Source of the DNA: Balneolaceae bacterium
Lineage (GTDB): Bacteria > Bacteroidota > Rhodothermia > Balneolales > Balneolaceae
Direction: 5' to 3'
Assembly (NCBI GenBank): GCA_040882225.1
Contig: JBBEBR010000011.1
Coordinates: 7,576 to 71,575 of the forward strand
Length of the DNA: 64,000 nt
Part shown: in pieces, positions 1 to 64,000 of the stretch
Layout: every line of letters begins with the position of its first letter
Position numbering within the stretch: position 1 is the first letter of the stretch
Program-made: the position numbers and the translations under genes
The notes under the pieces: generated by a model
Told to the model about the DNA's origin: nothing
The model's input: only the letters and a program-made list of their open reading frames with translations
Databases searched by the model: none

Positions 1-420
1 CAATCCTATCATCCACCGCATGATCGGCGTCATCAACTCAATATTCAGGCAGGTTTTGAAGTGGGTAATTTCACCGCTAATATAAACTGGATGTACGGTT
101 CAGGATTTCCTTTCACGCAACCATTAGGATTCGACAGCTATTTCAGTTTCTTAGAAGGGCCGCCAAATATTAAAGGGGAGTTTGGGAATCCCCGCGTGCT
201 TTTGGATAAACCCTTTGAAGGCAGATTGCCGGATTTTCACCGCATGGATGTTTCTGTGGCTCAGGAATTTACACTGCCTTTGATTACAATGATTGTACAG
301 GCCGGAGCAGTAAATGCCTATGATTGGGAAAATTTATTTTATTACGATGTGTATACTCAACGCCAGATTAATCAGCTTTCATTTATGCCTTATATTTCAA
401 TAAAATTCGGTTCTTTTTAA
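1..420 (+). CDS. TonB-dependent receptor-like outer-membrane protein, C-terminal fragment (5' truncated by window)
   Basis: Frame 1 is open from base 1: QSYHPPHDRRHQLN...W.YGSGFPFT...RLPDFHRMDVS...NAYD..N.FYYD. This is the typical C-terminus of Bacteroidota-type TonB-dependent receptors. Confidence 0.7.
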   Translation, partial: QSYHPPHDRRHQLNIQAGFEVGNFTANINWMYGSGFPFTQPLGFDSYFSFLEGPPNIKGEFGNPRVLLDKPFEGRLPDFHRMDVSVAQEFTLPLITMIVQAGAVNAYDWENLFYYDVYTQRQINQLSFMPYISIKFGSF

Positions 421-473
421 AGGATTGAATGTTTTCGATGTTTGTCCGGTCGGTGGTGAAAAATTTACCTGTT

Positions 474-700
474 GTGAATCAGGGATTCGCAGGATTAATG
501 GATGAACAGGATTTTTTACCATCAGAGATATGCACGATTTTTGGTCCCGTAGGGACAGCATCTTGGTAAAAAAAGCAGCACTGGAAAAATCCCGTGCCGT
601 AGGTACGGTACTAAACCGCGGGCGAAACGAAACACCAACCCTCAGTGAATCTCTGTGTTCTCTGTGGTTAATCATCCGTGTAATCAATGTAATCAGTGAT
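474..700. repeat. Mosaic of short REP-like palindromes and 9-bp periodic repeats between convergent genes
   Basis: Hairpins GTCCC-GTA-GGGAC (544-556) and CCGTGCC-GTA-GGTACGG (592-608); GGAT at 483/492/500/509; CTCAGTGAA-TCTCTGTGT-TCTCTGTGG (641-667); ATC at 674/683/692. Confidence 0.55.
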
Positions 701-713
701 GATTAATCAGCGA

Positions 714-1841
714 TCATACCTTCTCATCCAGCTGCTTAGCCATAGCCGGGTACCACTCCCCAAATGTATCATCGGCTATTCGTTTTCTCACCTCTTCCAT
801 CAGCCATAAATAAAAAGTGAGATTATGCACGGAAGCCATCACCAAACCAAATATTTCATTATTCCGGATAAGATGATGCACATAAGCCATAGAATACTTG
901 CTGCACAAGTCACTGGGAAAATCAGCATCTAATACCTCGTGATGTTCTTTCCATTTGGCATTGCGGATATTCACTTTCCCATTGCGGGTGAAAATCATCC
1001 CATTTCGGGCATTTCGGGTCGGCATCACACAATCAAACATATCTACGCCCCGCGCCACGCATTGCAAGAGGTTAGCGGGAGTTCCCACACCCATCAGGTA
1101 ACGCGCTTTTTCTTCCGGCATATGATCCGTGTTCAGCTCGGTAAACTCATACATAAGATCAATCGGTTCACCCACGCTCAATCCTCCAATAGCGAGGCCT
1201 TCAAAATTCTGATCAGCCATAAATTTGGTCGATTCAATCCGTAAATCCTGATAAGTGCCACCCTGGATAATCCCAAACTGAGCCTGTTTATGGCCATACA
1301 ATGGTTCAGTTTCTAAAAAAGCTTTTCGACCACGTTTAGCCCAGCGGTGCGTAAGTTCCATAGATGTTTTGGCGTATTCATAGCTGCTCGGGTAAGGCGG
1401 ACATTCATCTAAAAGCATCATAATATCAGAACCCAAAACGCGCTGAATTTCCACTACATTTTCGGGAGTGAATAAATGTTCGGAACCATCAATATGGCTT
1501 TTGAAATGCGCGCCTTCTTCCTCCAAAACACGATTTTCAGATAAGGAAAATATTTGGTATCCACCTGAATCGGTTAGAATCGGGCGATCCCACTGCATAA
1601 ATTGATGCAATCCACCCGCTTTTCGAATGATATCACAACCTGGGCGCAAATAGAGATGGTACGTATTACCGAGAATAATCTGGGCTTTTATTGTATCAGC
1701 GAGTGTTTCTTGAGAGACCCCTTTTACAGTTCCTAACGTACCGACGGGCATAAAAATAGGAGTTTCAATTGAACCATGATCGGTAGTAAGTTCACCAAGT
1801 CGTGCTTTTGTAGTAGTAGAAGTTCTTTTAAGCGTGTACAA
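714..1841 (-). CDS. tgt: tRNA-guanine transglycosylase (queuine tRNA-ribosyltransferase)
   Basis: TPIFMPVGT, LGNTYHLYLRPG, ILTDSGGYQIFSL, DECPPYP, GGLSVGE, YLMGVG and DMFDCVMPTRNARNG motifs; TTG start. Confidence 0.97.
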   Translation of the reverse strand: MYTLKRTSTTTKARLGELTTDHGSIETPIFMPVGTLGTVKGVSQETLADTIKAQIILGNTYHLYLRPGCDIIRKAGGLHQFMQWDRPILTDSGGYQIFSLSENRVLEEEGAHFKSHIDGSEHLFTPENVVEIQRVLGSDIMMLLDECPPYPSSYEYAKTSMELTHRWAKRGRKAFLETEPLYGHKQAQFGIIQGGTYQDLRIESTKFMADQNFEGLAIGGLSVGEPIDLMYEFTELNTDHMPEEKARYLMGVGTPANLLQCVARGVDMFDCVMPTRNARNGMIFTRNGKVNIRNAKWKEHHEVLDADFPSDLCSKYSMAYVHHLIRNNEIFGLVMASVHNLTFYLWLMEEVRKRIADDTFGEWYPAMAKQLDEKV

Positions 1842-1935
1842 AAAATATCAGATTAAAATTTTAGATTTATGTAGCCTTTGTAAAAATGTTTATTTTGTTG
1901 CGTTCAAAATAAGGCCAAAAATTTTCGGATTCACT

Positions 1936-3345
1936 TTGTTAAACTTAAAAAGATATAGGGAAGTAATATTTACCAGTGTGCTTGATTTTTTAATCATTCT
2001 TGCGAGCTGGTTTGTACTTCATGCATTTTACCCAAGCACAATGAATATGCTGGTGAGGGATTTTGATCTCAACTTTGTATCGGGTGGGATTATTGTAAGC
2101 TTTTACTGGCTAATTATTTTTATTGTGATGGGTTTATATAAGAAACTGTATCTCGTTTCCCGGCTCGATGAGTTTGTGAAAGTTTTCAAAGCAAGTATTT
2201 TAGGCGCGCTCATCCTGTATTTTGTCATCAATATAAACGAGAATATTTCCATTCGAGAACAGCAGGTTGTAACCACGGTGTATTGGGTTATTATCTTTTT
2301 TCTGCTGGCTATGAACAGGTTTATTGTCAGAACTATACAGCGGCTGTATGCTTTGCGGGGTAAAGGCCTCCACCGTGCCGTAATTGTAGGAACCGGCCAT
2401 ACAGCAAAAGCTGCTTATGATGATCTGACTCGGAATAAAATTCTTGGTATGCAGGTTTTAGGATTTATACAGGTGAACGGTAAAATGCCAGATCCGGATG
2501 TCGGTATTTCGAAGGAAGAAGTAATCGGAAGCCTTGATCAGATTAAGGAAATTATAGCTGAAAGACAGGTTCAGGATATCTTGGTAGCTCTGGAGCCGGA
2601 ACGTCGACGCGATTTAGTTGAAGTAATTTCCAAAATTGATTTTCCTGAAATCTCCCTGAAGCTCCTCCCCGATTTTTATCAGCTGGTGAGTGGTTTAAGC
2701 AAAACCAACCAAATTTTTGGAATGCCATTGGTTGAAATTTCTCCCGAACCCATGCCGCTTTGGGAAAAGACGATTAAAAGAACGCTGGATATTTTTGTTT
2801 CCGTTTTAGTGCTTGTACTTACTTTTCCGTTACTAACTTTGATTGGTGTGGCAGTTCGTTTTAATTCCCAGGGTCCAGCAATTTACCGCCAAAAACGGGT
2901 GGGCCGAAATAGTAAACTATTTACTATCTATAAATTCAGAACGATGTATAATGATGCGGAACGCGATAGCGGACCAACTTGGGCTCAAAAGGATGACCCC
3001 AGGGTTACACCGCTTGGCTATTGGCTCCGTAAATTACGAATGGATGAAGTTCCGCAATTCTTGAACGTTTTGATTGGTGATATGAGTTTGGTAGGCCCTC
3101 GCCCTGAAAGGCCTCATTTCGTGGAACAATTCAGCCTGCAAATTCCCCTCTATACCCGGCGATTAAGAGTACGTCCGGGTATCACAGGCTGGGCACAGGT
3201 GAAATGGAAATACGATACTTCGCTTGATGATGTAAAAGAAAAAACTAAATTCGACCTGTTTTATATAGAAAATATTTCGCTTCGGATGGATGCTAAGATT
3301 TTAATAAATACCTTAATCACCGTTATAAAAGGAAAAGGACATTAG
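1936..3345 (+). CDS. Undecaprenyl-phosphate sugar phosphotransferase (WcaJ/WbaP family)
   Basis: N-terminal TM helices, central Rossmann-like VIVGTG domain, C-terminal KRTLDI...FKFRTM...DPRVT..G.WLRKLRMDEVPQFLNVLIGDMSLVGPRPERP. Start moved from 1834 (overlaps tgt) to TTG 1936. Confidence 0.9.
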   Translation: MLNLKRYREVIFTSVLDFLIILASWFVLHAFYPSTMNMLVRDFDLNFVSGGIIVSFYWLIIFIVMGLYKKLYLVSRLDEFVKVFKASILGALILYFVININENISIREQQVVTTVYWVIIFFLLAMNRFIVRTIQRLYALRGKGLHRAVIVGTGHTAKAAYDDLTRNKILGMQVLGFIQVNGKMPDPDVGISKEEVIGSLDQIKEIIAERQVQDILVALEPERRRDLVEVISKIDFPEISLKLLPDFYQLVSGLSKTNQIFGMPLVEISPEPMPLWEKTIKRTLDIFVSVLVLVLTFPLLTLIGVAVRFNSQGPAIYRQKRVGRNSKLFTIYKFRTMYNDAERDSGPTWAQKDDPRVTPLGYWLRKLRMDEVPQFLNVLIGDMSLVGPRPERPHFVEQFSLQIPLYTRRLRVRPGITGWAQVKWKYDTSLDDVKEKTKFDLFYIENISLRMDAKILINTLITVIKGKGH

Positions 3346-3346
3346 C

Positions 3347-4075
3347 ATGCCGTCGGAGTCTTTAATTATTGTACCTACCTTTAATGAAGCCCACAACATT
3401 GGCCGCCTCCTAAAAAAGCTGATGTCTCTAAAACATGAAGTTGATGTTCTTGTTATTGATGACGGTTCTCCGGATGGCACGGCGGAAGAAGTAAGAAAAG
3501 TGCAGAACCAATTTCATGAACGGGTTTTACTGATTGAAAGGCCCGGGAAGTTGGGACTTGGAACAGCTTATGTAAAAGGATTCGATTTCGCTCTTGAAAA
3601 TGGCTACACCTACATATGTGAAATGGATGCGGATTTTTCGCACGATCCCTCAGATGTAGGCAAACTCATAGATGAGGTTAAAGCCGGAAGATCGGATGTC
3701 GCAATTGGTTCAAGATATGCCAACGGAATCAGTATTATCAACTGGCCGCTTAGCCGTTTAATTTTATCCTATTGCGCCAATATTTACGCCCGTACCATTA
3801 CAGGTTTACCTGTTTTTGATACTACTGCCGGTTTCAAATGCATCCACAGAAACGTGCTTGAAACTATTTCTATAGACAGGATAAAGTCGAACGGGTATGC
3901 CTTCCAAATTGAAATTCACTTTCGGGCATGGAGAGCCGGCTTCAAACTAAGTGAGGTTTCAATTGTATTCAGAGAACGTGAAGAAGGTGTATCAAAAATG
4001 TCGAAAGCAATAGTAAGAGAAGCTATTTGGCGAGTATGGGCCCTTAAATTCAGAAGTATTTTCGGAACTTTATAA
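3347..4075 (+). CDS. Polyprenol monophosphomannose synthase-like GT2 (Dpm1 family)
   Basis: IIVPTFNEAHNI, VIDDGSPDGT, GKLGLGTAY, EMDADFSHDP, D.T.GFK, SNGYAFQIE. Confidence 0.9.
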   Translation: MPSESLIIVPTFNEAHNIGRLLKKLMSLKHEVDVLVIDDGSPDGTAEEVRKVQNQFHERVLLIERPGKLGLGTAYVKGFDFALENGYTYICEMDADFSHDPSDVGKLIDEVKAGRSDVAIGSRYANGISIINWPLSRLILSYCANIYARTITGLPVFDTTAGFKCIHRNVLETISIDRIKSNGYAFQIEIHFRAWRAGFKLSEVSIVFREREEGVSKMSKAIVREAIWRVWALKFRSIFGTL

Positions 4076-4134
4076 AGCGTTATGCATCACAAGATGATTG
4101 CCTATATTAGCGCAGGAACAAATTAAACAGATTT

Positions 4135-5091
4135 ATGCAGTATTTAGATTTCGAACAACCTATAGCCGACCTGGAAGCTAAGATTGAAGAACTCAATAAT
4201 CTTTCTAATGTTAGCGATGGTGTTCTTGATAAAGAAATTGAAAGCCTCAAAAAAAGAGTAGACAAATTACGGAAGTCTATTTTTACCAATCTTACAAGAT
4301 GGCAAAAAGTGCAGCTTGCCCGCCATCCCGACCGGCCCTACACGCTGGATTATATCGAAAGAATCACCGAAGATTTTATTGAACTCCACGGCGACCGGTA
4401 TCATGCGGATGATAAAGCTATTGTTGGAGGCTTAGCTACCATCGACGGGCAATCTGTAATGATTATTGGCCACCAAAAGGGGAGAGATACCACCAGCCGA
4501 AAGTTTCGGAATTTTGGTATGGCAAATCCTGAAGGCTACCGAAAAGCTTACCGCCTGATGAAACTGGCTGGTAAATTTGACATCCCCATTATTACCTTAC
4601 TGGATACTCCAGGGGCTTTCCCGGGTTTGGAAGCCGAGGAACGCGGTCAGGCCGAAGCCATCGCCAAAAACCTGAAAATGATGGCGATGTTAGAAGTGCC
4701 TTTAATCACCGTTGTAATTGGTGAAGGCGCAAGTGGTGGTGCCATTGGTATTGGTATGGGGAATGAAGTTTATATGATGGAAAACACCTGGTACTCTGTA
4801 ATATCTCCCGAATCTTGTTCTTCAATTCTATGGAAAACCTGGGATTATAAGGAGCAGGCGGCAGCAGTTTTAAAGTTAACCGCTGTAGATTTAAAAGAGC
4901 TGAAAGTGATAGACGGTGTTATTGCAGAACCTCTTGGTGGAGCCCACCGAGATTATGAAGTTTCCGCGGCAGCCTTAAAAAAACAGGTTCTTCAAAGTTT
5001 GAAACGCCTCAAAAAGCTGAAGCCTGAAAAACTTGTAGAGCAACGCATCGACAAGTATGCTAAAATGGGTGCTTGGACAACCGCTAAATAG
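4135..5091 (+). CDS. accA: Acetyl-CoA carboxylase carboxyltransferase alpha subunit
   Basis: [66 protein letters not shown]. Confidence 0.98.
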
Positions 5092-5097
5092 AATCGT

Positions 5098-5535
5098 GTG
5101 AAATTTCCCGATAAACGTCCGCTGGTAAAATATTCCCACTCTTTGCGAAGCCGGTATGGCGAAACTGACAAAATGGGCTATGTATATTACGGTCATTATC
5201 TGGAATATTTTGAGGTAGCCCGTACCGAGATGATTCGCTCCTATGGCCTGTCTTATCGAGAAATGGAGGAATCGGGGATTATGCTGCCGGTAATTCATGC
5301 CGAACTGGAGTATAAAGCACCAGTTCTATATGATGAAGAAATGCAGGTTACGGTATTCATTTTTGAGATGCCGTCTGTACGTCTTCAAACATTTTACGAG
5401 GTAACAACTGCGGCTTCAGATAATGTGCATGTATTTGGAGAAGTCACTCTGTGTTTTATGGATTCCGAGACAAGGAAACCTCGTCGCGCCCCAGAATTTT
5501 TTTTAAAAGGAATACAGCAGCAACTTAAGGTATAG
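5098..5535 (+). CDS. Acyl-CoA thioesterase (YbgC/FadM, hotdog fold)
   Basis: RYGETDKMGYVYYGHYLEYFEVARTE signature. Confidence 0.88.
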   Translation: MKFPDKRPLVKYSHSLRSRYGETDKMGYVYYGHYLEYFEVARTEMIRSYGLSYREMEESGIMLPVIHAELEYKAPVLYDEEMQVTVFIFEMPSVRLQTFYEVTTAASDNVHVFGEVTLCFMDSETRKPRRAPEFFLKGIQQQLKV

Positions 5536-5537
5536 CC

Positions 5538-6008
5538 GTGTACCAGTTGCAAGCTCAAAATTTCGGGCTGTACGTGGCCATTTTATTTGGCGGTTTTACA
5601 TTGATATTTGCCGCACTTGGGCCTGGAATTTTTAATTCTCAGCCGAATCCCTTTAGCTGGCAGTATTTGTTTTTCGAGGTTCTTTGTCACCAAGACTCGC
5701 TACGTTCCTTCCATATTAATAACCAGCCAATGGCAGTTTGCGCGCGGTGTTTTGGAATCTATACCGCATTTCTTTTTGGATGGTTGTTCCTTCCTGTTTT
5801 TGGCTGGTTGGGGTCTGCATCCCAACAGAAGAAAAAAATATTTTTAATAGCAGCTATTCTCTTAAATTCGACCGATGTAATTGGCAACTATTTTAGTATT
5901 TGGTCGAATACACTTCATTCAAGATTTTTGCTGGGTTCTTTAGTAGGTTTGGCAGTAACATTTTTTCTGGCAGAAAGTTTTTTTAACAAAATAAAATCGG
6001 AGTATTAA
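5538..6008 (+). CDS. DUF2085-type membrane protein
   Basis: LCHQDSLRSF...MAVCARCFGIY motif with flanking TM helices. Confidence 0.75.
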   Translation: MYQLQAQNFGLYVAILFGGFTLIFAALGPGIFNSQPNPFSWQYLFFEVLCHQDSLRSFHINNQPMAVCARCFGIYTAFLFGWLFLPVFGWLGSASQQKKKIFLIAAILLNSTDVIGNYFSIWSNTLHSRFLLGSLVGLAVTFFLAESFFNKIKSEY

Positions 6009-6009
6009 A

Positions 6010-6555
6010 ATGGAAAACGAACAGGTACAACCAAGTTACTGGAATTCGGTTATTATAGCTTCACTAATTACCGCGCTCGTTGTTACAATTCTCTCGCTTA
6101 TTGGCGGATACATGACACTCGGAACCGAGCCCGTTGGCTCTTTCTTCAGCTCAGCTCAACTTTTTGGAACCCTTGCATGTTTAGTTGGCGCTATTGGCGG
6201 AGTTATTGTGAATTGGCATTATGCGAAAGAATATGACATCACCTATAAAATAGGCAAAGGAGCCTTGTTGGGAGTATTAGTTGGATTAGGAGCTACTATA
6301 TTTTCAGTTATTCTGGGACAAATTTGGAATCTTATTGACCCAAGTTATACACAGGCAATAATGGATTGGAATATCGCAAATATTGAAGCGATGCAAATGC
6401 CAGAGGAAGCGAAACAGAGTACAATAGAAGGAATGGGTGATCCCAATTCTTTCAAAACAATAGCGTTTCAAAGTTTGATATTGTTCGTTAGCCTGGGAAT
6501 TATAAATGTAATTTCCGGTATGATTGGCGCTAAAATATTTGCTTCAGAAGAATAA
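6010..6555 (+). CDS. DUF4199-like membrane protein
   Basis: Four hydrophobic helices with a ...IDPSY... periplasmic loop. Confidence 0.6.
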   Translation: MENEQVQPSYWNSVIIASLITALVVTILSLIGGYMTLGTEPVGSFFSSAQLFGTLACLVGAIGGVIVNWHYAKEYDITYKIGKGALLGVLVGLGATIFSVILGQIWNLIDPSYTQAIMDWNIANIEAMQMPEEAKQSTIEGMGDPNSFKTIAFQSLILFVSLGIINVISGMIGAKIFASEE

Positions 6556-6565
6556 AATAAAGTTG

Positions 6566-7516
6566 ATGAATCAGGAAAATATTTCGGAACAAGACGAGTA
6601 CTCAGAAATCTACGAAAACCGAAAGCCGGAGCCATGGGTAGAACGTAATGGTTTCGCCCACTGGCCAATGGCTATTGCTTGGGTGATAATTGCTTTTATC
6701 GGCTTCAATATAGTCGGGGCTATCGTTGGTGTTGTAGGGGTGATGATGACCGTTGATAATCTGCAGATGGAAACCATTATGGCGGAGTTATCCACTAACT
6801 TCGATATTCTGTTTCTGGCAAATTCTTCCGGCCAAATCCTGATTATGGCGCTGGCAACTTTATTGGTTGTGAGGTTGCATGCGGTTAAAGGGGAGCGAAA
6901 ACGCTTTTTGCGTTTTCAGCTATCCAAAAATGTATGGACCATAACAGGCCTCGCAGCTCTGCTGTTTGTGGTTGCTCAGCCAACTATTTTATTCCTTGGC
7001 TGGTTGAATTCATTTGTACCGGTTCCTGATAATCTTGCTGAGATGCAGGAGACAATGGCCGAAATGATTTCCAACTTCCTGAGATCCGAAAATGTGCTGT
7101 TACTTGGCGTTTTTCATATCGGAGTGGTGCCCGCAGTTTGCGAAGAAATTATGTACCGTGGATATGTGATGCGGGCTTTCGAAAAGAGCTGGGGTATAAC
7201 CGCTGCTATTTTGATTTCAGGAGTGATTTTTGGCGCATATCATTTGCAGATATCCAGCATTTTGCCCTTAGCTACGTTAGGAATTTTCCTGGCTTACGTC
7301 ACCTATATCTCCAATAGTTTAGTTCCCGCAATGGTAGCTCATTTCGTGAACAATGGAGGGCAGGTTATAGCAAGTAAATTTTACCCGCAAATGCTTGATG
7401 AGAAAATTTCTCCTGACATGGATATCCCTTACTTATTAGTTCTTGCAAGTATGATTATTACCGCAGGATTGCTTTACTTTATGCATACGCTGAAATTAAA
7501 AGACGATGATGCATGA
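6566..7516 (+). CDS. CPBP (Abi/CAAX) intramembrane metalloprotease
   Basis: PAVCEEIMYRG, FGAYH and AHFVNN motifs; ATG 6566 follows the upstream stop. Confidence 0.9.
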   Translation: MNQENISEQDEYSEIYENRKPEPWVERNGFAHWPMAIAWVIIAFIGFNIVGAIVGVVGVMMTVDNLQMETIMAELSTNFDILFLANSSGQILIMALATLLVVRLHAVKGERKRFLRFQLSKNVWTITGLAALLFVVAQPTILFLGWLNSFVPVPDNLAEMQETMAEMISNFLRSENVLLLGVFHIGVVPAVCEEIMYRGYVMRAFEKSWGITAAILISGVIFGAYHLQISSILPLATLGIFLAYVTYISNSLVPAMVAHFVNNGGQVIASKFYPQMLDEKISPDMDIPYLLVLASMIITAGLLYFMHTLKLKDDDA

Positions 7517-7818
7517 GTTTTTTTACCGATCCCAAACCAAATGATATAGAAAACTGGGTTTGTGTGCTGGAAGGCAGTACAGATCTGGAAGTAGAGATGG
7601 CTAAAAACTATCTCTCCAATCTTAATATCCCCTCCAATATTCTTTCAAAAAGAGACTCTGCTTACAGCCTAAATGTTGGGGAAATGGCGTTGGTTTACTT
7701 ATACGTTCCTCTGGAGTTCGAGAAAAAAGCCCGGAAAGCATTAGATGATCTTGACTTAGATAATCCGGATTTATCCAATGAGGATTTCAGCGATCCTGAT
7801 AGCGAAAAGGGAGATTAA
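7513..7818 (+). CDS. DUF2007-like putative signal-transducing protein
   Basis: W.CV....DLEVEMAKNYL...NIP...LYVP..FEKKA pattern; acidic tail; ATGA overlap with the upstream gene. Confidence 0.55.
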   Translation: MSFFTDPKPNDIENWVCVLEGSTDLEVEMAKNYLSNLNIPSNILSKRDSAYSLNVGEMALVYLYVPLEFEKKARKALDDLDLDNPDLSNEDFSDPDSEKGD

Positions 7819-7819
7819 T

Positions 7820-8641
7820 TTGAGCGAATTGCTAAAACGGGTTTTATTCGCGGTTCCAGCTGCAATTCTCTTTATTTATTTGATGTGGTTGGGCGGTTGG
7901 TATTTCAAAACCTTCATTATTTTTATCGCTTTCTTTGTACAGCAGGAAATGATTCGCTTATTGAATGATTCCGGAAATCCACCCGATATGTTTTTCCCTT
8001 ATTCCATAGGACTTTGGGTGATGCTGTTCCCGGTTTTGCCTTTCGCTTTCGAAATTGGCTTGGTTATTTTTCTGATCTTCATAACTATGCAAACCTTCAA
8101 CAAAGCAGAGGAAAGTATTACTCAGCTTTCTACTACATTATTCGCTGCTTTTTATGCGCCCATTGGTTGGCTCTGTCTGATGTTGATCAGAGATTTAGGA
8201 ACTCAGGAGCAAGGATTTTTACTCACGCTCGCTGTTATGTTGATGGTTTGGGGGAGTGATGTGTTTGCATACTTCGGCGGCAAAACATTTGGGAAGCATA
8301 AACTGGCGCCGCACATTAGCCCGAACAAAACATGGGAAGGTTTCTTCTCAGGATACTTCGGAAGTTTTTTTGGCGCTTCAATCGTGCTTTTTGCTCTGCC
8401 ATTTTCATCCCCATTAACTTTGATACAAGTACTGCCCTTTGTAGTGTTAGTGGCAACTTTTGGGCCAATCGGTGATCTGATCGAGAGTAAAATCAAGAGA
8501 AAAGCAAAGTGCAAAGATTCATCCACGCTTTTACCGGGGCATGGCGGTTTTTTTGACCGTTTTGATGCAGTTATTCTTGCAGCTCCGGCAGGATATATTT
8601 ATTTAAAAATTTTAGAAAATTTTGGTTATGTCTCATTTTGA
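7820..8641 (+). CDS. cdsA: Phosphatidate cytidylyltransferase
   Basis: SDVFAYFGG, ISPNKTWEG, GDLIESKIKR...KDS...LPGHGGFFDRFD; start set at TTG 7820. Confidence 0.95.
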   Translation: MSELLKRVLFAVPAAILFIYLMWLGGWYFKTFIIFIAFFVQQEMIRLLNDSGNPPDMFFPYSIGLWVMLFPVLPFAFEIGLVIFLIFITMQTFNKAEESITQLSTTLFAAFYAPIGWLCLMLIRDLGTQEQGFLLTLAVMLMVWGSDVFAYFGGKTFGKHKLAPHISPNKTWEGFFSGYFGSFFGASIVLFALPFSSPLTLIQVLPFVVLVATFGPIGDLIESKIKRKAKCKDSSTLLPGHGGFFDRFDAVILAAPAGYIYLKILENFGYVSF

Positions 8642-9653
8642 CATCAGTTGGGAAGTTAAAGCACTAAAACTTAAAGAAGTATTTACCATTTCGCGGAGCT
8701 CACGATCTGAAGTTCCCAACGTTTTCATCACCCTAAAAAAGAATGGCCTTTTGGGTTATGGGGAAGCAAGCCCTAATTCCCGCTATGATGAAACTCCAGA
8801 AAAAGTAATTGAAGGCATCAAAAGTTTGCCGAATGATTTTCTGGATGAAATCAAAGACACGGAAGAATTAGCTAATAAACTTGATCAGGTTTCCGGTTTA
8901 ATTCAGTCGGCTAAAACGGGCATCGAAATGGCCTGGCTTGATTGGTGGGCGAAATCACAAAATAAACCACTTTGGAAGTTATGGGGAATGGATTCTGCCG
9001 TTGGCCCGCTTACATCCTATACCATTGGAATTGATACGCCGGAGAAGATGCAGGAGAAGATTCGAAAGGCAGAGCAGTATCCTATTTATAAAATCAAATT
9101 AGGCACCGACCACGATCGTGACTTAATAAAAGCCATTCGGGAAGTCACCGATAAACCGCTACGCGTTGATGCTAACGAAGGCTGGAAAACCATCGCACAG
9201 GCAAAAAAAGAAATAGAATTTCTGGCTACTCAAAATGTAGAGTTGATTGAACAGCCCATGCCATCTGCGAATATTGCAGAGATGAAAGAGCTGAAGAAAT
9301 GGTCTCCGCTTCCTCTTTGTGCCGACGAAAGTTTTATCGGAGGCGAAGACCTGAACGAAATTGCCGAGGCCTTCCACGTAATCAATATTAAGCTGATGAA
9401 AATCGGCAGTCTGGTAAAAGCCCGAAAGGTGATTGAAGAAGCACACCAACTTGGATTACAAGTTATGATTGGCTGCATGATCGAAAGCTCTCTCGCCAAT
9501 GCCGCCGGTGTTTTACTCGCTCTCAAAGCCGACTACGCTGATTTGGATGGTCACCTGCTGATTTCAAACGATCCCTTTGAAGGGCTGGAAGTGAATTCCA
9601 AAGGCCGGATTCATCTTTCTGACGATCCCGGATTCGGTGTAAGTAAAAAATAA
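8628..9653 (+). CDS. Dipeptide (L-Ala-D/L-Glu) epimerase, enolase superfamily
   Basis: KIKLG, RVDANEGW, IEQP, ADES, NIKLMKIG, GCMIES and DLDG motifs. Confidence 0.88.
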   Translation: MSHFDISWEVKALKLKEVFTISRSSRSEVPNVFITLKKNGLLGYGEASPNSRYDETPEKVIEGIKSLPNDFLDEIKDTEELANKLDQVSGLIQSAKTGIEMAWLDWWAKSQNKPLWKLWGMDSAVGPLTSYTIGIDTPEKMQEKIRKAEQYPIYKIKLGTDHDRDLIKAIREVTDKPLRVDANEGWKTIAQAKKEIEFLATQNVELIEQPMPSANIAEMKELKKWSPLPLCADESFIGGEDLNEIAEAFHVINIKLMKIGSLVKARKVIEEAHQLGLQVMIGCMIESSLANAAGVLLALKADYADLDGHLLISNDPFEGLEVNSKGRIHLSDDPGFGVSKK

Positions 9654-9767
9654 ATTGTTAGCACCTCTGTAACGACCCTGTTGATCTTTAGGGATTGTTT
9701 AACAGCTCATCTCTCAGAATGTATCTCTATATTCTTTTGTTGAAATTCAAAAAAAAGAAGAAAACTA

Positions 9768-10664
9768 ATGAACATCCTCCTAACAGGCGCAACAGGTTTT
9801 ATTGGGGAAGAACTTCGGACTAAGTTTTTGAAGGAAGGCCACAACCTGGTAATCATTACCCGAAATCCTAAAAAGCATGAAGATGAAGCAGCTAAAAACC
9901 AACGCTTCATAGGCTGGGATGATGCTCTCGCCGCGGAAATGAATGAGGTGCATGCAGTTATCAATCTTGCTGGAGAAAATATTTTCGGGCAGCGCTGGAC
10001 TGAAAATGTGAAAAAGCGAATCCTGAACAGCCGTATTGAATCTACCCAAAAGTTAGTGGAAGCTATCGGGAAAGCGGAAAACAAACCGGCCGTTTTTATT
10101 TCGGCTTCCGGTTCCAATGTATATGGAGATCACGGGGATGAAATTTTGGATGAAGAGGCCGAATTAGGTAAAGGTTTTTTAGCGGAAGTTTGTAAGGAAT
10201 GGGAGGCAGAGGCTCAAAAAGCGACACAGTTTGGAGTACGCGTGGTAAATACGAGAATGGGAATTGTACTTGAAAAGGGCGGTGGAGCTTTGGCTCAAAT
10301 GCTTCCTCCATTTCAGTTTTTTGTGGGAGGACCTATCGGAAGCGGTAAACAGTATATGAGCTGGATTCACCGCACCGATCTTTGCGATGCGATTGAGTTT
10401 ATCATTCAAAATGAAGAAATAAGCGGTGTCTGCAATATGTGCTCTCCCGACTCTGTCACGATGAACGAATTTGCCCAAACCATGGGTGAAGTCTTGAATC
10501 GCCCTTCCATTTTTAGGGTGCCGGAATTTGCCTTGAATATTATTTTGGGCGAGGCGGCTACTCCAATCACCGAAAGTATACGGATGCAGCCGAAGAAACT
10601 ACAAATTGCCGGTTTCAATTTTCAGTATGAAGATCTTGAATTAGCACTTGCAGATATCATATGA
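9768..10664 (+). CDS. TIGR01777/YfcH-family NAD-dependent epimerase-like protein
   Basis: ILLTGATGFIG, INLAGENI..RWT...K..I..SR, CKEWE, GG.IGSGKQYMSWIH..D. Confidence 0.9.
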   Translation: MNILLTGATGFIGEELRTKFLKEGHNLVIITRNPKKHEDEAAKNQRFIGWDDALAAEMNEVHAVINLAGENIFGQRWTENVKKRILNSRIESTQKLVEAIGKAENKPAVFISASGSNVYGDHGDEILDEEAELGKGFLAEVCKEWEAEAQKATQFGVRVVNTRMGIVLEKGGGALAQMLPPFQFFVGGPIGSGKQYMSWIHRTDLCDAIEFIIQNEEISGVCNMCSPDSVTMNEFAQTMGEVLNRPSIFRVPEFALNIILGEAATPITESIRMQPKKLQIAGFNFQYEDLELALADII

Positions 10665-10672
10665 AAAGGAAA

Positions 10673-13309
10673 TTAATTCCGGCTTTTCATAATCGTCCAG
10701 CAACGTAAACCTTCCCGAGTTTGAGCGATTAGCTCTTTTTGCCCATCACCATTCAGATCGGTTATAATGGGGTATTTAATTCCAGAGGTTGGAATTCCAA
10801 ATAACCGTTGGTTGGTCAATATCTCCCAGGCATATAATCTTCCGAACTCGGCAAGTGCTAAAAGTTCTTGTTTTTGGTCAGAGTTGATATCTGTTAGAAA
10901 AGGAACCAAAGTATGTGATGCGGGCTGGCCGAGGCTTTGAGTAAAGCGCAATTCTCCCTGAGGATTGTATAAAAAGATGGAGCCATTGGCGCTTTGCGTG
11001 GTAATCAGGTCTTCTCGATAGAAATTCTCATCTCCTTTCAACAGTACATTCTCCTGTATAGAAACAGCGGAAAGTTCACTGCCCGCTACATATAATGATC
11101 TTACCGAAATTTCTGACTCGGAAATATTGGTTGCAACCGAATCATTAAAAAGTGGGGCTGTGCCAATAGAGTATAGATAGCCGTCAGCCGCGCTTCCCAA
11201 AACCTGATCTTTATAAAAAACCGGAGAACCCGTAAATGGCGCGTTGATAAACTGAGGATATTCGGGGCGCGTGGTTCCATTTCTTAGCCAACTGTGCAGG
11301 GTATTCTGTGAAAATGCCCAAATACTCCACCGTCCTTCAAGAAGCTCGAAGACCGGTTTTGCCGTTACGGTAGAGTTGGTGTTTTGGGGCCACCCTCTTA
11401 CATTTTCACCACGGCCGTCAAGTACATGAACTTTTCGGTCTTCCGTTGCAACCACAATTTCGGGAACACCATTGCGAAGCACATCGGTGACAAGAATGGG
11501 GGCCGATATCTTCTGTCCAATTTCGAGCGGGAATTTAGGCAACAGGTTTCCGCTGGAATTCCACGCAAATATCTGGCTGCCCGCCGCAAGTAAAATTACA
11601 GGTTGGCCATTTCCATACCAATCATACAGCACCGGGCCGCCCATTGGTTCTATTCCATTTGTAGAAGTTTGAGCGCTTATGGTGCCGTCAGAGGCGAGAA
11701 TCACAACACGGCCATCTGTTGTGGAGAAAACAATTTCGTTTGTGCTGCTGCCCACTAAATCACCCAAAACGGGTTCTCCGCTAAGATCGAAATCAGAAAG
11801 AGGTAAAACCCACAATTCTTCATAAGGAAGTGTGGAACCTTCTTTGGCATATGTATTTACCGAAAGATTAACCGCATTTTCTTCCGCGGTCATGGTGATG
11901 GAAGTAATATCAAAGCGATTAATCAAGCTTGTGGCAACATTGTCTGATTTTAGATATGGGCTTATGAATTTCATCAATTCGCCGGATGATGACCACACGA
12001 ATCCACTCATATCGGAAGGCAGCGTATTGCGAACATTCGAGTACGTTTCATCATAATAGATAACGCGGCGGCGGGTTCGGTCAGAATTCACGCTTTCGGC
12101 AAGGCCGCGCCGTTTTGCAATAACCACCACATTTCCTGAAAAGGAAAGATAAAAATCACCAAAAACAGAAAGTTCAGATCCAATAAGTTTGGAGATTACT
12201 GTACTGTTAATCTGGTAGGTGTTTTGAATTTTATAAATAAGATCTTGTTCAACTAACCTGTCTAAACGGCTTTGAAGAGCTCGCCTGTCTTTTAAAATCC
12301 GCATGAAAAGAAACTCGCCATTTGTTTGCAAACCAGATTCTGGAAAAGCCACAAAAGCAAATTCATTCCCTAAAGAAGCAGCCATTTGCTGGTAAAAATC
12401 GAGATCGGATAGTAAAAGTGAGTCCGTGTCACTTTGTTTTTCGCCCGGATCTACGGGGATGGAAACCGGAGGTAAATGAAAAATCGCAAAAGCTGCCGCA
12501 TTGCTTCCTATATGCCGATCGAGCGTAATAGGATTGTTTTCGTAGGAAAAAGCATCAGTTATAACAGATCGGTTTTCAGGCTCAAGCCCAATTCTTCCGG
12601 AGAACTGGATATTTTTTAGTGAATCGGAAGATGGTTCAAAAGTGAGAGAAACAGGTTTGGTGCCTTTAAGGCTGTTCATTACTGAAGGCCGGTGTTGGGT
12701 AGTAGCAAATTGCTCAATCCATTTATCAAAGTGGGGAGTATTTAGAACCAGGGTGCCTGGTTGAGGTTCCGACTCAAACTGTACACCTGCAAGTTCTCCA
12801 GTGTATGTTCGAAGCGCGTTCTCGAGGACAATACTGGATTCAGAAACAACCAGCCATTTGCCAACTTGTGCAGCAAAAACATCACTTTTATTGAAAAAAA
12901 GCTTATGGATGGTTAATCCTTTGAATTCATATTTATTTTGGGAAAATGGCTTGTAAAATTGTGGGGCCCAGTCATCAATTGCGGAACCCGGATGTTCCCC
13001 AATCCAAAGAAAGTGAGATTTCGTGGCCGTTGCAGGAGAAAGTACCAGCGCTTTCAAGTCTATAGAATTTGGGATTTCTAAATCCAATGTCGCTATTTGC
13101 TGAATGGCCGATGGAGTGAGGTCATCCAAATAAGAAGCATATTCTTTTGTGACGATATCACTTACCTTCATGTCTGTTTCCGGCATTATTATGAAGGACG
13201 AATTTTCATGGATCAAACTTGTCCACTCTTTATCAGATACAGGTGAACAGGCAGAAAGTAGCAAAATGAAAAAACACGTAATTAAGGCGGTAACTAAACG
13301 TTGCATCAA
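10673..13309 (-). CDS. Large predicted lipoprotein with C-terminal FG-GAP-like beta-propeller repeats
   Basis: Lipobox LLSAC; repeats GDLVGSSTNEIV, YDWYGNGQPVIL, TDVLRNGVPEIV, TDINSDQKQELL, TDLNGDGQKELI. Confidence 0.6.
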   Translation of the reverse strand: MMQRLVTALITCFFILLLSACSPVSDKEWTSLIHENSSFIIMPETDMKVSDIVTKEYASYLDDLTPSAIQQIATLDLEIPNSIDLKALVLSPATATKSHFLWIGEHPGSAIDDWAPQFYKPFSQNKYEFKGLTIHKLFFNKSDVFAAQVGKWLVVSESSIVLENALRTYTGELAGVQFESEPQPGTLVLNTPHFDKWIEQFATTQHRPSVMNSLKGTKPVSLTFEPSSDSLKNIQFSGRIGLEPENRSVITDAFSYENNPITLDRHIGSNAAAFAIFHLPPVSIPVDPGEKQSDTDSLLLSDLDFYQQMAASLGNEFAFVAFPESGLQTNGEFLFMRILKDRRALQSRLDRLVEQDLIYKIQNTYQINSTVISKLIGSELSVFGDFYLSFSGNVVVIAKRRGLAESVNSDRTRRRVIYYDETYSNVRNTLPSDMSGFVWSSSGELMKFISPYLKSDNVATSLINRFDITSITMTAEENAVNLSVNTYAKEGSTLPYEELWVLPLSDFDLSGEPVLGDLVGSSTNEIVFSTTDGRVVILASDGTISAQTSTNGIEPMGGPVLYDWYGNGQPVILLAAGSQIFAWNSSGNLLPKFPLEIGQKISAPILVTDVLRNGVPEIVVATEDRKVHVLDGRGENVRGWPQNTNSTVTAKPVFELLEGRWSIWAFSQNTLHSWLRNGTTRPEYPQFINAPFTGSPVFYKDQVLGSAADGYLYSIGTAPLFNDSVATNISESEISVRSLYVAGSELSAVSIQENVLLKGDENFYREDLITTQSANGSIFLYNPQGELRFTQSLGQPASHTLVPFLTDINSDQKQELLALAEFGRLYAWEILTNQRLFGIPTSGIKYPIITDLNGDGQKELIAQTREGLRCWTIMKSRN

Positions 13310-13417
13310 AGAGATTAAATGAGCTTTTTAAGAATGAATGAATTTGTATTGACTAATTCCGGGTTTGAGATAAAGTTCCGGTTTAATTTTTCTGAAGGTA
13401 ACATTTTTGAGCGCTAA

Positions 13418-15520
13418 ATGAGTTTTCTGAACCCTCTTTTTTTATTCGCACTGCTTGCTGTTGGTATTCCATTATTGATTCATTTGTTGAATTTACGAAA
13501 GCCTCAGAAAATTGCCTTTTCCACTCTGGCTTTTTTTCAGGAACTGAAAAATACCACCATAAAACGCATCAGGATTAAAAAATACCTGTTGCTTTTCCTG
13601 CGGCTGGCAGCCATCGTTTGTCTTGCACTGGTGCTGGCTCGCCCTTTTTTACCGCCGGGTTTGGCAGGAACAGGGAATAGTCAGGCACCTGCTCTTAACG
13701 CAATTTTACTGGACAATAGTATCAGCATGGGACGCATTGGCAGCGAAGGGCCACTTTTTGATTATGCCAAAAAAATAATCCATGATATTGAACAGGCTTC
13801 AAAAGAAGATGACCGCTTTGTTTTGCAGGTAACAAACGGAATGGCGGAGCACAGCAGCATTTTGAACCGCGCGAACCTGGAGAAAACGTTATCAGAACTG
13901 GAAATCTCCCCAACCGGAAACTTTACCGGGAACCGGCTTAAGTCCGTTATCGAAATGGTGGATGAAGCTCCTTACGCTAATAAAAAGATCTTCATTCTCT
14001 CGGATGGACAAAGCAGTCAGTTCAAAAATTTGCCGGATGTTGATGATGAAAACATCATATTCACTTTCATAGATGTTGGCGATGTAGAGGCTCAAAATAC
14101 GGTGGTTGAAGGTATCAGCACATCCACAAACATGATTGGAACCAATATTCCTTTTACTATGAATGTGGAAATTGTGAACCGGGGAGAAGTACACGCCGTC
14201 AATCAATTTGTATCGCTTCAGTTTGAAGATGAACCGGCCGGACAATATTCGGTTTCGCTACAACCGGGAGAAAGAAAAACATTCTCCTTTGAAGTGAATC
14301 CGTCAAAAACGGGATCATCAAAAGGATATGTGATAATTGAAGGCGATGAATTTCAGGCTGATAACGAATATTACTTCACTGTTCAGGTGCCAAAAACCCG
14401 AAATATTCTCTGGATAAAAGAAGACGCTCCCACTACAGATTTAATTTCGTATACGGGAGCCATGTTAAGAGCGGCGGGTGAAAATGACGCGCAGCTTTCC
14501 TACGAAGAAGCCTCTCCAAATGTGTTAGAAACAGCAAACCTCGAAGATTACGATGCGGTAATTTTAGATGGGCTGGAAGATATCCCGGACTACGCTTTTC
14601 AGGCTTTGCAAAGATTTGTACAAAATGGCAGCGGATTGGTTTTCTTTCCATCTGAAAAAGGGAACCTGAGTAACTACAACAGTTTTCTTTCCCAGTTTAA
14701 CGCCGGGCGATTTGTTGGCTTGCAAGGTGAATATTCATCATTCAATTCTATCGCCACAGCCGATGAGCTCCTTGAAGATCATCCCGCTTTCTCTGGTTTA
14801 TTTGAAAGGGAAGAAAGAGAAGAACTCCGTTTTACCAGCCCGAATATCTACTATTACCTGAAGCTGAATCCCAGTAGTTCAGGAACAGGATTTGATTTGC
14901 TTGGCCTGAACAACGGCGATGTTCTGATTCACGAAAAAAAGTTTGGGGAAGGCAACTTATTGATCTCCGCTATTGGCAATGATCCAGGCTGGTCTAATTT
15001 TCCGGTGAAGCCTTTATTCGCTCCTTTTTATTACCGTATGATGTTATTCGCAGCTTCCTCGGATGAAGGTGGCTTTTTAAATCACGAACTGGGAAATCCA
15101 TTTCGATGGTCGGGCAATATTGACGCCGAAAAAGCCGTAATAAGAATTGATGACGATGAAATTAAACCTACGGTGAATGTAGTTTCATCTGGTATTCAGG
15201 TTACTTATTCTGCCGAGGAATGGCAGCCCGGCTGGGTCACAATCACTGACGAAAATGAAGAGCATGTGTTGTCATCAAATCTTGAAAGAAGTGAATCTGA
15301 TTTTACCGAGATTTCAGGAAGTGCACTTGAGTCGTTGTTGAAAGAAAATAAAATATCTATTGTTGATGCAGCACGTTTAGGCAATGCAGAACTTCAAAAT
15401 CAAATACAGTCATCTGGTTTTGGCAGGGAAATCTGGCATTGGTTTTTGTTAGCAGGTTTACTTTTTTTAATTGCGGAAACATTGATATCTACATTATATA
15501 AAACGGAAGCAGTACAATAA
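13418..15520 (+). CDS. BatA-domain / vWA membrane protein
   Basis: MSFLNPLFL...IPLLIHL...RLAAIVCLALVLARP N-terminus; MIDAS-like LLDNSISM and ILSDGQ; C-terminal EIWHW + TM. Confidence 0.85.
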   Translation: MSFLNPLFLFALLAVGIPLLIHLLNLRKPQKIAFSTLAFFQELKNTTIKRIRIKKYLLLFLRLAAIVCLALVLARPFLPPGLAGTGNSQAPALNAILLDNSISMGRIGSEGPLFDYAKKIIHDIEQASKEDDRFVLQVTNGMAEHSSILNRANLEKTLSELEISPTGNFTGNRLKSVIEMVDEAPYANKKIFILSDGQSSQFKNLPDVDDENIIFTFIDVGDVEAQNTVVEGISTSTNMIGTNIPFTMNVEIVNRGEVHAVNQFVSLQFEDEPAGQYSVSLQPGERKTFSFEVNPSKTGSSKGYVIIEGDEFQADNEYYFTVQVPKTRNILWIKEDAPTTDLISYTGAMLRAAGENDAQLSYEEASPNVLETANLEDYDAVILDGLEDIPDYAFQALQRFVQNGSGLVFFPSEKGNLSNYNSFLSQFNAGRFVGLQGEYSSFNSIATADELLEDHPAFSGLFEREEREELRFTSPNIYYYLKLNPSSSGTGFDLLGLNNGDVLIHEKKFGEGNLLISAIGNDPGWSNFPVKPLFAPFYYRMMLFAASSDEGGFLNHELGNPFRWSGNIDAEKAVIRIDDDEIKPTVNVVSSGIQVTYSAEEWQPGWVTITDENEEHVLSSNLERSESDFTEISGSALESLLKENKISIVDAARLGNAELQNQIQSSGFGREIWHWFLLAGLLFLIAETLISTLYKTEAVQ

Positions 15521-15521
15521 G

Positions 15522-16106
15522 ATGGAGCAGGTTTTAGCCATATTTTTTCAGGGAGTGATTGTGCTTTTTACAATCGCGTCCACACTTCTCGCGGGTTATT
15601 CCGTTCAGAATAAATTACGTCTCAGAAATGTGCGCCTGAGCTGGCGTTCTGGAAAAATGAATGGTTACCCGCTTTTTGCCACGGTTTTTTTAGGACTGAT
15701 TGTGATTCTCTCCGCATTCGTTTTTTATACGGAAGACACTCCCCGATACCCTGTCTTTTTCGCATATATGTGGATAAGTGGCATGTGGTTTGTCTCAAGT
15801 TATTTAGCGTCGAAGTACTACATCACTGATTATGGCATTGTGAAAAACATCAACGAACCCTCACAAACCATTCCCTGGTTTCAGATTCTTGACTATGTTG
15901 AGAAGCAGGAGGAAAATGGAACAAAATATGTCTTCACATATTCAGAGATGAACAAAAGTTTAACGAAAGGCTATAATCAACTTAAGTTGTTTGTACCAGA
16001 GGCCAAAAATAATGCAGTAAAAAAGATTGTATCTTTGAAGCTCAAAAACCGATTTGAAGGACAATCCGTACCGGATATCGACCTCAAGAGAATTCAAGAA
16101 GAATAA
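15522..16106 (+). CDS. Hypothetical membrane protein
   Basis: 194-aa ORF with three TM segments, tightly packed in an apparent operon. Confidence 0.6.
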   Translation: MEQVLAIFFQGVIVLFTIASTLLAGYSVQNKLRLRNVRLSWRSGKMNGYPLFATVFLGLIVILSAFVFYTEDTPRYPVFFAYMWISGMWFVSSYLASKYYITDYGIVKNINEPSQTIPWFQILDYVEKQEENGTKYVFTYSEMNKSLTKGYNQLKLFVPEAKNNAVKKIVSLKLKNRFEGQSVPDIDLKRIQEE

Positions 16107-16119
16107 AAGGTAAAAACAT

Positions 16120-17409
16120 TTGTTAGACGACATAAAAAATTCTGATATAGAGCGAGAACGGGTAATTTTAGTAGGCTTGTATGGCCCGGAAATCACTCGA
16201 TTTCAGGCAGAGGAGTATTTAGACGAATTAGCATTGCTTGCACACACGGCGGGTGGAATTACGGTAGAAAAAGTGCTTCAAAATAAAACCCGCCCCGACG
16301 TTTCAACATATATCGGTAAAGGAAAGCTGAAAGAGTTGAAGCGTATTATGGAAGAGAATAAAATCGATACGGTTATTTTTGATGATGATCTTTCTCCCAC
16401 ACAAATTCGAAATATAGAAGCGGGAACTGATTCCAAAGTGCTCGATCGTAGCGCGTTAATTTTGGATATTTTTGCGGCACGCGCAAAAACTTCGGCTGCA
16501 AAAACACAGGTAGAACTGGCTCAGCTTCAGTATTTACTGCCCCGGTTAACCCGCTACTGGACTCACCTTTCCCGGCAATCAGGTGGTATTGGAACTAAAG
16601 GCCCCGGTGAAACTCAGATCGAAACTGACAGAAGGTTAATTGGCCGCAGAATTTCCGTACTGAAAGAAAAGCTTCAAAAACTCGATAAACAGAGAACTAC
16701 ACAACGCAAGGCACGCGAAGAAATGGTGCGTATTTCTTTAGTGGGATATACCAATGCGGGTAAATCAACATTGATGAATGCCTTTACAGAAACAGGCGTA
16801 TTGGCAGAAAACCTCTTGTTTGCGACCCTCGATTCAACCGTTCGCCGCCACGAGCTTGAAAACCATTCCGTGTTGTTATCCGACACTGTTGGCTTCATCA
16901 GAAAACTTCCACACAATTTAGTAGAGAGTTTCAAGTCTACGCTGGATGAGGTTCGCGAAGCCGATATTCTGCTCCACGTTGTGGATGCTTCCTCAGCCAT
17001 GGCTCATGAATATATTGAAGTTGTAGATTCCACTCTGGAAGAATTAGACGCAGTAAACAAAAAAACCATACTGGTTTTCAATAAAGTAGATCAAATGGAA
17101 GCCGATCAGGTTGCGGAAATGAAACGGGAATACCCTGATGCAGTGTTTGTATCAGCTGAACGCGGTATTGGTTTGTCCGAGTTAGAAAAGGAAATCGAAG
17201 AAATGATTGAGCTTGAATATGCGCTTCATACTATTAAAATTCCGGTTTCAAAATACAAGGCAGTTGCTTTTATTCATGAGAATGCGACTGTTGAAAAAGA
17301 ATCATATAAAGGCACGGATGTAAAACTGACTTTCAGCATGGCTAAAAAAGATTTTCAGCAACTATCACATTTGTTAGATACTATTAGTACAAACGGAGAA
17401 ATAGCTTAA
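16120..17409 (+). CDS. hflX: Ribosome-splitting GTPase HflX
   Basis: QVELAQLQYLLPRL, GIGTKGPGETQIETDRR, GYTNAGKSTLMN, LFATLD, DTVGFI, NKVD. Confidence 0.97.
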   Translation: MLDDIKNSDIERERVILVGLYGPEITRFQAEEYLDELALLAHTAGGITVEKVLQNKTRPDVSTYIGKGKLKELKRIMEENKIDTVIFDDDLSPTQIRNIEAGTDSKVLDRSALILDIFAARAKTSAAKTQVELAQLQYLLPRLTRYWTHLSRQSGGIGTKGPGETQIETDRRLIGRRISVLKEKLQKLDKQRTTQRKAREEMVRISLVGYTNAGKSTLMNAFTETGVLAENLLFATLDSTVRRHELENHSVLLSDTVGFIRKLPHNLVESFKSTLDEVREADILLHVVDASSAMAHEYIEVVDSTLEELDAVNKKTILVFNKVDQMEADQVAEMKREYPDAVFVSAERGIGLSELEKEIEEMIELEYALHTIKIPVSKYKAVAFIHENATVEKESYKGTDVKLTFSMAKKDFQQLSHLLDTISTNGEIA

Positions 17410-17412
17410 CCT

Positions 17413-18078
17413 ATGTTAGTAAAAGATATTTTAAATACCGAAATCTCCCCACTGAAATTGGATGATACTGTAGCTGTTGCACTCAGCAAAATGAATGCGT
17501 TACGTCTCACAAAATTCGGTGTTGTAGACTCCCACAACAGGCTGGTTGGCATGATTTCTTTAGCCAAACTTGTGGAAGTGGTAGATGTGCACACTCCACT
17601 TTCAGAAATAGAATTAAGCGATCCCATACATGTGCTTTTTAATCAACATTTATTTGAAGTTGCCCGAATGATGGTTGCAAAGGAATTATTTGTACTTCCT
17701 GTAGTGGATGGGGAAATGATTTTCCAGGGAGTGGTAAGAAAAAGGGAGCTTTTAATGGAATTGAGCGACGCTTTCAATCTCTCTTCTTTTGGATCGGTGA
17801 TAACTGTAGAATTAGGGCAGGCCGATTTTATGCTAAGCGATCTGGTGCGGATTATTGAAGCGGAAGGCGCCAAAATTCTTGGTGTCGCCGTTCAGCAGCC
17901 TAATGCTAACAATTCCTTTTACCGGATTTCATTCAAACTGAATTTAAACGACTCCTCTGTGGTAAGCGCGGGTTTAAGACGTTTCGGATATATAGTGACG
18001 TCCGAAGCCAACAGCGAAGCTCTGGAAGGAGATTATTCTGATCGCGCCGACGAACTTATTCGCTATCTCGACATATAA
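17413..18078 (+). CDS. CBS-domain protein with ACT-like C-terminus
   Basis: Two CBS-like repeats (VVD...LVGMIS; LPVVD...QGVV) then LSDLVRIIEAEGAKILG. Confidence 0.8.
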   Translation: MLVKDILNTEISPLKLDDTVAVALSKMNALRLTKFGVVDSHNRLVGMISLAKLVEVVDVHTPLSEIELSDPIHVLFNQHLFEVARMMVAKELFVLPVVDGEMIFQGVVRKRELLMELSDAFNLSSFGSVITVELGQADFMLSDLVRIIEAEGAKILGVAVQQPNANNSFYRISFKLNLNDSSVVSAGLRRFGYIVTSEANSEALEGDYSDRADELIRYLDI

Positions 18079-18114
18079 GAGTAAAAATTAACATCATCTT
18101 TTTGCCTGCGCTAT

Positions 18115-21114
18115 ATGCACTTTCTCCTAAAAAGCAGCTTCTTTACACTTTTAATAAGTTTTTGTTTGGTGAATGTTCTCCAGGCACAAGATATCCAGTA
18201 TCCCAAAACTCATAACTATCATGCCGGAATAAACCTGTATGAAGAGGGATTTTTCGAAGAAGCCGTAGAGCAGTTCAATAAGTTTCGTGATTTTTCCCCA
18301 AACCATGAGCTTCAAATTTCGGCTGATTATTTCACCGCTCGCGCAAAAGCTGGATCCGATTCAGCAAACATTGAAGCCTATTATCAACAATTCATTCTTG
18401 AATATCCGGGTAGTGACTTATCAGTTGTTTTACTGAAAGATTTAGGCCATCGTTATACAGAGCAGGGAAAATATGAAGCTGCCATAGAATATTACCAGCA
18501 GGCCATCCAATCGTGGATGAAATCGGTAAAAGCCTCTGAAACTAAATATTGGATAGCGGAAGCCGCCGCAGAAAACAGAGATTATTCAAATTCACGCACC
18601 TATTTTTTAGAACTCGCGGATGAGTATCCAGATTCGAAATGGGCACCAAACGCATTATATGCTCGTGGACGTCTGTACCTGGAGGAAGAAGAGTATGATG
18701 CGTCGGCACAAGCCTTCGAACTTTTGAAGGAAAGATACCCCAGCAATGAAATTACCCGAAGAGTGGGAATTGCCCTGGGCGAATCCTATTACCAACAAGG
18801 CAGATATGAAGAAGCAATAGAAGCTCTCAGAAACGCCCTAACCTATCTTGATACCGATACCAGAACCAAAGCTGTTTTTCTGATTGCTGAAAGTCATAAT
18901 TATCTGAATAACTACGATGATGCGGCTCGATATTATTTACAGCACATCAATCTTACAAAGGGAACTCCAGAGGAACGGATTTCTCACTATGGATTGGGAT
19001 GGTTGTATAACAAGCAGAAAATTTATCATTGGTCGGGAGAGTCTTTTGGAAGAGCTGCTGTTGGGAATGATGAAATAGCCCGTAAAGCGCAATATTACAA
19101 AGCGGTGAACGAAAAACTCGGCGGGCAGTATGCAAAGTCCATGGACTCATTCCGGGAGTTCGGTAATCGCTACAGTGATGGCTTGTGGGTTGAAGAAGCT
19201 TATTACGAATGGGCGATTTCCGCTTTCCAAGCTGCTTTATATGGTGAGTCAATTGAAACCCTGCTAACGCTCGTTCGGAATGAAGACGCTCTCAAAGAGC
19301 CCGGTAAAATCTACACGATGCTGGGCGAGGCTTTTTACGCTAATGCGGAATACACACGGGCAACTCAGGCTTTTGAGGAAGCTGAGAAAGTAGCAGACAT
19401 TGATCCCAGTTTAAAAAGACAAGCCACTTTTCAAAAGGCATGGATTTTATTCCGAAATCAGGCTTATCAACAAGCGCAACCTGTTTTTGAAAGCGTGTAT
19501 ACAGAAGATCCCAACTCTGAGCTCGGCGGAGAAGCGTTATTCTGGAGCGCCGACAGCTATTACAAAATGCGGCAATTTAATCGTGCCGCTCAACGATTCT
19601 CCATCTTCATAGAAAATTATTCTGAAAGTGAATTAATGGGTGCGGCTCTTTATTCTTTGGGATGGAGCTATTTTGAAATGGGTCAGTTTGATAAAGCGGT
19701 TCAGCCTCTGGAGGATTTTCTCGCGAATTATGAACCACCACCCATAGCTCTTTTCCCTTATGATATTGACACCAAGTTAAGAATTGGAGATGCTTATTAT
19801 GCTCTTGGCCAATATGGTGAGGCCATTTCCAATTATAATAAAGCCATCGGCGCGGAACCGGGCGGCGATTATGCGATGTTTCAGGTTGCCAACAGTTACT
19901 ATCGCTCAGGAAGAACTTTTGAGGCTGTAACTAATTTCCGAAAAACGCTTCGGATTTATCCTTTCAGCCGATTGCGTGAACAAGCTCAATACAACATCGC
20001 CTACATTTATTTGAATACGAATAATTATTCTCAAGCGGTTGAAGAGTTTCAAACGGTAATCAACAAATATCCGGGAACGGAATGGGCTGCTCGTTCGCAG
20101 TATAATATTGGGGATGCATATTATAATTCAGGTGAATATGATCGTGCGATTTCCGCATATAGATCCGTGCTGGAAAACTATCCCAAAAGCAGTTATATCA
20201 TCGAAGCGATAAACGGAATTCAATACGCGCAACTTTCGGCAGGTGGCTCTGACAGCAGTTCGGTAATTTTGGAAGAATTTCTAAGTGATAATCCCACAAG
20301 TTCAACCGCCGACCGATTACGTTATCGTCAGGCCGAAAACATATTTCAATCCGGCGATTATGAAAATGCGATTAAAGAATTCCGTCAATATCTGAGAATT
20401 ACAAATTCGGATGAACTGATTCCAGAAGCATATTCAAATCTGGGTGAAGCATACAAGCAAACCGGTCAGCTCGCTAATGCCATAGAAGCATACGAAACCA
20501 TTGTAGAAGATTTCCCCAACGACGATCTTTTTGCCTCCGCGTTAATCACCCTTGGTACTTTGCATTTTGAAAATGGAGAATATCAGCGCTCGCATGGCAG
20601 GTATGCTCATCTACTGGAAACTTCTCCCCGATATCGTCAGGAAGCATATGTAGGCATGGGGAATGCGAGTTTGGAGCAAGGCCGACTGGAGCGGGCAAAA
20701 GAAGAATATGAATCGGCATTGCAGGTAAACTTAAACAGTGAAGCCGCCAAAGCAGGACTTGGAAAAGTAGCCCTGGCCGAAGAAAACTTTGATCAGGCGG
20801 AAGAATTATTAGCTCCCATTGCCGATAGAAGTACAACCGGAGTTGGTGCCGAGGCTCAATATTATTTAGGTGAAATTGATCAAAAACAAGGCAACTACAA
20901 CGCCGCTATTGAAGAATATTCGAAGGTAAAAGTACTTTTCGGAGCGTTTGATTTTTGGGTTTCCAAAGCCATGTATAATACCGCAGAATGTCATATAAGA
21001 TTAGGGAATCGGGGCGAAGCAATGACAGTTTTGAACTCTATTGTGGTATCTTATCCCGGAACAGAAGTTGCCAAAGCAGCTCAAAATTTATTAGATAAAA
21101 CCGGCGACTCGTGA
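18115..21114 (+). CDS. Large exported tetratricopeptide-repeat protein (BamD/CpoB-like repeats)
   Basis: Signal peptide; many A.Y..G..YY..G.Y..A...F repeats with YP turns. Confidence 0.85.
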   Translation: MHFLLKSSFFTLLISFCLVNVLQAQDIQYPKTHNYHAGINLYEEGFFEEAVEQFNKFRDFSPNHELQISADYFTARAKAGSDSANIEAYYQQFILEYPGSDLSVVLLKDLGHRYTEQGKYEAAIEYYQQAIQSWMKSVKASETKYWIAEAAAENRDYSNSRTYFLELADEYPDSKWAPNALYARGRLYLEEEEYDASAQAFELLKERYPSNEITRRVGIALGESYYQQGRYEEAIEALRNALTYLDTDTRTKAVFLIAESHNYLNNYDDAARYYLQHINLTKGTPEERISHYGLGWLYNKQKIYHWSGESFGRAAVGNDEIARKAQYYKAVNEKLGGQYAKSMDSFREFGNRYSDGLWVEEAYYEWAISAFQAALYGESIETLLTLVRNEDALKEPGKIYTMLGEAFYANAEYTRATQAFEEAEKVADIDPSLKRQATFQKAWILFRNQAYQQAQPVFESVYTEDPNSELGGEALFWSADSYYKMRQFNRAAQRFSIFIENYSESELMGAALYSLGWSYFEMGQFDKAVQPLEDFLANYEPPPIALFPYDIDTKLRIGDAYYALGQYGEAISNYNKAIGAEPGGDYAMFQVANSYYRSGRTFEAVTNFRKTLRIYPFSRLREQAQYNIAYIYLNTNNYSQAVEEFQTVINKYPGTEWAARSQYNIGDAYYNSGEYDRAISAYRSVLENYPKSSYIIEAINGIQYAQLSAGGSDSSSVILEEFLSDNPTSSTADRLRYRQAENIFQSGDYENAIKEFRQYLRITNSDELIPEAYSNLGEAYKQTGQLANAIEAYETIVEDFPNDDLFASALITLGTLHFENGEYQRSHGRYAHLLETSPRYRQEAYVGMGNASLEQGRLERAKEEYESALQVNLNSEAAKAGLGKVALAEENFDQAEELLAPIADRSTTGVGAEAQYYLGEIDQKQGNYNAAIEEYSKVKVLFGAFDFWVSKAMYNTAECHIRLGNRGEAMTVLNSIVVSYPGTEVAKAAQNLLDKTGDS

Positions 21115-21181
21115 TTTCTGATTATAGGGTTTATAAATTTATGCTGATCGTTTTTTACAAAAATTCTTATTCAGATTACAC

Positions 21182-22465
21182 ATGATCAAACATGTACTAC
21201 CTGTTGCATCTTTAAAAGGTGAACTATCACTTCCACCTGATAAATCCATTTCGCAGCGCGCCGCTATTTTTTCTTTATTACATGAAGGGGTTTCAGAAGT
21301 GAAAAATTATTCCCCGGCACAAGATCCTCAAAGTACTTTGAGTTGTGTTCAGCAATTAGGCGCTGACATTCAGCACTCGGAAAATACGCTCAACATCAAA
21401 GGAACGGGAAGAGCAGGGTTGAACTCTCCCAAAAAAGATATGGATTGCGGAAATTCAGGCACTGCCATGCGATTGCTTTCGGGAGTGTTAACCGGCGCGG
21501 GAATTTCAGCAAAATTAATAGGTGATGATTCTCTTTGTGGTAGAACCATGACGCGGATCATCCATCCTTTAGAAAAAATGGGAGCGCATATTTTAGCGAG
21601 AAATGGCGCTTATGCTCCACTTTATATCAACAGGAATGAACCGTTAAAAGCTCTTCATTTTGAATTACCGATTCCCAGTGCACAATTAAAATCCTGCATC
21701 TTGTTGGCGGGATTGTTTGGGGAAGAAATTACCCGTGTTGTAGAAACTTTACCCAGCCGCGATCATACCGAGCGGCTGTTGAATTTGAATGTAGAATCCG
21801 GCGACGGACAAAAAGTCATTTCGGCAAGTCTGGCGGATGAAATTCCAAATCAAAGCTACACTATTCCGGGAGATTTTTCCGCCGCCGCTTTTTGGCTGGC
21901 AGCCGGCGCAATTCATTCGGAGGCGGAATTATTCTTGCAAAACGTTGGCTTAAATCCCACCAGAAATGCTTTTCTCCATTTATTGATTGAAATGGGAGCA
22001 GATCTCACCATACAAAACGAAAGAAATGAAGGTGCCGAACCGGTAGGGGAAATCAGCATAAAAAGCTCATCTTTAAAAGCTATAGAAGTAGATCCTAAAG
22101 TCATACCAAATTGCATTGATGAACTTCCCGTGCTTGCCGTAGCTATGCTATTTGCGGAAGGAACTTCTGTCATTTCCGGGGCCGAAGAACTGCGCCATAA
22201 AGAAACAGATCGAATAATGGCTATAGCTAACATGTTAAAATCCGTGGGAGCCAATTTCGAAGAGAAAGAAGACGGGCTCATCATTCATGGAAATCCGGAT
22301 TATTCTTTTGAATCAGCCGCCTTCAAAAGCTTCCATGATCATCGCATTGCAATGGCTGCTGCCGTTCTCTCTCTCAAAGGGAAAAAAGAAAGCAGAATAA
22401 TAGACGCCGAATGCGCAGCTGTTTCTTACCCGAATTTTTGGAAGGACCTGGAGAAGATTAGCTAA
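21182..22465 (+). CDS. aroA: 3-phosphoshikimate 1-carboxyvinyltransferase (EPSP synthase)
   Basis: DKSISQRA, DCGNSGTAMRL, SAQLKS, RDHTE, NPTR, DELP, ELRHKETDR, DHRIAMA. Confidence 0.96.
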   Translation: MIKHVLPVASLKGELSLPPDKSISQRAAIFSLLHEGVSEVKNYSPAQDPQSTLSCVQQLGADIQHSENTLNIKGTGRAGLNSPKKDMDCGNSGTAMRLLSGVLTGAGISAKLIGDDSLCGRTMTRIIHPLEKMGAHILARNGAYAPLYINRNEPLKALHFELPIPSAQLKSCILLAGLFGEEITRVVETLPSRDHTERLLNLNVESGDGQKVISASLADEIPNQSYTIPGDFSAAAFWLAAGAIHSEAELFLQNVGLNPTRNAFLHLLIEMGADLTIQNERNEGAEPVGEISIKSSSLKAIEVDPKVIPNCIDELPVLAVAMLFAEGTSVISGAEELRHKETDRIMAIANMLKSVGANFEEKEDGLIIHGNPDYSFESAAFKSFHDHRIAMAAAVLSLKGKKESRIIDAECAAVSYPNFWKDLEKIS

Positions 22466-22523
22466 TTTTATAGCTGGTTGTTTTTACCTACTTTGGGAGA
22501 ATCTTTTAATTGATTTAGAAAAA

Positions 22524-23621
22524 ATGGGATATCTAAAAGCAATCTTCTCCGTTTTCCTTTTGTGTAATTTAATGAGCTGTGCAGCTGAATCAACTGGCAA
22601 TTCTGAGATAAAAACAACAGAGCTTAAAGATTTCGAGCTTTTTGTTAGCCTTGAATCAAACACTTTAGCGATTCCAAACATCATTAAATACGATAAGAAT
22701 CTTTTCGTTTATGATATAGGGCACGGTAAAATCATAGAAATTGGGCAGGATAAAAAAGTGGTGAGAGAGTTTGGAAGAGCCGGACGCGGACCAGGAGAAT
22801 TTTTATTAGTCAACAACATTTTCCTCACTGAAGACCATCTTTATATAGTTGATAACGTTCAACTCCTTACTCATAAATATCATAAGAACGGAGAGCTTCA
22901 ATCTTCTTTTGATTTTGGGAAAATAACAAAACAGCCAATTGCGCCACCTCCACCCGCCGGTTTAATGGCTATGGAAATTGACAATCAGCCTTTTATATCC
23001 TTGCAAGGTGATATCATGTTGTCAACTGTGAATGTTGGCACTACTGACGGCAATATTTTTGAACTATTGAATTGGGAGGGAGATAAACTATCAGAACTTG
23101 GAGAAGTGCCCGAAGGAAGTACATTCGACCTTGATTATGTAAAACTAAGACAAGATGTATCTCAAAGAGAAATCCCCTCATTTTACCGTTCTAACAGTTT
23201 TCCGGTGAGTGATTATGCAAATCCAGATGAATTTTTCGTGGTATATAGTTCCCTGCCTAAAATAGCCAAGTACAAAGCCGATGGAGAAAAAATATGGGAA
23301 CACGAAATTAAAAGTACTGAAACAGATAGCATCAGCAATCGGTTTTTTGAAGTGATGGATGATATGAGGAAATCTTCAGATATAAGAGATAGAATTGATC
23401 TTGAATATTATACTTCTGGAATTAGCGGCGAAAACGGAGATATTTATTTAGTGGTAAATTCACGCCCCGTTGTGGTTCATCAATTCAGTGGAACGGGAGA
23501 ATTGATACATAAATACAAATTTACTTCTGAAGAAATTACCCCAATACTCGATTTTGACTTTGCCAATAAGCGTGTATTCGCAGTTACGAAAGAGGGTGAA
23601 GTTCGGACTTACTCGTTCTAA
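22524..23621 (+). CDS. Six-bladed beta-propeller lipoprotein
   Basis: Lipobox LMSC; FGRAGRGPGEF NHL/TolB-like motif. Confidence 0.7.
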   Translation: MGYLKAIFSVFLLCNLMSCAAESTGNSEIKTTELKDFELFVSLESNTLAIPNIIKYDKNLFVYDIGHGKIIEIGQDKKVVREFGRAGRGPGEFLLVNNIFLTEDHLYIVDNVQLLTHKYHKNGELQSSFDFGKITKQPIAPPPPAGLMAMEIDNQPFISLQGDIMLSTVNVGTTDGNIFELLNWEGDKLSELGEVPEGSTFDLDYVKLRQDVSQREIPSFYRSNSFPVSDYANPDEFFVVYSSLPKIAKYKADGEKIWEHEIKSTETDSISNRFFEVMDDMRKSSDIRDRIDLEYYTSGISGENGDIYLVVNSRPVVVHQFSGTGELIHKYKFTSEEITPILDFDFANKRVFAVTKEGEVRTYSF

Positions 23622-23706
23622 TACAAATATCTTTCTCGGCATAACTACTCGTGTACCCTGACATTCCGTCCGTCAATACGTCAGTTTTACCAAGTACTAC
23701 CCTGAT

Positions 23707-23722
23707 TGGCACCGCTATTGCT
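23707..23722 (+). promoter_or_regulatory. Sigma54 (-24/-12) promoter upstream of hsp20-dnaK
   Basis: TGGCAC-CGCTA-TTGCT, with GG at 23708-9 and GC at 23720-1 separated by exactly 10 nt. Confidence 0.75.
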
Positions 23723-23757
23723 TAATGACTCGTGAACCCAAATTAATAGTAAGCACA

Positions 23758-24192
23758 ATGAGCGATTTTACAGGCTTTGGTATCGAAATTGAGAAGCATC
23801 TTTCGAAGCTGGGAAAAGACATTCAACAATTTGTTGAAAAGGTAGTACCTCTTGCAAGTGAGGGTAAAGACTTTGCTCCCGATTGTGACATTGTGGAAAG
23901 TGAAGCCGAATTTAAAGTTTTGCTTGATCTTCCAGGGCTTTCCAAAAAAGAAATTGGAATCGCTCTGAAAGACAATGTGCTTACGGTAAAGGGAGAAAGA
24001 GAAATCACCGCAGATGAAGGGGAAGAGTTCAAGCGTCAGGAACGCAAGAGAGGAGCTTTCGCCCGGGCTTTTGCGGTACCGCAGAATGTAAATGCGGCAG
24101 AAATACAAGCAAATTTCAGGAATGGCGTACTTACTGTAAGCATGCCAAAATCGGATGTATTGAAAGACTCTCAATCCATACCGGTTAATTAA
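23758..24192 (+). CDS. Small heat-shock protein (Hsp20/alpha-crystallin)
   Basis: DLPGLSKKEI.I.LKDNVLTVKGER, ER..G.F.RAF..P, A.FRNGVLTVSMPK; ATG 23758 preferred because 23725 lies at the predicted transcription start. Confidence 0.92.
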   Translation: MSDFTGFGIEIEKHLSKLGKDIQQFVEKVVPLASEGKDFAPDCDIVESEAEFKVLLDLPGLSKKEIGIALKDNVLTVKGEREITADEGEEFKRQERKRGAFARAFAVPQNVNAAEIQANFRNGVLTVSMPKSDVLKDSQSIPVN

Positions 24193-24200
24193 AAGTATTC

Positions 24201-24261
24201 GCCACGAATGCACAAAATCACAAAAACTTTTAGTGCTTTAGTGCTTTCGTGATTCAGTGGC
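24201..24261. repeat. Imperfect inverted repeat with 8-9-nt internal periodicity
   Basis: GCCACGAATGCACAAAATCACAAAAA...TTTTAGTGCTTTAGTGCTTTCGTGATTCAGTGGC. Confidence 0.55.
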
Positions 24262-24300
24262 TAAAAAAACATTTAATACAATAAAACAAGACTCAGACCA

Positions 24301-26244
24301 ATGGGAAAGATTATAGGAATTGATTTAGGAACAACAAACTCGTGCGTTGCCGTGATGGAAGGCAATGAGCCAGTTGTAATTCAAAATAGTGAGGGCGGCA
24401 GAACTACCCCTTCGGTTGTTGCTTTCACTAAAGACGGCGAGCGGATGGTAGGGGCACCGGCAAAGCGCCAGGCAATCACTAATCCTCAAAAAACCGTTGC
24501 TTCCGTAAAACGCTTTATGGGGCGCAAATACGATGAGGTAAAAGAAGAAACCAAACAAGTGGCATATGAAGTTGCCAATGCTGATGACGGCACAGCGCGT
24601 GTAAAAATTGAAGACCGTCTCTACGCGCCGCAGGAAATTTCCGCTATGGTTCTTCAAAAAATGAAGCAAACCGCGGAAGAATATCTTGGGGAAAAAGTAA
24701 CCGAAGCGGTTATTACCGTTCCCGCTTATTTTAATGACGCACAGCGAAAAGCAACGCAGGAAGCCGGAAAAATTGCCGGGCTTGATGTGAAGAGGATCAT
24801 CAACGAACCAACCGCGGCTTCTTTAGCCTACGGCCTGGATAAGAAAGATATCGACCAAACTATAGCTGTTTATGACCTTGGTGGTGGTACATTCGACGTT
24901 TCTATTCTTGAATTAGGTGATGGTGTATTTGAAGTTAAATCCACACATGGTGATACTCATCTTGGTGGCGATGACTTTGATCAGCGCATTATAGATTTCC
25001 TTGCAGATGAGTTCAAGAAAGATGAAGGAATTGATCTTCGGAAAGATCCAATGGCAATGCAGCGTCTAAAAGATGCCGCCGAGAAAGCTAAAATTGAACT
25101 TTCCAGTTCACAAAAAACAAATGTGAACCTCCCCTTTGTTACCGCAACTCAAGATGGCCCAAAACATTTGAACATTGATTTAAGCCGTGCAAAATTTGAG
25201 CAGTTGGTGGACGACCTTGTGAAAAGATCCATCACTCCGTGTGAAAAAGCGTTGAAAGACGCCGGCTTCACAAAAGATGATATTGATCAGGTAATTCTGG
25301 TTGGTGGTTCAACACGTATTCCTAAAATTCAGGAAGCCGTTAAGGAATTTTTCGGAAAAGAGCCAAGTAAGGGCGTAAATCCCGATGAAGTAGTAGCCGT
25401 TGGAGCTGCTATTCAGGGTGGCGTACTTTCCGGTGATGTGGAAGATGTAGTGTTGCTTGATGTAACGCCATTAACACTCGGTATTGAAACTTTGGGTGGA
25501 GTTATGACCCCGCTTATTGAATCGAACAGCACTATCCCAACCAGTAAATCGCAGTCATTTTCTACCGCTGCGGCTAATCAGTCGAGCGTAGAAATTCATG
25601 TGCTACAGGGAGAACGGGCTAAAGCGGTTGATAACAGAACGCTCGGGCGTTTTCATTTGGATGGAATTCCACCGGCTCCGCGCGGCGTTCCTCAAATTGA
25701 GGTAACTTTTGATATTGACGCAAACGGCGTTTTAAATATTAAAGCAAAGGATAAAGGAACCGGAAAAGAGCAAAGTATTCGCATCGAATCTTCTTCTGGC
25801 TTAAGTGATGAGGAAATCGTAAAAATGAAAACTGCTGCCGAGGAGCACGCCGAAGAAGATAAGAAGCTTCGCGAACGAATCGAGAAGTTGAATCAGGCCG
25901 ACAGTTTAATTTTTTCAACAAAGAAGCAACTTGAAGAATATGGCGACAAAATTTCCGAAGGAAATAAATCAGCCATTGAAGATGCCGTTGAGAAACTGGA
26001 AGCCGCTCATAAAGAAGAAAACATAGAAGAGATAGATACAGCGGTTGAAGCGGTTAACAAAGCATGGTCGGCTGCTTCCGAAGAAATCTACAAAGCGAGT
26101 CAGGAAGAAGCGGCTGCCGGTGCAGAAGACGGCAAAGCTGGCGGAGAGTCTGGTGAAAAATCAACGGAAGACAGTGAAAGCGAAGGTGGCGATGACGCCG
26201 TTGACGCCGATTACGAAGTAGTTGATGACGATGACAAGAAATAA
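24301..26244 (+). CDS. dnaK: Chaperone DnaK (Hsp70)
   Basis: [52 protein letters not shown]. Confidence 0.99.
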
Positions 26245-26266
26245 CATTTCTTGTTGAAACGATATC

Positions 26267-26301
26267 AAATCCCGCTCATTAAATTGGGCGGGATTTTTTT
26301 T
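26267..26301 (+). terminator. Rho-independent terminator of dnaK
   Basis: AAATCCCGCTCA-loop-TGGGCGGGATTT followed by a T run. Confidence 0.85.
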
Positions 26302-26349
26302 GCCTAATCTTTCTGTATTTCAAATATGTCGACACCTCTTTAGGGAGAA

Positions 26350-26403
26350 CACCCCAAAATTTGTTTCTGGACGAAACAAATTTATCCCCTCTGGGATAGG
26401 GGA
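26350..26403. repeat. REP-like double hairpin
   Basis: Perfect arms AAATTTGTTTC-TGGAC-GAAACAAATTT (26357-26383), then TCCCCT-CTGGGAT-AGGGGA. Confidence 0.5.
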
Positions 26404-26435
26404 ATTTTAAAGACAGAGGTATTACGATTTAGTTA

Positions 26436-28547
26436 TCAAGCCTTGGGTAGATCTATATAAAAAGTAGTTCCTTTATTTTCTTCACTTTCGAAGCGGATTC
26501 TGCCATTCATTTTTTCGATGAATTCTTTAACGAGACTTAATCCAAAACCTGTTCCTTTTTCGTTGAGGGTGCCCTCGCGAGACCAGCTTTTATTTTCAAA
26601 AATCTTATGAGAAACATTTGCTGGTATCCCAATTCCGGTATCTTCTATAATAAACTGCACATAAGGCTCATTTAGATTGCAAGTAACCGTTATATTATCT
26701 CCGCTATTTGTGAATTTTATACTATTACTTACAAGATTTCTTAGTACTAATTCTAAAGCGTTTCTATCTGCTAAAACATTAAAATTTTTAGCAATCTTAT
26801 TTTTTAAGGTCACTTTTTTCTTTGAGGCCAAAAATTCTTGCCGAGCAAAAACCTCTGCTGCAATTTCCTTAATATTTACTTTTTCCAGAGATAAGCTTAC
26901 TCCAGAAAGCTGCTCTTTTGCCCATGCAAGTAAATCCTCCATCGCCTCTATATTCTGTTGAATAGACTGCTCAAGTTCTTGTGCAAATTCATGAATTTCT
27001 TCTTTAGAGAGCGCATCATTTTTGATCAGGTAAAGAATTCCTTGCATCGAGGCCAGCGGCGATCTCAAGTCATGTGATATAATTGCGAATAATTTGTCTT
27101 TAGATTTATTCAGCTCTTCAAGCTCTGCCTTTTGTGCCTGCAGGTGCTTATTTATTTCCTGATTCTCTTTTGCTCTTTTCTTCATCAAAAAGAGAATGAC
27201 CAATATCAGGCAAAGCACGATTACACTGGCTACAATCAATATATACTGAAAATGCAGTCGGCGTTCTTGTTGCACCTGTTTTTCCTGCAATAACCTGTTT
27301 ATTTCACTTTGCCGGTCTAAGGCCATTTTGTTTTCGAGATTAGCCAAGGCTTGTTCTTTTTCAAGATCAAGAAGGCTGTCGGCAGTCGCTTTATAGTGTT
27401 CTAAATAGGTGAGCGCTTCCGCAAAATTATTAGCTTCGCGATTTGCCAGATATAACATGTCTCTCGCTTCCTGAAGGAAAGGGATATTTTGAATTTGTTT
27501 GGCAATCTCATACGCTTTTTGTAGATGATATAAAGCTTCATCATAGCGATTGTTATGGTAGTATAAGTTGCCGTAACCGAAATTATTATAATAAATGCCG
27601 GGAAGGATATTATTCTCTTCGGAAATTTTTAACGATTCCTCAAAGTACTCTTTCGCTTTTTTTGTTTCTCCCATACTGCTGTAGAGCCTTCCTAAATTAT
27701 AATATATAACCACTGGCGCCGATCCCGGCCGAATTTCCCGCTCAAGTTCCAGTGCTGTATTATATAATTCAATAGCTTCCTCGTACCGGCTCTGATTGTT
27801 CCGGGTATTCGCTAAATTCAGATTAATCCGGTACAGCTCAATTTTCAGGCTCTTGATTTGAGCTAATCCTTTAGCTTTTTCGAGATAGTAGCCAGCTTCC
27901 TCAAAATTATCAACATGATTATAGGCATTACCGGTATTATTCAATGTGGTAACCCAAAAAACCGTATCGCGGGTCATTTCAGCAAATTCCAAGGCGCTAA
28001 GATAGTTTTGAAAAGCCTGGTTTCTATCTCCTTGACTAAAATAAGTACTTGCCATATTTAAGCGAATTCCCGCTGTGGTCCTCGCTTGTCCGGCTTCCGG
28101 CATTTGAGTTATCAGGCTCAGAGCTTTTTCATAATGCGCTATGGCAACCTGATGGTCACTTTTATACTGATACGCAGTTGCCAGAAAATTATAAAAATAA
28201 ACCTTTCGCCGGCTGTTTGGATAATCCTGAATTGCCTGCTCAAGAATATAAATAACGGAATCGTTTTTTTGCTGGTTCAGATAAAGATCAGCAAGTTGAA
28301 CAATCGATGAAGCTTTTCCATATTCGTAGTTTAGTGAATCAGAGAGGTGCCATACCGTTCTGATTTCTGACCTTGCTTCAGGATATTCACCTTTATTAAT
28401 AAGCAGCTCAATTTCGCTTATCAACTCATTAACAAAAACGGTGTCGGTCTTTGATGCCGGATGTGTTTGCTTCGCTGAAGCATTTATAGCCAGAAAGGCT
28501 AACAAAATGTAGGGAATCAAAAATTTTAAAAATTTTCTGCTTTTCAT
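26436..28547 (-). CDS. TPR-sensor histidine kinase (HisKA + HATPase_c)
   Basis: Signal peptide, TPRs, TM helix, H-box IISHDLRSPL, N-box NLVSNSIKF, DTGIGI, GTGFGL; start moved to ATG 28547. Confidence 0.9.
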   Translation of the reverse strand: MKSRKFLKFLIPYILLAFLAINASAKQTHPASKTDTVFVNELISEIELLINKGEYPEARSEIRTVWHLSDSLNYEYGKASSIVQLADLYLNQQKNDSVIYILEQAIQDYPNSRRKVYFYNFLATAYQYKSDHQVAIAHYEKALSLITQMPEAGQARTTAGIRLNMASTYFSQGDRNQAFQNYLSALEFAEMTRDTVFWVTTLNNTGNAYNHVDNFEEAGYYLEKAKGLAQIKSLKIELYRINLNLANTRNNQSRYEEAIELYNTALELEREIRPGSAPVVIYYNLGRLYSSMGETKKAKEYFEESLKISEENNILPGIYYNNFGYGNLYYHNNRYDEALYHLQKAYEIAKQIQNIPFLQEARDMLYLANREANNFAEALTYLEHYKATADSLLDLEKEQALANLENKMALDRQSEINRLLQEKQVQQERRLHFQYILIVASVIVLCLILVILFLMKKRAKENQEINKHLQAQKAELEELNKSKDKLFAIISHDLRSPLASMQGILYLIKNDALSKEEIHEFAQELEQSIQQNIEAMEDLLAWAKEQLSGVSLSLEKVNIKEIAAEVFARQEFLASKKKVTLKNKIAKNFNVLADRNALELVLRNLVSNSIKFTNSGDNITVTCNLNEPYVQFIIEDTGIGIPANVSHKIFENKSWSREGTLNEKGTGFGLSLVKEFIEKMNGRIRFESEENKGTTFYIDLPKA

Positions 28548-28594
28548 TAGCTCAAGAGTAAAAAACGTGCATATCTCTGATAAAAATTTTTCAA

Positions 28595-29758
28595 TCAACT
28601 TCTTTTTACCTCATCCGAAAAAACAGAGGGCTGCGGCTTTCTGAGGTTATATTCACTTCTCATTACCTCTCCATAAGCGCCGGCACTGCGTATTGCAATG
28701 AGGTCGCCCCGCTTAACTTCAGGAATTTCAACATCCGTTCTGAAGGTGTCAGAACTTTCGCAAATTGGGCCAACCACATCATAGGTTTTTTGTGGCAAGG
28801 AGCTGGTTAATACATCAATGCGGTGCTTGGCCTGGTAAAGCGCCGGGCGGATGAGCTCGGTCATACCGGCGTCGACCACCGCAAAATTTTTGGCGCGCCC
28901 AGATTTTGTAAATAAAACACGGGTAATTAAACTTCCTGATTGGCCTACAATCGAGCGCCCAAGTTCAAAATGCAGTTTTTGGTGTTTTTTTAGTTTGATG
29001 TGATCTTCAAATAACCCAAAATATTTTTCAAAATCCGGTATCGAATGTTGATTGGGGAAGTCATAATCGATTCCAAATCCGCCGCCAACATTGATAACTG
29101 TCAACCTGAAACCTTTATCTTCTATATAATTATTGAGTTCATTTGCCTTGGCACATAATTTTTCAAAAGGCTCAAAATTCTCGATTTGAGAACCAATATG
29201 AAAATGTATTCCAATCAGCTCAAGGTTTTTTAGATTTGGAAGATTTTCTAAAACGGAGTCTAAATCTTCTTCATTTATACCAAACTTGTTTTCGTTTAAG
29301 CCGGTGGTAATATATTTATGAGTATCGGCTTTCACATTGGGATTCAACCTTAGTGCGATCCGAGCTTTTTTACCTTGCTTGGCAGCTAAAGAATTTATCA
29401 CTTCCAGCTCTTGGGGAGACTCACCGTTGAAGCAAAAAATATCGTGTTTTAGTGCAAGTTCTATTTCCTCATCACTTTTCCCGACGCCGGCAAATGCGAT
29501 CTGTTCGGGTGAAAATCCACTTTCGAGAGCACGTTCAATTTCACCCCCGCTAACGCAATCCGCACCAAGCCCCGCTTCTTTGATGGTCTTTAAAATCCGG
29601 GATTTGTTATTGGCTTTCAGCGCAAAATGAATATGAAACCCTTTCGATAATCCATGTTTTTTTACCAACTCCAGGGTTTGGCGAAGAACGTCTTCATCAT
29701 AGAAATAAAAGGGAGTTTGTTGATTTTCGAAATAGGAGGTGACTTCAGAAGGAAACAT
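28595..29758 (-). CDS. lysA: Diaminopimelate decarboxylase
   Basis: TPFYFYD, FALKAN, DCVSGGEI, HFHIGSQ, INVGGGFGIDY, FELGRS, GPICESSD, AGAYG. Confidence 0.95.
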   Translation of the reverse strand: MFPSEVTSYFENQQTPFYFYDEDVLRQTLELVKKHGLSKGFHIHFALKANNKSRILKTIKEAGLGADCVSGGEIERALESGFSPEQIAFAGVGKSDEEIELALKHDIFCFNGESPQELEVINSLAAKQGKKARIALRLNPNVKADTHKYITTGLNENKFGINEEDLDSVLENLPNLKNLELIGIHFHIGSQIENFEPFEKLCAKANELNNYIEDKGFRLTVINVGGGFGIDYDFPNQHSIPDFEKYFGLFEDHIKLKKHQKLHFELGRSIVGQSGSLITRVLFTKSGRAKNFAVVDAGMTELIRPALYQAKHRIDVLTSSLPQKTYDVVGPICESSDTFRTDVEIPEVKRGDLIAIRSAGAYGEVMRSEYNLRKPQPSVFSDEVKRS

Positions 29759-29981
29759 TTGAAAATTTTAGTGAGTGATTCGCAAGTTAAATTTAAATGT
29801 CTCAAAAGATACGATTTCAAATGCATGATTTTGTATAAACATGAAAAAGAAACTTCACCCAAGATTAATCAGATAATAATACCTTTGGATAATCCGTCTC
29901 ATTAAAATACAGTTTGTATCATGAATTTCGATACAGATCAGTTTTGCCAAACAAAAATTATTAATTGGGAAACAGGATAAG

Positions 29982-30644
29982 ATGTATTCTAAAAAAGATG
30001 ACTTTGTGTTAACGGGAAATAAGTATGAGTTACCGGAAGCGATAGAGGGATGTAAAGGGATGAATCTCGGTGGACATCAAGTTCGCTCCATACTGCTAAG
30101 TACCGATTTAAGTTATATTCTCAATTTGAAAGCAGATGCGATAATGGTGATAAATCCATTTGAAAAATCTGAGCATCTCAATAAAGCGATCACCAGCCTC
30201 AGTAAAAAACCTGTGCTTTGTGATATTGGCGGCGGTTTTTTGAAAGAAGAGCTTACTATAAAACTTTCGAAAAGTGCATTCGAATTTGGAGCTGCCGGCG
30301 TGGTGATTTCAAAACCTACCTCTTACATAACCATTCAAAAAATCAGAGATCAAATTTCTGGGCCATTGATTTACACGGTTATGTTTGCAGAAGAAAAATT
30401 CAGCGAATTGGCTGGCGCAGGGGTGGATATTTTCAATGTTTCCACCGGGGAGACAACAGCAGAAACGGTAGCTGAAATACGAAGCGAGTTTCCCGAAATC
30501 CCAATAATGGCAAATGGCGGGCCGTATGATTCTACCATTTATGAGACCATAGAAAATGGCGCCGATGCAATTGTTTTCAATCCACCCACAGCTACTGAAA
30601 TGCTGCGTTCCATCTTTGATGGATATAGAATTAACAGGGGCTGA
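29982..30644 (+). CDS. Uncharacterised TIM-barrel protein (phosphate/FMN-binding type)
   Basis: IGGG, GAAGVV, GVDIFNVS, PIMANGG, GADAIV beta-alpha repeats. Confidence 0.65.
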   Translation: MYSKKDDFVLTGNKYELPEAIEGCKGMNLGGHQVRSILLSTDLSYILNLKADAIMVINPFEKSEHLNKAITSLSKKPVLCDIGGGFLKEELTIKLSKSAFEFGAAGVVISKPTSYITIQKIRDQISGPLIYTVMFAEEKFSELAGAGVDIFNVSTGETTAETVAEIRSEFPEIPIMANGGPYDSTIYETIENGADAIVFNPPTATEMLRSIFDGYRINRG

Positions 30645-30750
30645 GAATATTTAATTACTCTAAAAATGAAAAGATTTGTATATGGAATGTTGCTGCCAAA
30701 AAGTTTATTCTGTTCACTTTCATAACAGAAATTAACAGATAGAGTTTTAG

Positions 30751-32907
30751 ATGGATGTTTTTACCTCTGCACCTCATCATGATGTATTAGTACTTGTAAT
30801 TCAGATTGGGGTTCTTCTTTTTGTTGCACGGGCATTAGGGGAAATTGCTCAAAGGCTAAAACAACCTGCTGTTGTTGGGGAAATTTTAGCGGGTATTTTA
30901 TTAGGACCTTCTTTATTAGCGGGATTTGTTCCCGAGATAGGGGAATGGATTGTTCCTCAAAATGAAACACAAGGTTATCTCTTAGAGGTAGTAAGCTTAA
31001 TCGGTGCCATGTTTCTGCTGCTTATTACCGGGCTTGAAACTGACATCCGCCTTATTAAACGTCATGCGAGAACAGCAATAGGCGTTTCTTTTGGGGGTAT
31101 TATAGTCACCTTCGCAACTGGCTTTCTTTTAGGACAAAATCTACCTGATTTTTTACTTGCTGATAATAATGAACGGCTGGTTTTTTCCTTGTTTGTGGCA
31201 ACGGCAATGTCAATTTCTGCAATCCCCGTTATTGCTAAAGTTCTGATGGATCTGAATTTAATGCGGCGTGATGTCGGCCAGACGATTATTGCGGCCGGTA
31301 TGAGTGACGACACCATTGGCTGGATGCTATTGTCGGTTGTTGCAGGTTTGGCAAGTGGAGAAGCGGTTACTGCCGGTAGTGTTATGTATATAGTTGGCAG
31401 TGTGGTGGCTTTTATGCTACTGAGCTTTACAGTTGGCCGCTGGCTGTTAAAAAAGGTGCTCACTTATGTTCAGGATGAAGTTAAAAGCCACGACAGGCTG
31501 CTAACTCTTGTAGTTGTATGTACATTTTTATGGGGGGCTATAACCCAGGCACTGAACCTGGAAGCTGTACTTGGAGCATTTGTAATCGGTATCCTATTTG
31601 GAACGATGCCCCGCCTTCCTGATGAAGTTCATCATAAATTGGAAAGCATAGCACTTGGAATTTTTGCCCCGATATTTTTTGCCGTAGCAGGACTGAAAGT
31701 GAATGTGCTGAATTTATTTGAACCGGCTTTGTTAGTGATTACGATAGTTGTGATTTTCATAGCTACATTCGGGAAAGTTTTAGGAACTTATTTAGGTGCC
31801 CGATTTATTGGCGGGAAAGATCACTGGACATCATTGAGTTTTGGTGCAGGCTTAAATGCCCGTGGTGCTATGGAAATAATTATTGCAACAATTGGGCTTA
31901 GGCTTGGAATTCTTTCTCAGGATATGTTTTCCATAATTGTGGTGATGGCAATGACCACTTCACTGATGGCACCTTCCGCACTAAAATGGGTGCTAAAGCG
32001 GGTTAAGCCGGGCAAGGAAGAAGAAGACCGCCTCAAAAAAGAAGAATTGGAAGCTGACAGCCTCATTGCGGATATTCACCGGGTTCTATTGCCGGTGCGC
32101 CGACGGGAATCTATGCCCGAATCACTTTCTACTCAGTCGATAGAAGCACAAATTTTAGCGCTTCTGGGTAATAAAAATATGCTGTCAATTACTTTAATGA
32201 CAGTTGCTCAGGAAGGTAATAAACAAGAAAGTGAAAAATACCTGGATGAACTTGGAGATTTATTTGAGGGAGTTGAAATCACAAAAAAGATTGTAGAAGG
32301 TAAAAACCCGGCTAACTTAATTCTCGATGAAGCTCAAAAAGATTATGACCTTCTGATATTGGGAGCCACCGAGAAGGAAGTAGGTAGAAGACATCTTTTT
32401 AGCCCCTTTATAGATTATATGGTTCGGGTGGCGCCATGCCCAACAATGGTAGTACAGCCGGGAGGGAAGTTTACGGAGTGGAGCCCAAGAAGAATTTTGG
32501 TGCCTACCAATGGAACAGCTGCTTCAAAAAATGCGGCAGAGCTTGGTTTTTCTCTCGCTCAAAGCAATACTATTATTGAAGTTACCGGAATACACGCCTT
32601 AGTAGAGGAACGTTCACATAACCGGCCATTCCGAATTAATAAGGAAAATGACCAGTCTGAAATTGCTTCCGAAATTGCCAAAGAGTTTAAAAAGCTGGGT
32701 GAAGCTTTTAAAGTAAAAACAGATGGTGTGGTGCAGGTAGGGGAAGATCCGGAAAGCGTAATACTCGAATTCTCAAAGAAAAACAGAATGGATTTGATTA
32801 TTCTTGGAACCAATATCAGGCCGGGTTCCAATCGGCTCTATCTGGGGCAACGGGTAGAAAATATCCTTTCTGATGCTCGATGCCCTGTAATTGTTTTCAA
32901 TGCATAA
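30751..32907 (+). CDS. Cation:proton antiporter (CPA2) fused to two universal-stress (USP) domains
   Basis: QPAVVGEILAGILLGPS, GLETD, SISAIPVIAKVL, GLNARGAME; then RVLLPV...DLLILGAT and RILVPTNG...DLIILGT...ARCPVIV. Confidence 0.9.
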   Translation: MDVFTSAPHHDVLVLVIQIGVLLFVARALGEIAQRLKQPAVVGEILAGILLGPSLLAGFVPEIGEWIVPQNETQGYLLEVVSLIGAMFLLLITGLETDIRLIKRHARTAIGVSFGGIIVTFATGFLLGQNLPDFLLADNNERLVFSLFVATAMSISAIPVIAKVLMDLNLMRRDVGQTIIAAGMSDDTIGWMLLSVVAGLASGEAVTAGSVMYIVGSVVAFMLLSFTVGRWLLKKVLTYVQDEVKSHDRLLTLVVVCTFLWGAITQALNLEAVLGAFVIGILFGTMPRLPDEVHHKLESIALGIFAPIFFAVAGLKVNVLNLFEPALLVITIVVIFIATFGKVLGTYLGARFIGGKDHWTSLSFGAGLNARGAMEIIIATIGLRLGILSQDMFSIIVVMAMTTSLMAPSALKWVLKRVKPGKEEEDRLKKEELEADSLIADIHRVLLPVRRRESMPESLSTQSIEAQILALLGNKNMLSITLMTVAQEGNKQESEKYLDELGDLFEGVEITKKIVEGKNPANLILDEAQKDYDLLILGATEKEVGRRHLFSPFIDYMVRVAPCPTMVVQPGGKFTEWSPRRILVPTNGTAASKNAAELGFSLAQSNTIIEVTGIHALVEERSHNRPFRINKENDQSEIASEIAKEFKKLGEAFKVKTDGVVQVGEDPESVILEFSKKNRMDLIILGTNIRPGSNRLYLGQRVENILSDARCPVIVFNA

Positions 32908-33074
32908 AAAGATTATTTATCAGGCAGTTTCTTTACCTGATGTTTTTTAGCTTTTACTCGAACATGAAATAATAATGTAATAATAGAATATTTAATTTCG
33001 GGGCATATCTATAAGCTATTGTGGGAGCCTTTCATTATAGAAATCGCTTTTTAAGTTAAAGACTAAGACACTTC

Positions 33075-35189
33075 ATGAAGCATAAGAAATTAGCAAAAGA
33101 ACTCAGTTTATTTGATGTATACGCTATCAGTACCGGAGCTATGTTTAGTTCAGGTTTCTTTTTACTACCTGGGTTAGCCAGCGCAGTATCAGGTCCGGCA
33201 GTAGTATTAGCATATCTAATAGGGGGTATAATGGTGCTTCCTGCAATGCTTAGCGCAGCAGAACTTTCTACTGCAATGCCGAGAGCAGGAGGCCCCTATT
33301 ACTTTCTGGACAGAAGTCTCGGCCCTATGATTGGCACTATTGGGGGACTTGGCACTTGGTTCGCCCTCATCTTTAAAAGTGCATTTGCATTAATTGGGAT
33401 GGGAGCATACCTCGCTATATTTGTTGATCTTCCCATAAAACCAGTGGCGATAAGCCTCACTTTGTTCTTTATGTTCATGAATATTGTTGGAGTAAAAAAA
33501 ACCAGCGGCTTACAGGGTTTCTTAGTTGTTGTGCTTGTCACAATTCTCATCTTTTTTGTGGTGCAGGGGCTGTTTGATATTTTTTCTACGGGATTTGAGG
33601 AAGTAAACCAAAATCAATTTATCCCTTTCATGCCATTCGGTTATGAAGGGTTAATCTCTACAGTTGGCCTTATTTTTGTTTCCTATGCAGGACTTACACA
33701 AGTGGCAAGTGTAGCTGAAGAAGTTCAGAATCCTGATAGAAATATTCCTCTTGGAATGATTTTATCATTACTAACAGCGACCATTATTTATGTATTGGGT
33801 GTGTATGTAATGGTAGGTGTGTTAGATGCCGAAGCTCTTCGTGAAGACCTAACTCCGGTAGCCACTGCAGCCCAAGTTATGATGGACTGGCTGCCTTATG
33901 GGATCGGATTGATTTTAGTGGTGATTGCGGCAATTGCAGCTTTTGCTTCCACAGGAAATGCGGGCATTATGTCGGCAGCTCGCTATCCACTTGCTATGGC
34001 AAGAGATAAACTGCTATGGAAGCCATTTACCAAAATTGGACGTTTCGAAACCCCAACAACAGCGATTGTTGTTACAGCAGGAGTCATGATTTTCTTCATC
34101 CTGGTGCTCAATGTTGCAGATATAGCTAAACTTGCCAGTGCCTTCATGCTTTTAATCTTTGGATTTCTGAACCTGGCAGTGATAATTATGCGTGAAAGTA
34201 AAATTGAAGAATATGATCCGGGTTTTCACTCTCCTTTTTATCCGTGGACTCAGGTTGCCGGCATGCTGATTACAATCTGGCTAATTTCAGAAATGGGCAT
34301 TATTTCAGTGTTATTTACAATGCTGATGATCATAGCCTGCATGGTCTACTACTACTATTTTGCTTATAAGCATGTAAAACGGGAAGGAGCTATTTATCAT
34401 GTACACGCACGTTTAGGGCAACGCCGTGATGAAGGCTTGGAACATGAAATGCGCAATATTCTGAGGGAGAAAGGCCTCCGAGATGAAGATCCATACGAAG
34501 AGGTAGTATCAAGAGCCGGCGTAATGGATGTATCGGGAGTAATGAATTATAGCGAGATTGTTAACGAAGCTAGCCGGCTATTTGAGGAAAAACTCAATAC
34601 TCCCGCAAATGAACTTTACGAAGCTTTCACTCAGTTTGACGAAAATTCCATAATTCCTATCGCTGATGGGGTTGCCTTAAATCATTCCCGTATCGATAAA
34701 GATGTATTGCCAGAAATGGTATTGGTGCGCGTTCATAATGGATTAGTAGTAGATAATGAGAAAAATAAAGAATTCAGCAGCAGAGGTGGCGATAAACTAC
34801 ACAGTATAATCTTCTTGCTGAGTCCTCAAAATAATTCAGGCCAGCACTTACGGATTATCGCACAAATTGCGGAGATGGTGGGAAGTAAATCTTATCTACA
34901 AAGATGGCTGAGTGCCGAAAATAAAGGAGAACTACGAGAGATTCTCTTAAGAGATGAGCGTTTCATTCATCTTAATTTGAGTTATAATGACAAGACGAAA
35001 GAGTTCATAGGCCAAATGGTGAAAGACATCAACCTTCCGGGACAAAGTCTAATCACGATTATCAGAAGAGGTGGGCAAATTAAAATACCTCACGGAATCA
35101 CAGTGCTTCAGGAAGGGGATGAACTTTCGATAATCGGAGAACTTGAGGATATTAAATCTCTCAATTTTATGCTCTCTAAAAAGGGATAG
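33075..35189 (+). CDS. APC-family amino acid permease fused to PTS EIIA-like and TrkA-C (RCK_C) domains
   Basis: GAMFSSGFF, ELSTAMPRAGGPYY, EEVQNPDRNIP; GVALNH...QHLRIIAQIA; VKDINLPGQSLITIIRRGG..IPHG.TVLQEGD.L. Confidence 0.85.
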   Translation: MKHKKLAKELSLFDVYAISTGAMFSSGFFLLPGLASAVSGPAVVLAYLIGGIMVLPAMLSAAELSTAMPRAGGPYYFLDRSLGPMIGTIGGLGTWFALIFKSAFALIGMGAYLAIFVDLPIKPVAISLTLFFMFMNIVGVKKTSGLQGFLVVVLVTILIFFVVQGLFDIFSTGFEEVNQNQFIPFMPFGYEGLISTVGLIFVSYAGLTQVASVAEEVQNPDRNIPLGMILSLLTATIIYVLGVYVMVGVLDAEALREDLTPVATAAQVMMDWLPYGIGLILVVIAAIAAFASTGNAGIMSAARYPLAMARDKLLWKPFTKIGRFETPTTAIVVTAGVMIFFILVLNVADIAKLASAFMLLIFGFLNLAVIIMRESKIEEYDPGFHSPFYPWTQVAGMLITIWLISEMGIISVLFTMLMIIACMVYYYYFAYKHVKREGAIYHVHARLGQRRDEGLEHEMRNILREKGLRDEDPYEEVVSRAGVMDVSGVMNYSEIVNEASRLFEEKLNTPANELYEAFTQFDENSIIPIADGVALNHSRIDKDVLPEMVLVRVHNGLVVDNEKNKEFSSRGGDKLHSIIFLLSPQNNSGQHLRIIAQIAEMVGSKSYLQRWLSAENKGELREILLRDERFIHLNLSYNDKTKEFIGQMVKDINLPGQSLITIIRRGGQIKIPHGITVLQEGDELSIIGELEDIKSLNFMLSKKG

Positions 35190-35239
35190 AATGTAGCGTG
35201 GTTTTGATATAATACTGAAGCCAAACAGCTGAAGCTTAC

Positions 35240-36496
35240 CTACCTCAACCTCTCAACAATCTCATCAAAGCTGAGCTGAGCTTCTTCACTCTCCTTCATA
35301 TTTCGGAGGGTAAATTTGCCTTGCTCCAGTTCATTATCACCAATTATTACTGTGTAACGGGCATTTTCCCGGTTGGCATCCTTCATCTGTGCTTTCATCG
35401 AGCGCCCGAGATAATCCATAGTGGCAGATAATCCCGCTTCTCTTGTTTTGGGAAGATGAGTAAGTGCCCATTTTCGTGCGGCATCACCTAAAGTCACAAA
35501 ATAAACATCCACAAATTTTTCTTCAGCAAGGGTGATGTCAAGTTCTACACAGGCAATGAGTAAACGTTCCATTCCGGCTGCAAATCCTACGGCGGGAGTG
35601 GGTTGGCCGCCGATCTCTTCAACGAGTAAGTCATACCGTCCGCCACCAGCCAAAGCATCCTGCGATCCTAAATCCGGGCTGATAAGTTCAAAAGCAGTTC
35701 TTGTGTAATAATCCATTCCCCTGACAAGATAGGGATCGAGTGTATAGTTGATTTTTAGTTCATCGAGATATTCCCGCACTTTCTCGAAATGCTGAGTGGA
35801 TTCTTCATTTAAGAAGTCCTGAATAACCGGCGCACTTTTTATGAACTCCTGATCTTCCGGTTCTTTTGAATCCAGAATTCGCATCGGATTTTTCTCAAAG
35901 CGTTTTTGTGAAAGTTCACTAAGTTTATCCAGGTTCGGGTTCAGGTATTCTCTGAGTGCTTTTTTATAATTCTCACGGCTTTCAGGATCGCCAACAGAAT
36001 TAAGCTTCAGGTCAAAATTCTTAATCCCAATGCGTTGATAAATGCGAATCATGAACGCAATGCATTCCACATCTGCCACAGGATCATCACTGCCAATTAT
36101 TTCCACTCCAAATTGGTGGAACTGCCGCTGTCGCCCTTTCTGTGGCTTCTCCGCCCGAAACATCGGCCCGATATAATAAAGCTTCTGAGAACCGCCACGC
36201 TGATCCAAATGATGTTCAACAAAAGCCCGAACTACCGGCGCGGTTAATTCCGGCCGCAATACATAATGACTGTCCCCTTTCTGAAAAGCAAAAATCTCTT
36301 TAGAAACAATATCCGTTAACTGTCCGATGCCACGTACAATCAGCTCGGTCTGCTCCATGATGGGAGTTCGAATTTCCTCAAAATTAAACTTAGCGGCTTC
36401 CTCATGAATGATATTTTCTAATGCTCTCCATTTTGGGGATTCATCAGGAAGAATATCAACCATTCCAATGTGGGAGGTATATTTGGGTTTAGCCAT
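35240..36496 (-). CDS. hisS: Histidine--tRNA ligase
   Basis: LRPELTAPVVRA, FRAEKPQKGRQRQFHQFGVE, LVRGMDYYTRT, GGGRYD, GFAAGMERL. Confidence 0.98.
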   Translation of the reverse strand: MAKPKYTSHIGMVDILPDESPKWRALENIIHEEAAKFNFEEIRTPIMEQTELIVRGIGQLTDIVSKEIFAFQKGDSHYVLRPELTAPVVRAFVEHHLDQRGGSQKLYYIGPMFRAEKPQKGRQRQFHQFGVEIIGSDDPVADVECIAFMIRIYQRIGIKNFDLKLNSVGDPESRENYKKALREYLNPNLDKLSELSQKRFEKNPMRILDSKEPEDQEFIKSAPVIQDFLNEESTQHFEKVREYLDELKINYTLDPYLVRGMDYYTRTAFELISPDLGSQDALAGGGRYDLLVEEIGGQPTPAVGFAAGMERLLIACVELDITLAEEKFVDVYFVTLGDAARKWALTHLPKTREAGLSATMDYLGRSMKAQMKDANRENARYTVIIGDNELEQGKFTLRNMKESEEAQLSFDEIVERLR

Positions 36497-36548
36497 GGAG
36501 GTTTTTTGATTAGGTTTATTTTAGTGCGAGTCGATAAAATAACCCTTT

Positions 36549-36704
36549 ATTGTCACTCTGAGCGCTCACAAACTATTTTTTTGGAATAATCTTGAATGCG
36601 AAGAGTCTCAAGTGATGATGAACAATTCCGTTAATTAATAACTTGAGATCCTTCGTGGTTACCAATTTTCCCTTTAAAACTATGTTTGCACTCAGGATGA
36701 CAAT
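36549..36704. repeat. Long REP-like nested hairpin element
   Basis: Outer arms ATTGTCACTCTGAG / CTCAGGATGACAAT; inner arms GCGAAGAGTCTCAAGT (36598-36613) / ACTTGAGATCCTTCG (36641-36655). Confidence 0.7.
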
Positions 36705-36723
36705 GCAAGAGTATCAAAGCCAA

Positions 36724-36764
36724 AGATAAGAGGAGTGGGGGAGAATGTCTTAGGTGAATTTGGT
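36724..36764. repeat. Direct repeat copy A (41 bp, includes 35-bp core)
   Basis: AGATAAGAGGAGTGGGGGAGAATGTCTTAGGTGAATTTGGT, identical to 37425-37465. Confidence 0.95.
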
Positions 36765-36769
36765 AATGA

Positions 36770-37099
36770 TTATTGTATCAATTTGGAAAAAACTTTACTT
36801 ACTTGATTTTTTAAATCAGGTGAAATCTCACCTATAGCTTTTTCTACTATATTTTTTTCCAGGGTAGCTAATTTATGAACTCGAATAATAGAAGGGAGTT
36901 TAAGTCCAAAGTCTTTCCAACTTTCAATATGGATATCATGAACGGAATTATTTATTTGACTTGTAATTCTGCAAACTAAAATATCACCATCTTCAAAATC
37001 ACCAAGAACTAATGCTGGACGTTTTTTAAATGATTTACCATCGGTGAAGGGAAACTTAAGCAAGACGATTTGACCAAAATTCAGTTGATCCATAATCAT
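36770..37099 (-). CDS. PemK/MazF-family toxin
   Basis: GQIVLLKFPFTD...KKRPALVL...ITSQ...GLKLPSIIR..KLATL...IGEI. Confidence 0.85.
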   Translation of the reverse strand: MIMDQLNFGQIVLLKFPFTDGKSFKKRPALVLGDFEDGDILVCRITSQINNSVHDIHIESWKDFGLKLPSIIRVHKLATLEKNIVEKAIGEISPDLKNQVSKVFSKLIQ

Positions 37100-37314
37100 T
37101 AATTATCATAAACGGCATCTGAATCAGCATATCCTTTTAAAAAGTGTTCCTGAGTAGATTTCCTGTATGCAACGTCACCATTTAACTGCTCATCATCAAT
37201 CAATAATATAACCCTTACACTTTTCTTTCGGCTCTCTTTTAATGCAGATTCAAATTTCTTAGGTATCTCGATTCGTTGATTCTTTATTTTCGATTTGAAT
37301 TCTATTGCTTTCAT
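37099..37314 (-). CDS. Putative antitoxin
   Basis: 71 aa, directly upstream of the toxin with TAATG stop/start overlap; MKAIEF...IEIPK N-terminus and acidic YADSDAVYDN tail. Confidence 0.65.
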   Translation of the reverse strand: MKAIEFKSKIKNQRIEIPKKFESALKESRKKSVRVILLIDDEQLNGDVAYRKSTQEHFLKGYADSDAVYDN

Positions 37315-37424
37315 AAGTCTGTCTTTTTCTAAAAAATAGAGAATTTAATCATTAATGTCTTTCGTTAGTTGACTGATAGAGTTTAAATATAGGATTTAGC
37401 TTTGGCCAAAACTGGATTTAGATT

Positions 37425-37465
37425 AGATAAGAGGAGTGGGGGAGAATGTCTTAGGTGAATTTGGT
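37425..37465. repeat. Direct repeat copy B (41 bp)
   Basis: Identical to copy A. Confidence 0.95.
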
Positions 37466-37542
37466 GAGAGTACTGATTATTTACTTTGAGGAAAAACAAG
37501 ATTAGCCTGACTACCATTTTCTTTTCTGTAGATTGTAAAATC

Positions 37543-37615
37543 TGAGTTATAGAAAACTTTTCTATAACTCATTTTTTATAATATATTGAGCTATAGAAAA
37601 TAAGGGCATAACTCA
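37543..37615. promoter_or_regulatory. Tandem palindromic operators upstream of fic
   Basis: Perfect TGAGTTATAGAAAA-C-TTTTCTATAACTCA (37543-37571) and degenerate TGAGCTATAGAAAA-T-AAGGGCATAACTCA (37587-37615). Confidence 0.7.
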
Positions 37616-37617
37616 CG

Positions 37618-38727
37618 ATGTGGAATTGGCAACATAAAGATTGGCCGGAATTTGTATACGACCCGGAAGAGTTTTCGGGTTATGAAAACAAGTTCCTGCA
37701 AAAATCAGGAATCATGCTTGGTAGTATGAAGCATATTACCGAGGAAGATCAAGCTACGCTCAAGGTAAACCTGATAAGTGATGAAGCCTTCAAAACCTCT
37801 GAAATTGAAGGAGATATTTTGGACAGAGATTCTTTGCAATCCTCCATAAAGAAGCAGTTTGGTTTACAATCCGATAACCGAAAAATTTCTCCGGCCGAGC
37901 AGGGAGTGGCTGAAATGATGGTGGATGTGTACCAAAATTTCCAAACCCCGATTGACCTTGATTTGCTGTTTAATTGGCACCAGATGCTTATGAGTGGACG
38001 AAGAGATCTTCAAGTGATAGGAGGTTATCGTATCCACTCAGAACCAATGCAAGTGGTATCCGGCCCTGTTAACCGCCCAGCCGTTCATTTTGAAGCTCCG
38101 CCTTTCGAGAAAATTCCTGAAGAAATAGATCGTTTTATTGAGTGGTTTAACCGTACCCGGGCGGGTGGTCCCCAGGAATTGCCCGGTTTATTACGTTCCG
38201 GCATCGCCCATTTGTACTTCGAAAGTATTCACCCGTTTGAGGATGGGAACGGCCGCATAGGGAGAGGGATATCCGAAAAGGTATTATCCCAAAGCTTGGC
38301 CCGGCCAACACTAATTGCGATTTCCACAACCATCGAAGCCCATAAAAAAGCATATTATCTGGCTTTACACCGTGCTTCAGCGGGCCTGGAGATTTCGGAC
38401 TGGCTACACTATTTTTGCAAGATGGTATTGAATGCCCAAGATCGTACCCAAAGCATGATCGATTTCCTTATTGAGAAGGGGAAGTACTACCAAGCTTATA
38501 TGGACCAACTCAATGACCGTCAGGCTAAAGTTGTAGAACGGATGTTCAGGGAAGGTATTTCCGGTTTTGAAGGAGGACTAAGTGCGAAGAATTATCTTAG
38601 CATTACCGGAACCACAAGAGCAACGGCCACCAGAGATTTACAAAGCCTGGTTGAAATGGGGGCTTTCACCAGAACCGGTAAAAGAAAATATACGCGTTAT
38701 TTCCTGAATATTGACATGAATCGGTGA
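37618..38727 (+). CDS. Fic-family protein (DUF4172-type N-terminus, C-terminal HTH)
   Basis: MWNWQHKDWPEF start; HPFEDGNGRIGR Fic motif; SAKNYLSITGTTRATATRDLQSLV HTH-like C-terminus. Confidence 0.92.
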   Translation: MWNWQHKDWPEFVYDPEEFSGYENKFLQKSGIMLGSMKHITEEDQATLKVNLISDEAFKTSEIEGDILDRDSLQSSIKKQFGLQSDNRKISPAEQGVAEMMVDVYQNFQTPIDLDLLFNWHQMLMSGRRDLQVIGGYRIHSEPMQVVSGPVNRPAVHFEAPPFEKIPEEIDRFIEWFNRTRAGGPQELPGLLRSGIAHLYFESIHPFEDGNGRIGRGISEKVLSQSLARPTLIAISTTIEAHKKAYYLALHRASAGLEISDWLHYFCKMVLNAQDRTQSMIDFLIEKGKYYQAYMDQLNDRQAKVVERMFREGISGFEGGLSAKNYLSITGTTRATATRDLQSLVEMGAFTRTGKRKYTRYFLNIDMNR

Positions 38728-38796
38728 CGCATAATGGTGCAGAGGTTTAGCGATGTATTTTTGGTTGAAGTGAGATTATTGAAAGGCTTAAAAGAT

Positions 38797-38831
38797 TAAG
38801 AGGAGTGGGGGAGAATGTCTTAGGTGAATTT
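38797..38831. repeat. Direct repeat copy C (35-bp core), overlapping the wzx stop codon
   Basis: TAAGAGGAGTGGGGGAGAATGTCTTAGGTGAATTT, identical to 36727-36761 and 37428-37462. Confidence 0.95.
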
Positions 38832-40308
38832 ATAGCTTCAAATATTTAGCTGATATTTTTTTAACAGTGTGTTTAAATTCATCTGAAAGATCGAAAATCC
38901 ATATGATAGCCAAGTATAAAATAGCCATTATCGTAGAGCGGATAAAAGTATCCAGGTATATGTTTTCCAAATATGGTAACTGAAAAGAAAGTATTAGTAT
39001 TACAACTCCATTTACTATAATTCCAATAGTTTTCCAACTGAAGGGCTGCATCGAAAATTTTATCTGAACAAATACCAGTTTAATAATATTGTAAACCAGC
39101 ATAGAACAAGAAGTAGCTAATGCGGCACCAATAATTCCATAACGAGGAATAAGAAAAGCATTCATGGCAATGGAAAAAACGACAAGAAAAGAAGTAAATA
39201 GCATATCATGCTTATAATATTTGGAAGAAAGTATGATCTGTCCATTTGTTCCGCTTATCATATCAAAAAGATTAGCGGCACCTATCAGCAGGATTACAAT
39301 TCCTCCGGCAGCATATTCCTCCGGAAGCATAGCAAAGAGATTATCCATATTCGCCCATACCCCGATATAGAACAAAAAGCCCACCAAGAACATGTTAAGC
39401 GATGTCTGTTTATACATCTTACTCACACTTTTTAGGTCATTATTCTCCATATCCTTGGAAATAAGAGGAAATGAGATTTTAGAAATAGATCTTCTAGCTA
39501 CAGAGATCACAGTACCTACATAGAAAGCTATGGCATAAATTCCCGTTTGCTCCAGTCCTTTGTAGGCGCTCAGCATCAGGATATCAATATTACCCACTAA
39601 GATCATTGTGATTCTTCCGAAGAAAGAATAAAAACTGTAGGAACTAATTCTTTTCAGAATTGGCTTGTTAATTAGTTCCAATGGCAGGCTAAGATTCAGG
39701 TAATTCTTTTGAAAACTATAAATCAGCAGGATCAATAATATAAGGCCATAATTTCCGACAAAGATAAAGATAAAAGTGTCGAATGAGATGAAACCAAAAT
39801 ATACCAGAATCAGACTGATTACAATTACAATCCGTTGTAATACATCCTGAAGGAATGAGGCAAATACAGTATCCAACAAAGAACTGATATAACTTGATAA
39901 GACTGCAAAAAGAGCAGAAAAAAGGATCAATGGGATGATGAAATGATAATATAATCCTAATAGTGGGGAATCCTCATAAATATTAACTACGAAATCCTGA
40001 AACAGGAGGATGAAAATGCTTAGTAAAAGAAAGACAAAAACTACAGGGATTATAAAGAGCAGAAATAATCCTCTGGTATTTTCTGTATGCTGAATCAAAT
40101 ACGGAAATTGTTTAATAATGGTATTTGGTATTCCAATGCTGATTATTTGTGAACCCACAAACATAATGGCTAAAAGAGTTCTAGTGAGGCCAAATTCTTC
40201 AGCTCCTAAAATATTTGGAAATAACTGAACGGTAGAAATGAAACCAATTATAATTCCTAAATAAGAAATTACAGCGTTTCTGATACTTTGATTTATGATG
40301 ATTCCCAA
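38830..40308 (-). CDS. Oligosaccharide flippase (Wzx/MATE-like polysaccharide exporter)
   Basis: About 12-14 TM; MGIIINQSIRNAVISYLG, D..ML, GIYAIA, N..LIPRYGIIGAALAT. Confidence 0.88.
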   Translation of the reverse strand: MGIIINQSIRNAVISYLGIIIGFISTVQLFPNILGAEEFGLTRTLLAIMFVGSQIISIGIPNTIIKQFPYLIQHTENTRGLFLLFIIPVVFVFLLLSIFILLFQDFVVNIYEDSPLLGLYYHFIIPLILFSALFAVLSSYISSLLDTVFASFLQDVLQRIVIVISLILVYFGFISFDTFIFIFVGNYGLILLILLIYSFQKNYLNLSLPLELINKPILKRISSYSFYSFFGRITMILVGNIDILMLSAYKGLEQTGIYAIAFYVGTVISVARRSISKISFPLISKDMENNDLKSVSKMYKQTSLNMFLVGFLFYIGVWANMDNLFAMLPEEYAAGGIVILLIGAANLFDMISGTNGQIILSSKYYKHDMLFTSFLVVFSIAMNAFLIPRYGIIGAALATSCSMLVYNIIKLVFVQIKFSMQPFSWKTIGIIVNGVVILILSFQLPYLENIYLDTFIRSTIMAILYLAIIWIFDLSDEFKHTVKKISAKYLKL

Positions 40309-40443
40309 ATTCTGCCAGTCTCTAATACAATATTGTTATTGAAAAAAAATGATGATTTATGTCGGAGAGGTATAATTAAAGATAAAAATTACTATGTTTG
40401 ATTCACAGGAAGGTTGTATTAATATCAAACCCTCACGCTCTAC

Positions 40444-41520
40444 TTGCACCTGATAGTTCATATATCACCGAAAGGTATCTTTATTCATGATTTTATAGCT
40501 TTTGTTGAAAAGTATTTCAATAAGAGAGGACATAAATATTTTTTATATGTGAAAAAAGATGTTTTAGAGAAAGAAGTGAGAGATAATGAATATTTTATAA
40601 ACTATAGTTCAAAAATAATCAAATTTCAGTCTCTGCGAAATTTGATTAAAATGATTACGGAGATTAACAGGGCGGAAAAAGTAATACTACATGGTCTCAA
40701 TGAATCTCTCACTGTTCTTCTGCTACTATTTATGCCATGGAATTTAAAAAAATGTTATTGGTTTTCATGGGGAGCGGATATTTATAAATATCAACAAGAT
40801 GATCTTTCCCTTAAGCTGAGAATTTTATACATACTAAAAAGGATTGTAGTAAACCAACTTGGTTATATTGTTGTGACGATTGAGGGAGAGTACAAAAATA
40901 TAAAGAAATGGTTTGGTGCGCGGGGTAAATGGATAAGTAGTTTTAAGTACCCAAGCAATTTGTATAAAGATCAACCCGTAAATTATCAGTCTGTTGATGA
41001 CGGTGTGACCAGAATTTTACTGGGAAACTCTGCAAGTCCTTCCAATAATCATATGGAAGTTTTGGAGCGGATAAAGCAGACGATTCCGAAACATGCTGAA
41101 TATATCATCTATTGTCCGCTTTCCTATGGGGATGCTTCGAATGCAAAAAAAGTATGTGATAAAGGTCATTATTATTTTGGTGATCGATTTAAACCATTAA
41201 TAGATTTTATGCCTTTGGATGATTATTTAAACCTTTTGTTTAAAATTGATATCGCAATTTTTAATCATAATAGGCAGCAAGGGATGGGAAATATCATCAC
41301 ATTACTTGGTATGGGGAAAAAAGTATTCATAAGAGAAGATGTTACACCATGGGAATTTTTTAATGGATTAGATATAAATATTTTTTCGATTAATGATCTT
41401 GAATTCAAACCTCTAGACGAGGTATCTAAAGAGCAAAACTTAAAGGTAATCAGAAGCTATTTTTCAGTAGAAAGATTAAAAAATGAACTGAACAAAATTT
41501 TTCATTCACCTAATTTATGA
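40444..41520 (+). CDS. TDP-N-acetylfucosamine:lipid II N-acetylfucosaminyltransferase-like (WecF/RffT family)
   Basis: W.SWGADIY, ILLGNSASPSNNH, CPLSYGD, FMPLDDYLNLL...DIAIFNHNRQQGMGNIITLL.MGKKVF. Confidence 0.8.
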   Translation: MHLIVHISPKGIFIHDFIAFVEKYFNKRGHKYFLYVKKDVLEKEVRDNEYFINYSSKIIKFQSLRNLIKMITEINRAEKVILHGLNESLTVLLLLFMPWNLKKCYWFSWGADIYKYQQDDLSLKLRILYILKRIVVNQLGYIVVTIEGEYKNIKKWFGARGKWISSFKYPSNLYKDQPVNYQSVDDGVTRILLGNSASPSNNHMEVLERIKQTIPKHAEYIIYCPLSYGDASNAKKVCDKGHYYFGDRFKPLIDFMPLDDYLNLLFKIDIAIFNHNRQQGMGNIITLLGMGKKVFIREDVTPWEFFNGLDINIFSINDLEFKPLDEVSKEQNLKVIRSYFSVERLKNELNKIFHSPNL

Positions 41521-42641
41521 TACCATTCAATAAACAAAACCTTTTTGGGGATGAACTTGAATATATTAAAGATACCTACGCTTCTCGAAAAGTTGCCGGT
41601 GATGGTAAATACACCAAATGGTGTAATTCCTTTATTGAAAATAAATTCGGAACTAAAAAAGCTTTACTGACAACATCAGGCACGCATGCTCTTGAATTAG
41701 CCATGCTATTAATAGATCTTAAACCCGGTGATGAAGTAATTATCCCCTCTTATACTTTTGTATCTACAGCAAATGCCATTGTGTTGCGAGGAGCCACTCC
41801 TGTCTTTGTAGATATTAGAAAGGACACATTAAACATGAATGAAAAATTAATTGAAGAGAAAATTTCAGAGAGAACGAAAGCAATACTACCTGTTCATTAT
41901 GCAGGCGTTTCATGTGAGATGGATTCAATAAATAATATTGCTGAAAAATATAATTTGTTTGTTATCGAAGATGCGGCTCAGGGTGTGAATGCCAAATACA
42001 AAGACCGGTATTTAGGAACATTGGGCCATTTTGGATGCTACAGTTTTCATGAAACCAAAAACTATAGTATGGGTGAGGGTGGGGCCATTTTAATTAATGA
42101 CGAACGATTTATAGAACGAGCAGAAATCCTTCGTGAAAAAGGAACCAATAGGGCAAAATTTTTTCGAGGTGAAGTGGATAAATATACTTGGGTTGATATT
42201 GGATCAAGCTTTTTGCCTTCAGATATCAATGCCGCCATACTCAGAGCTCAATTTGAACATCTCGATCAGATTCAAAAAAAGAGAACCTCTATATTTGATT
42301 TTTATTATAAAGCTCTGAAACCACTTCATGATTCAGGAATGATTCGTCTTCCCATTATACCCGACAATTGTTCTTCAAATGCACATATGTTCTATATTCT
42401 TGCTAAAGATATGGAGGAAAGAACAAGACTGATCAGTCATCTTAAGGAATCAGGAATTTTAGCTGTCTTTCACTATGTTCCGCTCCATTCAAGCGAATTT
42501 GCCCGAAGTCAATTCGGTAATATAAAACTTCCGGTAACGGAAGAATTATCGCAGAGATTGGTTCGATTACCTATGTATTATGATCTAGAAATGAAGGAAG
42601 TCGATGCTGTTATTCATGCCATTAATTCCTTTTATAACTAA
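41517..42641 (+). CDS. rffA: dTDP-4-amino-4,6-dideoxygalactose transaminase
   Basis: MIPFNK, GDGKYTKWC, LTTSGTHALE, VIEDAAQ, SFHETKNYSMGEGG, EKGTNR..FFRGEVDKYTWVDIGSS, VFHYVPLHSS. Confidence 0.93.
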   Translation: MIPFNKQNLFGDELEYIKDTYASRKVAGDGKYTKWCNSFIENKFGTKKALLTTSGTHALELAMLLIDLKPGDEVIIPSYTFVSTANAIVLRGATPVFVDIRKDTLNMNEKLIEEKISERTKAILPVHYAGVSCEMDSINNIAEKYNLFVIEDAAQGVNAKYKDRYLGTLGHFGCYSFHETKNYSMGEGGAILINDERFIERAEILREKGTNRAKFFRGEVDKYTWVDIGSSFLPSDINAAILRAQFEHLDQIQKKRTSIFDFYYKALKPLHDSGMIRLPIIPDNCSSNAHMFYILAKDMEERTRLISHLKESGILAVFHYVPLHSSEFARSQFGNIKLPVTEELSQRLVRLPMYYDLEMKEVDAVIHAINSFYN

Positions 42642-42692
42642 TAATTATTGTATCTGAGTATCACAATTGAAATCTTATTTAATTAAAACAGT

Positions 42693-43178
42693 ATGATATC
42701 AAGTAAAGCGAAAATTGGTAAAAACACTGATATCCATCCTTTAGCATATATAGAAGATGGAGTTGAAGTTGGAGATAATACTAAAATAGGTCCATTTTGC
42801 ATTGTCCGAGAAGGGGCAAAGATAGGTGAAAATTGCAAGTTTACCGCCTATTGTGAAATAAGGGAAAATGTGATGATTGGAGATAACACATCATTTGGCA
42901 GTAGGTGTACAATATCGGCTAATGCTACTATTGGAAAAGGCGTGACAATTAAATATGGATTTGTATTAACTGATACTCCAGATCTTAAACATGGCGATGT
43001 AAAAGTAGTTAAAGGAGTTGGTGACGGTGCGATGATCGGTGCTAATGTAACTTTAATGCCCGGTTTCTTTATCGGTAAAAATGTAATAATAGGAGCATGT
43101 TCACAAGTTCGCTCTAATGTATCCGATAATGAAATTTGGTATGGAAATCCTGCAAAATTTTTTAAAATAAATAAATGA
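42693..43178 (+). CDS. Hexapeptide-repeat (left-handed beta-helix) acyltransferase
   Basis: IGKNTDIHPLAYI, VGDNTKIGPFCIV, IGENC, IGANVTL, YGNPAK. Confidence 0.8.
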   Translation: MISSKAKIGKNTDIHPLAYIEDGVEVGDNTKIGPFCIVREGAKIGENCKFTAYCEIRENVMIGDNTSFGSRCTISANATIGKGVTIKYGFVLTDTPDLKHGDVKVVKGVGDGAMIGANVTLMPGFFIGKNVIIGACSQVRSNVSDNEIWYGNPAKFFKINK

Positions 43179-43852
43179 AAATAAATGAATGGATGTCAAA
43201 TTTCTACGGAATGCCTTGGTTGGAAATAGAAGATGAGAATGATGCCATAGAAGATCAAAAAAAATGTCTACTGGAATGGAGAGTACCAGTACAAAATATT
43301 TCTTCTTTTTTTTCGGCTCAGGAAAAAAATTTTGATTTGGTAGAAAGTTCTATTCTTTTTGAAACAAAAGTTAAAGGATTACCTGTTGAGTTTCCTGAAA
43401 TTTCATTGGCTACAGATGATGATTTGGATGAAATGCTTCAAATCACACACAAGTGTATGATTAGAAATGAAATGGTATATACTCGTTTTAAAAACTCAAG
43501 ATATTTCACTATTGAACAATGTGATGAATATTATCAATTGTCTGTAAAGAATAATTTCTTTGATAAAAAAACAGTTTCTGTTGTTTCAAGAGATAATTAT
43601 GGAATTAATGGTTTTTATATGCTCAAAGAAGTAAATGGAAATGTTTTTAAAGGAGTCATGACTGGAGTGTTGCCTCATGCACGGGGAAAACGATTGCATA
43701 TTAAAATGCAACAATTTTCATTTGCATTTATTGACCGTAGCATTACAGTAATAAATTCCACGCAACTAAATAATTTTAATGTTATAAAAAATCATATGAA
43801 AGAAGGCCGAAACATTTCAAAAATTGAGTATATTTTTTATCTAAAAAAATAG
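43175..43852 (+). CDS. Hypothetical protein, possible GNAT-fold WecD/RffC-like acetyltransferase
   Basis: TGVLPHARGK acetyl-CoA-loop-like segment, C-terminal STQLNN...Y..Y pattern, position after rffA. Confidence 0.45.
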   Translation: MKINEWMSNFYGMPWLEIEDENDAIEDQKKCLLEWRVPVQNISSFFSAQEKNFDLVESSILFETKVKGLPVEFPEISLATDDDLDEMLQITHKCMIRNEMVYTRFKNSRYFTIEQCDEYYQLSVKNNFFDKKTVSVVSRDNYGINGFYMLKEVNGNVFKGVMTGVLPHARGKRLHIKMQQFSFAFIDRSITVINSTQLNNFNVIKNHMKEGRNISKIEYIFYLKK

Positions 43853-43949
43853 AAATAGACCTCACTCATTGTTGCGGTATATATAGAATAAATATTCATG
43901 TCCTTTCCACCAAAATGATAAAGATTATCGGCTTGAATAAACGCTCGTT

Positions 43950-44780
43950 TTAGTAGTGTTTATTTTTGTGAGGCACATTTAATTTTTCCCCTTTTATTTT
44001 TAGTGAAAACTTCTTGTTTGGAAAGCTTGGAAATTTAGTAAAATGTACCGGTAGCTCTATATTCTCTATGTAAACAGCACACATGGTGTTTGATACATGA
44101 TATAAGTTTTTGTGTTTATCTTTAGGAATTCCATCTAAAATTGCTTTCAAAGTGGTATAACGAGTATTTTCAGTATGGAAGCCATAGTCATGCCATACGA
44201 TTACTGCGCTATTGCTTTTTCTTAAAGGGAATACTTTTTTAGTGTCGCTTAATACACCTTCATAGGTATGATCCCCATCTACAAATATGAGATCAAATTT
44301 CTTGTCAAGTTGATTGAAATCATATGTGTGAGAATTCGCTTCAATTCTTTTTATTTTATTTATATGGTTTGAAAATACCCCATGAACTTTGATGAATTCT
44401 TCTCCAAAATTTAATTGTTTCATTTCATCACTAGACAATGTTAATGATGTACAATCTTCAGTAACATTCGAAACATTAACCAAGCTCTCTCCCCTCCAAC
44501 TACCTATTTCTAAATAGGCACATTTACTAATCTTTTTTGCCAATGATTTAAGCAAAACTAAATCGGTTATAAGGGATGTACCTTGTAAAAAACTATAAGA
44601 ATCTATTTCTTCATCCAAACCTGGAAACAAGTCTAAAATGTTAATTGAAGGTAGTTGTTCAATGTTATATTTAGCAATGAGCTTTTTTTTAAAATAAACT
44701 TGTTCTCGAACCCTTACGCCCTCCAATAGAACTGCGATTGGGTTTTGAAGTAATACTTTTAGCCCTAGTTTCTTATTCAT
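43950..44780 (-). CDS. Class I SAM-dependent methyltransferase (Methyltransf_24-like)
   Basis: YLEIGSWRGES, FDLIFVDGDHTYEGV, IVWHDY. Confidence 0.85.
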   Translation of the reverse strand: MNKKLGLKVLLQNPIAVLLEGVRVREQVYFKKKLIAKYNIEQLPSINILDLFPGLDEEIDSYSFLQGTSLITDLVLLKSLAKKISKCAYLEIGSWRGESLVNVSNVTEDCTSLTLSSDEMKQLNFGEEFIKVHGVFSNHINKIKRIEANSHTYDFNQLDKKFDLIFVDGDHTYEGVLSDTKKVFPLRKSNSAVIVWHDYGFHTENTRYTTLKAILDGIPKDKHKNLYHVSNTMCAVYIENIELPVHFTKFPSFPNKKFSLKIKGEKLNVPHKNKHY

Positions 44781-44907
44781 TCAAAATGTATTTATTGTTT
44801 AAATATATTATGCTTAATAATATCATAAATAGATAGAAAATATTTAAAGAACGTAAGGAAATATAAATAATGACGGTTGCGATTACTAAAACAGTGAATT
44901 GTAATCT

Positions 44908-45052
44908 CTAAAAAAGAGCTCCTTTAAATTCTTTTGCCCATTTCTGATATTCAATTTCCTTTTCATCCAGACTTTATTTTAGCAACGATTTAGCTTCATG
45001 TTCTACCCTAATATCCGGGGAAATTTCTTTCAAGGACCATCAAAATTTTCAT
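44908..45052 (-). pseudogene. Frameshifted, truncated GT4-like glycosyltransferase remnant
   Basis: ATG overlaps the wecB stop (ATGA). Reads MKILMVLERNFP, then a frameshift in a C4 run, then PDIRVEHEAKSLLK*, then SLDEKEIEYQKWAKEFKGALF*. Confidence 0.6.
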
Positions 45053-46119
45053 GGCTGTTCCAGTTTGATGAGGATCTCAGTAATTTTTTTCGCAGCATTT
45101 CCCTCTCCATACAATGGCTTCCATATACTAATACTATCAGATTTTTCAACTGCAGAAATTATTTTCTTCTCATCCGCCCCCGCCAAAATATTCCAGCCAC
45201 CTTCAAGCGTCTCTACCCATTCAGTTTCTTCACGAATGGTAATACATAGTTTTTTCATCCAATACGCTTCTTTCTGAAGCCCTCCGGAGTCTGTTATTAC
45301 CTTAGAACAATTTTTCAATAAAATAAGCATCTTGAAATAGGAAACTGGATCAATCAGGTGTAGATTTTCAGGAATAATAAGGTCTTTTAATTTACTTTTA
45401 TTTCTTGGATGAACCGGCCAAAGTACAGGCTGATTTAATTTTCCAAAGGCACTAATGATGGATTTTAAATTATCAGGATCATCTGTATTGGACGGACGAT
45501 GAATAGTGGCAAGAATGAATTCGCCTGTTTTTAAGTGAGTAACATCAGCCAATGTATATTTTCGATCTGCGATCTCTGAAAAGGTCAAAACGGCATTATA
45601 CATCACATCGCCAGCATTAAATACATTTTTGGTAATTCCTTCTTTTTTTAGCTGTTCAACTCCTTTCAATGATGAACAAAAAAGAAGATCCGAAGCGTGA
45701 TCAGTAAGTATTCGATTAATTTCCTCAGGCATTTCCCTGTTAAAACTTCTTAGTCCTGCTTCAATATGTACAACCGGGATATGCAGCTTTGATGCCACGA
45801 TAGCGCCTGATAGTGTAGAATTTGTATCACCGTAAACAAGAACGGCATCAGGATACTTATCGAGATCCATGATATATTCTTCAAGCTTTTGCATGATCAA
45901 GCCCATCTGCATACCATGATTTCCTGATCCCACCTCCAAATTCACAGAAGGCGCCGGAAGTCCAAGCTCTTCCCAAAAAACAGTACTCATTTCATGGTCA
46001 TAATGCTGACCTGTATGAACGATTCGTTCACTAATTCCAGCTTCAGCCATGGCCTTAGAAACAACTGCCGCTTTCACAAATTGAGGGCGGGCGCCAACAA
46101 TGGTTAAAATGGTTTTCAT
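45049..46119 (-). CDS. wecB: UDP-N-acetylglucosamine 2-epimerase (non-hydrolysing)
   Basis: IVGARPQFVK, HTGQHYD, VYGDTNSTL, HIEAGLRSF, MPEEINR, TDSGGLQKEAY, YGEGNAA. Confidence 0.93.
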   Translation of the reverse strand: MKTILTIVGARPQFVKAAVVSKAMAEAGISERIVHTGQHYDHEMSTVFWEELGLPAPSVNLEVGSGNHGMQMGLIMQKLEEYIMDLDKYPDAVLVYGDTNSTLSGAIVASKLHIPVVHIEAGLRSFNREMPEEINRILTDHASDLLFCSSLKGVEQLKKEGITKNVFNAGDVMYNAVLTFSEIADRKYTLADVTHLKTGEFILATIHRPSNTDDPDNLKSIISAFGKLNQPVLWPVHPRNKSKLKDLIIPENLHLIDPVSYFKMLILLKNCSKVITDSGGLQKEAYWMKKLCITIREETEWVETLEGGWNILAGADEKKIISAVEKSDSISIWKPLYGEGNAAKKITEILIKLEQP

Positions 46120-47420
46120 GATGTAAGCTGGTTTAATTCATTTGCCATTATTTCAGTTAATGATTTTCGCGAATATTGATCTGCATTTTCACCTTGGTAT
46201 GATGAAATTCCTTTTTGCCAGTTTGAATACAGGCGAAGAAGTTCACTTTTCAACCGCTCTTTCTCTGAGTAGAGAATAAAAGTCCCCGATTTAGTCTCTT
46301 CAATCACTTTTTTGATATCTCCTTCTACAGGGCTAAGACAAACAATGGGACGCTTAGCTGCCAGGTATTCAAACAATTTTCCGGTTAGAATAAGAGGAGC
46401 ATTGGGCGTATTATTTACGATAAGTAAGAGCGCATCCGACTGTTGCTGAAACCGGATAATTTCATTGTGAGGTACATAATCGATCAGTTCCACCATATCT
46501 TGAACGCCAAAATGATTGATGTCTTCTTTTATAGAACTGTCCACTTTTCCTATCAATCGTAATTTGAAATTAACAGCAAAATCCTTTTCAACTGTTTTTA
46601 AATCGGCTAATGATTGCCAAAGCACTTGAGGGTTTCGGGATGGTGTCATCATCCCAACATGAGAGAGTGTGAACATAGAAGCTTTTTTATACTCTGATTC
46701 AGTAAAATCTGCAGCATCAAAACCATTGGGTATTACAGAGATATTTGTATCAGTAAACTCAGAAAATTCTTTTTTCATTGTAGGACTTATCACAACTATT
46801 TTGTTTGCTGTATCGAGTACTTTTTTTTCCAGTTTATGATGTTTTTTTCTTGCAAAGTCAGAGAGCTTAAGATCTTCAAAGAAATCGATGTTTGTCCACG
46901 GATCCCGAAAATCAGCGAGCCATGGTAATGATAGTGTTCGTGATACTTTCAACCCAATCATATGCATGGAGTGGGGTGGGCCAGTAGAAACAATAGCATC
47001 AACCTGATGTTTTTGAAGGTATTTGTTCAAAAATCTGACAGAAGGCCGAATCCAGAATTTCCGGGCATCAGGGATAAAGAGATTTCCCCTTATCCATATA
47101 GAGAGGTCGTGGTAGAAAGAAGATTCCTTTCCAGATTGCATCAAGCCTGATCCCAATTGCGCCTCTTTTTTCAGGCCTACCAGTTTTTTATAGAAGGAAT
47201 AGGGTTCCCAAATTGGTTGCGTGATTATTGTTACATCTTTGGGGATATCATTACTTAGCGAGTGGTCTATAGCTGGTCGCTCTGGATTAGAAGGTGTATA
47301 AATAACTGGCTCCCAACCATAATCTCGAAGATACTTGCAAAATTTAACCCAACGCTGTACACCAGAACCTCCACTTGGCGACCAGTAATAGGTAATGATT
47401 AAAACTTTTTTACGAGCCAC
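46116..47420 (-). CDS. Glycosyltransferase family 4
   Basis: KKVLIITYYWSPSGGSGVQRW.KF, STGPPHSMH, WLADFRDPW, GKLFEYLAA; GTG 47420 chosen as start. Confidence 0.88.
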   Translation of the reverse strand: MARKKVLIITYYWSPSGGSGVQRWVKFCKYLRDYGWEPVIYTPSNPERPAIDHSLSNDIPKDVTIITQPIWEPYSFYKKLVGLKKEAQLGSGLMQSGKESSFYHDLSIWIRGNLFIPDARKFWIRPSVRFLNKYLQKHQVDAIVSTGPPHSMHMIGLKVSRTLSLPWLADFRDPWTNIDFFEDLKLSDFARKKHHKLEKKVLDTANKIVVISPTMKKEFSEFTDTNISVIPNGFDAADFTESEYKKASMFTLSHVGMMTPSRNPQVLWQSLADLKTVEKDFAVNFKLRLIGKVDSSIKEDINHFGVQDMVELIDYVPHNEIIRFQQQSDALLLIVNNTPNAPLILTGKLFEYLAAKRPIVCLSPVEGDIKKVIEETKSGTFILYSEKERLKSELLRLYSNWQKGISSYQGENADQYSRKSLTEIMANELNQLTS

Positions 47421-49887
47421 CGGATTTTCTGTTTTTGAGCCAGGTGAATCCCCATAATCCTGCAATTAATAACTGGGCAATCAAAGAGAACCACGTTAAA
47501 GCTACACCCACCCGGAAAGATTGGGGATCAAAGCGGAGTTCAAGTTCATGTTCGCCGGCAGGAATTTGTATCCCACGAAGCAGGTAATTTGTTTTATAAA
47601 TGGGGATTTCTTCACCGTTCAGTTCAGCCTTCCATCCCGCCGGATAAAAAATTTCACTAAGCACCAGAAAACCAGGCTCAGAACGGCTGAGGGAAAGTGA
47701 AATCTCGGGCCCGGTATAATTTGTGACTTCAACGGAAGAAGCAGTGTCAGCAGCTGTCGTAATTTGATCCTGAGTTTCAACAATGGCGGTTTGGGAAAAG
47801 TCAACTTCTCCGGGATTTAGATAAGCAAAGGCTTCTTTTGGATCATCAGCAATAATCATAGAATCAACGAAAAAAGCCTTAGGCAGTACATTCTGATTCT
47901 CATAGACCACGCCTCTGTCGCCACGAAATACGGGTTCAAATCCCCGCAGTGGCAGCCCTTCTTGATATGTTAAATATTTGACATTGAGTAAACTTAATAG
48001 CTCTGGATTGAACTTTGGACTCTGCACATCCAGCGGCCCGCCCCCATACATTACATCCTGAACAATACTTAGTTTTGCCCCGGTGTACCCACCCAACGAT
48101 GGATAAAAATAAGAGGGAGTGGCATTGCTGTATAAATTATCCAAAAGCGGAAATACGCGATAGGGATAAGAAGAATTTTCAGCAATGTTTTCTTGAATAT
48201 ATGTATCAATATCCCGGCGCTGAGACTCGAGTGTTTGCTCAGGATCAACATTTGCAGCCACAATCACATTTTCGGGAATGTACCTGTTATCCACATTCAA
48301 CATTTCAAAAAGTGCAATAAGCGCTAAACCTATCATTCCCCAACCCAGAGCTACCCTTTTGGTGAACATGAGATATATCAAACCCGAGGCTAAAACGAGA
48401 ATGAGTGCTAACCGCAGAAGGTCGCCTTTGGCTTTATCTTCTCGTTCGGGAGCCATTTCAGAATTCACATAACTTCTCGCACGTTCTACCACTTGTGGAT
48501 TTTGCGGACTTACCTGATTCTGCTGCGCAATTTGCCTTGCAATATTTTCAACCTCACCAGAACGAGTAAAGTCCATTGAATTAACCTGAATGAAAAGCAG
48601 AAGAATAACAGCTCCAGATAAACCGAAAGGGATATATAAGCTTTTTAACTCCGGCTTCTTTTTCTGTGTGATGAAATCTGCAAGCCATTCCAGGCCATAA
48701 ACTGCTACAACAGAATAACAAAATGCAGTAAAAGCTAACCATGTTTCAGGAACCCGAAATTTTGCAAAATAGGGGATATAGTCGAAAGCGAACTGGTTGA
48801 AAAAAGCAAAATTCTCGCCCCACGCAAAAATAATTCCTAAAGTTCCTGCTCCAAAAAAAACGTACATGATTTTGCTCTTCTGTCGAAATAAAGCAATCAA
48901 AATCAGCGGTAAAGCCAGCGCTCCTATATAATGCGGACCGCTGGTGAAAGATTTATTTCCCCAGTATTCTGGTGATGCCCCGCCAAATAAATCGGGTACA
49001 AAAAAGGTCCAGGTTTCCATAATTCCTTGCGACCAAGCAAAAGCGTAACCGGCGTCAAGGCCGGTAGAACCTTGTAATGCGGAACCTCCACGAATGCTAT
49101 AAGCAGCATATTCTTGTAAAGTGAGTAAACTTTGAGCATGGCCAAGAAGGCCGATAATAGTTCCTATTGCAAGTAATCCTGTTACTTTTGCCCAGGATTT
49201 AATGTGGTTTTCTGAATAAGCTTTCCAGGAATCAAAAATCCATAAAAAACCGATGAGATAGAAAAAGTAATAGGTAATTTGGGGATGTCCCGCCCGGATT
49301 TCTAAAGCTAAAGCCACGCAAAAGAGTAACAATCCCGGCAGCTTTTTTTCTTTTCTTGTAAAAAGCCAATATCCGGCAATTACCCAGGGAGCAAATGCTA
49401 AGGCTACAAATTTCGAGGTGTGTCCCGCACTAATAATAATCGGAAAATAAGCGGTAAGGCCATACATCAAACTTCCAAAAACAGCACTCAATGTTCTGAA
49501 ATCCATCAAAATCAGCAGAAAGTACATGCCCGATAATAATACCCAGTACTGAAATGCGGGATAAATATTTTGAAAAAGAGAAGCAAGGTTATCAAGATGA
49601 GGAACTTGTTTTTTTGTGGAAACCACAAACGAAGGCATTCCCCCAAACATGTTATTTACCCAAAGCGGTTCTTTGTCGTACGTTTCGCGGTATTCTATGA
49701 CCGATTCTGCCCCGGCTCGCCATTGCGTAATATCATGCCGCTGGAATTCCTTTCCGCCAATAGTAGTGGCAGTAAATAGTAAAAAGGGGACTAAAAACAG
49801 AATCAGCAGTGCTATTACATGCTGTCGCGACTTTGGCTGGCTAAAGAAGAAATCCGGGTTTGTCGGCGAAGTTTTTTGCTGGCCCAT
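47410..49887 (-). CDS. YfhO-family (GT-C-like) membrane protein
   Basis: Many TM helices; LWVNNMFGGMP, YAFAWSQG, FTSGPHYIG, FLVLSEIFYP.GW, NYLLRG..IPAGEH. Confidence 0.85.
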   Translation of the reverse strand: MGQQKTSPTNPDFFFSQPKSRQHVIALLILFLVPFLLFTATTIGGKEFQRHDITQWRAGAESVIEYRETYDKEPLWVNNMFGGMPSFVVSTKKQVPHLDNLASLFQNIYPAFQYWVLLSGMYFLLILMDFRTLSAVFGSLMYGLTAYFPIIISAGHTSKFVALAFAPWVIAGYWLFTRKEKKLPGLLLFCVALALEIRAGHPQITYYFFYLIGFLWIFDSWKAYSENHIKSWAKVTGLLAIGTIIGLLGHAQSLLTLQEYAAYSIRGGSALQGSTGLDAGYAFAWSQGIMETWTFFVPDLFGGASPEYWGNKSFTSGPHYIGALALPLILIALFRQKSKIMYVFFGAGTLGIIFAWGENFAFFNQFAFDYIPYFAKFRVPETWLAFTAFCYSVVAVYGLEWLADFITQKKKPELKSLYIPFGLSGAVILLLFIQVNSMDFTRSGEVENIARQIAQQNQVSPQNPQVVERARSYVNSEMAPEREDKAKGDLLRLALILVLASGLIYLMFTKRVALGWGMIGLALIALFEMLNVDNRYIPENVIVAANVDPEQTLESQRRDIDTYIQENIAENSSYPYRVFPLLDNLYSNATPSYFYPSLGGYTGAKLSIVQDVMYGGGPLDVQSPKFNPELLSLLNVKYLTYQEGLPLRGFEPVFRGDRGVVYENQNVLPKAFFVDSMIIADDPKEAFAYLNPGEVDFSQTAIVETQDQITTAADTASSVEVTNYTGPEISLSLSRSEPGFLVLSEIFYPAGWKAELNGEEIPIYKTNYLLRGIQIPAGEHELELRFDPQSFRVGVALTWFSLIAQLLIAGLWGFTWLKNRKSGGS

Positions 49888-49889
49888 AC

Positions 49890-50177
49890 TTATTCAATTA
49901 CTTTTGGAACCCGAAAGTAGTCGCTGTCGGCATCCGGCGCGTTTTTCATTGCTTCATCATGAGAAAGTGGAGCTTTTGCTTCATCTTTTCGGAGCCGGCT
50001 ATCCATTTCCAGCACATGATTCAACGGCTCAACTCCAGAAGTATCAAGCTCGTTTAAAAGATCCATATAACCCAAAATATTGGTCATATCTCCGGTCAGA
50101 GATTTCACCTCTTTTTCGGACAGGTGGAGATTTGCCAGATTGGCAACATATCGCACTTCTTTTTCTGTTACAGACAT
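49890..50177 (-). CDS. gatC: Asp/Glu-tRNA amidotransferase subunit C
   Basis: EVRYVANLA.L, L.ELDTSGVEP, LRKD, NAP..D.DYFRVPKVIE. Confidence 0.93.
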   Translation of the reverse strand: MSVTEKEVRYVANLANLHLSEKEVKSLTGDMTNILGYMDLLNELDTSGVEPLNHVLEMDSRLRKDEAKAPLSHDEAMKNAPDADSDYFRVPKVIE

Positions 50178-50360
50178 ATATTCATTTTTTGTGATTGGCT
50201 AAATGTAAGAAACATTGTAAAGAAGATTAAAGTTAATTGATTTGAATATATCCCTGTTTGGAAGCAAAGCAATTAATCCATGAATGAATATGCTAAATTC
50301 AGGTTTGAAAGAATGGCATATTATTCCTTTTATATTCATCTTTGCCGCCTATATTAAAAT

Positions 50361-50633
50361 ATGATTAAGAAGAAAATAACGATACTCAACTCAGCAGGAT
50401 TACATGCCCGACCGTCTGCGGCTCTGGTAAAACTTGCGAGTAAATTTAAAGCTGATTTTTATATACATAGCCTTGGTTATAGGGTGAACGGAAAGAGTAT
50501 TCTTGGTGTGATGACTTTGGCGGCAGAACAGGGAGCGAAACTGGAACTGGAATTAGATGGCCCGGACGAGAAAGAAGCAATGAAGGCAATTACCAATCTC
50601 GTTCAAGGTAAATTTGGAGCGGAAGACGAGTAG
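50361..50633 (+). CDS. ptsH: Phosphocarrier protein HPr
   Basis: GLHARP (His15) and NGKSILGVMTL (Ser46). Confidence 0.95.
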   Translation: MIKKKITILNSAGLHARPSAALVKLASKFKADFYIHSLGYRVNGKSILGVMTLAAEQGAKLELELDGPDEKEAMKAITNLVQGKFGAEDE

Positions 50634-50637
50634 ATTT

Positions 50638-52359
50638 ATGCAAGATATTAAAGTTGAAGAAATTATTGTTCAAGGGCTGCCCACAGGTAGGGGGATGGCC
50701 ATTGGAGAAGTTTTTTTACTTGATATAAAGCAGAAGACTATTGCACCTAAATCTATAAAAGCGTCCTCAATAAATACCCACAAAAAGAAGTTCCTTGAAG
50801 CCAAAGTTCGTTTTCTGAATGATTTAGATAAAATGGGGAGAGAACTTAATGATCCCGGATCGGCTGAAATTATTGATACCCAGCGGCAAATTATAAAAGA
50901 TCCTGAGATCGAAAAAAGTGCATTCGAAATCATTGAGCATAAATTACTTAGTGTAGATTTTGCCGTCTATCAAACGTTATGCCAGTTCATTGAGCGCCTA
51001 AAAGAAAGTGGGTCAGAGTTATTCCGCCAGCGAATAGTAGATTTGGAAGACATTCGCGATCGTTTCATTTCAATAATCCAAAACAACCAAAGTACAAGGC
51101 CTGTTAAAAAAGGCTCAATTATCATCACAAGCGAAATCAGCCCGACGGATCTTGTTTCGTTTTATGAAAATGGAATAGCCGGCTTAGTGATGGATAAAGG
51201 CGGGGTTACTTCTCATGCCGCCATCATTGCTCAATCTTTGGGAATTCCTTGTGTGGTGAGTACCAAGAAAGCGGTTAAAGAAGCCGCGAATTGCAAAAAT
51301 GTAATTGTCGATGGAAGCACCGGGCAAGTGTTCTTCAATCCTGCAAAAGAAAGGATCAATGAATATCGGAAGAAACTATCCGAGTTGAATAAAGTCATCA
51401 AAAAAGCCAGTAACGATGATGATGTTTTCGAAACTTTAGACGGCTTTCCATTTCGATTAATGGCTAATATTGAGTTCGAAGCGGAGCTTCCTAAAGTAAA
51501 AGAATTTGGGGCACAGGGCGTTGGATTACTAAGAACTGAAAGCCTCTTGTTCGGAAAGCGATTGAAAAAAAGTACGGAAGAACAGGTTGCTTTTTATAGC
51601 AACATCATAGAGACAATTGAAGGCCCATTAACCATTCGGCTGTTTGATGTAGGTGGTGATAAAGTCAGCGTTCACCCTATCAAAGAAGCGAATCCATTTT
51701 TGGGATGGCGTGGCATCCGAATGCTGTTGGACGAAAAAGAGTTACTGAGAAATCAACTAAGGGCAATTTTGAAAGTGGCGGGACATTTTCCGGGTAAGAT
51801 TAAATTCCTTGTTCCCATGATTTCCGTGTTAGAGGAAGTGCATGAAATACGAGAAGAAATTGAATCCATGCAATCCCAGTTGTTAAGCGAAGGCGAAAAA
51901 ATTGATGAGAATATTCCTTTGGGTTTGATGGTAGAAGTACCGAGCGTGGCTCTTTCTGCTTTTCAGTTTGCAAAAGAAGTAGACTTTTTCAGTATGGGAA
52001 CCAATGATCTTACTCAATATACGATGGCGGCAGATCGTGGTAATGAACACATTTGTGAACTATTTCAGCATCATCATCCGTCGGTTTTAAGAATGATAAA
52101 GTTAACGGTAGAAGGTGCTGATAAAGCAGATATCGAAGTTTGTGCCTGTGGCGAACTTGCCGGAGAAGAAATTGGCGCGGCCTGTTTATTAGGTTTGGGA
52201 GTGCGTGAATTAAGTATGACACCTCACTCTATTCCAAAAATAAAAGATTTATTAAGTTCGCGTACCAAAAAAGATTTCGAGAATTTCGTTTCTAAAGCAA
52301 TTGAAGCGTCAACATCTAAAGAAGTAGAACAAATATTTAACACCTGGAAAAACGATTAA
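50638..52359 (+). CDS. ptsI: PEP-protein phosphotransferase (PTS enzyme I)
   Basis: GGVTSHAAI, GVGLLRTE, NPFLGWRGIR, MVEVPS, FSMGTNDLTQY, CGELAG. Confidence 0.95.
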   Translation: MQDIKVEEIIVQGLPTGRGMAIGEVFLLDIKQKTIAPKSIKASSINTHKKKFLEAKVRFLNDLDKMGRELNDPGSAEIIDTQRQIIKDPEIEKSAFEIIEHKLLSVDFAVYQTLCQFIERLKESGSELFRQRIVDLEDIRDRFISIIQNNQSTRPVKKGSIIITSEISPTDLVSFYENGIAGLVMDKGGVTSHAAIIAQSLGIPCVVSTKKAVKEAANCKNVIVDGSTGQVFFNPAKERINEYRKKLSELNKVIKKASNDDDVFETLDGFPFRLMANIEFEAELPKVKEFGAQGVGLLRTESLLFGKRLKKSTEEQVAFYSNIIETIEGPLTIRLFDVGGDKVSVHPIKEANPFLGWRGIRMLLDEKELLRNQLRAILKVAGHFPGKIKFLVPMISVLEEVHEIREEIESMQSQLLSEGEKIDENIPLGLMVEVPSVALSAFQFAKEVDFFSMGTNDLTQYTMAADRGNEHICELFQHHHPSVLRMIKLTVEGADKADIEVCACGELAGEEIGAACLLGLGVRELSMTPHSIPKIKDLLSSRTKKDFENFVSKAIEASTSKEVEQIFNTWKND

Positions 52360-53408
52360 TGGAGATTACTAAAGAAAATATAGAGCGCCTCGACTCACAA
52401 AATATGTGGCAGCTGGTCGTAGATTTTCCCAAACACTGGGAAAAAATTATCGGCATGACAACCAACCTGGAGTTGAACATAGATAAAAACAAAATCAAGA
52501 AAATTATTTTTGGGGGAATGGGAGGTTCAGCAATCGGAGCTGATTTAATCCGCGCATATTCGCTCAAAACCTGTCCACATCCCGTGCAGGTAAATCGCCA
52601 TTACGATATCCCAAACTGGGTAGACGAAGAGACACTATTTGTGGCGTGCAGTTTTTCGGGAAACACTGAAGAAACACTCTCCGCTTTATATCAGGCTTTG
52701 GAAAAAGGTGCGCAATGTGTAGGGGTAACTTCCGGCGGAACCTTGCTGGTTACAGCTCAGAAAGAGGAATTCGATTACATTAAAATTCCCGGTGGAATGC
52801 CGCCAAGGGCAGCATTGGCCTATAGTTTTGTGCCTCTTTTCAGAATATTTCAGTATTTGGGTTATTTGGATGAAGGCGATGAAGCCCTTTCCGAAACATT
52901 AAAATTATTACAGGATGGAGTGCTCGATTTCTCCGATACTTCTTCAAATGAAGCGCTTACCATTGCGGAAGAATTAAGCGAATCTTTACCGCTGATTTAT
53001 TCAGACGCGTTAATGACAGAACCAGTGAATTTACGCTGGCGTGGCCAAATTGAAGAGAACGCAAAGATGCTCGCTTATGGAAATTTGCTTCCCGAAATGA
53101 ATCATAATGAAATAGTTGGCTGGGAACACATCGCTCATTTAACAGGAAGATTAACGGTAGTGATGCTTCGTGATAAAGAAGATAATGAGCGTGTAACCCG
53201 AAGGATGGAGATTGTAAAGGAGCTGGTAATAGATCAGACCCTTGCCATAGTCGAAATTGACTCACATGGCAAAAGCCGCCTCGCTCGTTTATTTTCGCTT
53301 ATTCAATTGGGCGACTGGGTAAGTATATATCTTGCAATCCTAAATGAAGTAGACCCCACACCTATTGCGAAGATTGATCTGCTGAAGAGCAAACTGGCTG
53401 AGGTTTAA
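52359..53408 (+). CDS. Bifunctional phosphoglucose/phosphomannose isomerase (SIS-type)
   Basis: GMGGSAIG, SFSGNTEETL, TSGG, PRAAL, ENAK, LPEMNHNEI. Confidence 0.9.
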   Translation: MEITKENIERLDSQNMWQLVVDFPKHWEKIIGMTTNLELNIDKNKIKKIIFGGMGGSAIGADLIRAYSLKTCPHPVQVNRHYDIPNWVDEETLFVACSFSGNTEETLSALYQALEKGAQCVGVTSGGTLLVTAQKEEFDYIKIPGGMPPRAALAYSFVPLFRIFQYLGYLDEGDEALSETLKLLQDGVLDFSDTSSNEALTIAEELSESLPLIYSDALMTEPVNLRWRGQIEENAKMLAYGNLLPEMNHNEIVGWEHIAHLTGRLTVVMLRDKEDNERVTRRMEIVKELVIDQTLAIVEIDSHGKSRLARLFSLIQLGDWVSIYLAILNEVDPTPIAKIDLLKSKLAEV

Positions 53409-53627
53409 TTTTTTCTCGGAAGCCTGTTGCTACATCCGAGCCATGCCCTTCGAAATCATAACAGATGAAATGAGGCAGGTAAGAGGTATATATATATAGT
53501 AGCATCTTTGTGATGACTTCTAAAAAAAACCCAATTCGCGGTAAAAATTATGCACAGCATGCTTCTTTTATGCAGAGCAGAAAGCTGTTTAAGCAGAATT
53601 TTTAACCTGAATTGAGAATATTTTTAA

Positions 53628-54455
53628 TTATTGAGCCGGCACAATGAATAAACTGGCAATGGCATTCACTTCTTCCATTGTAAGTGGTTCATCCCAAGCT
53701 TCAGTTACAGCTTCGTCTGAGATATCGGTCACCGTGGTGGCATCTACTCCAGCGTGAGTGGTATTGGCTTCACCGTTATAAACAGCTTGGGCTTGTTCCG
53801 GCAGGCTGCCGCGGTTATCGCCTGTAATCCATGCTTCGATATCATCCAATCCACGCATGGTGCGCAGGCGGCGGACTTCAGCGGCGTGCCGGGCTTCAAC
53901 TGAATGAATGCGCAAGGCAGCTGTTAATATTTGGTCGCTGCTTTGTACATTTCCTGCCTGACCTTTATAAGCCCGAACGCCGGTGTCTTCGAAAGCCTGA
54001 GACAGGGCAAGATATTGCGGGTACTGATTGAAAGGATCGAAAGTGCCGCTGGCAGTGAAATCGAATTCGGGCTTTTCGATGGGTGTTCCGCCAAGCGAGT
54101 TGATAGTATCTTGTAGAAAAATGACATGCGCATTTTCATGCTTCTGTATAACATTAAATATAGCGCGGTCTTCATCAGGTATAATACCGATTTCGCACCC
54201 CATGTTATAATACTCAGCTTCGAGTAATTCCAGGGTAAGGGCAAAATTGAGCACTCCTACCACGTCTTCGGTAGATTGGGCGTTTGCCGGTTTTGAGAAG
54301 GCAGCTATCGCGCCAAATGGAAGAGCCGCAAGCGCAAAATTTTTGCTATAGTTGCTCATTTTGGCTAATGCATCTTTTCTGCTGAAAAAACGTTCGCTTT
54401 CTTCTTTGTTACTGGTTTCGAGGTTAAACTCGTCTAATAATTTTAAAAAACTCAT
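53628..54455 (-). CDS. Ferritin-like domain protein (Ferritin_2 / desiccation-associated type)
   Basis: VLNFALTLELLEAEYY, HENAHV, AFEDTGVRAYKG, IHSVEARHAA. Confidence 0.85.
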   Translation of the reverse strand: MSFLKLLDEFNLETSNKEESERFFSRKDALAKMSNYSKNFALAALPFGAIAAFSKPANAQSTEDVVGVLNFALTLELLEAEYYNMGCEIGIIPDEDRAIFNVIQKHENAHVIFLQDTINSLGGTPIEKPEFDFTASGTFDPFNQYPQYLALSQAFEDTGVRAYKGQAGNVQSSDQILTAALRIHSVEARHAAEVRRLRTMRGLDDIEAWITGDNRGSLPEQAQAVYNGEANTTHAGVDATTVTDISDEAVTEAWDEPLTMEEVNAIASLFIVPAQ

Positions 54456-54479
54456 GGTGATCTCCGTATAAAGATTAAA

Positions 54480-55244
54480 TTAGTTGTTAGGTTGGGGGAG
54501 TTCGCTGGCATCAATCTCATCCACTATGAATGCGGATGCGGCAGCTAAAACGTCGTTGGGGGTATTCACAACATCCAATCCATTTTCGTCTATAACATCA
54601 TCGCCGGCAAAAAAACCGGTACGAGGTTTCAATAAATCGCGGATTGCAGCTGCATGGCGGGCTTCAACCGACACAATTTTTCCGGCTACCAGCAGAAGCT
54701 CGGTATCTTCCAGAAGTTGCCCTGCTCCGTTGTAAGCAGATACTCCCAAATCTTCGAATACTTGTGCCGTGTTTAGCACACTGGCGCAATCATCAAAATC
54801 TACCGAACTGAAATCCACTTCCAGCCCCCGGATGGCGTTATCTCCCAAAGCAGCTTTATAAAAGTCGGCGTGAGCTACTTCATGCTCTCGCAATGCTTCC
54901 AGTATACGGCCCTCATCAGAGCTCATGTTGTGATATGGGTTCTCCAGCACCTGTATATAATAAGCGGCTTCGAGTTGTTCTAAGGCATAGGCGAAATTAA
55001 GAATGCCGATATCACCGGCTCCCAGCTTTACAACATCAGCATTTTTATCGGTAGAACCGTTATTTCCTCCAGATTTGTTATCGAGAACTCCTAAGCCGGA
55101 GTCTTGGCAGCCGTACATGCTTAGCGCCATAAAAGACGCAGCAGATAGTCCTGAAAATTTAAAAAAATTCTTCCTTGAAATTGGCCGCCGGGTAGCACAA
55201 ACCAAATCACTAGATTGTCCTGTTTCTTCTCTTGATTTTGACAT
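54480..55244 (-). CDS. Ferritin-like domain protein with Tat/lipoprotein-like leader
   Basis: SRKNFFK leader, MYGC; ILNFAYALEQLEAAYY, HEVAH, FEDLGVSAYNG, IVSVEARHAA. Confidence 0.85.
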   Translation of the reverse strand: MSKSREETGQSSDLVCATRRPISRKNFFKFSGLSAASFMALSMYGCQDSGLGVLDNKSGGNNGSTDKNADVVKLGAGDIGILNFAYALEQLEAAYYIQVLENPYHNMSSDEGRILEALREHEVAHADFYKAALGDNAIRGLEVDFSSVDFDDCASVLNTAQVFEDLGVSAYNGAGQLLEDTELLLVAGKIVSVEARHAAAIRDLLKPRTGFFAGDDVIDENGLDVVNTPNDVLAAASAFIVDEIDASELPQPNN

Positions 55245-55548
55245 GGTATCTCTCTTTTTTAATTGAATATTATCGTAATTCGTAATTATTGGGTGAAAAC
55301 AATTATTATTATGCCGTAAAATAATGTAACTCTAAGCATCAGATATGGACGTAAATCAGTTTTTTAAAAAATTGTAGAAGAAAGAGCAGATATAACTGCG
55401 CAAAACCGAAATGGTGCGTAAAATTTCATGCTTTCTAAGAGTGCTCTTCACAAAAAGAATGAAAAAAAATCCTCAAAATTAAGCCTTGCAAATTTAATAA
55501 GAGCTGATTTACCTCGCATTTAACCAAAGATGAATTAACTTTTTAAAT

Positions 55549-56331
55549 TTGTTTGATAAAAAACAATTTGAGAAACAACTTTCCACTTCGTGGTTGGGGC
55601 GAAGCGCTTTTTGCTTTAAGGAATTGGATTCTACAAATTCCCATGCAAAAAAAATGCGCATAGATGCCTCGCTCCACGGCTCGGTTGTTCTTGCAGATCA
55701 TCAAACTGGAGGCCGGGGGCAGCACTCGAGAAAATGGCAAACGGAAGCGGGCGCAAATCTCACATTCAGCCTGATTTTTGCACCCAAAAAACAGGATCGT
55801 TTTACACTTCTTACGCTCGCCTGCGCATTAGCTGTTTCTGAAGCGATTGAAGAAGAAACCGGAATTTGCACCAGGCTTAAGTGGCCAAACGATATTCTTC
55901 ATGAAGGGCAAAAAATTTGCGGGATTCTGACGGAAACACAATTTAGTGGCAGCAAGCTGGAAAGGATTATTATTGGGATTGGGTTGAATGTTAACCAACT
56001 AAATTTTAGTGAAGAATTGGCGAGTATTGCAACTTCACTGGCTATCATTAATTCCAAAAAAATAAAGCGTGAGCAGCTCCTTGCTGCAATTTTGAAAAAA
56101 ACGGAATATTATTACCGGCTCTGGACTCAATATAAACCGGAGCTGGTAAAGCAGATTAACCGCGCTTTAATTGGATATGGAAACTGGGTTCATATTCTCA
56201 TTAATGGCAAAGAAATGAACGGCGAGTATAAATTTTTAGGAGTGAACGACACGGGTGCTTTAGTGGTGTTAAACAGCAGATTAGAAGTACAGACTTTTGC
56301 CTACGAACAAGTGAGGGTGAAAGAGCAATAA
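55549..56331 (+). CDS. birA: Biotin--[acetyl-CoA carboxylase] ligase (no N-terminal HTH)
   Basis: LDSTNS, QTGGRGQ..RKW, LKWPNDI, KICGILTE, IGIGLNVN. Confidence 0.93.
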   Translation: MFDKKQFEKQLSTSWLGRSAFCFKELDSTNSHAKKMRIDASLHGSVVLADHQTGGRGQHSRKWQTEAGANLTFSLIFAPKKQDRFTLLTLACALAVSEAIEEETGICTRLKWPNDILHEGQKICGILTETQFSGSKLERIIIGIGLNVNQLNFSEELASIATSLAIINSKKIKREQLLAAILKKTEYYYRLWTQYKPELVKQINRALIGYGNWVHILINGKEMNGEYKFLGVNDTGALVVLNSRLEVQTFAYEQVRVKEQ

Positions 56332-56379
56332 TTCTTAATAATCGATTGAAAACTGTCGGCAAAGCTCCTACTTTTTCTT

Positions 56380-57720
56380 ATGGGAAAAACCAAAGCCAAA
56401 TCACTGGAGCTTCATCTTAAAAAAAGTACCGAAAAGCATTTCGGCAGCAAGCACTTTTTTATTTTGGGCGTAAGTGGCGGACCGGATTCTATGGCTCTTC
56501 TGTACCTCTTCCATAAGCTGAATTTAAAAGCATTAGTGGTGCATATAAATTATGGGAAGCGCGGCGAGCAATCAGATTTAGATCAGGAGTTGGTGGAGCA
56601 GTTGGCTTTTCAGTGGAATTTAGAGTGCTGTTCTGTACGGCTTAATTCTAAAGAAGCGAAGGGTGAGAATTTTCAGAGCTGGGCACGAAACGAGCGTTAT
56701 CAGATTTTTCGGGATTTGAAAACTGCTCATCGTGCTGATGCCATAGTTACTGCTCATCATCAGGATGATCAGGTAGAAACCATCTTGCAGAAAATTTTAC
56801 GGGGAAGCTCCCCTGCTGCATGGCAGGGAATGAAAGAAAGGGAAGAGGATCTGTATCGGCCATTACTCAATTTCACAAAACAAGAAATTCTGGATTATTG
56901 CGAAACAGAAGCGGTTCCTTACAGAACAGATGAAAGCAATATTGAAGCAGGTTTTGCTCGAAACTTTATCCGGCATTCTTTATCGAAAGAGCTTGAGGGA
57001 TTTTTCCCGGGGTGGAAACAGAACGTTCTTGCATTGACAGACCAAGGAGTATTATTTGAGGAAAGCCTTAAGGTGATTACCGCGCAAGTGTTTGATGGGG
57101 AAAAAATAAACCTCACTAAATTTGGAAATTTGCCATCGGTTCTTAAATCTGCGGTAATAAAAAATATCCTGGATTTGCTGGATGAAGCGGTGACTTATTC
57201 CAAAGGGATGTTGAAAGAATTAGCCCAAATCGATCAGCTGCAAACTGGGAAATCGCTTGAAGCCGGTAAGGTAATTTTTACCCGAAACCGAGACGAGGTG
57301 CGCATCCAAAGGAAGAAAAAGACGACAGGCAAACCGATAGAAATTTCGGAAGATAATGCTGCTTCGGGTTTTGGAGGTGGAAATGTCGTCATCAAAAAAA
57401 CCAAAAATAAAAAAGCACAATCGGCCTTGAAACTGGATTACGAGAAGCTTTACTGGCCTCTGAATTTGCGAATTTGGCAGAAAGGGGACTTTTTTAAACC
57501 ACTTGGAATGGAAGGCACTCAAAAAATTTCTCATCATCTTACGAACAGGAAAATCCCCTCACATTTAAAGGAAAAAGCCTTGGTATTGTGCGGATCAGAT
57601 GGTACTATTTACGCCATTATTTATCCCGGGCCGGCGCAGAATTTAGAGAAGGGTGCAATTTCTGAACTGGTAAAATGTGAGGATAAAACAAAAACCTATT
57701 TGACTATAATATTTGAATAA
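56380..57720 (+). CDS. tilS: tRNA(Ile)-lysidine synthetase
   Basis: GVSGGPDSMALL, ARNERY, TAHHQDDQVET, RPLL, DESN...RNFIRH. Confidence 0.95.
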   Translation: MGKTKAKSLELHLKKSTEKHFGSKHFFILGVSGGPDSMALLYLFHKLNLKALVVHINYGKRGEQSDLDQELVEQLAFQWNLECCSVRLNSKEAKGENFQSWARNERYQIFRDLKTAHRADAIVTAHHQDDQVETILQKILRGSSPAAWQGMKEREEDLYRPLLNFTKQEILDYCETEAVPYRTDESNIEAGFARNFIRHSLSKELEGFFPGWKQNVLALTDQGVLFEESLKVITAQVFDGEKINLTKFGNLPSVLKSAVIKNILDLLDEAVTYSKGMLKELAQIDQLQTGKSLEAGKVIFTRNRDEVRIQRKKKTTGKPIEISEDNAASGFGGGNVVIKKTKNKKAQSALKLDYEKLYWPLNLRIWQKGDFFKPLGMEGTQKISHHLTNRKIPSHLKEKALVLCGSDGTIYAIIYPGPAQNLEKGAISELVKCEDKTKTYLTIIFE

Positions 57721-58292
57721 TGAGTTCAACTTTCCATCAGCCGGAAACGGTAGTTTGTAACGGTGAAAATTTCAAAGTCTTTATCACAAGAGATCAGCTT
57801 GAGGAGCGCCTTGCTCAGCTTGGATATCAACTGGACAAGGATTTTGAGGATAAAAAACCCATCTTCATTGGAATATTAAATGGAGCTTTTATTTTTCTGG
57901 CTGATATTATGCGTCATGTGAGCATTGCCTGTGAAGTAGATTTTATGAAGTTGAGCAGTTATGGCGACGAGAAGGTTTCCTCGGGACAAGTTACCGAGCT
58001 CAAACATATTGACGCCAAAATTGAAGGCCGGCATGTTATTCTGGTTGAAGATATAATAGATACTGGGCTTTCTATGAATTACCTGCTCAAGAATGTTCGG
58101 GAAAGTAATCCCGCATCTATTTCTGTTGTTACTCTGCTACACAAAAAAGAAGCGACTAAACACCCTGTGCAAATTGATTATGTGGGGTTTGAAATACCTA
58201 ACGCATTTGTCTTGGGTTATGGATTAGATTATGCACAAGAAGGCCGGAATCTTGCCCAAATTTATGTGCTTGATAAAGACGGCAACGGGTAG
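57720..58292 (+). CDS. hpt: Hypoxanthine phosphoribosyltransferase
   Basis: GILNGAFIFLAD, LVEDIIDTG, GFEIPNAFVLGYGLDY. Confidence 0.96.
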   Translation: MSSTFHQPETVVCNGENFKVFITRDQLEERLAQLGYQLDKDFEDKKPIFIGILNGAFIFLADIMRHVSIACEVDFMKLSSYGDEKVSSGQVTELKHIDAKIEGRHVILVEDIIDTGLSMNYLLKNVRESNPASISVVTLLHKKEATKHPVQIDYVGFEIPNAFVLGYGLDYAQEGRNLAQIYVLDKDGNG

Positions 58293-58356
58293 ATTTAGTG
58301 TTGAAGAGACATAAATCAGCCGTATCGAAAAGTTGCTATTAGACGCAAAAGCTCGC

Positions 58357-58364
58357 TATATTTG
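58357..58364 (+). promoter_or_regulatory. Bacteroidota-type -7 promoter element for tRNA-Ser
   Basis: TATATTTG (TAnnTTTG) 15 nt before the tRNA, with TTG about 25 nt further upstream. Confidence 0.55.
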
Positions 58365-58378
58365 TGACCCTTCAAAAT

Positions 58379-58467
58379 GGAGAGGTGGCTGAGTGGCTGA
58401 AAGCGCTCCCCTGCTAAGGGAGTTTACCCGGAAACGGGTAACGAGGGTTCGAATCCCTCCCTCTCCG
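58379..58467 (+). tRNA. tRNA-Ser (anticodon GCT), CCA not encoded
   Basis: Acceptor GGAGAGG/CCTCTCC, anticodon stem CTCCC/GGGAG with loop CTGCTAA, long variable arm TACCCG-GAAA-CGGGTA, GGTTCGAATCC, discriminator G. Confidence 0.97.
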
Positions 58468-58481
58468 CATTCTTTTTTTTT

Positions 58482-58592
58482 CCGGAAACGGGTAACGCGG
58501 GTTCTGCCGGAGGCATCCCGTTGGGAGAATCCCTCCCTCTGTGCATTCTCTTTTACTTTCTGGAAACGGGTAACGTGGGTTCTGCCAAAGGA
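58482..58592 (+). repeat. Two degenerate tandem copies of the tRNA-Ser 3' half
   Basis: CCGGAAACGGGTAACGCGGGTTC..GAATCCCTCCCTCTGTGCA (58482-58545) and CTGGAAACGGGTAACGTGGGTTC (58560-58582). Confidence 0.9.
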
Positions 58593-58795
58593 ATCCGATC
58601 AACGAATGGCGAAGCACGATTTGATAAGTTATAGATGGGGCATCCAAATTGGCTCCGGATAAACTTTGGAAATTTGCTTTCCATCGTTCGGCTCACTCTG
58701 AACAGGACAAAACTAAATACTTGGAGAGACGCATGATGGAAGTGAGCTTTTCCGAAATGATCTGCGGTTGATGAACTGAAAGTTATTGAGCTTAA

Positions 58796-58825
58796 CCTCT
58801 CGGCTCAACGAGCCGGGGTACTTTT
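58796..58825. terminator. Hairpin between convergent tRNA region and rarA, possible terminator
   Basis: CCTCTCGGCTC-AAC-GAGCCGGGG followed by TACTTTT. Confidence 0.4.
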
Positions 58826-58831
58826 AACTGC

Positions 58832-60184
58832 TTACCTCTTCTTGATTTCACTCCATCGCTTCCAGAGCAAGGCTTCTCTGCCTTGATCGCCCGCTTCATA
58901 CCAGGATTTATTTTTCAGCTCTTCAGGTAGATACTGCTGATCTACCCAATGATTTGGATGACTGTGAGGATATTTGTAATCCTTTGAAGCATTTTCAACC
59001 CCCAAATATTTGGCTCCGAGTTTATTCGCCGTTTTATCTTTCAAATAAGGAGGAACCCCTTTTGCACCTCGTTGTTTGATTTCTTCATTAACAGAAAAAA
59101 TGGCTCCTGTACTGTTACTTTTGGGACATATACTGAGGTACAAACAAGCATGAGATAAAAAGTACATTCCCTCAGGCATGCCGCATTTCATGAAAGCTTC
59201 GTGGCAGGAATTTACTACAGTAATAGCATTTGGTTCGGCTAAACCCACATCTTCGCTGGAAAAAATAAACATACGCCGAAAAATAAAGTTGGGGTCATCG
59301 CCACCCTCCAGCATTGCGTTCATCCAATATAAAGCTGCATTAGGATCTGAGCCGCGCATCGATTTAATAAAAGCCGAGGCATAATGATAGTGTTCGTCTC
59401 CGGTTCTGTCGTAACGCACGTTTCGCTGTTGAATGCTTTCTTTAGCTATTTCCAGAGTTATGTTGATGGCTCCGGCTTCATCAGCTTCGCTTGAAAGAAC
59501 AGCTACTTCAAGAGCGTTTAATGCATTTCGGATATCACCCCCGGCATACTCCGCCAGATGTTCGAGCGCTGCTTCGCTTATGTTGATATTCTTTTTACCG
59601 AGTCCACGCTCCTCGTCAGAAAGCGCGCGCTTTAGCATTAGGTAAACTTCATCATAATGCAAAGGGTGGAGTTCAAATAGCTGACAACGGGAAAGGAGGG
59701 GATTTACCAGCGAATAGAACGGATTTTCAGTTGTGGCTCCCACCAAAGTAATAATTCCAGATTCAAGATGAGGCAGCAGCGCGTCCTGTTGGGCTTTGTT
59801 CCAGCGATGGATTTCATCAACAAAAAGAATGGTTTTTCGGCCGTTAAGCTTTCTGAGTTTTTCAGCTTTATCTACCACATTCCGGAGTTCTTTAATGCCA
59901 TCTAAAACCGCGTTTATAACCTCGAACTGTGCTTTTATTTCACGGGAAATTACGTGAGCAAGAGTTGTTTTACCTGAGCTTGGAGGGCCATAAAAAATCA
60001 AAGAACCAATCACCCCCGCTTCAATCATTCGGCGCAGCATTTTTCCTTCCCCAACGAGATGTTCCTGTCCCGCAAATTCATCTAAAGATTGTGGCCGCAT
60101 TCTTGTAGCCAAAGGCTCGCTGTACTGCGGATTTTCTTTATTGTTTTGAAAGGAGTTTGACTTTTTGTCTTCGAATAAATCCAT
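58832..60184 (-). CDS. rarA: Replication-associated recombination protein A (MgsA/RarA AAA+ ATPase)
   Basis: [65 protein letters not shown]; ATG 60184. Confidence 0.95.
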
Positions 60185-60470
60185 GCCGGTTTCAATGGGT
60201 AATGAAGAACGTATAAGGTAGAAGATTAAAATCTCCAATAAAATTCAACAGCATAATTTATTAAGGATTTTTGCTGCTGTTGAACTTGCATAAGAGCCTT
60301 CTTTTTCGTGTGCACGATACTGAATGGAAATCCCCGCAATTGAAACGGTGAGAATATTGCAGATGTCTTTTTTTCTAATTTTATTCCTGTTTGCTATTAG
60401 TATATCTTAATAGTTGTAAAGATTATCACAGTTCAAAAGAAAATCAACGTTTAGGGGAATTACTGGGGAA

Positions 60471-62072
60471 ATGAAAGAGATTGCAACAACTCATTCTGGA
60501 ATTTATAAGCCTTTAACTATGGATTACGCTATAGGGCGTTTATCCAGTAATCTCAATTTTTGGGGGCTTTTTGTCATATGGATTTCAATCATCGCCTTAA
60601 CGATTTCCTCTGTATTTATAGTTGAAAGCTTCTTTGGCTTTTCTGACATCCTTAACCAAGATAAAATCGGGCAGGTATTTCTTATTCAAATCCCCATGCT
60701 TATTGGAATGCTGTTAGTGTTTTGGGTTGGATTTGAATGGGGATTTATTCCTGTGTTTATTTCCACTTTTATTCTGGCATTTACCGCTGCAATGACCTGG
60801 TACTGGGCTCTGTTGTATTCCATTTCATTCACACTGGGTTTAGCGATTTATGCACTTGCCTATTATTGTTTGTCTTTTGATGTAAGCCTTCGATCACTAA
60901 AAAGTTTTGCGTTTTATGTGGTTGTATCCTTGTTCTCTGCGCTTGCATGCTCACTTGGGGCTTTTATCTGGAGCCGTTTTTATCACCTGCCTTTGTTCGA
61001 GACTTTGGTGATCTGGAAAAGCTGGTGGGTAAGTTTATTTCTCCAGGCATTTATTATTGGCGGACCGCTGCTCTACTTTTTCACCCCGGTGATTTATCGG
61101 TTTCGGGAGAAGAAGTTTGAAATTCCCCCAAAAAAAGAAGTATCTCTGACCTGGATCTACTCTACTATTTCTGTAGTGGTTTTTGTGCTTTCTATATTTA
61201 TTATCTCCGCAAAATTACTTGGATCCGAATCCATCAAAGATGAGATGGCGGGAGCTAATATTTCTTCAGCATTACTGGCAAGTATTGTAAGTGTAAACGA
61301 GTCTTTTGAAATTGTAGCCGTCATTTCTATCGCTTTGATATTTTTTATAGGGATTGGCAGCATCTATTTGGTTGGAAGCTGGAACCGAAGCCTACAGACA
61401 GAGGTGAATGAACAAACAAAAGCCTTGCTTACAAATGAAAAGAAACTGAATTCCGCTTTAGGTGAACGAGACCTTTTGTTGAATGAAATTCATGAGCGGG
61501 TTCGAACCAACTTATCAATGGTACTGGCTATTCTGGAATTGCAATTGAAAGGGGGAAACAAGAAAACGAATGAAGAGATACTAAAAGATTCCCATTCCCT
61601 GATTCAGTCTCTCACAATTGTGCACGAATCTATGGCGCAAACCAAAAAATCCGACAGTGTAGATTTAAAAAATTACGCCATCAAACTGTGCAACAGGCTT
61701 GATATGGCGCTTCGAAAAGAAGGCAAACCAATTCAGCTAAAAGTAGATGCAAAAGAAGGATTAATTTTGCCCATGAAGCAGGCCATACCTTTCACCATCA
61801 TTATAAACGAATTGGTTACAAATTCCTGCACACATGGATTTAGTATAGGTCAGAAAGGTTCCGTATCAATCAAAATGTCAAAACAAAAGGGAGAATTGCA
61901 TCTAAAAGTAACAGATAATGGCAATGGATTACCCGACAATTTTGAAGAATTGAAAGCAAAAGGAATTGGATTCAAAGTGTTGCGAGCATTTAGTAAGCAA
62001 CTGAACGCAAATCTTGAAATTATTTCTGGTGATGTTACCTCGGTAAAGATAATAGTGCCCATACAAGAATAA
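60471..62072 (+). CDS. Membrane sensor histidine kinase-like protein (HisKA_2 type)
   Basis: Multi-TM N-terminus; EIHERVRTNL H-box variant, INELVTNS, DNGNGLP, GIGFKV. Confidence 0.85.
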   Translation: MKEIATTHSGIYKPLTMDYAIGRLSSNLNFWGLFVIWISIIALTISSVFIVESFFGFSDILNQDKIGQVFLIQIPMLIGMLLVFWVGFEWGFIPVFISTFILAFTAAMTWYWALLYSISFTLGLAIYALAYYCLSFDVSLRSLKSFAFYVVVSLFSALACSLGAFIWSRFYHLPLFETLVIWKSWWVSLFLQAFIIGGPLLYFFTPVIYRFREKKFEIPPKKEVSLTWIYSTISVVVFVLSIFIISAKLLGSESIKDEMAGANISSALLASIVSVNESFEIVAVISIALIFFIGIGSIYLVGSWNRSLQTEVNEQTKALLTNEKKLNSALGERDLLLNEIHERVRTNLSMVLAILELQLKGGNKKTNEEILKDSHSLIQSLTIVHESMAQTKKSDSVDLKNYAIKLCNRLDMALRKEGKPIQLKVDAKEGLILPMKQAIPFTIIINELVTNSCTHGFSIGQKGSVSIKMSKQKGELHLKVTDNGNGLPDNFEELKAKGIGFKVLRAFSKQLNANLEIISGDVTSVKIIVPIQE

Positions 62073-62150
62073 TTTCACCCCGTATAAAGAATTAGTTCTT
62101 GTAAGCCTCATGCTGTTTTGTAAATTACAAGAAAACTAAAGTTCAGGAAC

Positions 62151-62696
62151 ATGAAACGATTTATACCTCTTACCGCACTTATAATTTTCATTTTTTCAGC
62201 GAGTACGCTTGCTCAGTTCGAAATCGGAGCCTCTTACGAGTTAAGAGATGAAGACCCACAAAGTGGCTTTGGCCTTCGCATTCAAAAGGGATTTACGGAA
62301 GCCTTGCCTATGATTGATATCGGCATAAGAGCACACGCCAGCTATTTCAACGAGCAGAATAGTTTGTCACAATCCGGGGCTACTTATTCACAAGATTTCA
62401 CCAATTATGATTTTGGAGTTGCAGCGTACGGTGGGATTTCTCTCGGTTTGTTGCAGCCTTACGTGGGATTAGGCTTGGGCTCAGAAACCACCGACCTAAG
62501 TTCGGATGATGTGCAGGGAGAAAATCGGGATGAGTCAAATATTTATTGGAATACTTTTGCTGGTGCTAAAGTTACAGTAATACCATTCTTGAAGCCCTTT
62601 CTGGAATATCGTTACTCAAATAAGCAGTTGAGTGAACCAACATTAGCGGATGCTCAGAATGGCCGTATCATATTTGGAATATCTCTTAGTTTCTGA
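62151..62696 (+). CDS. Small outer-membrane beta-barrel protein
   Basis: Signal peptide, alternating amphipathic strands, PYVGLGLG, C-terminal Phe. Confidence 0.75.
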   Translation: MKRFIPLTALIIFIFSASTLAQFEIGASYELRDEDPQSGFGLRIQKGFTEALPMIDIGIRAHASYFNEQNSLSQSGATYSQDFTNYDFGVAAYGGISLGLLQPYVGLGLGSETTDLSSDDVQGENRDESNIYWNTFAGAKVTVIPFLKPFLEYRYSNKQLSEPTLADAQNGRIIFGISLSF

Positions 62697-62711
62697 AAAT
62701 TTTGTGGTTTG

Positions 62712-62738
62712 AAAGCGGATAATCACTCCGCTTTTTTT
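62712..62738 (+). terminator. Rho-independent terminator
   Basis: AAAGCGGA-TAATCAC-TCCGCTTT followed by T run. Confidence 0.8.
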
Positions 62739-62821
62739 ATATCCTTATTGTATCAGAAGTGCAAACCAATTACGTTATTAATACTTTGGAACTCCCTAAA
62801 GGAAGGTTTTTATAATAACAA

Positions 62822-64000
62822 ATGAGTAAAGTAGCTACCATAGATAAATATGATCTAAAAGGTCATAAACTAAAGAAAGCGCAGAAAGAAGATCTGAAGC
62901 AGCTGTTAGAGGTATGCCACGAACACATTGAAAATGTAAATGATGAGGCCATTACCTGGGCTTTCAAACTTTGCTATCTCTCGCACGAAGGCATGACCCG
63001 CGCCTCTCACGAACCGTATTATTATCACCCGGTTGAAGTTGCCAAAATTGTAGCTCGTGAAATCAATATCGATGATATTTCCGTGATAGCTTCGTTGCTG
63101 CACGATACCGTCGAAGATACGGATGTAAACCTTGATGATATCCGCCATTGGTTTGGGGAAGATGTAGCCATAATTATTGACGGTGTCACCAAAATAGCCG
63201 GTGTTTTCAAAAGCAGAGACAGTAAACAGGCCGAAGCTTTTATGAAATTGTTGCTTTCCATGGCAGAGGACATCCGGGTTGTTCTTATCAAATTTGCCGA
63301 CCGCCTGCACAATATGCGTACTATTCAGCATTTAAAGCGCGAAAAGCAGATAAAAATTGCTTCAGAAACAATGGAGCTATATGCGCCGCTTGCTCATCGG
63401 TTTGGGTTGTTTAGGATTAAAAATGAACTCGAGGATTTATGCTTCAAAACTATAGATCCCACTTCTTTCAAATTTGTTGCCCGGAAATTGCGCGAGAAGA
63501 AAGAAGACCGGGAGGAGTTCATACATGAATTCATGGATCCAATTGATAAAGAATTCAGAAAGTTAAATTTCAATTTTGAAATAAAAGGCCGGCCAAAGCA
63601 CATTTTTTCTATTTACAGGAAAATGCAACGGCAACAAAAACCTTTTGAAGAAATTTATGATCTCTTCGCCATTCGCATCATCCTTGAGAATCCTCATACA
63701 AAAGAGGATTGCTGGAGGGTTTACTCTATTATCACCGACTGGTATACACCTATTCCGGAACGTTTCAGAGATTTTATTTCGGTGCCAAAAGCTAATGGAT
63801 ATCAATCGCTACACACAACGGTAATCACCAATAAAGGCAAGAAAGTGGAGGTTCAGATCCGAACCCGGCGTATGGATGAAATTGCCGAAAAAGGGCTTGC
63901 CGCTCACTGGAAGTATAAAGAAGGAGCACAGCAAGGTTCTGAAACCCTTGATAAGTTTGTGAATTGGGTGCGCGATGTGCTGGATAATCCCCGACCCGAT
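62822..64000 (+). CDS. Bifunctional (p)ppGpp synthetase/hydrolase RelA/SpoT, 3' truncated by window (absent from the ORF track)
   Basis: ATG 62822 open to the window end: EPYYYHPVEVA, LLHDTVEDT, IKFADRLHNMRT, GRPKHIFSIYRKM, YDLFAIRI, PKANGYQSLHTTV, EVQIRT, AAHWKYKEG. Confidence 0.96.
   Translation, partial: MSKVATIDKYDLKGHKLKKAQKEDLKQLLEVCHEHIENVNDEAITWAFKLCYLSHEGMTRASHEPYYYHPVEVAKIVAREINIDDISVIASLLHDTVEDTDVNLDDIRHWFGEDVAIIIDGVTKIAGVFKSRDSKQAEAFMKLLLSMAEDIRVVLIKFADRLHNMRTIQHLKREKQIKIASETMELYAPLAHRFGLFRIKNELEDLCFKTIDPTSFKFVARKLREKKEDREEFIHEFMDPIDKEFRKLNFNFEIKGRPKHIFSIYRKMQRQQKPFEEIYDLFAIRIILENPHTKEDCWRVYSIITDWYTPIPERFRDFISVPKANGYQSLHTTVITNKGKKVEVQIRTRRMDEIAEKGLAAHWKYKEGAQQGSETLDKFVNWVRDVLDNPRPD

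Follow-up and report, generated by a model that had tools for sequence, protein, structure and literature searches.

A conserved repeat between a polysaccharide locus and hisS marks an insertion hotspot for toxin-antitoxin and Fic modules in a Gracilimonas-like Balneolaceae bacterium

We analyzed a stretch of 64,000 nucleotides (the window) from a Gracilimonas-like Balneolaceae bacterium. The conserved flank of the locus is hisS (35240–36496, minus strand), which was identified by Pfam and encodes a protein with 88–90% amino acid identity to Gracilimonas HisS. The variable flank is a wzx-like flippase gene (38830–40308, minus strand; Pfam PF01943, Polysacc_synt), which opens an ECA-like polysaccharide cluster of low GC content. 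No DNA similarity was detected between this wzx and the neighbour in L097, one of the related contigs. A 35-mer, R (TAAGAGGAGTGGGGGAGAATGTCTTAGGTGAATTT), occurs between these genes in three exact copies, where chance would be expected to give none: copy A at 36727–36761, copy B at 37428–37462 and copy C at 38797–38831. All of them match on the plus strand, and the sites are listed as minus-strand features. Their spacing is 701 nt from A to B and 1369 nt from B to C, which leaves intervals of 666 and 1334 nt between the repeats.

Copy A is the native, hisS-proximal copy, and copy B lies between a toxin-antitoxin module and a Fic module. With their 3-nt flanks included, A and B match exactly over 41 nt (36724–36764 and 37425–37465); outside this block, the flanks of copy B are unrelated to those of copy A. 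Two nt of the wzx stop codon fall within the wzx-proximal copy C. These matches are as described in an earlier, sequence-only reading of the same DNA, which also placed copy A 5 bp past the toxin stop. That distance holds for the 41-nt version, while the 35-mer ends 8 nt past the stop. Within the 64-kb window we found no further copy with up to 3 mismatches, nor any with up to 11 substitutions, and the genome-wide count proposed in that reading gave about three copies per genome by k-mer depth, with the cassettes at the same depth as their flanks. In three sequencing runs the 35-mer unitig reached a depth of 36, 169 and 128, against about 12.5, 62 and 38 for the flanks, and it was connected to three distinct left and three distinct right flanks. 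In an independent NCBI MAG contig (L094), the array is organised as in the window, at 99.93% identity. Because this contig matches and the read depth is about threefold, the three-repeat structure is not an assembly artefact. In run X4, one contig joins position 38796 to 36727 and so goes back 2070 nt (Fic 3′ end, R, toxin), at low coverage and with an R of 35 nt that exceeds k = 31. At first sight the joint suggested a 2.07-kb excision circle or a changed module order, but this reading was set aside: no 31-nt word spans the 35-nt R, the window-type strain has only about 3–10x coverage there, its other branches are missing, and the joint may be a graph artefact of run-through after dropout.

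According to our in silico analysis, R has neither a hairpin nor dyad symmetry. The 41-mer and its 91-nt contexts folded at 0 to −3.2 kcal/mol (z −0.3 to 0.4, both strands), in agreement with the earlier view that the repeat is no palindromic attC. Inverted repeats were not found at the R copies or at the module ends. An Rfam scan of the whole window returned a tRNA-Ser only; an att-scar-like array, separate from the R array, sits after this tRNA gene.

The interval between A and B holds an antitoxin-toxin operon, as had been proposed. The toxin belongs to the PemK/MazF family (Pfam PF02452, 6.7e-13) and has 107 aa when read from the second ATG (36770–37093, minus strand; the ORF reaches 37099), which is the form on record. 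Directly upstream, a 71-aa ORF (37099–37314, minus strand) is a putative antitoxin by its position and the operon structure; it gave a weak RelN-antitoxin match (E = 0.0035) and no Pfam match. Both have counterparts in the related contig L095, where a PemK pseudogene copy with 68.5% nucleotide identity to the window toxin is preceded by a frame-disrupted homologue of the 71-aa ORF. To the right of copy B, the segment 37463–37497 (plus strand) is weakly similar to 36762–36793 (z = 2.7, 22 of 1000 shuffles) and may be the decayed remnant of a duplicated toxin 3′ end.

The sole gene between B and C encodes a 369-aa DUF4172-Fic protein (37618–38727, plus strand; Pfam PF13776, 2.4e-26, and PF02661, 9.5e-15), with widespread homologues at 62–78% identity. 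Upstream of it, two inverted repeats (37529–37615, plus strand; GAGYTATAGAA...TATAACTC) are conserved in Fic homologues and are probably the Fic operators. DNA homology among Fic modules begins within this region, at 37543. The Fic gene and the toxin-antitoxin operon are encoded on opposite strands, and a separate upstream region with operators precedes each of them. In exact-protein look-ups, the window Fic, toxin, antitoxin and wzx fell in clusters of the window's lineage alone, and no identical cassette was found outside this lineage. No recombinase or transposase domain was detected in about 55 window ORFs scanned, as the sequence-only reading had stated for integrases and transposases.

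That reading also held that the B–C interval contains only Fic and its operators. This is correct for the genes, but the last 69 nt of the interval (38728–38796, minus strand), attached to copy C, are a decayed second copy of hisS leader sequence, start codon included (ATCGCTAAACC versus ATGGCTAAACC at 38744–38754). The segment aligns locally with the leader of the related contig L002 (z = 6.2, 0 of 300 shuffles), and blastn of this region against the native site and leader of L095 gave 75% identity over 96 nt (E = 1e-11). The duplicate is of the L002/L095 type, unlike the window's own leader type, and the same junction is present in L097. A test for a decayed hisS leader after copy B was non-significant (z = 0.3).

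On the hisS side, a Bacteroidota-type −7 promoter box (TATCTTTG, minus strand, 36721–36728) abuts copy A, and this box is conserved in every Balneolaceae locus that we compared, 35–45 nt ahead of hisS. Copy A lies 230 nt from hisS, against about 45 nt in relatives, because the hisS leader is interrupted by a MITE-like insertion of 156 nt (36549–36704), whose terminal inverted repeats are 17 nt long.

We then compared the locus with its relatives. R is present once in each of five related contigs (L002, L003, L082, L083 and L084), positioned at the stop codon of wzx with about 45 nt separating it from the hisS ATG. R is thus native to the wzx–hisS junction, and on sequence comparison these junctions are empty sites. 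Their R is 31/35 identical to that of the window, and the last wzx codons in relatives correspond to the first 12 nt of R. Among the five, R is 35/35 identical, while hisS is 81–99.7% identical and the leaders fall into two allele types. For L002 and L083, hisS is 99.7% identical and the leaders 64.6%, which indicates that breakpoints cluster at R, the leader and the hisS start. In sequencing run X3, a minor strain has a different wzx 3′ end joined to R. R is absent at the hisS of G. tropica and of most other Balneolaceae. An exact 26-mer search of one-genome-per-species contigs gave no match, and a degenerate 23-mer found nothing in viral contigs and three empty sites only in metagenome contigs. 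Searching with the DNA of the whole array gave no match in phages and distant Fic genes only in plasmids.

Different cargo occupies the site in L095 and L097, so the alignment of relatives suggested by the earlier reading revealed both empty sites and alternative contents. In L095 the order is wzx, R1, leader′, hisS′ (95 nt), VapBC, a decayed R2, a PemK pseudogene pair, R3 and hisS. In L097 it is R′c1, leader′, the start of hisS′, a truncated Fic, VapBC (PIN), R′c2 and hisS. A copy of R follows every module in the window, L095 and L097; toxin stops are 8–11 nt from R, and the Fic stop is about 10 nt from the hisS′ remnant. Within L097 and within L095, the R copies differ by 10–13%.

The Fic block is much younger than the neighbouring host genes. 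When the window is compared with L097, identity is 92.2% in this block but 80.3% in hisS and about 66% in the permease; Fic has a dS of 0.19 and hisS one of 1.65, and the hisS′|Fic junction is identical in both. The low dS of the block shows that Fic, with its own R copy, moved horizontally into the same site, in line with the earlier idea of serial capture. The unit common to both at 92% is Fic and the site copy only. As the Fic-side leader is of the foreign L002/L095 type in the window and L097, and R′c1, attached to the Fic-side leader duplicate in L097, has L095-type bases, the site copy came with the cargo.

The duplications are longer than R and vary in extent. In the window, copy C extends by 69 nt of hisS leader and start; in L095 the duplication is about 165 nt long, includes 95 nt of hisS and is accompanied by a wzx remnant. 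The hisS′ fragment is 12 nt long in the window and L097 and 95 nt in L095. Homologues of Fic at other loci can also be flanked by repeats that are unrelated to R. In L085, 338-nt repeats (98% identity) comprise the 3′ end of a DUF4097 gene (DUF4097′, 222 nt) and its terminator, and in L089 the flanking repeats are 56 nt long (85% identity). Across loci, duplication lengths thus range from 35 to 338 nt. Flanking repeats were absent at 4 of the 7 Fic loci examined (L087, L090, L091 and L092); they are frequent for this Fic gene and non-universal. Close Fic homologues in L087/L088 and L092/L093 are located in small islands adjoining tyrosine integrases.

With empty sites, alternative cargo, duplications that run past R, a horizontally moved Fic block carrying its own site copy and about three R copies per genome, the R locus is a genuine hotspot of insertion whose cargo can be exchanged. 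We saw no sign of a dedicated cassette-capture enzyme in the window or in the L095 and L097 arrays. The explanation that we prefer, to which we give about an even chance, is that addiction modules enter by insertion-duplication anchored on the conserved, promoter-proximal R. In a Gracilimonas-like subclade of Balneolaceae, R is the conserved sequence where the variable polysaccharide locus, at its wzx end, meets the hisS promoter, and it may itself have a promoter function. PemK toxin-antitoxin, VapBC and Fic modules would enter here, the incoming DNA bringing or making a second copy of the anchor and so leaving R after each module. The likeliest route would be single-crossover (Campbell-type) integration of a circularised fragment composed of a module and an anchor copy, with the host's own homologous recombination, and no dedicated enzyme, at work; direct repeats on both sides of a module could in turn allow it to loop out as a circle of module and anchor. 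This circular intermediate is a candidate, and we saw no circle, donor vehicle or intermediate. Modules and polysaccharide-locus alleles would then be exchanged between lineages, with breakpoints clustering at R, and the addiction modules would persist since their loss is counter-selected. In this genome, Fic arrived before PemK: the 41-nt duplication flanking PemK includes 3 nt (GGT) of the Fic side.

As in Campbell-type insertion, the repeats are target copies of variable length, one of them ending in a truncated gene (hisS′ or DUF4097′), donor-type sequence is present in one repeat copy, and the cargo is younger than its flanks. What counts against insertion-duplication is that R is exact in all three window copies while the adjoining leader is only about 75–85% like that of relatives. 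An exact R beside a diverged leader means that the window needs very recent events or conversion confined to R, and it is the pattern that a site-specific crossover core would give. RecA-type recombination is inefficient on 35–41 nt. Moreover, at least four or five independent insertions at one intergenic site in a narrow clade suggest targeting. The Campbell route would also need a prior illegitimate joining at each of the three unrelated loci where Fic has repeats, for which a target-duplicating insertion would be simpler.

Several other explanations were weighed against this hotspot with insertion-duplication. R could be the att site of a site-specific recombinase acting in trans, with circles of a module and one R serially captured at the hisS-proximal copy as on a non-integron platform. 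The exact window copies with sharp edges and diverged flanks would suit such a system, as would an R after every module in three genomes with toxin stops 8–11 nt away, and the Fic block that reached the same site in two hosts with its own R. The youngest module is nearest hisS both in the window, judging from the exact 41-nt repeat, and in L097, where VapBC truncates Fic. A block, CTTATCTTTG, is invariant in the R variants except for the decayed or altered window B, window C, L095 R1 and L095 R2, and could be an overlap region. However, no recombinase was found in the 64-kb window or in the L095 and L097 arrays, and R is without dyad symmetry or structure. The ends are not fixed either, given the non-functional hisS fragments of 12 and 95 nt and the wzx remnant in L095; the 56- and 338-nt target duplications at Fic homologues elsewhere are unrelated to R, and the R copies drift apart in L097 and L095, hence are unmaintained there. 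We consider this explanation unlikely, though it deserves to be taken seriously, and are slightly more doubtful of its specific form, in which R is the crossover site of a new trans-acting system that exchanges minimal addiction cassettes upstream of the promoter of an essential gene in the Gracilimonas subclade. For the sequence-only reading, which took R as the attachment site of serial capture, the native site re-created by each module and the empty or alternatively filled loci hold, but the duplications run past R and their ends vary by event. Less probable again is that the modules are scars of larger integrated elements (integrase islands, prophages or plasmids) that have decayed to addictive genes and repeats. 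Toxin-antitoxin pairs and Fic are typical stabilising cargo, Fic homologues reside in the islands with tyrosine integrases (L087/L088, L092/L093), and the window has the att-scar-like array after tRNA-Ser; decay is under way in L095 (PemK pseudogenes, R2) and L097 (truncated Fic). Against this, the three arrays have no integrase or other element gene fragments, the junctions are tight (8–11 nt between stop codons and R, and about 10 nt between the end of Fic and hisS′), and the 92% unit shared by the window and L097 is just Fic and the site copy.

Direct duplication of the target, by widely staggered breaks or by sister-duplex joining at a fork followed by fill-in, as in CRISPR adaptation or long target-site duplication, would explain the 3 nt of Fic module in the 41-nt PemK repeat, which blind copying would include, and the duplicated local sequence around Fic at three unrelated loci, where no prior homology would be needed. 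It would also preserve an intact copy of the interrupted gene, as for hisS and DUF4097. Yet the Fic-side leader is foreign and arrived with the cargo, so it is not a copy of the host site; lengths of 35 to 338 nt indicate no ruler, and there are no cas, casposase or transposase genes or terminal inverted repeats. We regard this route as improbable. A dif-like R, with modules integrated by host XerC/XerD as in IMEX or pdif modules, is very improbable. The sequence-only reading had raised a Xer link as speculative: TTAGGTGAATT matches the E. coli XerD arm at 8/11, and a cognate recombinase acting from elsewhere would agree with its absence from the window. The link fails on architecture. A Xer/dif site measures 28 nt, with 11-nt arms, a 6-nt centre and partial dyad symmetry, but the centre of R would be 4 nt, there are no inverted inner arms or palindromic symmetry, and all repeats are direct whereas pdif modules alternate. 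Relatives have R at one and the same gene junction, that of the wzx stop with the hisS promoter, and other Gracilimonas hisS loci, G. tropica included, lack it; this placement is as expected of a local element near a promoter but not of a site for resolving chromosome dimers. A CRISPR array was rejected, as the earlier reading had done on spacer length: the intervals of 666 and 1334 nt exceed the roughly 25–70 nt of CRISPR spacers and bear genes, the window has no cas domains, and R has no Rfam match. A transposon or insertion sequence was rejected as well, with no transposase, no end inverted repeats and duplications that are not of fixed length. Integron arrays adjoin IntI, attI and Pc, and their cassettes are mostly promoterless and uniformly oriented. 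An integron cassette array does not fit the absence of Phage_integrase in about 55 window ORFs, the absence of an attC fold, and opposite-strand cassettes with their own operators. An integron-, CRISPR- or Xer-type origin of the R array is therefore not supported.

The concept of chromosomal integration hotspots was reportedly developed by Oliveira, Touchon and Rocha in 2017. Like such hotspots, the R site separates a core gene from a variable locus; small segments are acquired and lost there, empty and occupied alleles coexist, and direct repeats border the segments with no mobility gene. Flanking repeats accompany 10–18% of small variable segments and are mostly <30 bp (Touzain et al. 2010, PMC2884548). 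Unlike these typical segments, the array described here has an exact 35-mer in three copies, duplications of 165–338 nt in relatives, and cargo that is always of the addiction type.

Campbell-type insertion-duplication is familiar from laboratory non-replicating plasmids carrying a chromosomal fragment. The R array resembles it in its direct repeats, in the copy that ends in a truncated gene (hisS′, DUF4097′) and in the donor polymorphisms of one copy; it differs in that the window homology of 35–41 nt is very short for RecA and in that neither a natural vehicle nor a circular form was seen. Accretion arrays whose members lack a recombinase include the CIMEs of streptococcal ICEs, pseudo-SCC at orfX and IMEX at dif. 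These systems have identified recombinases (ICE integrase, Ccr and XerCD, respectively) and a fixed crossover core. Similarly, R modules are in tandem without a recombinase of their own, each flanked by direct R repeats at a conserved target at a gene end, which is single in empty sites. In contrast, R modules measure only 0.7–1.4 kb, the repeat ends vary, and the window and the L095 and L097 arrays are devoid of a recombinase.

The likeness to integron arrays, which include chromosomal ones rich in toxin-antitoxin cassettes, lies in small single-function units, often toxin-antitoxin, each followed by a repeat, with the newest apparently nearest the fixed end. However, there is no IntI in the window and no attC hairpin or GTTRRRY core at R; R units occur in both orientations with their own promoters, and their repeats are copies of host promoter-proximal sequence. 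In enterobacteria, JUMPstart/ops flanks polysaccharide clusters on their 5′ side and functions in RfaH antitermination. Like JUMPstart, R is short and conserved, borders a highly variable polysaccharide locus and marks the limit of allelic replacement. Unlike R, JUMPstart is, to our knowledge, not duplicated around inserted modules.

Taken together, the locus forms a clean natural series that runs from an empty site to three combinations of cargo, with repeats both young and decayed. It follows toxin-antitoxin and Fic modules as they colonise the chromosome without a mobility gene in a little-studied phylum, and the cargo brings a site copy along. Should a short anchor near a promoter be all that repeated capture and exchange require, many repeat-flanked gene islets in genomes may have a similar origin. 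A dedicated enzyme, if one takes part, would make this a new cassette system, and R, were it the crossover site of a trans-acting system, would represent a cassette platform functionally analogous to an integron with an unrelated site and enzyme. Since R also marks the point where polysaccharide alleles are swapped, surface-antigen variation and addiction-module turnover are linked to one junction.

The 35-mer TAAGAGGAGTGGGGGAGAATGTCTTAGGTGAATTT (R) is present in the window as three exact copies in one shared orientation, at 36727 (copy A), 37428 (copy B) and 38797 (copy C), where chance predicts none; a search across the window for a degenerate fourth copy found none. Between copies A and B the identity extends to 41 nt. 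The A-B interval holds a PemK/MazF toxin gene (Pfam 6.7e-13) preceded by a putative antitoxin of 71 aa, and the B-C interval a DUF4172-Fic gene on the strand opposite to the toxin-antitoxin pair, with two inverted repeats upstream. The stop codon of a wzx-like flippase gene lies partly within copy C, and hisS lies 230 nt past copy A. Within the hisS leader, between R and hisS, we found a 156-nt MITE-like element with 17-nt inverted ends ATTGTCAYYCTGAGYGC (36549-36704), single-copy in the window.

The three-repeat structure noted in the sequence-only reading is real. An independent MAG contig (L094) carries the same arrangement at 99.93% identity, and across three sediment-metagenome runs depth at the 35-mer unitig is about 3x that of the flanking sequence, with both cassettes at flank level. 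R therefore has about three copies per genome rather than being dispersed, and each cassette is fixed and single-copy. In one run (X4), a contig joins the Fic 3' end, R and the toxin. We do not take this joint as a sign of a circle, since R exceeds the 31-nt assembly word and coverage of the window-type strain is low at that point, so that a graph artefact may explain it.

Five relatives have an empty site, with a single R that is 31/35 identical to the window's: Gracilimonas amylolytica (L003), MAG L002 and metagenome contigs L082-84. The window HisS shows 88-90% identity to Gracilimonas proteins, which places the host in the Balneolaceae. In four of the five, a co-directional wzx gene ends within R, its final codons and stop making up the first 12 nt; the exception, L003, keeps just a remnant of the wzx 3' end at R. 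In all five, R terminates at TATCTTTG, about 45 nt ahead of the hisS ATG. This motif, a match to the Bacteroidota -7 promoter consensus TAnnTTTG, is kept at that distance in 17/17 other Balneolaceae loci examined. R is invariant across the five sequences, although their hisS genes are 81-99.7% identical and the 45-nt leaders fall into two unrelated allele types. Mosaic junctions are found here: L002 and L083 are 99.7% identical in hisS and wzx ends but 64.6% in their leaders, while L082 and L084 have identical leaders and wzx ends but hisS genes only 82% identical. These comparisons indicate that R is a constrained promoter-proximal sequence with recombination breakpoints clustered around it.

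On the other side of the site lies a low-GC (28-36%) polysaccharide cluster (38830-49887) resembling enterobacterial common antigen genes. It encodes the flippase, a family-56 fucosyltransferase-like enzyme, a DegT aminotransferase, a hexapeptide acyltransferase, a UDP-GlcNAc 2-epimerase, a GT4 enzyme and a YfhO-like protein. A minor contig of run X3, with a depth of 6, follows the final 30 nt of the site and then, at window position 38831, passes into TATTTGGATTTGGATCGGATATCTAAAAAA, which by eye looks like the 3' end of a different wzx, of ancestral type. Should this reading be right, another polysaccharide-locus allele abuts the exact edge of the site in a co-occurring strain. Elsewhere in the window, at 58379-58600, two decayed partial copies of the variable and T arms of tRNA-Ser(GCT) lie after the tRNA gene (58477-58504, 58527-58554, 58555-58582). 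They resemble scars left by earlier integrations, and no integrase was found near this tRNA.

Two further relatives carry other cargo, so that the site holds Fic and PemK in the window, Fic and VapBC in L097, VapBC and PemK in L095, and none in five contigs; the empty sites and alternative cargo sought by the sequence-only reading thus both exist. In L095 (HisS 87%), the wzx end and R1 come first, then a leader copy (leader') and a 95-nt fragment from the start of hisS, 86% identical to the intact gene; VapB/VapC follow, then a decayed R accompanied by a wzx remnant, a PemK antitoxin-toxin pair, another wzx remnant with R3, and finally leader and hisS. Its frame-disrupted PemK pair is homologous to that of the window (68.5% nt) and has decayed (1162-1705), the antitoxin having an internal stop and the toxin no start. 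L097, a MAG recovered in the study that also yielded the window, is the variant present in runs X3 and X4 and reads R'c1, leader', ATGGCTAAACCT, an opposite-strand Fic lacking its 5' end, VapB/VapC (PIN), R'c2, leader and hisS; VapBC insertion removed the first ~107 Fic codons (6307-7095). R copies differ by 10-13% within L097 and within L095, which makes exact identity peculiar to the lineage of the window rather than something that is maintained.

The duplications extend beyond R. In the window, the Fic stop and copy C are separated by 69 nt of decayed hisS leader and start codon (ATCGCTAAACC), an assignment supported by alignment to the L002 leader (z=6.2, 0/300 shuffles as high) and blastn against L095 (E=1e-11), and the junction of this hisS start fragment (hisS') with Fic is also intact in L097. 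The Fic insertion therefore came with a flanking duplication of about 95 nt, and R is the sole part of it still identical in the window; the L095 duplication is about 165 nt. Fic homologues at unrelated loci show the same repeat-flanked pattern with unrelated sequence: the L085 Fic is bracketed by 338-nt repeats (98% identical) consisting of a DUF4097 gene 3' end and terminator, and the L089 Fic by 56-nt repeats containing a terminator. Apart from these cases, repeats at such short range are rare in the 1.49 Mb of sequence checked. Four other Fic loci lack flanking repeats, and two of these four adjoin tyrosine integrases. We also noted a 146-nt tandem duplication directly upstream of a Fic homologue (L091, 1136-1430) and, on an island that also has Fic, a 15-nt exact direct repeat around a tyrosine integrase gene alone (L092, 1363-1377 and 2933-2947).

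Comparison of the window with L097 gives 92.2% identity for the Fic block with its attached leader', against 80.3% for hisS and ~66% for the next gene; synonymous divergence is 0.19 for Fic and 1.65 for hisS. The leader' attached to Fic is of L002/L095 type in both, unlike the own leader of either host, and the L097 R copy attached to Fic has L095-type bases while its native copy resembles the window's. The block of R, leader', hisS' start and Fic is thus foreign: it came from another lineage and landed at the homologous site, cargo moving with its own site copy. In the window, foreign sequence starts directly after R, which places the exchange point at the hisS-side edge of R. Since the 41-nt A/B identity takes in GGT from the Fic side and AGA from the hisS side, the PemK pair entered after Fic, recently and beside the native copy. 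VapBC in L097, which truncates Fic, also adjoins the native R copy.

The evidence points to insertion-duplication anchored on homology rather than a classical att/recombinase system. The variable repeat lengths, the truncated gene fragments at one repeat end and the donor-type polymorphisms argue for it, as do the results of our searches for symmetry or a hairpin in R (none) and for recombinase or transposase domains among ~55 scanned window ORFs (none). By this mechanism, a repeat-flanked module would loop out as a circle carrying one repeat and could re-enter a naive or occupied site through a single crossover; addiction genes would be those that outlast later decay.

Against insertion-duplication, R is exact and sharp-edged in the window, the available homology is short and insertions recur at one site. 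A trans-acting site-specific recombinase would account for these features and stays a serious rival, if an unlikely one. We consider it somewhat less probable that the modules are what decay has left of larger integrated elements, and least probable of the three that the target was duplicated directly upon insertion. A Xer/dif origin, raised tentatively from the sequence, was rejected because site architecture and orientation do not fit.

The cassettes do act as exchangeable units, but a new integron-like machine finds no support. Our results instead support a recombination hotspot at which insertion-duplication acts on a promoter-proximal anchor, a locus that is a variation on known phenomena, recombination hotspots and accretion.

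Follow-up and report, generated by a model that had tools for sequence, protein, structure and literature searches.

tRNA genes are classical landing sites of integrase-borne islands, and partial tRNA copies are routinely read as the scars of such islands. REP/REPIN sequences are short palindromic repeats (REPs of ~35 nt) that multiply in a genome, carry a conserved GTAG head, depend on a HUH/Y1 transposase, and flank the gene of their presumed mover, the RAYT transposase. Three further described systems bear on the locus reported here: (i) in the mobile endonuclease ORFs (mORFs) of fungal mitochondria (Allomyces macrogynus atp6; Glomus atp6, atp9, cox2, and nad3), an endonuclease (LAGLIDADG; GIY-YIG in atp9) moves with a replacement 3′ end of its target gene, and after insertion the gene is functional and its native 3′ end is left downstream as a dead copy (PMC3630166); (ii) SegB of phages T4/T6 is a free-standing GIY-YIG homing endonuclease in a tRNA gene cluster (PMC2330249, PMC13096335), cuts inside tRNA genes at RAWTSGAAC (the T-loop DNA GTTCSAWTY when read on the opposite strand), and promotes tandem amplification of tRNA plus segB (PMC13096335); and (iii) double-hairpin elements (DHEs) are dispersed mitochondrial hairpin pairs that are thought to be mobile by a mechanism that is not known (PMC10085805, PMC2800124).

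The window analyzed here is a 64,000-nucleotide (64-kb) stretch of chromosomal DNA from a Gracilimonas/Balneola-like Balneolaceae bacterium, in which a functional tRNA-Ser(GCT) gene is followed by two partial copies of itself. The gene order is birA, tilS, hpt, tRNA-Ser(GCT), the two partial copies, rarA (opposite strand), a histidine kinase gene, and an outer-membrane protein gene. The Hpt of the window is 91% identical to the protein of a Balneolaceae MAG and 78–84% identical to those of Gracilimonas species. A contig of a same-species MAG (L001) ends just past hpt. The features of the locus are listed below; the caret marks the site at which the copies are interrupted, and D1, D2, and D4 are repeat families of the window.

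58333–58362, + strand: weak sigma-70-like promoter match 5′ of the tRNA (9/12 hexamer matches; shuffles yield 0.6 such sites, and the match is not significant alone)
58379–58468, + strand: functional tRNA-Ser(GCT), called by ARAGORN and Rfam (62.3 bits), the sole tRNA call there
58445–58454, + strand: intact T-loop GGGTTC^GAAT, the unsplit form of the site interrupted in the copies
58469–58481, + strand: T-rich trailer 1, attcttttttttt, duplicated after the first copy (D2, D4)
58482–58504, + strand: left arm A′ of unit 1, CCGGAAACGGGTAACGCGGGTTC, comprising the variable arm, the 5′ T-stem strand, and TTC
58505–58515, + strand: hairpin 1, TGCC-GGA-GGCA (4-bp stem, 3-nt loop), with TGCC/GGCA covarying to TGGC/GCCA across loci
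58516–58526, + strand: hairpin 2, TCCC-GTT-GGGA (4-bp stem, 3-nt loop)
58527–58544, + strand: right arm B′ of unit 1, GAATCCCTCCCTCTGTGC, comprising GAAT, the 3′ T-stem strand, and the 3′ acceptor strand (D4)
58545–58559, + strand: trailer 2, attctcttttacttt, a diverged copy of trailer 1 (D2, D4)
58560–58582, + strand: left arm A″ of unit 2, the same segment as in A′
58583–58596, + strand: truncated double hairpin TGCCAAAGG joined to AATCC at the array tail, fitting a 14-nt internal deletion

The segment CYGGAAACGGGTAACGNGGGTTC is repeated at 58482–58504 and 58560–58582, and neither copy includes the 5′ strand of the acceptor stem, the D arm, or the anticodon arm. The repeats of the window occur above chance: GGAAACGGGTAACG (family D1) has 3 matches against 0.21 expected, and a further repeat has 2 against 0.09 expected. 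Unit 1 reads GGGTTC, then TGCCGGAGGCA TCCCGTTGGGA, and then GAATCCCTCCCTCTGTGCA, and its 22-nt insert (58505–58526) exactly separates TTC from GAAT; the two perfect 4-bp hairpins of the original prediction were thus recovered at this position. Compared with the tRNA, A′ has a single mismatch (A to C at T-stem position 2), B′ has two (CC to GT), and unit 2 also has two. The insert of unit 2 had been described as a related one, TGCC-AAA-GGAA. The relationship stands, but the sequence TGCCAAAGGAATCC is best read as the same module minus 14 nt internally, TGCCAAAGG[CATCCCNNNGGGAG]AATCC; tRNA similarity stops after AATCC (58596). Unit 1 starts 13 nt past the tRNA end, and the repeats are separated by only 13–15 nt. 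The T-rich trailer is duplicated along with the tRNA part, and the array is therefore a tandem repeat whose spacings are 54 and 78 nt; unit 2 is 85% identical to unit 1 over 48 nt (D2).

The folding energies of the window copies are ordinary (z −0.6 to −1.7); the evidence for the hairpins is drawn from comparison between loci and not from thermodynamics. A search of 58482–58600 with Rfam 15 returned nothing at E ≤ 10 except a chance PYLIS_3 match, and elsewhere tRNA and tRNA look-alike models. Within the window, the double-hairpin module was found at this one locus only. A tRNA intron (archaeal bulge-helix-bulge or bacterial group I) was considered for the insert and rejected: no complete tRNA surrounds it, 22 nt is too short for a group I core, the hairpins form closed loops and not 3-nt bulges, and an intact tRNA always lies nearby.

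The tandem layout and the short periods could suggest a one-off replication-slippage duplication or an assembly artifact, as could the break of the same-species MAG contig at this place. However, the array is present in unitig contigs of four separate sediment-metagenome runs (58379/58442–58850) with 0 differences and 0 gaps, and is therefore no assembly artifact; no length variants or joints of the array were found in the assembler contigs of these four runs. Dozens of unrelated loci also carry the module at the corresponding position (described below). The original prediction would have been refuted by a motif found beside no other tRNA sequence together with relatives lacking an island at this tRNA, or by an assembly artifact; the motif instead adjoins many other tRNA fragments, and relatives differ in its presence or absence at this tRNA. 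Slippage or artifact is thus excluded by the recurrence together with the four identical runs, and we give it next to no weight.

Comparison with relatives revealed that the tRNA-Ser(GCT) gene lies 3′ of hpt in all 34 Balneolaceae loci recovered through Hpt. Most of these loci have a single tRNA 3′ end, and about 20 relatives represent the empty site. ORF-less units are present in (i) L002, with TGGC-GAG-GCCA TCCC-TTT-GGGG; (ii) L015, with two units and TGCC-GAA-GGCA TCCC-AAT-GGGA; and (iii) L017, with TGCC-GAA-GGCA CTCC-TTC-GGAG. In all three, the left arm matches the variable arm of its own genome and the insert geometry is constant, with the stems changed on both sides. A full element with an ORF (described below) is located at birA-tilS-hpt-tRNA-Ser(GCT), that is to say, at the window's own locus, in the isolate Balneola sp. 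MJW-20 (L204), and another at hpt–tRNA-Ser(GCT) in a Balneolaceae-type contig (L149); a third locus (L022) retains the ORF beside a degenerate copy. Five Gracilimonas genomes carry a different module of 115–130 nt, which ends with a copy of the last 17–18 nt of the tRNA. The 36 Balneolaceae loci at this tRNA thus comprise full elements, ORF-less units, a different module, and empty sites, and this varied occupancy makes the site a polymorphic hot spot. In the window and its 34 relatives, the double-hairpin module is confined to this tRNA.

Metagenome contigs were scanned with the pattern TGSCNNNGSCAYYCCNNNGGRRGAATCC, in which the left flank was free and complementarity at the degenerate positions was not demanded. 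The scan returned at least 107 distinct matches. Among the matches listed, 74 have GGTTC directly to the left and lie inside tRNA-like sequence, 22 of the 107 lie in REP-like repeats (CGAA-module-GAATCC), and 11 are chance-like. The module is therefore present in at least 74 distinct non-functional tRNA copies of metagenomes, which bears out the proposal that a structured element recurs precisely in the T-loop of tRNA gene fragments. Of the units listed, 80 could be evaluated. For 60 of these, an intact tRNA that shares the acceptor strand lies upstream in the same orientation (median distance, 96 nt), and for 2 others the matching intact tRNA lies downstream (62/80 in total). The tRNAs cover at least 19 isoacceptor types, for Ser, Glu, Val, Pro, Tyr, Arg, Met, Leu, Ala, Gly, and Cys. 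Tandem arrays are common, with four units in L113 and L084 and three in L120, L188, and L106, and the final unit of an array is often truncated (the window, L106, and L015).

The geometry of the module is rigid. In all 70 aligned units, it is a pair of 11-nt palindromes in which a 4-bp stem closes a 3-nt loop, and when inserts of 14–44 nt were allowed, no insert length other than 22 nt appeared; longer hairpins occur in two array-end copies (L095 and L102). Among the tRNA units listed, 74/74 show complementarity at the free S-S position of hairpin 1 (62 C-G and 12 G-C), compared with 5/11 chance matches, and at the two free Y-R positions of hairpin 2, 142/148 cases are Watson–Crick pairs. Across loci, the TCCC/GGGA stem of hairpin 2 changes to TTCC/GGAA, CTCC/GGAG, or CCCC/GGGG. 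In the alignment of the 70 units (A1), 97% of the cells are paired and 9 of 13 pairs are changed on both sides, values that were reached by 0/500 shuffles but that are favored by the selection of the units. Neighboring units outside the pattern selection carry the compensated variants TCCC/GGGA, TTCC/GGAA, and TCAC/GTGA.

The loops are mirrored, with R-N-A in hairpin 1 (99% purine first, 85% A last) and T-N-Y in hairpin 2. The 22-mer therefore has a dyad axis like that of its target TTC^GAA, and this symmetry points to duplex or two-strand DNA, rather than one RNA strand. A long-hairpin or kissing-loop fold, for which the consensus offers a 7-bp alternative, was rejected: covariation between the loops is absent (122 complementary positions against 121 expected), and the TGGC/GCCA variants break the fold.

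These data bear on the possibility that the interrupted copies function as RNA (as a tRNA-like 3′ element, a decoy, or a processing signal transcribed with the tRNA or with the nuclease mRNA) and that the hairpins are RNA structure. The units always lie on the tRNA strand downstream of the tRNA promoter, their stems covary, and some copies are full-length cloverleaves in which only a loop is expanded (L092, L160, L205, and L208), all of which such RNAs would explain. By contrast, the mirror symmetry of loops and flanks is a property of a duplex or of two DNA strands. G-T and C-A departures from pairing are equally rare (4 T-G and 2 C-A, too few to tell RNA from DNA), T-stems of the units are often weakened, and most units lack the 5′ acceptor strand. 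Furthermore, no Rfam family covers the stretch, it occurs in no RNA run, and terminal units decay (unit 2 of the window, L015, and L106). The functional-RNA reading fits the symmetry and the decay poorly, and we consider it improbable.

In the longer units, the intact tRNA is separated from the interrupted copy by a small ORF. With a profile derived from three of these ORFs, GIY-YIG frames were identified near ~20 of 91 units, in each case on the strand of the tRNA. The ORF (80 aa) matches PF01541, and its closest structural matches are the UPF0213 proteins 1YWL and 1ZG2; stand-alone bacterial UPF0213 proteins were grouped with Slx1 by Dunin-Horkawicz et al. (PMC1564403). In L149, the order is the tRNA, a trailer with a terminator, an 81-aa ORF, TTTATATGGAAACATGTAACGAGCGGTTC, TGCCACAGGCA TCCCTATGGGA, GAATCCCTCCCTCTCCGC, and the trailer again, and L141 contains two complete units in tandem. 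Complete elements span only 300–450 nt. A search from the protein side yielded 188 homologs in Balneolaceae, Bacteroidia, Cytophagales, Saprospirales, Sphingobacteriales, and Ignavibacteriota. Seven of these (L203–L209), chosen from long contigs or isolates, were examined, and 7/7 adjoin an intact tRNA and a hairpin-interrupted copy; the proteins of L204 and L205 measure 80–83 aa. When neighboring frames were clustered, GIY-YIG was the only recurrent cargo apart from artifactual repeat translations; one 23S_rRNA_IVP ORF was seen, in L183. No GIY-YIG frame was found anywhere in the 64-kb window, and the window units are therefore ORF-less derivatives and not complete members; they are tied to the nuclease cassette solely through architectural homology.

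The content of the complete elements also bears on the attR scars invoked in the original prediction, namely, that the copies are attL/attR-type remnants of integrase-encoding islands or prophages repeatedly gained and lost at tRNA-Ser. Such events classically leave duplicated tRNA 3′ ends (PMC9897764), and the locus is polymorphic among relatives. However, the flanks encode hpt, tilS, birA, rarA, and a histidine kinase and, as had been noted at the outset, no integrase, and the repeats lie just 13–15 nt apart. No integrase or recombinase was found near the seven GIY-YIG homolog loci or inside the complete elements, which at 300–450 nt carry the GIY-YIG ORF as their recurrent cargo. The motif is missing from 2.9 million viral contigs except for one chance match of the hairpin pattern in a coding region; the tRNA 3′-half pattern and the type B motif, with which phage or provirus attP sites were sought, matched 0 viral contigs. 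In addition, the insert structure is conserved across phyla, unlike scars. The lack of a recombinase, together with the size and content of the complete elements, excludes integrase scars as the origin of the array, and we regard this origin as very improbable.

The arrangement of the parts varies between loci. The order in L205 (Rosettibacter firmus), L208, and L160 is a full-length interrupted copy, the ORF, and the intact tRNA. L207 has the module in the anticodon loop (CTTG-module-AAAA) of a 5′ fragment located upstream. L203 has a second module, in a D-loop (GGTC-module-GAAT), and its nuclease gene and tRNA are bracketed by the module on both sides. Modules occupy two or three loops of one dead copy in L093, L119, and L177. 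Across all these contexts, the flanks approximate TTY^RAA. Comparison of the units with their resident tRNAs revealed 26 T-stem changes to the left of the module and 9 to the right, 6 of the 9 coming from two loci with an entirely foreign arm. The module therefore lies on a boundary: the DNA to its right tracks the resident gene, and the DNA to its left does not. The idea that T-stem pairing is preserved by compensation, as read from L086 and L102, was discarded, because the wider count shows that the left strand drifts and that the T-stem is often weakened.

Taken together, these results make it probable that the window contains a functional tRNA-Ser(GCT) followed by two decaying, ORF-less tandem units of a small tRNA-gene element family. 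A complete element of this family comprises, in order, (i) the intact tRNA (GGTTC GAATCC through to the 3′ end); (ii) a trailer, often with a terminator; (iii) the 80-aa GIY-YIG ORF on the tRNA strand; (iv) a 5′-truncated copy of the same tRNA up to GGTTC; (v) the 22-bp double mini-hairpin; and (vi) GAATCC through to the 3′ end again. The block of tRNA 3′ end, trailer, ORF, partial tRNA, and hairpins in effect occupies the T-loop between TTC and GAAT, an arrangement that regenerates one working tRNA and leaves a second, dead copy with its T-loop site split by the hairpins.

If the element moves in this way, the nuclease would be the likely initiator, making a break in or near tRNA-loop DNA (TTC^GAA), by analogy with SegB at GTTCGAATY. 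Recombinational repair may then copy or integrate the block, as suggested by the mitochondrial mobile endonuclease ORFs with their replacement terminus. The hairpins may mark the end of the element and spoil the spare copy's site; they may also serve directly as a branched-DNA substrate or be a mobile unit of their own. Short units such as those of the window would be non-autonomous or deleted derivatives, and tandem copies could arise by repeated insertion or by unequal recombination, with the last unit eroding. All layouts could be derived from a single piece in circular permutation (partial tRNA, module, the remaining tRNA, trailer in some cases, and ORF) that recombined with the resident tRNA on one side of the module. 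Exchange to the right of the module would place the intact gene ahead of the dead copy, as in the window; exchange to its left would give the reversed order (L205, L207, and L208); either way, one tRNA would stay intact.

Several observations count against the nuclease cassette as the whole explanation: the ORF is near only about one fifth of the units; the intact tRNA retains a perfect TTCGAAT, and a site-directed nuclease would cut the carrier genome too; the 80-aa GIY-YIG protein has no recognizable DNA-binding domain; and the module is also found in D-loops and anticodon loops of dead copies and in REP-like repeats unrelated to tRNA. The occurrence in several loops and in REP-like repeats suggests that the hairpin pair can move alone, and a simple role as the end of an element fails to explain it.

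The 22-bp double hairpin might accordingly be an autonomous miniature palindromic element, equivalent in bacteria to mitochondrial double-hairpin elements or GC clusters, that inserts at short TTY^RAA palindromes and is tolerated only in non-functional DNA, with the GIY-YIG cassette merely providing spare tRNA copies, or the enzyme in trans. To our knowledge, no 22-bp element transposes alone. The range of sites (T-, D-, and anticodon loops and REP-like repeats, with the flanks TTC^GAAT, GTC^GAAT, TTG^AAA, and GAA^GAAT), the presence of two or three modules in a single dead tRNA copy, and the dyad-symmetric loops (R-N-A versus T-N-Y) would all be expected of such an element, and the fungal double-hairpin elements have likewise been described as potentially mobile (PMC10085805, PMC2800124). 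On the other hand, the presence of the module in the spare copy at every one of the seven GIY-YIG loci is a tighter association than independent colonization predicts, and the restriction to a single tRNA in the window and its relatives does not favor it either. We consider an autonomous hairpin pair rather unlikely; it is nevertheless a live alternative, which overlaps with the tRNA-gene element family that we prefer and does not exclude it.

How the tRNA-gene element family compares with the described systems can now be stated. As in the REP/REPIN system, a nuclease gene (with its tRNA) is flanked by the module on both sides in L203; unlike that system, both the GTAG head and the HUH/Y1 transposase are missing. 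The mORFs share the duplicated 3′ terminus downstream of a functional gene and the presence or absence among close relatives, both of which were found here. Unlike in the mORFs, (i) the target is a bacterial chromosomal tRNA gene; (ii) the nuclease, predicted from sequence, is a minimal 80-aa GIY-YIG protein of the UPF0213/Slx1 type; (iii) the dead copy retains sequence upstream of the site, always with the 22-bp double hairpin exactly there; and (iv) tandem and ORF-less units are common. SegB is similar in that a GIY-YIG gene lies amid tRNA genes and the tRNA-linked units are in tandem. SegB, however, is a 221-aa phage enzyme with a DNA-binding part, for which no double hairpin or interrupted tRNA copies have been described, whereas the proteins here belong to the Slx1-like branch and are chromosomal; the nuclease ORF had no match in plasmids and, in phages, only two weak Staphylococcus phage matches.

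The DHEs are, like the module, short G+C-rich pairs of adjacent hairpins with a conserved structure at intergenic sites or tolerant sites of RNA genes. They measure ~26–79 nt, are mitochondrial, and have no fixed target, whereas the module here is a rigid 11+11 nt, is bacterial, is located at TTY^RAA (mostly in the T-loop of a spare copy), and is linked to a nuclease; the likeness seen here is one of structure. Of the features by which DHEs are recognized, paired hairpins and conservation were seen here, and several kinds of site were seen in the metagenome loci, with one locus in the window. The att repeats of integrase islands and prophages (PMC9897764) share the direct repeat of the tRNA 3′ part downstream of a functional gene; unlike them, the array here has no integrase, no island, a spacing of 13–15 nt, and a conserved structured insert within the repeat.

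Neither the module nor its link to a GIY-YIG protein in bacteria was described in the full-text literature searched or in Rfam 15, although absence there is no proof of novelty. The array thus apparently represents a widespread and undescribed small tRNA-linked element. It resembles two kinds of element, homing-endonuclease cassettes with target duplication and double-hairpin elements, and it has a fair probability of being a separate type of bacterial mobile element. More specifically, and only tentatively, we propose that minimal UPF0213/Slx1-like GIY-YIG proteins of Bacteroidota, Ignavibacteriota, and Balneolales form, together with the 22-bp double hairpin, a new kind of bacterial mobile element, in which a structure-specific nuclease would drive insertion of the module at TTY^RAA in the loops of tRNA genes and part-duplicate the tRNA, leaving one copy functional.

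The data reveal a further class of tRNA-linked element, one that has no integrase and is widespread in Bacteroidota/Ignavibacteriota/Balneolales. Such an element breaks metagenome assemblies at tRNA genes, and the partial tRNA genes that it leaves could be misannotated. The stand-alone UPF0213/Slx1-like GIY-YIG proteins, a very common orphan family, are now linked to a concrete DNA structure and target, which makes their role testable. The element is also a bacterial counterpart to two mitochondrial puzzles, the double-hairpin elements and the endonuclease ORFs with replacement gene ends, and it parallels SegB. Should the nuclease recognize the double hairpin or T-loop DNA, few known site- or structure-specific nucleases would be as small, and if the reading as a new mobile element is true, it would provide a function for the orphan family and a bacterial model for the mitochondrial double-hairpin elements.

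The 22-nt double hairpin was not confined to the T-loop. In complete cassettes (a GIY-YIG ORF, a tRNA and an interrupted copy; L203 and L207) and in further compared loci, it occupied other loops of non-functional tRNA copies, of which one may hold two or three modules. Two kinds of site were occupied: (i) the D-loop, with the flanks GGTC and GAAT; and (ii) the anticodon loop, with the flanks CTTG and AAAA or TTGG and AAAG. Joining of a D-loop module with a T-loop module, by deletion or recombination, appears to have produced the chimeric pseudo-tRNA of metagenome contig L090, in which the acceptor 5' strand and the D arm up to GGTC are followed by the double hairpin and then by GAATCC with the T-stem and the acceptor 3' strand.

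Double hairpins in other tRNA loops and in chimeras
L203 2357-2378, L207 ~1400-1425, L093, L119, L177: D-loop or anticodon loop of dead tRNA copies
L090 4790-4880, L196: chimeric pseudo-tRNA with double hairpin

On metagenome contig L183 (~3900-4400), two hairpin-bearing tRNA-Ser copies flank an ORF of the 23S_rRNA_IVP family (PF05635, four-helix-bundle), which is another small multi-copy gene family in the same niche.

Relatives carry other repeats after tRNA-Ser(GCT). Five Gracilimonas genomes have, downstream of this tRNA, a module of 115-130 nt that is unlike the 22-nt double hairpin.

Gracilimonas module
L007 14077-14209, L009, L016, L018, L019: 115-130-nt module downstream of tRNA-Ser(GCT)

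It consists of a new trailer with a terminator, the conserved motif GGGATGAGAAGCYTGTCCCGC, which was not found in viral contigs, approximately 33 variable nt, GCGGGA, and a second copy of the tRNA's 3'-terminal 17-18 nt. The module folds into two nested stems, and because the stem sequences are invariant among the five genomes, covariation gives no verdict on this fold. The trailers of L012, L014, L016 and L017 contain runs of a short GAACA/CGAAC-rich repeat, such as aacaccgaacattcaaaaccgaac, and ~100 nt beyond lies a copy in inverted orientation; this looks like a further small repeat family at this site.

In several MAGs (L001, L002, L017 and L019), contigs end within or just ahead of tRNA-linked repeats; L001, a 3762-nt contig of GCA_040903325.1 with an identical Hpt, stops 35 nt past hpt. 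Short-read assemblies are broken at tRNA genes by the tRNA-linked units.

Neither the hairpin nor the inverted repeat listed below resembles the tRNA or the module, and the protein pair is unrelated to the tRNA copies.

Other features of the window
53628-55244, minus strand: a neighbouring pair of secreted proteins of Ferritin_2-like/DUF4439 type, upstream of birA
58679-58741: imperfect inverted repeat of 16 nt, within the 236-nt spacer that follows unit 2 (the second partial copy)
58798-58818: terminator-like hairpin, 9 pairs then TACTTTTAAC, between the array and the rarA end

Double hairpins of identical type also lie outside tRNA copies, within REP-like intergenic repeats of peat and soil metagenome contigs.

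REP-like repeats with double hairpin
L088, L103, L105, L108, L132, L157, among others: contigs from peat and soil metagenomes

The module is there preceded by GTCATTCTGA..CGAA and followed by GAATCC, and some of these contigs bear several modules, other intergenic positions being occupied as well. The occupation of REP-like and other intergenic positions suggests that the double hairpin spreads independently of tRNA genes.
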